A stretch of DNA of 32,116 bases from a virus. Taxonomy: Duplodnaviria > Caudoviricetes. A program made the position numbers and the translations under genes. The stretch lies in the IMG/VR virus record IMGVR_UViG_3300032234_000723, positions 1 to 32,116 of that record; one strand, written 5' to 3'. Shown here in pieces: positions 1-32,116 of the stretch (position 1 is the first letter of the stretch; every line of letters starts with the position of its first letter). The notes under the pieces were generated by a model that was not told where the DNA came from, ran no database searches, and saw only the letters and a program-made list of their open reading frames with translations.

Positions 1-3000
1 TCAGCACAAGTAGAAAAAACCGATAGTGGTACTGATGAAATAGTTATTTGGTTAAGAAAAAATGGTATTGATCTTACAGATTCAGCCACAAAATTAACAT
101 TATCTGGGAACGGTACTAAAGTAGTAGCTGCTTGGAATTGGTTTGCCCTCTCAGCTGCAAACGATTATTATCAGATTATATGGGTATCAGCTGATACAGG
201 TATGAGATTATATGCTGAACCTATAAATAGTACTCCCGGAATACCATCTGTAATATTAACAGTAAACCGAGTAGATCAATTTTTATCCAATACAGGATCA
301 TTTAGTGGTTCATTTACAGGAACATTAACAGGAACTGCTTCATATGCAACTCAAGCATTCTCAAGCTCATACGCTGTATCAGCATCTTATGCTCAATTTG
401 CAGCAACACCTACAGTTCAGGGGGTACAAGGTATTCAAGGTATTATAGGTACACAAGGTGCTATAGGAACTCAAGGAACTATTGGTGCACAAGGTACCGT
501 TGGTACACAAGGAACAACCGGAACCCAAGGAACTATTGGTACTCAAGGTACAACTGGTACACAAGGAACAACTGGAGACACTGGTTCTCAAGGTACAACG
601 GGAACACAAGGGATTACGGGTGTTCAAGGTACTATAGGTTCTCAAGGAACAACAGGAACACAAGGAACAACAGGAACACAAGGTGTAATAGGAACTCAAG
701 GTATTCAAGGAATACAAGGTGAAGTTGGAACACAAGGAACTACGGGTGCACAAGGTACCATAGGTACAACAGGTGCTCAAGGTACAACAGGTGCTCAAGG
801 AACAGCCGGAGTACAAGGAACTACAGGTACACAAGGTGTAACTGGGGCTCAAGGTACAACTGGTACACAAGGTGCAGTTGGTACAACAGGTGCTCAAGGT
901 ACAACGGGAAATACTGGTTCTCAAGGTACAACAGGCGCCCAAGGAACAACAGGAACACAAGGAACAACCGGAACTCAAGGAACAACAGGAACACAAGGAA
1001 CAACCGGAACTCAAGGAACCGTTGGTACACAAGGAACAACAGGAACTCAAGGAACTGATGGTTCATTTGGTGGTGCAACATTCGATTACACCTACGATAC
1101 TACTACTTCGGCGGGTGATCCTGGTACTGGTAAAGTACGCTTAAATAACGCGACTGAAAATGCCGCTACTGCGATGTATATTGATTCAACTACGGATCAA
1201 TCCGCAAACATAGACTCATTCCTAAATACAATTAATGCTGTATCATCAGCTATAAAAGGATATGTAAGAATTGCAAATAGATTAGATGCAACCCAATTCC
1301 TATTATTCCAGATATCAGCATTAACAGACAATACAGGTTGGTGGACAATAACAATCACTAATCAAGCATATTCAGCTCCTTCTCCATTCACCAATTTAGA
1401 AGATATTATTGTATCTTTTGTAACTACGGGTGATAAAGGTGCTCAAGGAACTACGGGTACACAAGGTACAGTTGGTACACAAGGTACAGTTGGAACACAA
1501 GGAACAACTGGAGGAACAGGAACACAAGGAACAACTGGTACACAAGGTACAACTGGAGATACTGGTTCTCAAGGAACAACTGGTGCACAAGGTACAGTTG
1601 GTACAACTGGAACACAAGGGACAACAGGAACACAAGGAACTGTAGGAGTCCAAGGTACAGTTGGTACCCAAGGTACTACAGGAGCCCAAGGAACCGTAGG
1701 TACACAGGGTGCTGCTGGTACACAAGGAACTATAGGTACACAAGGTGTAACGGGAACACAAGGTACAGTAGGTGCTCAAGGAACTGTAGGAACAACTGGT
1801 ACTCAAGGAACAACAGGTGCTCAAGGTACAACTGGGGCTCAAGGAACAACTGGTACCCAAGGAACAACAGGTACACAGGGTACTACCGGAACACAAGGTA
1901 TACAAGGTGTACAAGGTGCAACTGGAGTTTCTCCTGGAGGTACAACTAATTATGTTTCTAAATTTACAGGAGCTACTACTATTGGAAATAGTCAAATATT
2001 TGATAATGGAACAAATATAGGTATTGGTACTACTAGTCCAACATCAACCCTTCAAATCCAATCAAACAACCTATCAGCTCCTGCATTGGCTGTATCTAAA
2101 AGTTTTTCTGGTGGGGGTGATGGTACTGCTGTTATGCATGCTTTTGGATTTGATTCAGGAATTGCAAATACAGGTATTCAAGTTGGTGTAAAAGGAACTG
2201 GAGGCTTCTCAGCTGCAGATGCATATCCATTTAGAGTATTTAATCAAGGTACAGCAGTATTTAATGTATTATCTAATGGAAATTCTTATTTTAGTGGAAG
2301 TGTAGGTATTGGTACTACTACCCCATCATACAAATTATCAGTTGCCGCTGCATCTACTTCTGATGGAATTCAAATATCATATGGGGGTGCGTCTAGATTT
2401 ATATTTAATGGTGATGGTGTTGCATATTGGGGAGGATCATCTGCTGATGCAGGTCAATTAACTTGGGATACTGGTAAAGCAATAGTCATGGGTATGTCCG
2501 GTCAAGCTTTATCATTAGGTTCAAACGGGACTTGGGATAGAATGTATATTAATACCTCCGGAAACGTAGGTATCGGAACAATAACCCCAGCTTACAAACT
2601 TAGTGTTGTAGGTAAAATAGCATTAAATGATGGTGGTAACAGTGTCTTCATAGGAGATAATGCTGGACAATTAGACGATGCAACTGCAAATATAAATGTA
2701 GGTATTGGTACAAATGCCCTACAAAATAATACAACAGGTAACCAAAACGTTGCTATTGGTAATAATTCACTCCCAGCAAATAACCAAAATAATAACACCG
2801 CAGTAGGTTCAAATACTCTACAATTCAATACCATTGGTTTTAGTAATACCGGTATTGGATCATATGCATTAAATGCTAATATTGAAGGAACATTTAATAC
2901 TGCAGTAGGTACAGCTGCTTTAATTACTAATAACTCTGGTAGTAGTAATACTGGAGTTGGTAGTAGTGCAATGCGATTAGCAATTTCTGCTAGTAATAAT

Positions 3001-4803
3001 GTGGCTGTAGGTTCTACAACTTTATATAGTAACACTCATGGAAATGATAATGTTGCTATAGGAAATACAGCAGGTCGTTATTATGGTACTGGTACTTCAG
3101 CAGTTACAGACACTAGCGGGTCTATCTTTATAGGTAGACTAGCTCGTGCCAATGCGTCTGGTGAAGTAAATCAGATTGTAATTGGTATGAATGCTTTGGG
3201 TCTAGGCTCAAATACAGTTGTATTAGGTAATGATAACGTTACAACAACAGCACTTAAAGGAAATGTAGGTATTGGTACAACTACTCCTGGATATAAACTT
3301 AATTTATATTCAACTTCATCTACTCAACCATCTATAATTGGAACTAACACAAACCCAACAGTTGCAATGCGTGTTGGACATGGGTATGATTCTAGTAGCC
3401 CAAATAACATTACAGCAAAAATAGAATTTACTCCATCTGCTTTGGTAGGATATTATGGTGATGATATTACATTTGGTACTACTAATCAAGTAACATCTCC
3501 ATCAAATAATGATGGATCTACTGAAAGAATGCGCATCACCTCTACAGGTAATGTAGGTATTGGAACAACAACACCAGCATATAAACTAGATGTAAATGGT
3601 AGAACATTAGTTAACCAATTAGAATACACAAGAGCTATAGACATTAGTGGAGGAGATTTAAATTCTTACACATTAGCTGGTTTCTACAATGGATCGGGAA
3701 TGACAAACGCTCCAAATGGTGGTTGGTTTTGGGTTACTGTAGAAGTATATAGTGGAGATACTAGTTGGATTCACCAAACAGCAACATCCTTTGGTGCTAG
3801 TAACACAGCAAATGAAGTTTATACTCGAGTAAAATCAGGAGGGTCATGGGGTGCCTGGAAACAATTAGGAGATGCTGCTAGTATTTCAGGCACAACAAAC
3901 TATATACCTAAATTTACAAGTGGTACAGCTATTGGAAATTCCGTAATGTATGATGATGGTACCAATATTGGTATTGGAACTACAAGCCCATCAACAAAAT
4001 TAGAAGTAAATGGTGTTGGTAAATTTGGTGCATATGCTTATATAGGAACAAACATTGCACAAGGATATTACCAAGATGTTAATAATGGTGCCTTTAGAGC
4101 ATTATCGGGTGCTTCTGACCCGGGATATTATTTCCAAAGCTATAATGGTGCTGCAACTACAATGTTTGTTGGATTAGCTGGTACATATGCTGGTAAGGTA
4201 GGTATCGGAACAACAATCCCAGGATACCCATTACATTTATCAGTTGCTGGTGGTGAAACCGGTATTCGAACAACTGTAGGATCATCTGATATATATCTTG
4301 CTCATGGTGGTTGGAGTATGGGTGGAGGTAAACTTGGTATTGGGGATGCTTCTAATCCTACAATAACAGTTGATGCTCCTAATGATAGAATAGGTATTAA
4401 TACTACTAGTCCTGGATATACATTAGATGTAAACGGTAATACAAATGTAAACGGAATACTAACAGCAACTGTTAAATCCTTCATCATTGATCACCCAACC
4501 AAAGAAGGTAAAAAATTACAATATGGTGTACTCGAGGGACCTGAACATTCGGTTTATGTTCGTGGTAAATTAACAAATACTAACGTAATACAATTACCGG
4601 ATTACTGGCACGCACTAGTTCATGAAGATACAATTACAGTGAATTTAACAGCTATTGGAAAACCTCAAGAAATCTGGGTAGAAGAGATAACTGATACATA
4701 TATTACGGTAGGTTCATTATCCGAAAACATAAATTGTTTTTATGCTGTATTTGCTGAACGTAAAGATATAGATAAATTAGTAACAGAATTTGATAAAGAA
4801 TAA
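1..4803 (+). CDS. Giant multidomain tail/capsid fibre protein with collagen-like repeats (5'-truncated; frame is open from base 1)
   Basis: Frame +1 has no stop from 1 to TAA 4801-4803, so the listed 202 start is internal. Order: C1q/BclA-like jelly-roll tail (IWLRKNG...YYQIIW), SASYA spacer, two Gly-X-Y tracts, repeated (N/S/K)(V/I)GIGTTxP motifs, 14-aa NxA(V/I)G beta-roll repeats, knob-like domain (DLNSYTLAGFY...QTA...YTRVKSGGSWGAWK), C-terminal KSFIIDHP...LEGPE...VRG domain typical of phage fibre ends. Confidence 0.85.
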   Translation, partial: SAQVEKTDSGTDEIVIWLRKNGIDLTDSATKLTLSGNGTKVVAAWNWFALSAANDYYQIIWVSADTGMRLYAEPINSTPGIPSVILTVNRVDQFLSNTGSFSGSFTGTLTGTASYATQAFSSSYAVSASYAQFAATPTVQGVQGIQGIIGTQGAIGTQGTIGAQGTVGTQGTTGTQGTIGTQGTTGTQGTTGDTGSQGTTGTQGITGVQGTIGSQGTTGTQGTTGTQGVIGTQGIQGIQGEVGTQGTTGAQGTIGTTGAQGTTGAQGTAGVQGTTGTQGVTGAQGTTGTQGAVGTTGAQGTTGNTGSQGTTGAQGTTGTQGTTGTQGTTGTQGTTGTQGTVGTQGTTGTQGTDGSFGGATFDYTYDTTTSAGDPGTGKVRLNNATENAATAMYIDSTTDQSANIDSFLNTINAVSSAIKGYVRIANRLDATQFLLFQISALTDNTGWWTITITNQAYSAPSPFTNLEDIIVSFVTTGDKGAQGTTGTQGTVGTQGTVGTQGTTGGTGTQGTTGTQGTTGDTGSQGTTGAQGTVGTTGTQGTTGTQGTVGVQGTVGTQGTTGAQGTVGTQGAAGTQGTIGTQGVTGTQGTVGAQGTVGTTGTQGTTGAQGTTGAQGTTGTQGTTGTQGTTGTQGIQGVQGATGVSPGGTTNYVSKFTGATTIGNSQIFDNGTNIGIGTTSPTSTLQIQSNNLSAPALAVSKSFSGGGDGTAVMHAFGFDSGIANTGIQVGVKGTGGFSAADAYPFRVFNQGTAVFNVLSNGNSYFSGSVGIGTTTPSYKLSVAAASTSDGIQISYGGASRFIFNGDGVAYWGGSSADAGQLTWDTGKAIVMGMSGQALSLGSNGTWDRMYINTSGNVGIGTITPAYKLSVVGKIALNDGGNSVFIGDNAGQLDDATANINVGIGTNALQNNTTGNQNVAIGNNSLPANNQNNNTAVGSNTLQFNTIGFSNTGIGSYALNANIEGTFNTAVGTAALITNNSGSSNTGVGSSAMRLAISASNNVAVGSTTLYSNTHGNDNVAIGNTAGRYYGTGTSAVTDTSGSIFIGRLARANASGEVNQIVIGMNALGLGSNTVVLGNDNVTTTALKGNVGIGTTTPGYKLNLYSTSSTQPSIIGTNTNPTVAMRVGHGYDSSSPNNITAKIEFTPSALVGYYGDDITFGTTNQVTSPSNNDGSTERMRITSTGNVGIGTTTPAYKLDVNGRTLVNQLEYTRAIDISGGDLNSYTLAGFYNGSGMTNAPNGGWFWVTVEVYSGDTSWIHQTATSFGASNTANEVYTRVKSGGSWGAWKQLGDAASISGTTNYIPKFTSGTAIGNSVMYDDGTNIGIGTTSPSTKLEVNGVGKFGAYAYIGTNIAQGYYQDVNNGAFRALSGASDPGYYFQSYNGAATTMFVGLAGTYAGKVGIGTTIPGYPLHLSVAGGETGIRTTVGSSDIYLAHGGWSMGGGKLGIGDASNPTITVDAPNDRIGINTTSPGYTLDVNGNTNVNGILTATVKSFIIDHPTKEGKKLQYGVLEGPEHSVYVRGKLTNTNVIQLPDYWHALVHEDTITVNLTAIGKPQEIWVEEITDTYITVGSLSENINCFYAVFAERKDIDKLVTEFDKE
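421..1068 (+). repeat. Collagen-like tract 1: about 72 uninterrupted Gly-X-Y triplets (GTQ/GTT/GAQ)
   Basis: Gly codon every 9 nt from 421 to 1060; 18-nt near-tandem DNA units such as GGAACAACAGGAACACAA. Confidence 0.95.
1429..1932 (+). repeat. Collagen-like tract 2: about 56 uninterrupted Gly-X-Y triplets
   Basis: Gly codon every 9 nt from 1429 (GDK) to 1924 (GVS). Confidence 0.95.
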
Positions 4804-4806
4804 GTT

Positions 4807-5457
4807 ATGGCATTAAATTATGGACCAAATATAACCACAAATGGATTAATTCTCTCTTTAGATGCAGCTGATAAAAATTCATATCCGGGATCTGGTACTA
4901 CATGGTATAATTCAATAGCATTACCAAATGCATCATTACCAAGTACATCTACGTATGCCAATAATACTATGAATTATACCTATAATTATTCAAATATAGG
5001 AGCTTTATTATCTGCCGGGGCGTATGACAACACAATGGAAATTTGGTTTTATGTTCCTAGTGGTGGTTCATATGCTGGATGTTGTGATACTATTTTCGGT
5101 ACTTATTGGTTTAGAACATTTTTAATAGGCCAAACATTTTTTACAATGATAGGTTTTTATACTGGTTCCGGATATATCTATCAACATCCCGCATATAATA
5201 TATCATACGATACTTGGCATTGTGCTGTAGGTATGAGAAGAAATGGTAGATATATTATTTGGATAGACGGAGTAGAACTCTATAATACAGACTATGGAGG
5301 ATCATATTCTTTATATGATGCTGTAGGAGATTGGTATATTAGTTCTTCAACTCACCCCAATGTAAAAGTAACATCTGCTAGAGTATATAATCGAGGATTA
5401 ACTGATCAAGAATTACTTCAAAATTATAATATACAAAAATCAAGATTCGGACTATGA
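4807..5457 (+). CDS. LamG/concanavalin A-like lectin domain protein, paralog 1 (216 aa)
   Basis: GPNITTNGLILSLDAADKNSYPGSGTTW start, TMEIWF, WHCAVG, IWIDG, RVYNRGLT..ELLQNYN..KSRFGL end: typical phage LamG-fold architecture. Confidence 0.8.
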   Translation: MALNYGPNITTNGLILSLDAADKNSYPGSGTTWYNSIALPNASLPSTSTYANNTMNYTYNYSNIGALLSAGAYDNTMEIWFYVPSGGSYAGCCDTIFGTYWFRTFLIGQTFFTMIGFYTGSGYIYQHPAYNISYDTWHCAVGMRRNGRYIIWIDGVELYNTDYGGSYSLYDAVGDWYISSSTHPNVKVTSARVYNRGLTDQELLQNYNIQKSRFGL

Positions 5458-5621
5458 CATTTATAATTGTAGAAATACCCGAAGAGGAAATTGGGAATTG
5501 CATTTTAAATGCTTTTAAATATATGGTAGAAAATGAAGAAAATCATACTAGGTGGTTTGGTTCCAACACATACCAAGACTGTGTAGACTATATAGCTAAT
5601 TATACTAATAACCCCATTTAA
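5454..5621 (+). CDS. Small hypothetical protein, 55 aa (absent from the supplied ORF track)
   Basis: ATG 5454 overlaps the upstream TGA (ATGA). Reads MTFIIVEIPEEEIGNCILNAFKYMVENEENHTRWFGSNTYQDCVDYIANYTNNPI to TAA 5619-5621, with 1 nt separating it from the next ATG; fills the gap exactly. Confidence 0.7.
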   Translation: MTFIIVEIPEEEIGNCILNAFKYMVENEENHTRWFGSNTYQDCVDYIANYTNNPI

Positions 5622-5622
5622 T

Positions 5623-6984
5623 ATGCCCACATCAGTAGGACCAAATATCGTTAAAAAAATAAACTTAAAAACTGTTTTAGACGCGGCGGATGTTAATTCT
5701 ATGCTACCTATGTCTACATTTTTAAATATGTCTCCATGGACTATAGGAAATGGGGGAGTAGGTAATTATTCTGGAAATGGTAATTACAATGAAAATGAAC
5801 GTTTATTAGGAACTGATCCATGGGGTAATTCTGCAATAGTTTGGCAATCAAATCCAAGTGGAGATGGAAATCCCGATGGTGGATGGAACAATGGATATTA
5901 TGGTATTGATAGAACAAAACTATATCGCTGGTCAGTCTGGGTAAAACGAACCTCTTCAACCTCCGGAGGATATAGCTACCTTGGACTTTACGGTTCAGGT
6001 GGTACTTGGGGAGTTGAACGTTTAGATAATGGTGCTAATGAAGGTAATCCATATTGGGAATGTGCTGGTACTGGAGTTTATACCCAAAACCAATGGTATT
6101 TAATGGTAGGCCATTGTTACCCTGCAGGTACAACAGGTATCCCAGGAAATAAACATCCTGATACAGGAAGATATACTATAAATGGTAGAGACGGAGATTT
6201 AAACTATTGTAATATTGGTGGGGATGTACGTTGGTTAAGTGATTCAACTGTAGGTTTACATAGAACATATCATTATTATTGTGGAGATAATACAACCCAC
6301 CTACAATGGTATGACCCTAGATTTGAAATATGCGATGGTACTGAACCAACTATTTCTGAATTACTTTCTAATCCCGCAACACTCTTTAGAGACATCTCAG
6401 GTAATAGAATTAAAGGTACATTACAAAACGGCGTTCAACAAGATAAATCTAATTTGGGAGCTATGATTTTTGATGGTACTGATGATTATATTAATATAGG
6501 AGCAGGTACTGGGTTAAATCAATTTTCTGGAGATTTCACTATTTCTCTATGGGCTATGAGAACTGCAGGTGGTAGTTATGGAAATTTAATAGGAGACTAT
6601 TATACCAACTCCACAGCTACAACAGGTGAATGGCAATTAATGATGGGCCCTAACTCAGAATTTAATTTTTATAAAGTAGGACCAGGATATGTTATCAACA
6701 ATGTAGCATCTGGTTTTTCAAATTATACATGGATAAATGTAGTAGTAACTCGTATTGGAACAGCAGTTACAATGTATGCTAATGGAAATATAATAGCAAC
6801 AGGTACAGATTCTACTAGTTACGGTACAGTAACAGGAAATTTAAATATAGGAATAGATGGAAATAATTCATCTGAACCATTTCCAGGCAAAATTGCTAAT
6901 ATTCAAATTCTTCAAACTGCTTTAACTACTGCTGAAGTAAAACAAAACTATAATCAATATAAATCACGTTTCAATTTAAGTTAA
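5623..6984 (+). CDS. LamG-like lectin domain protein, paralog 2, with a large inserted domain (453 aa)
   Basis: GPNIV...LDAAD N-terminus, aromatic-rich insert, then RDISGN..GTLQNG, FDGTDDY, FTISLW, WINVVVTR, EVKQNYNQYKSRFNLS. Confidence 0.8.
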   Translation: MPTSVGPNIVKKINLKTVLDAADVNSMLPMSTFLNMSPWTIGNGGVGNYSGNGNYNENERLLGTDPWGNSAIVWQSNPSGDGNPDGGWNNGYYGIDRTKLYRWSVWVKRTSSTSGGYSYLGLYGSGGTWGVERLDNGANEGNPYWECAGTGVYTQNQWYLMVGHCYPAGTTGIPGNKHPDTGRYTINGRDGDLNYCNIGGDVRWLSDSTVGLHRTYHYYCGDNTTHLQWYDPRFEICDGTEPTISELLSNPATLFRDISGNRIKGTLQNGVQQDKSNLGAMIFDGTDDYINIGAGTGLNQFSGDFTISLWAMRTAGGSYGNLIGDYYTNSTATTGEWQLMMGPNSEFNFYKVGPGYVINNVASGFSNYTWINVVVTRIGTAVTMYANGNIIATGTDSTSYGTVTGNLNIGIDGNNSSEPFPGKIANIQILQTALTTAEVKQNYNQYKSRFNLS

Positions 6985-6987
6985 GAT

Positions 6988-8166
6988 ATGGCAGTAGCGA
7001 ATGGATTTGGAAAAGTAGTAACATCGGGTTCGGTGTTTATGTACGATACAGGAGATGCTATAAACTCGTATATTGGAGAACCCACCACAAACATATTTAA
7101 TAGTTATGGAACATCAGGCGCTGGTGCTGCTTCAAACAATGCTGTTAATTTTGATGTTCAAGGAACTACGGGGTTTATTCGTTTAGGATATGGTCAAACT
7201 TTTGGAGGATATACAATTAAACCAACTGATGTAGTTTATAAATATGATTTAGGTGGTTATGGGTGTCATTATCATGGAAATGATGTTTCAATCCCCTCAG
7301 GTAAATATGTTACATTTACTTTTGACTTTTATGTTAGTCCGGGTGCAGCAAGTTATCCTATAACAAATTTTCTTGCTAATATAGAAACAGGTACAGGTAC
7401 AGGAATGTCTGTTGGAGCTCCAAATAATCTAACAGGAGTATGGCAAACAGTTAGTGTAACCACAGGACCTTCATCATCACCGGGAAATATAAGAATGCTA
7501 TTATATCCTGGAGCATGTGGTGGTGCCTTAGCGGGTGATGGATATGTTTTATATAAAAATCCACAAGTTGAACTTTTATCACATAAAACCCCATTTACAC
7601 AAACTTCACGTAGTGTAACTGGTTCTCTATTACCAATAGTAGGTAATTCAACTGTTGATTTGTCTAATGTATCTTTTGATTCAAATGCTCAAATAGTATT
7701 TGATGGAACTGATGATCAGATTAATTTATCTACAAACTTCGGTACAGTATCTCAATATACTATTGAATATGTAGCATATACTGATACCCCAGCTAGAATG
7801 CCTATTGCTTCAAGAACAACAACAGCATTTTATAAGTTTGGAGCTAATAGTTGGCGATATACTCATGGGGGTGTAGGTGGTGAATTTTATCACACCACAG
7901 GTGTAGCTACAGGATGGGCTCATTGGGTTATAACTTATAATGGATCTACTATAGAGGTATTCCAAAATGGAAATAGCTTAGGATCTACATCCAGTTCAGG
8001 AACTGCAGATTTTAGTGATGGTTTTAAAATAGGATATTGGGCCGCCGGTGGAAGTTATGCTTGGAATGGATATATTCCAATATCAAAAATATATAACCGA
8101 GCTTTATCAGCATCGGAAGTCAAACAAAATTACAATAAATACAAATCACGTTTTAATTTATCATAA
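6988..8166 (+). CDS. LamG-like lectin domain protein, paralog 3, with an inserted carbohydrate-binding-like domain (392 aa)
   Basis: GKVVTSGSVFMYDTGD..NSYIGEPTTN start; FDGTDD, WAHWVITYNG, KIYNRALSASEVKQNYNKYKSRFNLS end. Confidence 0.8.
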   Translation: MAVANGFGKVVTSGSVFMYDTGDAINSYIGEPTTNIFNSYGTSGAGAASNNAVNFDVQGTTGFIRLGYGQTFGGYTIKPTDVVYKYDLGGYGCHYHGNDVSIPSGKYVTFTFDFYVSPGAASYPITNFLANIETGTGTGMSVGAPNNLTGVWQTVSVTTGPSSSPGNIRMLLYPGACGGALAGDGYVLYKNPQVELLSHKTPFTQTSRSVTGSLLPIVGNSTVDLSNVSFDSNAQIVFDGTDDQINLSTNFGTVSQYTIEYVAYTDTPARMPIASRTTTAFYKFGANSWRYTHGGVGGEFYHTTGVATGWAHWVITYNGSTIEVFQNGNSLGSTSSSGTADFSDGFKIGYWAAGGSYAWNGYIPISKIYNRALSASEVKQNYNKYKSRFNLS

Positions 8167-8177
8167 TATTTATAATA
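8165..8177 (+). promoter_or_regulatory. Putative phage late promoter motif AATATTTATAATA
   Basis: Copy of the recurrent intergenic motif, immediately before ATG 8179. Confidence 0.65.
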
Positions 8178-8178
8178 T

Positions 8179-8523
8179 ATGAACGCATTTGAAAATAGAA
8201 GATGGTTAGTTATTCCTGTTAGTATAACAGGATCTATCGATTTTGGACAGGTTTTAGAATCATCCCCGGAAGCTTTACGCTTATCCGTAGATGGAACTCA
8301 AACCTTTGTTAAATATGATCTCAACATCATAGAAGAAGATTATACAGTAGTGGTACCTAATCCTGAAACAGGACAAGAAGATTCATACGTTGTATATGCT
8401 GGAATTTATGGGAGACCTAACATTTACTCCCCAGAATACCCAGAATATAACCACCCAGAAATTCTAGAATTGCTATCAACTCCGGAATGGACACAACCAT
8501 TACCAACAGAACTAATTAAATAA
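8179..8523 (+). CDS. Hypothetical acidic phage protein (114 aa), possible fibre/lectin assembly factor
   Basis: Intact ORF with its own upstream motif, directly after the LamG cluster; IDFGQVLE...LRLSVDGTQTFVK and EILELLSTPEWT segments. Function inferred from position only. Confidence 0.6.
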   Translation: MNAFENRRWLVIPVSITGSIDFGQVLESSPEALRLSVDGTQTFVKYDLNIIEEDYTVVVPNPETGQEDSYVVYAGIYGRPNIYSPEYPEYNHPEILELLSTPEWTQPLPTELIK

Positions 8524-8524
8524 C

Positions 8525-9874
8525 ATGGCAGATATTAGAATAACCCCGGCAGCGTCCATAATGGCTTTTACAAGCTCATTAAGTTATAAAGAAACCCTAA
8601 CACAAGAGGCTTCCGGCTCTCTTACATTGCTAGGTTCTGGCTCAACAGGTAGAACAGATATATTTTCTGTTGCTGGAAACAATGGTACATTATTTTCTGT
8701 ATCTGATGATTTATCAAATTCATTATTCTCGGTTAATACAGTTGCAGGTTTACCTGTAATAGAGGCATTTGCTGATAATGCAGTAAATATAGGAAAATAT
8801 GGAGCCGAAGCCATCGTAGTATCGGGTTCAGGTGGTGATTTACAATTAAGTGGATCCGTTAAGTTAGTTTCTTTAGGAACAGCCGCTGATACAAATGTTG
8901 TAGTATTTAATTCCTCTACTAAAAAATTAGCATATAATACTGCTTTAAGTTTACAAGGTGCACAGGGTGCTCAAGGTACTCAAGGTGTTTATGGTACTCA
9001 AGGAGCAATAGGAACAGCAACTCAAGGAACAACTGGTACTCAAGGTATTCAAGGAATAGCCGGAGGTGGTGGGGGTGGAACAACAATCAACCCTACAAAT
9101 AATTATATTCCTTATAGATCAAACTCAACAACATTCCAAGATAGTTTCTGGAGAATCAACCCTAGTAACTCTGATATTATGGAAACTACTTTTGGTGTGA
9201 GTGGTCCTCAACAAGGTATATATCTTAATTTTGATGCTCCTTCATTTTTATTAACCGATGAATTAGGTTATGCAGCTTTACGTTGGGATAGTTTTAGACG
9301 ATTATATTCTAATAATACATATCAAGTAGCTTTAGATTGGCAAGAAAGCACATACCCTAGAATAGTCAAAACCACTTCAGAAGTTTATCAAAATGATTTT
9401 TATGTATCTGCAACATCTCAATCTGTTATTCTTTCCGAAGCTAAGTCCAATGGTGATCTTTGGTGGTCCGGACATACTATACAAGGAGAGGTAGGAACTG
9501 CAAATATAGGAGACGTATGTTATTTAGACCCAACTACAGGTCTATGGGAACAAGCTGATTTTAACAATGGTAGATGTACTAATTTACTTGGAATATATGT
9601 ACGTGAAGGAGCACAAATCTTATTAGATGGACATGTTGTAGGAGCAAATAATAGAGCCACAACAGACCCATATGTAGGATTACAAGATGTCACCTCTACT
9701 AATTATTCTCAACCATTATATGGAAATGTTAACTTTAATGGTTATATGCAAAATGGAGCACCGGTTGCATCAGGTGATTATGTTAGAATATTAGGACATG
9801 GTTACAAATATGAAGGGGGTGAAAATTTATACCTCGTATTCTTTAGACCATCAAACGACTGGGTACTCCTTTAA
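8525..9874 (+). CDS. Fibre/decoration-like structural protein with a short collagen-like segment (449 aa)
   Basis: SGS/TGS-rich N-terminus (LFSVSDDLSNSLFSV), short interrupted GAQGTQ tract near 8957-9060, poly-Gly linker, C-terminal GDVCYL...WEQAD...LLGI...GDYVRILG domain. Confidence 0.65.
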   Translation: MADIRITPAASIMAFTSSLSYKETLTQEASGSLTLLGSGSTGRTDIFSVAGNNGTLFSVSDDLSNSLFSVNTVAGLPVIEAFADNAVNIGKYGAEAIVVSGSGGDLQLSGSVKLVSLGTAADTNVVVFNSSTKKLAYNTALSLQGAQGAQGTQGVYGTQGAIGTATQGTTGTQGIQGIAGGGGGGTTINPTNNYIPYRSNSTTFQDSFWRINPSNSDIMETTFGVSGPQQGIYLNFDAPSFLLTDELGYAALRWDSFRRLYSNNTYQVALDWQESTYPRIVKTTSEVYQNDFYVSATSQSVILSEAKSNGDLWWSGHTIQGEVGTANIGDVCYLDPTTGLWEQADFNNGRCTNLLGIYVREGAQILLDGHVVGANNRATTDPYVGLQDVTSTNYSQPLYGNVNFNGYMQNGAPVASGDYVRILGHGYKYEGGENLYLVFFRPSNDWVLL

Positions 9875-9884
9875 TCTTTAACCC

Positions 9885-10241
9885 ATGGCAACCATCTCAG
9901 GAATTCCAGTAGAAAATATATCATCTATAAAAGGAGTAGCAACTACTTCTATATCAAATATAGTAGGTGTAGCAACCAATTCCATCCCAGGATGGCCGGG
10001 TAGTGGTCCAACTTGTACACCAACACCGTTTGGTTATTCGGATGGGAGAAGAAGTTCACCATACGATGCATGTACCGCCCCACCTGCAACATTTGATTTT
10101 GATATGACCAATGGAATACTATACAACCCAGGTAGTTGTGGCTCTATACTTGCAGTTGCCGGATATTATTCAGACGGTAGACAAATATTCTTTTGGGATG
10201 GTGCTTCAAGCTTTACTTTTTATGATGCATGTCCAAGATAA
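9885..10241 (+). CDS. Small structural/hypothetical protein (118 aa) with three 11-aa N-terminal repeats and a 4-Cys C-terminal domain
   Basis: ISGIPVENISS / IKGVATTSISN / IVGVATNSIPG repeats; four Cys and GYYSDG in the C-terminal half. Confidence 0.6.
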   Translation: MATISGIPVENISSIKGVATTSISNIVGVATNSIPGWPGSGPTCTPTPFGYSDGRRSSPYDACTAPPATFDFDMTNGILYNPGSCGSILAVAGYYSDGRQIFFWDGASSFTFYDACPR

Positions 10242-10273
10242 TTTGGATACCTAAAATATTTATCATACATTTA
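10242..10273 (+). promoter_or_regulatory. Bacteroidota-type housekeeping-sigma promoter TTTG-N20-TACATTTA, with a late-motif variant (AATATTTATCATA, 10255-10267) inside it
   Basis: Matches the TTTG (-33) / TAnnTTTG (-7) consensus with one mismatch; 4 nt separate it from ATG 10278. Confidence 0.65.
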
Positions 10274-10277
10274 ATGT

Positions 10278-12812
10278 ATGAATTCAAACTTTACTAAGCA
10301 GGTTATAAAAAATGGTGGTTCAATTCACCCAATTATTATTCCATCCGATCAAACAAATGGAACGGGATTAATGAATCCATCCATTTACAATGATAATGGT
10401 AAACTTATCATGAACTTACGTCATGTAAATTATACTTTATATCATTGTGAAGGAGAACAACTCCATATCAATAGGTGGGGCCCATTAGCCTACCTCAACC
10501 CAGAAAATGATCTACATTTACGCACAACAAACTATTTTTGTGAAGTAACTGATGATTTAGAAGTTAAATCATTTACAAAAATTGATACGTCTAAACTAGA
10601 TGTACCACCTATTTGGCAATTTGTTGGTTTAGAAGATGGACGTTTAGTTCGTTGGAATGACAAATTATATATTTGTGGTGTTAGACGAGATACTACCTCA
10701 CATGGTGAAGGTAGAATGGAAATGTCTGAACTTGAAGTTAAAAATGGTAAAGTTCGAGAAATTAAACGTAGCCGAATCAAACACCCATACGATCAATCAT
10801 CATATTGTGAAAAAAATTGGATGGTAGTAACCGATATGCCTAATCATATGGTAAAATGGACTAATCCAACCGAGGTTATAGAAGCAGATCCTGAAACACT
10901 TGAATGCTACCAACGAATCCTAAAACCAGGAACTGATGAACATCAGGATATGAGAGGTAGCTCACAGATTATTCCATATAAAGGGAAACGCATTTGTATT
11001 ATCCATGAAGTTGATTTATTTAAAAACAAATTAGGTCAAAAAGATGGAAAATATACCCATCGTTTTGTAATTTGGGATATGGATTGGAATATTGAACATG
11101 TTTCTGAACCATTTAGTTTTATGGACGGTGAAGTTGAATTTTGCTGCGGTTTAACTGAATTCAAAGATGATTTGTTGGTAACGTTCGGTTTCCAAGATAA
11201 TGCCGCTTATATATTAAGAATACCTCAAACATTTTTTGATACTTATATTAAACAAGAAAAACTCCATAAAAAATTCAATTGGGGGGAAATTGCTAATAAT
11301 TCATGGTTCCAAGAAACAGTAAATGAAGAAATCTTCATCCAGGATTTTTATACTGAAAAATTTCCTATTGATAAAGGAGATATAGTATTGGATATTGGAG
11401 CATCAGCTGGTCCATTTACATATTCTATATTACATAAAGAACCCAAACACGTATATTGTTTTGAACCGAAGAAAACATTATTTGATACTATGACCGAAAA
11501 TGTAGGTCATCATCCAAATGTTACTTTACTCAATAAAGGTATCAGCAATGTAGATGGTGAAACTGAATTCAAAGGTCTATATTTTTCTGATGTGACAGAA
11601 ACCTGGGGAAGAACAGCAACCGCTGATGCAATTACATTTGATACTTTTCTAAAAGAATATAATATAGAACAGATTGATTTTATGAAAATCGACTGTGAGG
11701 GAGGCGAATATGATATTTTCACCCCAGAACGATTACCATGGATCAAACAAAATGTTAAAAAAATTGTAGGTGAATGGCATCTATCTAAACCTGAATTAAA
11801 AGAACAATTCCGTAAATTCCGAGATACTTATTTAAAAGAATTTAGTACATTTGATGTATATTCTTGGGATGGAGTTGACATTAAATGGGATTTATGGAAT
11901 GATCATTTTATAGACTATTATAGTGAAATTACACTTTATATAGACAATCGTAAACCAATTAAAAAAGAACACTGGCGTTTAACAGAATGGCCTACGTTAG
12001 AGTTTACAACATCAATTCCCCCAAAAGGGTGTGTAATTGATTGTGCTTTTTGTCCTCAAAAGACATTGTTGAATGTATATAAGGCAGACAAAACAATGAC
12101 ATTTGAAAACTTTAAAAAAGTAATCGATAAACTACCAAAAGAAGTACGTGTTACATTCTCTGGGTTTACTGAACCATGGTTAAACAAACGTTGCACAGAT
12201 ATGCTTATCTATGCTTCCCAACAAGGACATCCTATATCAGCATTTACAACAGGTGTAGGTATGACTTTAGAAGATGTTGAACGTATTAAAAACATTAAAT
12301 TTGTTAACGGACCAAATGGTGGTTTCTGCCTACATATCCCAGACCAAGAACGTATTGCAAAACACCCTATCACTCCTAGATTAATAGAGGTGTTTGAGCG
12401 TTTCAAAGAACTTGAAAACCATATAGAAGGTTTTTATGTTATGTGTATGGGAGAAGTTCATGAAAGTGTTAAACATTTATGGCCTGAAGTACATGTTCCT
12501 ACATTTTGGTCTAGAGCAGGCAACCTACTAGGTGAAGCCATCATTAAACCAGAACTAGAAAAATATAAAGACAGATTCCAGCATATGGATCATGGTGATA
12601 AACCTATGACTTGTGGTTGTGTTGAGAATTTATATCATAATGTAGTATTACCTAATGGAGATGTTTCATTATGTTGTATGGATTATGGTTTAAAACACAT
12701 ACTAGGAAATATATTTGAACAAGATTATGAAGATGTAATCCCTAAACCATTACAATGTTTTTCCTTATGTCAAGGATGTGAAAATGCTGTATCACCTGAT
12801 AATAAAAAATAA
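10278..12812 (+). CDS. Three-domain enzyme (844 aa): beta-propeller glycosidase-like (GH130/DUF377-like) + FkbM-family methyltransferase + radical SAM with SPASM/twitch domain
   Basis: NPSI, GLEDGRL, CEKNW, RGSSQ, VEFCCG (propeller); VLDIGASAGPFT, CFEP, IDFMKIDCEGGE (FkbM); CVIDCAFC (CxxxCxxC at 12030-12053), FSGFTEP, VLPNGDVSLCCMDY...LGNI...CxxCxxC (radical SAM/SPASM). Confidence 0.8.
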   Translation: MNSNFTKQVIKNGGSIHPIIIPSDQTNGTGLMNPSIYNDNGKLIMNLRHVNYTLYHCEGEQLHINRWGPLAYLNPENDLHLRTTNYFCEVTDDLEVKSFTKIDTSKLDVPPIWQFVGLEDGRLVRWNDKLYICGVRRDTTSHGEGRMEMSELEVKNGKVREIKRSRIKHPYDQSSYCEKNWMVVTDMPNHMVKWTNPTEVIEADPETLECYQRILKPGTDEHQDMRGSSQIIPYKGKRICIIHEVDLFKNKLGQKDGKYTHRFVIWDMDWNIEHVSEPFSFMDGEVEFCCGLTEFKDDLLVTFGFQDNAAYILRIPQTFFDTYIKQEKLHKKFNWGEIANNSWFQETVNEEIFIQDFYTEKFPIDKGDIVLDIGASAGPFTYSILHKEPKHVYCFEPKKTLFDTMTENVGHHPNVTLLNKGISNVDGETEFKGLYFSDVTETWGRTATADAITFDTFLKEYNIEQIDFMKIDCEGGEYDIFTPERLPWIKQNVKKIVGEWHLSKPELKEQFRKFRDTYLKEFSTFDVYSWDGVDIKWDLWNDHFIDYYSEITLYIDNRKPIKKEHWRLTEWPTLEFTTSIPPKGCVIDCAFCPQKTLLNVYKADKTMTFENFKKVIDKLPKEVRVTFSGFTEPWLNKRCTDMLIYASQQGHPISAFTTGVGMTLEDVERIKNIKFVNGPNGGFCLHIPDQERIAKHPITPRLIEVFERFKELENHIEGFYVMCMGEVHESVKHLWPEVHVPTFWSRAGNLLGEAIIKPELEKYKDRFQHMDHGDKPMTCGCVENLYHNVVLPNGDVSLCCMDYGLKHILGNIFEQDYEDVIPKPLQCFSLCQGCENAVSPDNKK

Positions 12813-12813
12813 T

Positions 12814-13368
12814 ATGACACTACAATATTGGTTACAACTTTATATAAAAAACCCTAAAGATCAAAATATTAACTTTAATTTGGGTTGTCAATATGAACAA
12901 CAAGGACAAACAGCATCTGCTGCTGGCTTTTATTTACGAAGTGTAGAATTTGGACATGATGTAAATCTTCAATATGAAGCATTATGTAGAATGGCTTTAT
13001 GTTTTGAAAAGCAAGGCAATCGTGTATTTACTCTTAAAGGTATCTTATTACGAGCAATTTCAATTTTACCAAAACGTCCTGAAGCATATTTTCTATTAGC
13101 TAGAATTTATGAGCGAAGTCAAGAATGGCAAGAGGGATATACAACATCAGTTATAGCCTATGAATTCACTACAGATGAATATACTACACAAACCAATCTA
13201 GAATACCCTACTAAACTAGGATTTTTATTTGAAAAAGCAGTATGTGCTTGGTGGATTGGATTATATGATGAATCCCTCTCGTTATTTAGAGAATTGAAAA
13301 AATATGACATGCCTGAAATATACAAAAATGCAATCCAAGCTAATTTAGACAATTTAGATAAACCTTAA
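12814..13368 (+). CDS. TPR-repeat protein (probable start ATG 12814, in frame with the listed 12778 ORF)
   Basis: NFNLGCQYEQQGQTASAAGFYLR, AISILPKRPEAYFLLARIYE helical TPR pattern; ATG follows the upstream TAA after 1 nt. Confidence 0.75.
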   Translation: MTLQYWLQLYIKNPKDQNINFNLGCQYEQQGQTASAAGFYLRSVEFGHDVNLQYEALCRMALCFEKQGNRVFTLKGILLRAISILPKRPEAYFLLARIYERSQEWQEGYTTSVIAYEFTTDEYTTQTNLEYPTKLGFLFEKAVCAWWIGLYDESLSLFRELKKYDMPEIYKNAIQANLDNLDKP

Positions 13369-13377
13369 TTCTCTACC

Positions 13378-13393
13378 AATATTTATAATAAAA
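13378..13393 (+). promoter_or_regulatory. Putative late promoter motif AATATTTATAATAAAA
   Basis: Exact 16-mer also found at 17110, 18873, 22904 and 25273. Confidence 0.75.
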
Positions 13394-13401
13394 TATATTA
13401 A

Positions 13402-15009
13402 ATGGCAAAAGTATTAAAAAAAATATTTGTCCCTACCACTGATGAGGTAGTTCAAAATTTCCCCATCGAATCATGGCACGTTTCTCAATCTGTAGATGCA
13501 TTTACAGGAGTTGATGCTTATGACATTACCCTTTCAGGATCATTGGTTATAACAGGTTCTGTAGCTATAAATGGTTTAAATAATACATTACAAAATAATG
13601 TATTAACTTATGACGACGTTACTGGACTTGTTTATTTCACTTCATCAGCTACATTTGCCGTTAATAATTTATATACAAGTAGTCTTACTCAAAGTATTAC
13701 AAGTAGTATAGTAAATAATACTATAAATCAAAGTACCATTAATCAAACTATTATTAGTAGTAGTGTAAATAATGTTGCCCCCTCAGACAAATATATCCAA
13801 TATAATAGTGCTAGTGCTTTTGGTGCAGATGCATCTCTCCAATGGAACTATACTATTTCATCTCTCCAAAATGGTAGTAATACCTTAGCAACTGGTCTTT
13901 ATGCTCACTCTGAAGGATTAACTACAGTAGCTTCTGGTGATGCATCTCATGCAGAAGGACGTGAAACTTTATCTTCTGGACCTGCATCCCATACTGAAGG
14001 TTACCAAGTAACAGCCTCAGGATTAGCATCTCATGCTGAAGGCGGACTTACTCAAGCATCCGGTAATTATTCCCATGCTGAAGGTTATCAAACTGTAGCG
14101 AAAGGAATAGGATCACATGCTGAAGGTTACCAAACATCAGCCTCACTAGATTATGCACATGCTGAAGGAAGTTCAACACGTGCTACGGGTTGGTTTTCTC
14201 ATGCTGAAGGATATTCAACAATTGCTTCCGCTAGCGGCTCACATGCTGAAGGTTCACAAAATCAAGCCACTGGAGATTATTCACATGCTGAAGGTGGAGG
14301 AACATTTGCTCAATCTGCATACTCACATACTGAAGGATTTGGTACATATGTTACAGCAATCGGCGGACATGCTGAAGGACTATCAACTATAGTCCGTGGT
14401 CAATATGCCCACTCCGAAGGAGTTTCAACTACAGCTATTGGAACATACTCTCACACTGAGGGACATCTTACAACAGCATCCGTTAATGCTAATTATGCAC
14501 ACGTTGAAGGTTGGGGAACTGTCGCTGATGGAAACTATCAACACATAATGGGTGCTTATAATAGATCTTCATCCAATGCATCTGCATTTATTGTAGGAAA
14601 TGGTATTAGTGATTCTGCTCGAAAAAATTTAATATACGCATCTGGCTCACAAGTTCAAATTACAGGAAGTTTAAACTTATCAGGTTCATTTTCTCCACAA
14701 TACAGATATGTAGGAAGTGTTGAAGTAGCCAATGCATCATCAGGTTTTCTTTTATCAAGATCTGATTATAATGTCACATTCTTAGCAACAACCACCGCTG
14801 TTGGATTTAAAAACGCAATCCAATTACCTAGTGGAATGGCTACAGGATCAATTATATATTTACAAAGAGTATCAGGCACTAGTGCTTGTACAATATCCGG
14901 ATCTTTGGGTCATACTATTAATGGATCAGGAGCATTTACTTTCCCAACAACAGTATTTACAAGAAGAATGTTTGTATTTACAGGAGCAGGATGGTATGTT
15001 GAAGTTTAA
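13402..15009 (+). CDS. Fibre/adhesin-like protein with YadA-head-like HxEG beta-roll repeats (535 aa)
   Basis: 15 tandem, mostly 14-aa (S/A/G)HxEG repeats, then FIVGNG...RKNL; SGS/TGS fibre motifs; C-terminal IQLP...G.IIY...I.G...GWY domain. Confidence 0.75.
   Translation: MAKVLKKIFVPTTDEVVQNFPIESWHVSQSVDAFTGVDAYDITLSGSLVITGSVAINGLNNTLQNNVLTYDDVTGLVYFTSSATFAVNNLYTSSLTQSITSSIVNNTINQSTINQTIISSSVNNVAPSDKYIQYNSASAFGADASLQWNYTISSLQNGSNTLATGLYAHSEGLTTVASGDASHAEGRETLSSGPASHTEGYQVTASGLASHAEGGLTQASGNYSHAEGYQTVAKGIGSHAEGYQTSASLDYAHAEGSSTRATGWFSHAEGYSTIASASGSHAEGSQNQATGDYSHAEGGGTFAQSAYSHTEGFGTYVTAIGGHAEGLSTIVRGQYAHSEGVSTTAIGTYSHTEGHLTTASVNANYAHVEGWGTVADGNYQHIMGAYNRSSSNASAFIVGNGISDSARKNLIYASGSQVQITGSLNLSGSFSPQYRYVGSVEVANASSGFLLSRSDYNVTFLATTTAVGFKNAIQLPSGMATGSIIYLQRVSGTSACTISGSLGHTINGSGAFTFPTTVFTRRMFVFTGAGWYVEV
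13903..14553 (+). repeat. 42-nt-period coding repeat: 15 HxEG units plus one degenerate QHIMG unit
   Basis: CATGCTGAAGG and close variants recur about every 42 nt. Confidence 0.9.
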
Positions 15010-15031
15010 TCACAAATCAAATAAATAAATT

Positions 15032-15295
15032 ATGTCAATCGTTTCAGAAAAAAAGTTCTTAACAGAAGAAGAAAAATCAAAATTAAAAGAAATCCAAACA
15101 AACACCCGATCTATCATTGGTGAATTAGGTGAAATTGGATTGATTAAATTACAATTAGAAAACCGCCATGATGCCGCTAAAAAATTCTTAGATGAATTAA
15201 ATACTCAAGAAAAAGAATTTACTCAAAAGGTATTTGCAACATACGGTAAATGCACCATCGACCCAGAAACGGGTGAGATTACATCTGCAGAGTAA
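15032..15295 (+). CDS. Small coiled-coil hypothetical protein (87 aa) preceding the sheath genes
   Basis: E/K/L heptad pattern, C-terminal YGKCTIDPETGEI; A-rich leader. Confidence 0.65.
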   Translation: MSIVSEKKFLTEEEKSKLKEIQTNTRSIIGELGEIGLIKLQLENRHDAAKKFLDELNTQEKEFTQKVFATYGKCTIDPETGEITSAE

Positions 15296-15312
15296 TCTAG
15301 TTACAAATACAC

Positions 15313-15328
15313 CATATTTATAATAAAA
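15313..15328 (+). promoter_or_regulatory. Putative late promoter motif CATATTTATAATAAAA
   Basis: 15/16 match to the recurrent motif, upstream of sheath 1. Confidence 0.75.
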
Positions 15329-15340
15329 TAAATCATTACA

Positions 15341-17086
15341 ATGGCAGAAACAATTGTATCACCTGGTGTATTAGCAATAGAGAACAACCAATCATATGTA
15401 ACTCAACAACCTGCACAGGCGGGCGCCGCTATTATAGGACCAACAGTTAAAGGTAAAGTAGGAATCCCTACTATAGTTACTTCATATTCCGATTATTTAA
15501 ATAAGTTTGGTGCTACTTTCCTTAGTGGAAGTAACACCTACACTTATTTTACTTCTATTACAGCTTATAACTACTTTAATAATGGAGGAAGTTCATTATT
15601 AGTAACTAGAGTAGTAAGTGGTACTTTTTCACCTGCTACTTCTTCATTTGTATCTGCTTCTTCACACGCTGCTGGTTCTCCTTATAATACAGATGTATTC
15701 GTATTAGAAACTATTTCTAAAGGAGAAATAATGAATAGTACAGGCCCAACAGGTAGTTACAATACATTAATAAGTGGTTCATCTGATAACTTTAGATGGC
15801 AAATTACAAATTCTGATCAAACAAATGGTACTTTTTATATATTAGTTCGCCAGGGTAATGATTCATCAATTAATCCATCTGTATTAGAAAATTGGGGTCC
15901 ATTATCATTGGATCCATATTCATCAAATTATATTGAAAAAGTAATTGGTAATCAAGTTGAAACTATTGCTGTAGATAACGGTGAATATTATATTCAATTA
16001 TCTGGAAGTTATCCAAATAATTCATCATATATTCGTGTTAAAACAGTTAATCAAGCAACACCAAACTATTTTGATAATGTAGGAATTGCAAAACCACAAT
16101 ATACTGGATCAATTCCAATTAATATGAGTGGTTCATTTGGATCAGCAACAGGAAAAAATATCCCAACAGGCATTGCAGGAGCTTATTATGACACTATTAC
16201 ATCAGATACTAATATTCAAGGTTTAACTGCCAATCATTATACAGAATCTATTTATTTACTAGCTAATAAAGATGCCTTTAAATATAACCTACTAACAGCC
16301 CCAGGATTAATGTCCGATATAGGACCAACATCTGCAGGTGCTATTAGTTTAATGAATTCTATTGCTCAAAATAGAGGCGATATGATGGTAGTATTTGATT
16401 CATCAAAATATAATTCCCAAATTGGCTCAGTATTAACTAATACAGCAGGATATGATACATCATATGCCGCTACTTATTGGCCTTGGGTAAAAACAATTGA
16501 CCCAAGCACAGCTAATCAAGTCTGGACACCAGCTTCAACATTGATTCCTGGAGTATACGCATTTAATGATAATGCAGCTGCTCCTTGGTTTGCACCAGCA
16601 GGTATTAATCGAGGTGTTTTAACTACTGCTATCCAAGCAGAACGTGTTTTAACTCAAGGAAATAGAGATACATTATATCAATCAAATATTAATCCTATTG
16701 CTACATATCCAACAAATGGTATAGTAGTATTTGGACAAAAAACATTAGCTAAGAAAAAAAGTGCTTTAGATCGTGTCAATGTTCGTCGTTTATTAATTGA
16801 ATTAAAATCATATATTTCTCAAATAGCTGATACATTTGTATTTGAACAAAATGATACAGTTACAAGAAATAATTTCTTATCAATTGTTAATCCATATTTA
16901 GCTTCTGTTCAACAACAACAAGGTTTAACTGCGTTTAAAGTAGTAATGGATGAAACAAATAATCCACCAAATGTGGTAGATAACAATCAATTAGTAGGAC
17001 AAATTTTCTTACAACCCACAAAAACAGCAGAATTTATTTTACTAGACTTTAATATATTACCTACAGGTGCAACATTTCCTGCTTAA
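15341..17086 (+). CDS. Contractile tail sheath protein, paralog 1 (581 aa)
   Basis: SPGV N-terminus, AAIIGPTVKG, YAATYWPWV, PWFAPAGINRG, NINPI, VVFGQKTL, DRVNVRRL, FEQND, QPTKTAEFI: T4 gp18/P2 FI-type sheath motifs. Confidence 0.95.
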   Translation: MAETIVSPGVLAIENNQSYVTQQPAQAGAAIIGPTVKGKVGIPTIVTSYSDYLNKFGATFLSGSNTYTYFTSITAYNYFNNGGSSLLVTRVVSGTFSPATSSFVSASSHAAGSPYNTDVFVLETISKGEIMNSTGPTGSYNTLISGSSDNFRWQITNSDQTNGTFYILVRQGNDSSINPSVLENWGPLSLDPYSSNYIEKVIGNQVETIAVDNGEYYIQLSGSYPNNSSYIRVKTVNQATPNYFDNVGIAKPQYTGSIPINMSGSFGSATGKNIPTGIAGAYYDTITSDTNIQGLTANHYTESIYLLANKDAFKYNLLTAPGLMSDIGPTSAGAISLMNSIAQNRGDMMVVFDSSKYNSQIGSVLTNTAGYDTSYAATYWPWVKTIDPSTANQVWTPASTLIPGVYAFNDNAAAPWFAPAGINRGVLTTAIQAERVLTQGNRDTLYQSNINPIATYPTNGIVVFGQKTLAKKKSALDRVNVRRLLIELKSYISQIADTFVFEQNDTVTRNNFLSIVNPYLASVQQQQGLTAFKVVMDETNNPPNVVDNNQLVGQIFLQPTKTAEFILLDFNILPTGATFPA

Positions 17087-17109
17087 TAATATATTTTAAA
17101 GAGAATATT

Positions 17110-17125
17110 AATATTTATAATAAAA
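17110..17125 (+). promoter_or_regulatory. Putative late promoter motif AATATTTATAATAAAA
   Basis: Exact copy upstream of sheath 2. Confidence 0.75.
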
Positions 17126-17132
17126 ATATAAA

Positions 17133-18854
17133 ATGGCAAATTTTACAACTTCTCCTGGAGTAGCAATTAGTGAAATAGACAACACATACTTGACAGGATT
17201 ACCTGTTCAGGCTGGTGCTGCTATTATAGGTCCAACCGTTAAGGGTCCTGTAGAACAACCAACACTTGTAACAACTTATTCAGACTTCGTAACGATATTT
17301 GGAGATACTTTCATTAGTGGTGGTAACTCATACTCATACCTTACTTCAATAGCTGCTTATAATTACTTCAATTATGGAGGAACTTCATTATTGGTTGCTC
17401 GTGTAGTAACTGAATCTGCTAACTGGACACCAGCACAAAGTACTACAGTATCTTCTTATTTAAATGCAACCTCAGCTTCATTTGTTTTAGAAACTATTTC
17501 TGAAGGGGTTACTATGAATAATTCAGGCTCAAATATGCTTGGAGCTTCAGGATCATTAGTTTCAGGTTCAGCAAATAATATTCGTTGGGAAGTTACTAAT
17601 TCAAATACTGGATCAGGTACATTTAACTTATTAGTTAGACGTGGTAATGATGTAAACACCAATAAAGTTGTATTAGAAGCATGGAATAACTTAACATTAG
17701 ACCCAAATTCTTCAAGATATATTTCTAGAGTAATTGGTGATCAAAATCTTCAATACAGTTCAGTTAATGAACAAATGGAAATATCTGGAAGTTTCCCAAA
17801 TAACTCAAGATATGTTCGTATTAAATCAGTTAATTTACCTACTCCAAATTATTTTGATTCTAACGGGGTTGCTGTAACAGCATATACCGCTTCAATTCCA
17901 TTAAATGGTAGTGGTTCTGCAGGAGGTGCATTTTTCAACGCCGGAGGAGCTGTAAATAATACTATCACATTATATGATAATATTTCAACAAATACACAAG
18001 GATTAATAGGTAGTAGCTATGACAACATGATTACATTATTTGGTAATCCTGAAGCATATCAATTTAATATTTTATTCACTCCTGGTTTATTAAACGATAC
18101 TCATACTACTCAAGTTACAAACATTATCTCAAACACAATTGCAAGAGGTGATAACATGTATGTAATGGATTTAGGAGTATATGGTACTTCACTCCCAGAA
18201 GCAGTAACACAAGCACAAACACGTGATACTTCATACGCAGCAACATATTGGCCTTGGGTTCGCATTATCGACCCAGCAACAGGAAAACATGTTTGGGTAC
18301 CAGCTTCAACAGTAATCCCAGGTGTATATGCATTCAATGATAAAGTATCCGCTCCATGGTTTGCACCAGCAGGTATTAATCGTGGTGGATTAAGTACAGT
18401 ATTACAAGCTGAATTAAAATTATCTCAAGCTAATAAAGACGCATTATATTCAAATAATATCAACCCAATTGCAACGTTACCTAAACAAGGTGTTGTAGTA
18501 TTTGGACAAAAAACACTACAAAAATCACAATCTGCTCTTGATCGTGTAAATGTACGTCGTTTAATGATTGAATTGAAAGCATATATTCGTCAAATTGCTG
18601 ATACAGTAGTATTTGAACAAAATACAATTTCAACACGTAATTCATTTGTAGCTAGAGTTAATCCATATTTAGAAGCAATCCAACAAAAACAAGGATTATA
18701 TGCTTATAGAGTAGTAATGGATGATTCAAATAACGGACCAGCAGTAATTGACCAAAATCAATTAGTAGGACAAATTTATATCCAACCAACTCGTACAGCA
18801 GAATTTATATCTCTAGACTTTATCTTACAACCAACAGGAGCTCAATTTCCTTGA
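17133..18854 (+). CDS. Contractile tail sheath protein, paralog 2 (573 aa)
   Basis: Same full set of sheath motifs (SPGV, GPTVKGP, YWPWV, WFAPAGINRG, FGQKTLQ, DRVNVRRL, QPTRTAEFI). Confidence 0.95.
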   Translation: MANFTTSPGVAISEIDNTYLTGLPVQAGAAIIGPTVKGPVEQPTLVTTYSDFVTIFGDTFISGGNSYSYLTSIAAYNYFNYGGTSLLVARVVTESANWTPAQSTTVSSYLNATSASFVLETISEGVTMNNSGSNMLGASGSLVSGSANNIRWEVTNSNTGSGTFNLLVRRGNDVNTNKVVLEAWNNLTLDPNSSRYISRVIGDQNLQYSSVNEQMEISGSFPNNSRYVRIKSVNLPTPNYFDSNGVAVTAYTASIPLNGSGSAGGAFFNAGGAVNNTITLYDNISTNTQGLIGSSYDNMITLFGNPEAYQFNILFTPGLLNDTHTTQVTNIISNTIARGDNMYVMDLGVYGTSLPEAVTQAQTRDTSYAATYWPWVRIIDPATGKHVWVPASTVIPGVYAFNDKVSAPWFAPAGINRGGLSTVLQAELKLSQANKDALYSNNINPIATLPKQGVVVFGQKTLQKSQSALDRVNVRRLMIELKAYIRQIADTVVFEQNTISTRNSFVARVNPYLEAIQQKQGLYAYRVVMDDSNNGPAVIDQNQLVGQIYIQPTRTAEFISLDFILQPTGAQFP

Positions 18855-18872
18855 TAAAAAATAGAAATATTT

Positions 18873-18888
18873 AATATTTATAATAAAA
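18873..18888 (+). promoter_or_regulatory. Putative late promoter motif AATATTTATAATAAAA
   Basis: Exact copy upstream of the tube gene. Confidence 0.75.
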
Positions 18889-18904
18889 TTAAAACAAAAA
18901 TAAG

Positions 18905-19393
18905 ATGCCAATATTAAACCCAAACGAAATATTTTTCACGGCGTTTGAACCGAAACAAAGTAACCGTTTTATTCTTTATATGGATGGTGTTCCATCATAT
19001 TTGGTAAAAGGAGTAGGTGCTGTATCATTAACACAAACTGCAGTTGCTCTAAACCATATTAACGTTCAACGTTATGTAAAAGGAAAAACAGTTTGGAATA
19101 CAATCCAATTCACAATGTATGAGTCAATCACACCAAGTGGAGCTCAAGCAGTAATGGAATGGGTACGTTTAGGACACGAATCAGTAACTGGACGTGATGG
19201 TTACTCGGATTTCTATAAGAAAGATATTACTTTCAACGTAGTTGGTCCTGTAGGTGATATCGTTTCTGAATGGGTAATCAAAGGAGCTGTAATTACAGAA
19301 GTTAATTTTGGTGATTATAACTGGGATGATGATGGACAAGCAGTAAATATCCAAGTAACTGTACAACCAGACTATTGTATCTTGAACTACTAA
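18905..19393 (+). CDS. Tail tube protein (T4 gp19-like, 162 aa)
   Basis: Position after sheath, size, and motifs FEPKQSNRF, GKTVW..I..T.Y, VMEW, YKKDI, SEWVIKGA, FGDYNW. Confidence 0.9.
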   Translation: MPILNPNEIFFTAFEPKQSNRFILYMDGVPSYLVKGVGAVSLTQTAVALNHINVQRYVKGKTVWNTIQFTMYESITPSGAQAVMEWVRLGHESVTGRDGYSDFYKKDITFNVVGPVGDIVSEWVIKGAVITEVNFGDYNWDDDGQAVNIQVTVQPDYCILNY

Positions 19394-19415
19394 GAACAAA
19401 ACAACAAAGTATACG

Positions 19416-19453
19416 AAAGCTCCAAAGAAATTTGGGGCTTTTACTTTCCTTTT
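19416..19453 (+). terminator. Intrinsic terminator after the tube gene
   Basis: 11-bp stem AAAGCTCCAAA / TTTGGGGCTTT (one G-U pair) with a GAAA tetraloop, followed by T-rich TACTTTCCTTTT. Confidence 0.8.
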
Positions 19454-19462
19454 ATATATTGT
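19431..19462 (+). promoter_or_regulatory. Bacteroidota-type promoter TTTG-N20-TATATTGT overlapping the terminator 3' arm
   Basis: Same spacing as the elements at 10242 and 31559; 4 nt separate it from ATG 19467. Confidence 0.55.
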
Positions 19463-19466
19463 GCTT

Positions 19467-21443
19467 ATGAAAAAATTATTTATCTTCCTTTTATTAGCAT
19501 CTACTGGATATGCTCAACACTGTCCCGAATTAGGTCCTGACCAAATTTTACCTTGTGGTGTAGGAACAGCTACTTTAACCGCAGATTTAAGTCAATGTGG
19601 TCCTGGTGGTCCGGGTCCAAAACAAACAACAGACTATGCTGTAACTAGCATTCCTTATGTTGCTCAAGTCAATAATGGAACTAATATCTTTATGACAGAT
19701 GATTCTCAACAAGGACCATTTAATATAGGATTTACATTTTGTTTCTTTGGACAAACATATACTCAATTTTATATAGGTTCAAATGGATGGATTTCATTCT
19801 CTGGAGGACAACCAACTACTTTTACTTCTCAAACTATACCAACGGGTAATGCTCTAGTCCCTAAAAATTGTATCATGGGACCATGGCAAGATTGGCATCC
19901 TGGTATTGGTGGGCAAATTAAATATCAAACTGTTGGTACTGCTCCATGTAGAAAACTCATTGTAAGTTGGATTGGAGTACCAATGTATAGTTGTACCTTT
20001 AATCAAGGTACATTCCATATAGTAATTCATGAATCAACCAATTATATTGAAAACTACATCCAAGATAAACCAGACTGCCAAACATGGCAAGGTGGTACTG
20101 CAGTAGAAGGTATTCATAACGCAGCTGGCACTATTGGAATCCCAGTACCTGGAAGAAATTCAACGGCTTGGACAGCAAATAATGATGCTTGGAGATGGAC
20201 TCCAAATGGACCCACAGTTAACCCAGTTTTAACTTGGTATCGAATAGGAAATCCAAACCCAATTGGAACTGGTCTTACACTCAATGTTACTCCTCCTGCT
20301 GGTGGTGCTCAATATACTTGTAAATTTGTTTATCCAACTTGTAATGCCGGGTGGAATGCTTGTAATGGTATTGCTGGATTAGGACCTGACACAGTATTTG
20401 TAATGCCTGGTCCTGCATATCCTGTAGTAAGTCCTATTATTGCTTCTGATACAATATGTTTTCCATCAAATAATGAAATTTATTCTATAGTTGAGCAACC
20501 TGGGGTTACTTACCTTTGGAGCGCAGTAGGAAACATCACTTCAGGTCAAGGAACAGATAGTATTACAGTAGATTGGAGTGCTATATCTCCTGGATTTATA
20601 CCTGGAGCAGTAATGGTTACCCCTCAAGCAAATGGGTGTGTTGGTATGCCTGTATCCCTCGATTTAACATATTTAAATATTGAACCAACAATTGATCCTG
20701 TAGGTCCGTTTTGTGAATATGATGAATTTGTTACATTACAAGCAACTCCTATTGGTGGTGTATTTTCGGGCCCTGGAATTATTGGAAATGATTTCACTCC
20801 AGGTAATGCTGTTGGAGTTGATACTATTTTATATGAATATACTTTAAGTGGATGTTTATTTGATACAACAACAGTTATTACTGTTTATCCAACCCCGACC
20901 CTAGATTCTATAACACCACACAATACTTATTTTGAATTATGTGAATTAGATTCGGCTAGTATTACTTGGAATGCTATTGGTAATCCTGCAGGATATAATG
21001 AATGGACTTGGAGTAATCAACAATATATCCAAAATTCATTAACACAAACACTCGTTTGGGACTCAGTAGGAACTCATCAGGTATCTGTAGTACATTGGGC
21101 GAATGGTTGTGTATCTAGTCCACAAACAGCATTAGTATCAGTTATTCAATGTCCTGAATTGTTATTTTACATAGCTAATTCTTTTACCCCGGATGGGGAT
21201 GAGCATAATAATGTTTTAAGATTTGTATTTACAAGTGGGTTTGACCCATATGACTTTAAAGCATTGATTTATAATAGATGGGGTGAAGTTATATTTGAAA
21301 CAAATGATGTCTTATCTTATTGGGATGGAACATATAATAACGCATTATGTCAACCGGGATCATATGCCTATGATATTCAATTTGGTGATAAAACCAATGG
21401 ACGTAAATATTCAGTTACAGGAAATGTTAATCTTATTAGATAA
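19467..21443 (+). CDS. Secreted protein with Sec signal peptide, NIDO-like and PKD/Ig-like domains and a T9SS type B (gliding motility-associated, CHU_C/TIGR04131-like) C-terminal sorting domain
   Basis: MKKLFIFLLLASTGYA|Q signal peptide (ATG 19467 preferred to GTG 19461); DD...FNIGFTFCFFGQTYTQFYIGSNGWISF; YLWS..GNITSGQGTDSITVDW; C-terminus YIANSFTPDGDEHNN...IYNRWGEVIFET...WDGT...GSYAY...GNVNLIR; about 19 Cys. Confidence 0.88.
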   Translation: MKKLFIFLLLASTGYAQHCPELGPDQILPCGVGTATLTADLSQCGPGGPGPKQTTDYAVTSIPYVAQVNNGTNIFMTDDSQQGPFNIGFTFCFFGQTYTQFYIGSNGWISFSGGQPTTFTSQTIPTGNALVPKNCIMGPWQDWHPGIGGQIKYQTVGTAPCRKLIVSWIGVPMYSCTFNQGTFHIVIHESTNYIENYIQDKPDCQTWQGGTAVEGIHNAAGTIGIPVPGRNSTAWTANNDAWRWTPNGPTVNPVLTWYRIGNPNPIGTGLTLNVTPPAGGAQYTCKFVYPTCNAGWNACNGIAGLGPDTVFVMPGPAYPVVSPIIASDTICFPSNNEIYSIVEQPGVTYLWSAVGNITSGQGTDSITVDWSAISPGFIPGAVMVTPQANGCVGMPVSLDLTYLNIEPTIDPVGPFCEYDEFVTLQATPIGGVFSGPGIIGNDFTPGNAVGVDTILYEYTLSGCLFDTTTVITVYPTPTLDSITPHNTYFELCELDSASITWNAIGNPAGYNEWTWSNQQYIQNSLTQTLVWDSVGTHQVSVVHWANGCVSSPQTALVSVIQCPELLFYIANSFTPDGDEHNNVLRFVFTSGFDPYDFKALIYNRWGEVIFETNDVLSYWDGTYNNALCQPGSYAYDIQFGDKTNGRKYSVTGNVNLIR

Positions 21444-21446
21444 TAT

Positions 21447-21459
21447 AATATTTATAATA
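21447..21459 (+). promoter_or_regulatory. Putative late promoter motif AATATTTATAATA
   Basis: In the 18-nt gap right after the T9SS cargo gene, before ATG 21462. Confidence 0.7.
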
Positions 21460-21461
21460 GT

Positions 21462-21833
21462 ATGAAACTAAACAATTTACGTACTTTAGTAAGAGAAGAA
21501 TTAAGCAAAAAGCTTAATGAAGAATACCAAGACAAATATAAAATGGTTGGTATGATTATTACTAACATTAAATTAAGACCCCAAAAAGAAATATTCTCAG
21601 ATATTCGTTCACTCCCTGGTATTACAGTTGCCTCAGCAAAAGAACCACTTGAATATAGTGAACAAAACACAGAAAAATTCCAAACTATTTTAACCATTAA
21701 AGTTGATGGACATCCTTGGATTACAAAAGGTGGTTTTTCACGTGAAAAAATGGAAGAAATACGCAAAGAAATATTAAAGATTAAAGGAGTATTATCATAT
21801 AATGTAAATCCTGATAATATTACTTCTCTTTAA
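21462..21833 (+). CDS. Hypothetical protein (123 aa), possibly a virion internal protein
   Basis: Own late motif; N-terminal LRTLVREELSKKLNEE helix followed by a small alpha/beta domain. Confidence 0.6.
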   Translation: MKLNNLRTLVREELSKKLNEEYQDKYKMVGMIITNIKLRPQKEIFSDIRSLPGITVASAKEPLEYSEQNTEKFQTILTIKVDGHPWITKGGFSREKMEEIRKEILKIKGVLSYNVNPDNITSL

Positions 21834-21874
21834 TATATGTATATAGGACAATTAAGTTATAACAAATAAAAATT

Positions 21875-22603
21875 ATGAGCGAATTTAAATTACCTACTGA
21901 AACCATTGAATTACCCTCAAAAGGTTTGCTTTATCCCGAAGATTCTGAATTAGCAAAAGGTACTCTTGAAATGAAATATATGACCGCTAGAGAAGAGGAC
22001 ATATTAACAAACCAATCATATATCAAAAACGGTACAGTACTAGACAAATTAATGAAATCATTAATTGTATCAAAAATCAATTATGATGATCTATTAATTG
22101 GTGATAAAAACGCAATCATGATCGCGGCTCGTATTTTAGGATATGGTGCTGAATATGTTTTTGATTATGCTGGTGAAGAACAAATGGTTGATTTATCGGT
22201 TCTTGAAAATAAAGAAATTAAAAAAGAATTATTTACAAGTCGTACAAATGAATTTTCATTTACATTACCTAAATCAAAAAATGATATTACATTTAAACTT
22301 TTAACCCACAAAGATGAACAAGATATCACTCGTGAACTAGAAGGCTTAAAGAAAATTAATAAAGACTCATCCCCTGAATTATCTACTAGATTGAAATACA
22401 TGATCACCTCAGTGGAAGGAAAACGAGATAAAAAAGATATCAGGGAGTTTGTTGACAATTACCTCTTAGCACAAGATTCACGAGCATTAAGAGAATATGT
22501 TCGCGAGATTCAACCCGATGTTGATCTAACTTTTTTTCCCAACGGAAGTGAGGGTAGAGTCTCTCTCCCAATTGGGCTTAAGTTTTTTTGGCCTGACCTA
22601 TGA
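21875..22603 (+). CDS. Tail/baseplate hub assembly chaperone (T4 gp26-like, 242 aa)
   Basis: TIELPSKG, MKYMTAREEDIL, LLIGDKNAIMIAARILGYG, FTLPKSK..ITFKLLT, ends LKFFWPDL; located between tube and tape measure. Confidence 0.75.
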   Translation: MSEFKLPTETIELPSKGLLYPEDSELAKGTLEMKYMTAREEDILTNQSYIKNGTVLDKLMKSLIVSKINYDDLLIGDKNAIMIAARILGYGAEYVFDYAGEEQMVDLSVLENKEIKKELFTSRTNEFSFTLPKSKNDITFKLLTHKDEQDITRELEGLKKINKDSSPELSTRLKYMITSVEGKRDKKDIREFVDNYLLAQDSRALREYVREIQPDVDLTFFPNGSEGRVSLPIGLKFFWPDL

Positions 22604-22889
22604 TGTTGCTCCTATAGCAAGAGCAAATCTATTTAAACAAATTCATGAAATAGTTTTCCACGGTAAAGGTGGATATGATTGGCATACGATTTACGATATG
22701 CCAATCTGGCTTCGTAAATATACTTTTAATGAAATTAAAAAATACTACGAAGAAGAAAAAGATGCTGCCGATGGGAAACAAACTTCAGGTGGTGGGAAAC
22801 AAACCGTAATTAATTCAGATGGTACTATAAAAACACCTGAATTACTTCAAAAGGCAGCAAATACTAAAAAACCTATTAAGTATAGCTAA
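22530..22889 (+). CDS. Second chaperone ORF (T4 gp51-like / lambda T-like), probably expressed as a +1 frameshift extension of the upstream gene
   Basis: +1 frame open from 22530 (after TAA 22527) to TAA 22889, overlapping the upstream ORF by 74 nt; no ATG near its start; IHEIVFHGKGGYDWHTIYDMPIWLR motif. Confidence 0.7.
   Translation, partial: LFFPTEVRVESLSQLGLSFFGLTYDVAPIARANLFKQIHEIVFHGKGGYDWHTIYDMPIWLRKYTFNEIKKYYEEEKDAADGKQTSGGGKQTVINSDGTIKTPELLQKAANTKKPIKYS
22580..22592 (+). other. Candidate +1 frameshift site AAG TTT TTT TGG C (alternative T7 run at 22531-22537)
   Basis: Phe-Phe codons on a T7 run can re-pair in the +1 frame (TTT TTT GGC), switching KFFWPDL* to KFFGLTYD... Confidence 0.6.
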
Positions 22890-22903
22890 AAATATTATCC
22901 CTT

Positions 22904-22919
22904 AATATTTATAATAAAA
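22904..22919 (+). promoter_or_regulatory. Putative late promoter motif AATATTTATAATAAAA
   Basis: Exact copy upstream of the tape measure gene. Confidence 0.75.
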
Positions 22920-22926
22920 TACCTCA

Positions 22927-25269
22927 ATGGCTGAGAAGGACGACGTAATATTAAAAATCAAAGAAAAGATTGCTAAACTGGATAAAGATTCGGCAAAAGC
23001 ATATAGAGAGCAATTAAAAGCTCTTAATGATAATAATGCTGCTCTTAACACATATAAAACTCTTCTTGGAAATATTAATGATGAAGTTGAAGATCAACTA
23101 CAAGGATTTGCCGGTTTACTTAAGGAAATCATAGGAATTAATGAAGAATTAGAAAAAGAAGGTAAATACGTTAGAGACACTACCAAAGCATTCAGAGGAT
23201 TAGAATCTATAGCTTCTAAACTAAAAAATGACCAAAAAGGTTATACTGATTTAAATAAAGATCAATTAAAACAAGAACAATCCAAACTTAAGATACTTCA
23301 TGATCAAGCTAAATTAGCTGCTGAAGAGATTAAAAAGAGAGGAGCTCAAAATGAAAGAGAAGCAGCAATTTTAAATGGTTATGAAGATCAATTTAAAATA
23401 TTTAAACGAACAAATAAACTTCTTGAAGATAGAATCAAAGAAGAAAATGAACTTAATAAAAAATTAGGTGTAACTGGTGTACTTTTAACTGGGATGAGCA
23501 AAATTCCAATAGTAGGACCATTACTTAAAACTAATGAAGCATTAGATTTAGCAAGAGAAAAAGCTAAAGCTGGAGGGAATGCATTTCAATCAATGGGTGC
23601 AGGTTTAGCTAGTGTAGGTAAAAGTTTAATGTCGTCTTTAGCAGACCCACTAGTTTCTATAGGTTTAATAGTAAAAGCTTTTCAATTTTTATTAAATTTA
23701 GGATTTAAAGTAAGTGAACAAACCACTTCCCTACAAAAATCATTCGCATTATCATCAGATGGTGCAATGGCTTTAAGAACTAATTTTGCTGAAATTACTA
23801 AATCTACTGCACTTACTTTAGATTACCAAAAAAGACAATTAGTTAATACAACTAGTCAAGTAGAAGCAGCTAATCAATTAGGAGAAGCATTAGGAGCATC
23901 AACAATCCCAACTCAACAACAAGTAGAAAACCAAATAATGTTGACTAAACAAATTGGGTTATCTGCTGAAGAGGCGGGACGTTTACAACAATTAGCATTC
24001 GATAATAATATAACTGCTGATGCTATTACTAAAGAAGTTATTAAACAAACAAAAGCATATAGAAACCAAACCGGAATTCAATTAGATAATAAAAAAATAT
24101 TACAAGATGTATCTAAAATTTCTGGTCAATTACGTCTACAATACGCTAATAGCGCCCAACAATTAACAGCTGCTGTAGTTCAAGCTAATAAATTAGGATT
24201 TTCGTTAGAAAAAACAAAGCAAATATCTGAACAATTACTTAATTTTGAAGAATCAATTGAAAATGAATTAGCAGCAGAATTATTAATTGGTAGAGATCTT
24301 AACCTAGAACAAGCACGTTTACTTGCCCTAAATGGTAAATCAGCAGAAGCAACCGCTTTAATCGCTGAAAATATGGGTGGATCAGCAGGATTCGCTTCAA
24401 TGAATGTAATTCAACAAGAGGCTTTAGCAAAGGCTTTAGGTATGAGTGCTGATGAACTTTCTGAGTCATTATTGTATCAAGAAAGATTAAATAAATTAGG
24501 AAGTGTAGGTCAACAACAAATTGCAGAACGAATCCAACAATTAAAAGATGAAGGGGAAGTTGACTTAGCTAACCAATTACAACGAGATGTAGCTAATGGT
24601 AAAAGTGCAGAAGCTGCTCTTAAAGCTGTTAGTGATCAAGTATTATTTAATGAAAATATCCAAAAACTAAAAGATCTATTAGGAGATATATTAGCAGGAC
24701 CTGCTAAAGGTTTAGCTGATTGGATTGGTAATTTAAGAATTGATGGTCAAGCTCTTTTATTTGGAATTAAAGCCATAGGACTAGCCATTGGAGCAATCAG
24801 CATTAGTAAATTATTAACTAGTATGGCCTCATTATTAGTAACTACCTCAGCAACTGCCGCCGCGGCAATATCATACGCTTCTGCTATAACATTAGGAATA
24901 GGAGTTGCTGCTGTCATTGCAGGAATAGTAGCAGCCATGGGAGCATTTAGCTCAGCAAAAAGTGAAGCAGTACAACCAACAAAAAACAATTTTAACCAAG
25001 GTGGTATTGTTGGAGGTAACTCATTAACTGGAGACAATGTTGGAATTAATGTTAATTCCGGTGAAATGGTCTTAACTAAAAGAGAACAAGCCGAATTCTA
25101 TAATATGATTAAAAGAGGTGGTGGAATGGGAGATAGAAATTCCCCGATAATAGTTAATGCTATGATAAATGATAAAGTATTAGCTACCTCTATGGCTGAA
25201 TATGGAGAAAAAAGAAATCCTAACTTATTAGGTAGTGAAAAACAAAATAATGGTTACCAAATTCAATAA
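22927..25269 (+). CDS. Tail tape measure protein (780 aa)
   Basis: Long A/L/Q/E/K helical protein after the chaperones; LLNFEESIENELAAELLIGRDLNLEQAR, QQEALAKALGMS, hydrophobic Ala/Gly/Ile segment, C-terminal FNQGGIVGG...GD...VNSGEMVL. Confidence 0.85.
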   Translation: MAEKDDVILKIKEKIAKLDKDSAKAYREQLKALNDNNAALNTYKTLLGNINDEVEDQLQGFAGLLKEIIGINEELEKEGKYVRDTTKAFRGLESIASKLKNDQKGYTDLNKDQLKQEQSKLKILHDQAKLAAEEIKKRGAQNEREAAILNGYEDQFKIFKRTNKLLEDRIKEENELNKKLGVTGVLLTGMSKIPIVGPLLKTNEALDLAREKAKAGGNAFQSMGAGLASVGKSLMSSLADPLVSIGLIVKAFQFLLNLGFKVSEQTTSLQKSFALSSDGAMALRTNFAEITKSTALTLDYQKRQLVNTTSQVEAANQLGEALGASTIPTQQQVENQIMLTKQIGLSAEEAGRLQQLAFDNNITADAITKEVIKQTKAYRNQTGIQLDNKKILQDVSKISGQLRLQYANSAQQLTAAVVQANKLGFSLEKTKQISEQLLNFEESIENELAAELLIGRDLNLEQARLLALNGKSAEATALIAENMGGSAGFASMNVIQQEALAKALGMSADELSESLLYQERLNKLGSVGQQQIAERIQQLKDEGEVDLANQLQRDVANGKSAEAALKAVSDQVLFNENIQKLKDLLGDILAGPAKGLADWIGNLRIDGQALLFGIKAIGLAIGAISISKLLTSMASLLVTTSATAAAAISYASAITLGIGVAAVIAGIVAAMGAFSSAKSEAVQPTKNNFNQGGIVGGNSLTGDNVGINVNSGEMVLTKREQAEFYNMIKRGGGMGDRNSPIIVNAMINDKVLATSMAEYGEKRNPNLLGSEKQNNGYQIQ

Positions 25270-25272
25270 CAC

Positions 25273-25288
25273 AATATTTATAATAAAA
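25273..25288 (+). promoter_or_regulatory. Putative late promoter motif AATATTTATAATAAAA
   Basis: Exact copy upstream of the baseplate gene block. Confidence 0.75.
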
Positions 25289-25297
25289 TAAAACATT

Positions 25298-25594
25298 ATG
25301 GGACTATACAACATGCTAACAACTCAAGGTTCTACTTTGACAGCTTATAACGGAACAACTCCACCAGTTAACCCACTTGCAACACAGCAATCAAAATTAC
25401 ATGCTGATGGAAATGCACCTGGTTACTCATTGGATGGAACACAAGCTACATTGGTAACAAACCAATATAATGCTTATTTAGATGGTGTAGGAAATCAAAT
25501 TCCTCAACCTTCATTATTGGATACTAACGGAGCTATCCCATCTTCAACACCAGGTGGACAAGCATTACCATACTTAAATAATTTACCTCAATAA
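25298..25594 (+). CDS. Small hypothetical tail/baseplate-associated protein (98 aa)
   Basis: Intact ORF between tape measure and baseplate genes with its own motif; T/P/G/N/Q rich. Confidence 0.6.
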   Translation: MGLYNMLTTQGSTLTAYNGTTPPVNPLATQQSKLHADGNAPGYSLDGTQATLVTNQYNAYLDGVGNQIPQPSLLDTNGAIPSSTPGGQALPYLNNLPQ

Positions 25595-25603
25595 ATAAAT
25601 TAA

Positions 25604-27361
25604 ATGGGTCTTTTAATCAAATTAAAGAATGGGGATACCCAACTAAAATCACTTAAATTTGATAATGGAAGCAATCAACCCTACATTCAAAAAGATATAA
25701 ATAACCAGGATTCTCAAAATCCTGCATATTATACTGATTTTATTTTAAGAGGTGGAATCTCAGCACCCTTGGCGGCTGCTGAGGATGTTACTCGTTTAAC
25801 TAAATATTTTACAGATACTAAAAACCCTAATGGGGCTCTTTTTATTGCTAAACAAAATATTTTATCTAAAACAGGAGTAAAAACAGAGGCAACAAATGGA
25901 TCTGCTTATTTAGGAAGTGCTGTAAATGAAGGATATTATACTCCTTTATCTACATTAGCTGAAGCTGGTGTTGGATTTTTAGGTACCCACGTAAATAAAC
26001 AAGGTGGATTATTTCCTTCAACATCAATTAAAAAATATCAAGATGTTATCATTGAAAATTTATCAATTGATAATGTTTATTTAGATAGATTAGTAGCCCT
26101 TCAATCACAAATTAATAGACCATCTTTTGATGGAGTTACTAAATATAATCTTAACCCAAATGTATCCACCCTAATCCAATATTCAGGTGGACCAGATTCA
26201 ATAGCAGGAGTTGGTTTTACTAATATTAGATTTGCTACAAATAATGATGGAAATATTTTAAAAGTATTAGATAATTCACCATCATCAACTACCGATTCAA
26301 ATTCACGTTTTAAAACTTGGGGTTCTAAAGAATTTAATGACCCCCTAAAAACTCAATCCAACCCTGATAGTCTTATTACAGAAGACTTTAGAAAAATATT
26401 AACCCCTGAACAGGCATATCAAAATTCTTTTTTAAGTAAATCTCCTGATTATGTAAAGAAAAATATTGAAGATAATTTAGGTTTAAGTAATCCGGGAAGC
26501 CGATTAAGAGATAGATCAAATTATTCAAAAGGAAGTGTATATAATGGAGTATCAACCCCTTTAGATAAAGTAAATGCTTCATACATTTATAAAAATGCTG
26601 TTGATGAAGGTTCAAAATATGGTAAAGATCCAAATTTAAACGACCTAATCCCCTTTAGTATTGCTATTTTAAATAATGAACTTCAAGTAGGAGGACCATA
26701 TAAAAAATACATGCATTTTAGAGCATTTATTGATGGGATATCTGATTCATATAATGCTGATTGGAATGCTATTAATTATATGGGTCGTGCTGAAAAATTT
26801 TATAAATATAAAGGATTTGATAGAAAAATATCAATGAATTTTACTGTTGCTGCTCAATCAAAACAAGAGATTACAGCAATGTATGATAAATTAAATTTCC
26901 TTGCCTCCTCACTTTCTCCTGAGTATCTTGATACAGTAACATCAGGATATATGGCTGGAAATATAGCATACATAACATTAGGAGGATACATAAACGACCA
27001 ACCAGGTATAATTACATCATTAGATTATACTATACCTGAGGAATCACCTTGGGAAATTGCTATAGATGAAAATGGAACCCCAGCAAATGTTGAGGATGTT
27101 AGACAACTTCCTCATATTATGAGAGTTTCTCTTAACTTTACCCCAATTCATAAATTTAGACCAGAAAAACAATCATTTAAAAATGATACATTAGGTACTG
27201 ATAGTACAAGATTATTAGAACCAGGAAGACAAAAATATATTGATCAATTACGCCCTACAGTTTCTGATTATGATAAATCCGGTCAATATGCTAATCAACA
27301 AACTCTTACCCCAACTAATACTCCAATACAATCCCTCCAATCAACTAATGATTTAGCATAA
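25604..27361 (+). CDS. Baseplate / tail tube initiator-like protein (585 aa)
   Basis: C-terminal tube-fold-like region FRAFIDGISDSYNADW...YMGRAEKFYKYKGFDRKISMNF...ITLGGYI..QPGIITSL..PWEI...LPH; position after the tape measure. Confidence 0.65.
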   Translation: MGLLIKLKNGDTQLKSLKFDNGSNQPYIQKDINNQDSQNPAYYTDFILRGGISAPLAAAEDVTRLTKYFTDTKNPNGALFIAKQNILSKTGVKTEATNGSAYLGSAVNEGYYTPLSTLAEAGVGFLGTHVNKQGGLFPSTSIKKYQDVIIENLSIDNVYLDRLVALQSQINRPSFDGVTKYNLNPNVSTLIQYSGGPDSIAGVGFTNIRFATNNDGNILKVLDNSPSSTTDSNSRFKTWGSKEFNDPLKTQSNPDSLITEDFRKILTPEQAYQNSFLSKSPDYVKKNIEDNLGLSNPGSRLRDRSNYSKGSVYNGVSTPLDKVNASYIYKNAVDEGSKYGKDPNLNDLIPFSIAILNNELQVGGPYKKYMHFRAFIDGISDSYNADWNAINYMGRAEKFYKYKGFDRKISMNFTVAAQSKQEITAMYDKLNFLASSLSPEYLDTVTSGYMAGNIAYITLGGYINDQPGIITSLDYTIPEESPWEIAIDENGTPANVEDVRQLPHIMRVSLNFTPIHKFRPEKQSFKNDTLGTDSTRLLEPGRQKYIDQLRPTVSDYDKSGQYANQQTLTPTNTPIQSLQSTNDLA

Positions 27362-27363
27362 TA

Positions 27364-27678
27364 ATGGCAAGATATAATAACATCCCAGTAGTTACAACCA
27401 CAACAGATACTAATAGAAGATATACTGTTGTGAAATATCCTTCAATCCCTCGTGGAGAATCAGATATTTATGTGTATACTACGAAAGGTGATAGATTTGA
27501 TATTTTAGCTTTGAATTATTATGGTGATTCTTCCCTTTGGTGGATTATTAATAGAGCAAACCCAGGACAAAGTTCAGACTCAATTTATCCATCTATAGGA
27601 GCACAAATTAGAATACCGTCACCTCAACGAATATCAACTATATTATCACAATATAGTGCATTAAATGGTACAATATAG
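27364..27678 (+). CDS. LysM-domain baseplate protein (P2 gpX / T4 gp53-like, 104 aa)
   Basis: YTTKGDRFDILALNYYGDSSLWWIINRAN...GAQIRIP. Confidence 0.85.
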   Translation: MARYNNIPVVTTTTDTNRRYTVVKYPSIPRGESDIYVYTTKGDRFDILALNYYGDSSLWWIINRANPGQSSDSIYPSIGAQIRIPSPQRISTILSQYSALNGTI

Positions 27679-27680
27679 TT

Positions 27681-30600
27681 ATGGGAAATATAATAGGACA
27701 ACCTTTAGATGGGTATGTAGCTAAACAAATTGAAGCTAGACAAAAACTTCATGGAAGTGGAGTTAGAATTAAAGAAAATATAAGAACTGAAGATCAACTT
27801 AATATTATTAATTCTAATACATCTTGGATTAAATTAGCTTCTGGGGTTTCTATTAGTGATGAAGAGAGATTAAAAGAACTAGGATTCACAACTCCAGAAA
27901 GAGCTAATCTTTTAGGAAGAGGATTAGCCCAAAAATACGTTCTATTTAACGGAACCTCAGAATATGATAATGGGGTATTAACACAAAGACAAGGTTTTAG
28001 ACCCTCTAATTTTGAATCTGTTGATGCCGGAGGTGCTATAGTTCGAGATAATGAAGATAGTTCATATATCTACAGTAGATACCGCAATGCTGGTAATGAA
28101 ACACATGGATCCGACTCAGGATATAACCCCATGCCAGGTATTATTAATATGGAGGTTAAAGCCTTAAACCGTGGTTCATTAGAAAAAGCATTTGTTAAAA
28201 TTAAAGCCCAAAATAGACAACAACTTGATATTTTAGATACATTATATATGCGTTTAGGATATACTGTTCTACTTGAATGGGGAAATACTTTATATACTAC
28301 CGATGGGGGAGATAAACAAGTTGTTCGTAATACTATTATTGAAGATAAATTTTTTGAACTTGAAGGAAATAGATCTTATTTAGATTTTATAGGTGGATCA
28401 AATAACCCATTAATTAAATCATATAAAAGAAAATATAATGGGAATTATGATGGGATGTTAGCAGTAATATCTAATTTTAATTGGACATTCAATAATGATG
28501 GTTCATATGATATTGATTTAACTTTAATCAGTTTGGGTGATGTTATTGAATCTTTAAAATCTAATATATCTATTGATAAAAGCTTAATCAATTACATCAA
28601 TAATTATGCTCCAGCCAATCCCGAAGATATTACTGAGGATCCAATAGAAGTAAATAAAGATGCAAGTATTATCCATTCAATGTTATGGTTATTTAAGCGA
28701 TTTGGTCCCAACCAAAGAAAAATTACCATTGTAAATACCTTTGATACAACCCCCGTTACTGTAGGACACTTTTTAAAAAACGGAGATGAAGAATTAACCA
28801 CCTATACTAAAACATATCATTTTAAATACCCAAAAGAAATAATAAATGGGAAAATGATATATACAGAATTTGATGAAACCTTCACCGGCGAATACCCAGA
28901 TAAACAAGCTGATCAACGACTTAACAAATTATGGAGAACATTTGAACATCAATCATATGATGCAGAAATCCAACAATCTGGTAAAAGACATTATATTCTT
29001 TCTACTAGAGGAGATTATGAATGGACTGTTATTTCTAGAGTAGTTAATACTGTTTCTAATCCAATAGATGATGCCCCATTTAATACTGCATTCCAATTAG
29101 AAACTGAAAAAAGCCATTATTATTTAAAATTCCATTATTTATTAGAATTTATTCGTGAACGAATAATTCCATTAATAAAAGCAGATGATGGAGATGCTCC
29201 TATTTTTGATATTGATTTAGGACAATGGACTAATAAAATGTATTCAATCCCAAACCAAATATCATTAGATCCAAGAGTATGTTTAGTTAGAAATGATAAT
29301 TTTTTAAAATGGGATGGTAATATTTCTACAGTAATGAATGAAATAGAACTATTTAGAGCTATAGATGATAGTGCACGAAATGGATCTACTAATTATAATT
29401 TAGCATATCCTTTAAATATATATTTAAATTTTGAATTTATTCTTAAATCTCTCTCAGCTAACCAAAATGATAGAGGAGATGTTAACATATATGGATTTAT
29501 TTCTTCCATATGTACAGGATTAAACAAAGCATTGGGCGGAATAAATAACCTTGAACCAGTTATTGATAAAGATACTAATACATTAACTATAATTGATTCC
29601 ACTCCTATACCTGGTGTGAGTTGCCCTGAAGATGATTCATATCTACTAATGTTATATGGGTATAAGGGAACTAATCGCGACCCATCTTCAACAGAATTTA
29701 CTAAATATGAATCCAACTTCATTAGAGATATTAACCTAAAAACCACCATATCCCCAGATTATGCTACTATGGTTACTGTAGGAGCAACAGCTAATGGATA
29801 CGTTAAAGGAACAGAAGCTACAGCATTCTCCGTATGGAATAGAGGTATAGTTGATAGATTCAAAAAAGAATTAATCCCATCAAACCCCTCATCCCAATCT
29901 ACATCAGGAAGTAATAATAGTAGTGATGAAGCTGCTACTAATTATGTAAGTGAATTTTTAACCAAAACATCTCAATGTTATGGATTTAGTTCTTTTAGAG
30001 ATTCCTTCCTATCTGGTGATTTAGGAGATTTAAACGATGATATAATCGAAAAAAATCTATCTATTGTATCTGAATTTTATAAATACATTTTTGCTAAAGA
30101 AGGACAAAAAACCCAACAAGCCGGAACTATTGGTTTTATTCCATTTAAATTAAGTATTACAATGGATGGTATCTCGGGTATTAAAATATATAATAAATTA
30201 AACATAGATTCCTCTTTCTTACCTATAAGATATGGAAAAACTTTAAACTTTATTATTACTGGAGTAAACCATAGATTACAAAATAATGATTGGGAAACAA
30301 CATTAGAAACAATTGTAATGCCTAAAACTAGTAAAATAGATGTATTAGATATTAATATAAAAGCTATTGCTAAAGCTATTACAACTGCTAATGAAATTTC
30401 TGAAGTTGGTGGACCTATTGTTGGAGGAAATGATGCTGATTTTTGGTCTTTATTAGTAGTTACATCTTTAGAATCTGGAACTCCTCAAGGTCGAGCAGAT
30501 GTTGCTCAATCTATATATAATAGAGTAGGATCTGGGGTATATAAATCAACTCTTAAAGGAGTAGTTACTCAAAGAGGTCAATATGCTGTAGCATTTGATA

Positions 30601-30974
30601 AAGCTAAAGGTGATGGTTCAATTGCCCAAGTTTATAAAAATATAAAAGATGAAACAACAGCCATAGCCGCTTATAGATATACTAAAGGAGGAAATGTTGA
30701 TGATGCAAAAGCCCAAATAAAAGCTACATATCAAGCATTAACAAATCTTGTTCTTCAAGGAAGTGCTAGAAATTTTATCCAAGGAAGACCTGATTTTCTT
30801 GCCCAATCCCAAGGAAAACCTGCAGAAAGAAATGCAGCAGTCCCATCTAGAAAAGCTATTCAACGAAATTCTGGAGCTAATGTGTTTGGATGGAATAATT
30901 TATATAAAAAAAATATAACATATGATGTCCCACTTATAATAATGTTAGCAAATTATAAAGCTTATTTTTTATAA
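27681..30974 (+). CDS. Baseplate hub-like protein with C-terminal SleB/Hydrolase_2-like cell-wall hydrolase domain (1097 aa)
   Basis: PMPGI...RGSL.KA.VKI, LYMRLGYTVLLEWG, GNYDGML, FNWTFN.DGSYD, LSITMDGISG...FIITGVNH...WETTLET (hub-like); then SLES...GRADVAQSIYNRV...TLKGVVTQRGQY. Confidence 0.7.
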   Translation: MGNIIGQPLDGYVAKQIEARQKLHGSGVRIKENIRTEDQLNIINSNTSWIKLASGVSISDEERLKELGFTTPERANLLGRGLAQKYVLFNGTSEYDNGVLTQRQGFRPSNFESVDAGGAIVRDNEDSSYIYSRYRNAGNETHGSDSGYNPMPGIINMEVKALNRGSLEKAFVKIKAQNRQQLDILDTLYMRLGYTVLLEWGNTLYTTDGGDKQVVRNTIIEDKFFELEGNRSYLDFIGGSNNPLIKSYKRKYNGNYDGMLAVISNFNWTFNNDGSYDIDLTLISLGDVIESLKSNISIDKSLINYINNYAPANPEDITEDPIEVNKDASIIHSMLWLFKRFGPNQRKITIVNTFDTTPVTVGHFLKNGDEELTTYTKTYHFKYPKEIINGKMIYTEFDETFTGEYPDKQADQRLNKLWRTFEHQSYDAEIQQSGKRHYILSTRGDYEWTVISRVVNTVSNPIDDAPFNTAFQLETEKSHYYLKFHYLLEFIRERIIPLIKADDGDAPIFDIDLGQWTNKMYSIPNQISLDPRVCLVRNDNFLKWDGNISTVMNEIELFRAIDDSARNGSTNYNLAYPLNIYLNFEFILKSLSANQNDRGDVNIYGFISSICTGLNKALGGINNLEPVIDKDTNTLTIIDSTPIPGVSCPEDDSYLLMLYGYKGTNRDPSSTEFTKYESNFIRDINLKTTISPDYATMVTVGATANGYVKGTEATAFSVWNRGIVDRFKKELIPSNPSSQSTSGSNNSSDEAATNYVSEFLTKTSQCYGFSSFRDSFLSGDLGDLNDDIIEKNLSIVSEFYKYIFAKEGQKTQQAGTIGFIPFKLSITMDGISGIKIYNKLNIDSSFLPIRYGKTLNFIITGVNHRLQNNDWETTLETIVMPKTSKIDVLDINIKAIAKAITTANEISEVGGPIVGGNDADFWSLLVVTSLESGTPQGRADVAQSIYNRVGSGVYKSTLKGVVTQRGQYAVAFDKAKGDGSIAQVYKNIKDETTAIAAYRYTKGGNVDDAKAQIKATYQALTNLVLQGSARNFIQGRPDFLAQSQGKPAERNAAVPSRKAIQRNSGANVFGWNNLYKKNITYDVPLIIMLANYKAYFL

Positions 30975-30977
30975 AAA

Positions 30978-31571
30978 ATGTATTACCCAAAATCTCAAAT
31001 AAAACCTAATTTATTCACCAATGGTGGAGAATATATTCTTTCAACTACAAAAGAAGAATATAAAGGATATTACTATAAAGTTTCAACAGGTTTACTATAT
31101 ACTGGAAAAAACCCAACAGAACCCCAATCAATTCTTTTAGAACCTCTAACCAACATAAATTTTACTACCCCAAAGACATTCCTACAAAATCAACCAACTC
31201 AAATATTACCCTCAACTACCCAACCATCACCTTCTTTACCTACTAGAAACCTACCCCAATTTAACCCAAACCTCCCCAATACTCAGGAACAACAAAATGG
31301 TCAATTTACAAGATATTTTTGTAAACGAAACAATGAGTTAAAATATATGGAGATTAACTTAGACACATATACCCAATTATCTACCAAAGACCAACAAATT
31401 GCTTGGGACTTATATACTCCGGCTTCTGTGTTATGGCAAATCCAAGGTAATAAAAATACAGTATACGCATCAAACCAATCATCTGTTTATTTATTAGAAA
31501 AAACTCAAACATGGTATGGTTTTTCTCAATACTTTAAAGGCGATTTCTTAAAATATTACTTGGGATCCTAA
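30978..31571 (+). CDS. Hypothetical phage protein (197 aa) with a Pro/Thr/Gln linker
   Basis: MYYPKSQIKPNLFTNGGEY...YKGYY...YTGKNP N-domain, low-complexity linker, FTRYFCKRNN...EI C-domain. Confidence 0.65.
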   Translation: MYYPKSQIKPNLFTNGGEYILSTTKEEYKGYYYKVSTGLLYTGKNPTEPQSILLEPLTNINFTTPKTFLQNQPTQILPSTTQPSPSLPTRNLPQFNPNLPNTQEQQNGQFTRYFCKRNNELKYMEINLDTYTQLSTKDQQIAWDLYTPASVLWQIQGNKNTVYASNQSSVYLLEKTQTWYGFSQYFKGDFLKYYLGS

Positions 31572-31590
31572 AATATAGTTTGTATCTTTA
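31559..31590 (+). promoter_or_regulatory. Bacteroidota-type promoter CTTG-N20-TATCTTTA
   Basis: Same geometry as 10242 and 19431; shares CCTAAAATAT in the spacer with the 10242 copy; 4 nt separate it from ATG 31595. Confidence 0.65.
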
Positions 31591-31594
31591 AAGC

Positions 31595-32116
31595 ATGTAT
31601 TGGCTTATAGAAGATATTAATCATATAGAAACAATTTGTCGCATTAAGTACGAGTCTGCTTATGTTGATGTGATTCCTTGTTCCCATAATTTACACCCAA
31701 TTGAAAACAGTGTATGTGCTTTATATTTTCGATTTGAAAGAGATGACAAAGGATACATTATTCCTATTAACCATAGCGAAACAATAAATTTTGAGTTAGA
31801 GGAAGTAGAAAAAGTATTAAACAGTATAGGAAAAATATTTGTAAGAGATAGAAAAGAATTTTTACATTATTTCCCTATAAAGCACTGTTACCAACCATCA
31901 CCCTCCCCCCATACGTATATACCTCAATTAACACAAGCTCACACGCAGTTATACAATAGGTATCCGGAGATACAAAATCTAAACACAATTGTACCGATCG
32001 TAAAACACTATGAGGTATGTGAACAAAACTACGTTAATTTTAGTGGTTTAAACCAAAACCCGTTTTACAATAAGGCGGCATTGGTGTTTAATCAACTAGA
32101 ACGAGCGGGTATAAAA
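31595..32116 (+). CDS. N-terminus of a probable family A DNA polymerase-like protein (3'-truncated; absent from the ORF track)
   Basis: ATG 31595 open to the window end (174 codons): MYWLIED...KGYIIPINHSE...VPIVKHYE...VFNQLERAGIK, the last segment resembling the PolA L..ME..GI motif. Catalytic motifs would lie outside the window. Confidence 0.55.
   Translation, partial: MYWLIEDINHIETICRIKYESAYVDVIPCSHNLHPIENSVCALYFRFERDDKGYIIPINHSETINFELEEVEKVLNSIGKIFVRDRKEFLHYFPIKHCYQPSPSPHTYIPQLTQAHTQLYNRYPEIQNLNTIVPIVKHYEVCEQNYVNFSGLNQNPFYNKAALVFNQLERAGIK

Follow-up and report, generated by a model that had tools for sequence, protein, structure and literature searches.

Between the tail genes of a large phage, which likely infects Bacteroidota in fresh water, lies a gene whose sequence supports its product being a type B cargo protein of the host type IX secretion system (T9SS), with export itself predicted. 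We analyzed this gene in a 32-kb virus record, the whole 32,116-nucleotide stretch of which is called the window here. Because both host T9SS export signals are present in the protein, the phage likely places a binding protein of its own on the infected cell. Our preferred reading, to which we assign a probability of roughly 60%, is that the gene encodes a host-derived, adhesin-like protein that is likely exported through Sec and the T9SS, likely held at the surface by an orphan shuttle of the host, and likely tethers the infected cell.

In the proposed mechanism, the gene would be transcribed from a host-type promoter resident at its locus, and the protein would cross Sec, fold with disulfides in the periplasm, pass through the host T9SS, and be held by an orphan PorP/SprF shuttle of the host with its head displayed outward on a stalk of three Ig domains. 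The head would then bind a constant outside ligand, tethering the infected cell to particles, surfaces, or neighboring cells, so that progeny would be freed close to new hosts; adhesion of this kind could benefit a lytic phage. If correct, aquatic phages of a large group reshape the infected cell's surface through the host type IX pathway, using a host shuttle while encoding none. Phage takeover would then extend from metabolism to adhesion, and the gene would provide a defined test case for the specificity between shuttles and C-terminal sorting domains (CTDs).

A phage gene encodes a predicted type B T9SS cargo protein

The cargo gene is flanked by the tail tube gene and by a gene for a 123-aa protein, which is followed by hub/chaperone and tape-measure genes (Table 1). 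Translation from its ATG start gives 658 aa, and an alternative GTG start at 19461 would give 660 aa. A rule-based call assigned a Sec signal peptide to the N-terminus (basic n-region, 8-residue hydropathy of 3.39, end at G-Y-A before Q), and by this rule a signal peptide is also called in 57 of the 60 viral copies that are full length. None of the 59 scorable fused copies has a Cys at the cleavage site, so a lipoprotein signal is absent. At the opposite end, residues 569-658 match CHU_C at 44.9 bits (cut-off 27) and TIGR04131 at 37.1 bits (cut-off 35, a margin of just 2 bits), and 16 CTD positions are invariant in 60/60 full-length viral copies, as counted on the alignment without one-to-one mapping to motifs A-E of PMC12618676. 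These results agree with the sequence-only reading, which had described a Sec signal peptide ending at A before Q, about 19 Cys, PKD/Ig-like segments, and a type B sorting domain: the protein has exactly 19 Cys, PKD_6 matches residues 321-391, and Ig-like domains appear in the models. Neither the Pfam SprB repeat (PF13573) nor any PHROG profile matched the protein.

Table 1. Positions of the cargo gene, its predicted domains, and neighboring features in the window.
Feature	Position	Strand	Basis
Tail tube gene, upstream neighbor	18905..19393	+	phrog_4542 tail tube, E 2e-22
Intrinsic-terminator-like hairpin, native to tube locus	19415..19442	+	terminator scan
Degenerate Bacteroidota-type promoter motif: TTTG, 20 nt, TATATTGT	19431..19462	+	pattern match
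658-aa type B T9SS cargo gene	19467..21443	+	ORF list and profile matches
Sec signal peptide, residues 1-17, predicted cleavage between A and Q	19467..19517	+	rule-based; model helix 2-14
Head, residues 18-318: predicted NIDO-like beta domain inserted in split Ig domain	19518..20420	+	model
Stalk, residues 319-476: PKD-like and Ig-like domains	20421..20894	+	PKD_6; hhalign E 7.8e-48 to residues 326-483
Residues 477-486, internal counterpart of split-form P-x-L-x-P-I-x-H-N tail	20895..20924	+	profile alignment
Third Ig-like domain, residues 487-562; free-standing anchor gene begins here	20925..21152	+	hhalign
Type B T9SS C-terminal sorting domain, residues 563-658	21153..21440	+	CHU_C, TIGR04131
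Late-type motif ATATTTATA, serves next gene	21448..21456	+	one of 8 in window; 'late' inferred from position
123-aa phage-only protein, own late motif; clade marker	21462..21833	+	virus-only clusters

Models predict a head with an inserted beta domain

The model of the full protein is an all-beta multidomain rod (pLDDT 82.7, pTM 0.41). The structures it matched best were Ig repeats from GhpA, an Aureispira adhesin (Z 10.3, rmsd 8.5, 308 aligned), a match that does not discriminate, as unrelated Ig tandems reach Z 9.4. A sequence search of solved structures returned nothing significant with either the whole protein or the head profile; two picornavirus structure matches at E 0.008 were judged to be chance.

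Modeled alone, the head is confident (pLDDT 92.8, pTM 0.87), with about 80 residues contributed by both ends making up a split Ig domain into which a beta domain is inserted (model residues 1-301). VIA wide matched the split Ig part alone (best Z 7.4, rmsd 2.7, 81 aligned), leaving the inserted domain without an identified fold, which does not imply a new one, and Foldseek gave no match to the head at E≤0.001. For the NIDO-like segment of the sequence-only reading, the model shows a beta domain, and its family assignment is weak: a PF06119 (NIDO) match at E≤0.1 (the best being 6.5e-4) was obtained for 14 of the 87 family members, with the window copy not among them, and the Atlas lead to NIDO for the head amounted to 12% of a cluster. 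No ligand or catalytic role for the head emerged from the profile and structure searches.

The cargo is probably captured by a host shuttle

As the sequence-only reading had noted, the window holds no PorP/SprF-like gene. PorP_SprF was likewise found in 0/13 viral records (four at least 90% complete, plus a 634-kb record), with positive controls giving 21 and 17 matches in two host genomes. A local PorP profile matched at 5/80 host loci and 0 viral loci; host homologs of the cargo are mostly orphans themselves, with PorP adjacent in just 5/80 host loci. In the closest host genome, 47 CHU_C matches exceed the cut-off and several PorP genes are orphans, one of which adjoins gldJ and porU.

In the available portion of PMC12618676, three orphan type B cargo proteins of F. 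johnsoniae share one orphan shuttle, CTD-shuttle pairing is specific, cargo destination depends on the CTD-shuttle pair, and type B cargo are not all sent to the gliding track. The orphan host homologs and this shared shuttle make a missing phage partner ordinary for the cargo family, and by analogy the phage protein may be captured by an orphan PorP/SprF shuttle of the host. For type B cargo as a whole, delivery to the gliding track is not implied.

A binding protein that is secreted and released unanchored, conditioning the surroundings or serving as a decoy after lysis, would fit the failure to find a phage-encoded anchor partner in the 13 viral records and the window, as well as the setting of destination by the CTD-shuttle pair (PMC12618676). 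We regard such release as quite improbable, since type B cargo studied so far remain bound at the surface to a PorP-like protein (PMC9143113, portion available) and a stalk of variable length suits display.

The cargo gene is patchily distributed among phages

Among 8000 scored candidates, 1126 proteins matched as cargo homologs. In IMG/VR, 160 stretches matched the cargo and 80 were kept for analysis: in 48 the tube gene immediately precedes the cargo, a further one is a truncated tail locus, and the remaining 31 show 21 different neighbor contexts, among enzymes, lysins, and unknowns. In the 80 best tube loci plus immuto, the tube gene is followed by the hub gene in 43 loci, by the 123-aa gene in 7, by the cargo in 7, and by another gene in 13; in 11 the contig stops there. 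L197, with a tube 95.6% identical to that of the window, lacks the cargo in its slot (L197 is a fragment, so that this absence concerns the slot only). The closest cultured relative by sheath (50% identical) is Flavobacterium phage immuto (Immutovirus); its complete genome has the order sheath-tube-hub, lacks the cargo gene, and gave no head-profile match. By its sequence distribution, the cargo gene is an accessory gene, mobile between phages.

Absence from the slot of close relatives and from immuto, together with the 31 loci in unrelated contexts, indicates that the gene product is not a required virion part. Conservation in the tail module of relatives and an own late motif without an export signal, as expected of a core tail protein, were both lacking. 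Ig-like domains are common on virions, which would suit an accessory virion protein that decorates the tail or capsid and retains host signals, as would the placement of 49/80 loci within the tail region. We nevertheless hold a virion role to be very improbable: besides the absences and the 21 contexts just described, conservation of the Sec peptide and of 18 Cys indicates a periplasmic location, whereas the sheath, hub, and tape-measure proteins have no Cys.

The cargo gene appears host-derived and is most constrained in its head

Genome matches were mostly MAGs, and 77/80 were titled Bacteroidota; the three titled Akkermansia or Competibacteraceae were not taken as host range, mislabelling being possible. 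In a quick head tree of 115 rows (135 before near-duplicate removal, with sampling biased to query-like sequences), all 46 viral rows fall in one clade (SH-aLRT 98) nested inside host Bacteroidota sequences, and tail-slot copies interleave with copies from other contexts. This clade holds one host row, L083 from Crocinitomicaceae, which is chromosomal and lies beside enolase and ribosomal protein genes. The GC3 of the cargo gene is 0.155, inside the tail-gene range of 0.115-0.233, compared to 0.368 for L083.

Across 60 full-length viral copies, the head has a mean identity of 81% and a median dN/dS of 0.14, compared to 47-55% and 0.34-0.42 for the stalk and 57% and 0.34 for the CTD. At least 54 of the 60 copies retain 18 of the 19 Cys, and stalk length varies by one 79-aa repeat among viral copies. 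The head is up to ~65% identical to a host domain and is not diversifying. These comparisons identify the cargo gene as a long-resident, host-derived gene of large myophages that is evidently under purifying selection.

Repeated losses, seen as at least five changes of cargo state forced by starred branches of the tube tree, and one frameshifted viral copy (L024) would be expected of host DNA carried along neutrally or of a chimeric assembly. This explanation is largely refuted on sequence grounds and retains hardly any likelihood, given 1126 homologs, 160 viral stretches, purifying selection, phage-like GC3, and a single viral clade; against a chimera with host DNA in particular stand the synteny shared by 48/80 viral contigs and the GC3 difference from the host copy.

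Occupation of the secretion or gliding machinery, raised by the sequence-only reading, is disfavored, since conservation of the head far exceeds that of the CTD. The constrained head, the exchangeable heads of the split relatives described below, and the variable stalk length together favor binding of an outside ligand over jamming of machinery. The main rival to adhesion is superinfection exclusion or progeny protection, in which the exported protein would mask the phage receptor or fill host shuttles, blocking receptor adhesins. T9SS and gliding mutants are phage resistant and SprB and RemA are thought to be receptors (PMC9804748, portion available), and orphan cargo that share one shuttle could compete for it (PMC12618676, portion available). 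However, the head and not the CTD is the most constrained part and is a near copy of a host domain, and exchangeable heads on stalks of variable length would be needless for shuttle jamming; we therefore judge exclusion unlikely, though it deserves serious consideration.

Regulatory motifs around the cargo gene are native to the post-tube slot

The sequence-only reading had presented the gene as an autonomous cassette, with a terminator and a host-type promoter upstream and a late motif downstream. All three elements are present, but they belong to the slot and not to a cassette. The hairpin follows the tube gene in 75/77 scorable relatives (3 tube loci were too short to score), and by next gene it was found in 42/42 hub, 7/7 123-aa gene, 12/13 other, 6/7 cargo, and 8/8 contig-end loci; its inner 31 nt fold no better than shuffles (z -1.25). 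The terminator scan found no plus-strand terminator after the cargo gene.

Promoters of Bacteroidota hosts have a TAnnTTTG box as their consensus. Upstream of the cargo gene, TTTG at 19431 is followed after 20 nt by TATATTGT at 19455, with 4/6 positions agreeing with that box; the -33 box sits within the 3' arm of the hairpin, and this motif would yield an almost leaderless cargo mRNA. Scored as TTG, 18-21 nt, TAnRYTD, the host-type pattern occurs before 30/30 distinct tail-slot cargo copies (0.9 expected; strict consensus in three), in 25/43 empty post-tube slots (2.8 expected), and in 9/11 slots occupied by other genes; because the pattern was derived from the same related sequences, the shuffle control is generous and the significance overstated. 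A sigma-70 promoter scan (55 found versus 65 expected) was uninformative for this host. Since the hairpin and the host-type motif also occur at empty slots, the cargo gene did not bring them.

The late motif ATATTTATA lies just 5' of gene starts in 8/8 of its plus-strand matches in the window and precedes both sheath genes, the tube gene, and the tape-measure gene, each with its own copy. The autonomy proposed for the cassette is thus not supported, as these virion genes each own a late motif too. Whereas the late motif precedes 0/30 tail-slot cargo copies, non-tail copies have a late-like motif in 13/22 and the host-type motif in 1/22, a difference by context which suggests that the timing of cargo expression probably varies among lineages. 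The host-type promoter before every tail-slot copy suggests early expression, a point in favor of exclusion. The late-like motif of non-tail copies would suit a virion protein, and with it a lytic cycle offers little time to display the protein at the surface, which counts against adhesion.

The cargo gene appears to be placed between two resident promoter motifs that overlap where the slot is empty. Like a moron, it is an extra, patchy gene between conserved genes, but its promoter and terminator are not its own. In 3/4 RNA libraries (two studies), the 5' portion of the gene is covered by contigs from relatives, which we did not count as expression, DNA carry-over being possible; none of the sequencing runs searched held more than 15% of words.

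A survey of the post-tube region (window 19394-19466, and L196-L275 after the tube gene) identified the slot as an insertion hotspot, with a RecA/KaiC-like ATPase in L224 and L258, a 573-aa DUF723 protein in L235, and ~90-aa membrane/coiled-coil proteins in L207, L214, L245, L256, L257, and L273. No family was found for the 123-aa protein, whose gene is restricted to the cargo-bearing clade yet is also present without the cargo gene. A role for it as a T9SS partner was ruled out by this occurrence without cargo, its lack of a signal peptide, and its virus-only clusters.

Split relatives suggest a modular head-stalk-anchor family

In L203 (3865-5630), the post-tube slot is occupied by three genes, each with a signal peptide. 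A search with the L203 stalk returned 104 stretches, 80 of which were kept (split loci examined were L203 and L281-L371, with hosts L372-L376). A first ORF filter found head, stalk, and anchor in 72/80 loci and the fused form in none, and 25 split loci adjoin the tube or 123-aa gene; an apparent head and anchor form without a stalk (L326, L344) was an artefact of this filter. By a stricter count, 71/80 loci have a closed stand-alone stalk ending in I-x-H-N/D/Y. The stalk start was located in 50/80, and in 47 of these 50 the upstream gene ends in the same tail, compared to a background rate of 6/276 ORFs for the I-x-H-N-type tail; a different gene intervenes in the other three, type A cargo in the one scanned. 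In the split form, the anchor alone carries the CTD, and heads and stalks end in P-x-L-x-P-I-x-H-N. Stalk and anchor alignments show maturation at Gln and no lipobox Cys. The split heads belong to at least seven families on the same stalk and anchor, none of which resembles the window head.

Profile comparison places the split stalk at window residues 326-483 and the split anchor at residues 487-658 (hhalign E 2e-57). This mapping equates the stalk tail with residues 477-486, which in the model follow the final strand of the second Ig domain, and it marks the window protein as an apparent single-chain member of the head-stalk-anchor family. The split form was also found in 4/301 host genomes searched, with two stalk genes in tandem in one of them (L374); in a further host genome (L376), a window-type head is a free tailed gene 5' of a fused stalk-anchor. 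Split viral stalks and host stalks form one clade (SH-aLRT 99).

We infer that the tail may dock by being donated as the first strand to the Ig domain of the next subunit. The head-to-stalk fit is less clean because the stalk's own N-terminus overlaps the tail positions. We discarded an isopeptide link between Lys and Asn for the H-N tail, the mature L281 stalk being without Lys. More tentatively, and with somewhat less than an even chance, the window protein would represent the fused version of an adhesin system, modular and T9SS-anchored, that large phages have in common with their Bacteroidota hosts and in which CTD-less heads and stalks ride one anchor by tail donation and phages swap heads. 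If so, head swaps would reprogram the stickiness of infected cells, repeated stalks could lengthen the fiber, and the split relatives would represent a surface route for CTD-less proteins that is missed by CTD-based secretome predictions.

Comparison with known T9SS cargo and type V pili

Phage-encoded T9SS cargo genes that vary between phages were described for 'Cryophage' (Bellas et al., 2020; PMC7468147), and the available portion of that paper proposes T9SS hijack for competition or superinfection exclusion; the idea of phage T9SS cargo, superinfection exclusion included, is therefore already published for type A. The three 'Cryophage' cargo are type A (endoglucanase, GH39, and PA14), whereas the window cargo, an adhesin-like type B protein, would rely on a PorP/SprF shuttle and occurs across many large phages within a single clade. 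Within the titles and abstract openings of full-text literature matches, we found neither phage type B cargo nor tail-docked T9SS subunits.

Similar in design are the F. johnsoniae orphans Fjoh_1123 and Fjoh_1720 as well as Fjoh_4934, along with their shuttle Fjoh_1677 (PMC12618676, portion available), which share with the window cargo a Sec signal, a type B CTD, the absence of an adjacent PorP/SprF gene, and prediction as adhesins. These orphans are chromosomal and their secretion has been shown, whereas the window cargo is phage-borne and known from sequence. A type B CTD is also common to SprB/SprF and PG1035/PorP (PMC9143113, portion available). Longer relatives of the window protein carry one SprB-like repeat, a likeness to SprB, but the window protein is small, lacks the Pfam SprB repeat, and has no cognate shuttle gene alongside. 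The 816-aa protein of L083, a Crocinitomicaceae MAG, shares the head (64% over residues 1-356), PKD, and CTD, and is also an orphan; most host homologs exceed the window cargo in length (800-2300 aa), and they have more repeats and higher GC3.

Type V pilins are lipoproteins. They are matured by a protease, while the split relatives instead have an Ig/PKD fold, a T9SS CTD anchor, and no lipobox Cys. Like the split relatives, type V pili of Bacteroidia have tip, stalk, and anchor genes, and their C-terminus is required for strand exchange (PMC13655056, portion available), to which the split relatives are likened by sequence complementarity only.

Other phage cargo and genes of the window

Type A cargo was also present in 3/5 viral records tested. 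The 634-kb phage (L082 record, LR745206.1) has four type B (CHU_C) genes and as many as three CTD genes of type A, some of these CTD genes being tiny, at 126-199 aa (L163-L166, L191-L193). In L194 and L195, a ~640-aa type A cargo is followed by shared ~107-aa and ~240-aa genes, the latter encoding a protein that is lipoprotein-like by eye. In L036, L037, L039, and L043, the cargo gene has a gene for a PAS histidine kinase a short way downstream, with a response regulator in 3/4.

Elsewhere in the window, an ORF at 22548-22889, in a different frame from the hub/chaperone gene whose end it overlaps, recurs in relatives; we take it to resemble a frameshift-extended tail chaperone. Two tandem tail sheath genes (15341-18854), each with a late motif, are conserved in the clade, and immuto has one. 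The segment at 202-8166 encodes a 1533-aa collagen-repeat fiber followed by three laminin-G/ConA-like proteins. Among the tail-fiber genes, an 844-aa fusion of FkbM methyltransferase and radical SAM/SPASM domains accompanies a TPR gene (10278-13368), and the FkbM-radical SAM/SPASM arrangement was seen in 4 related loci.
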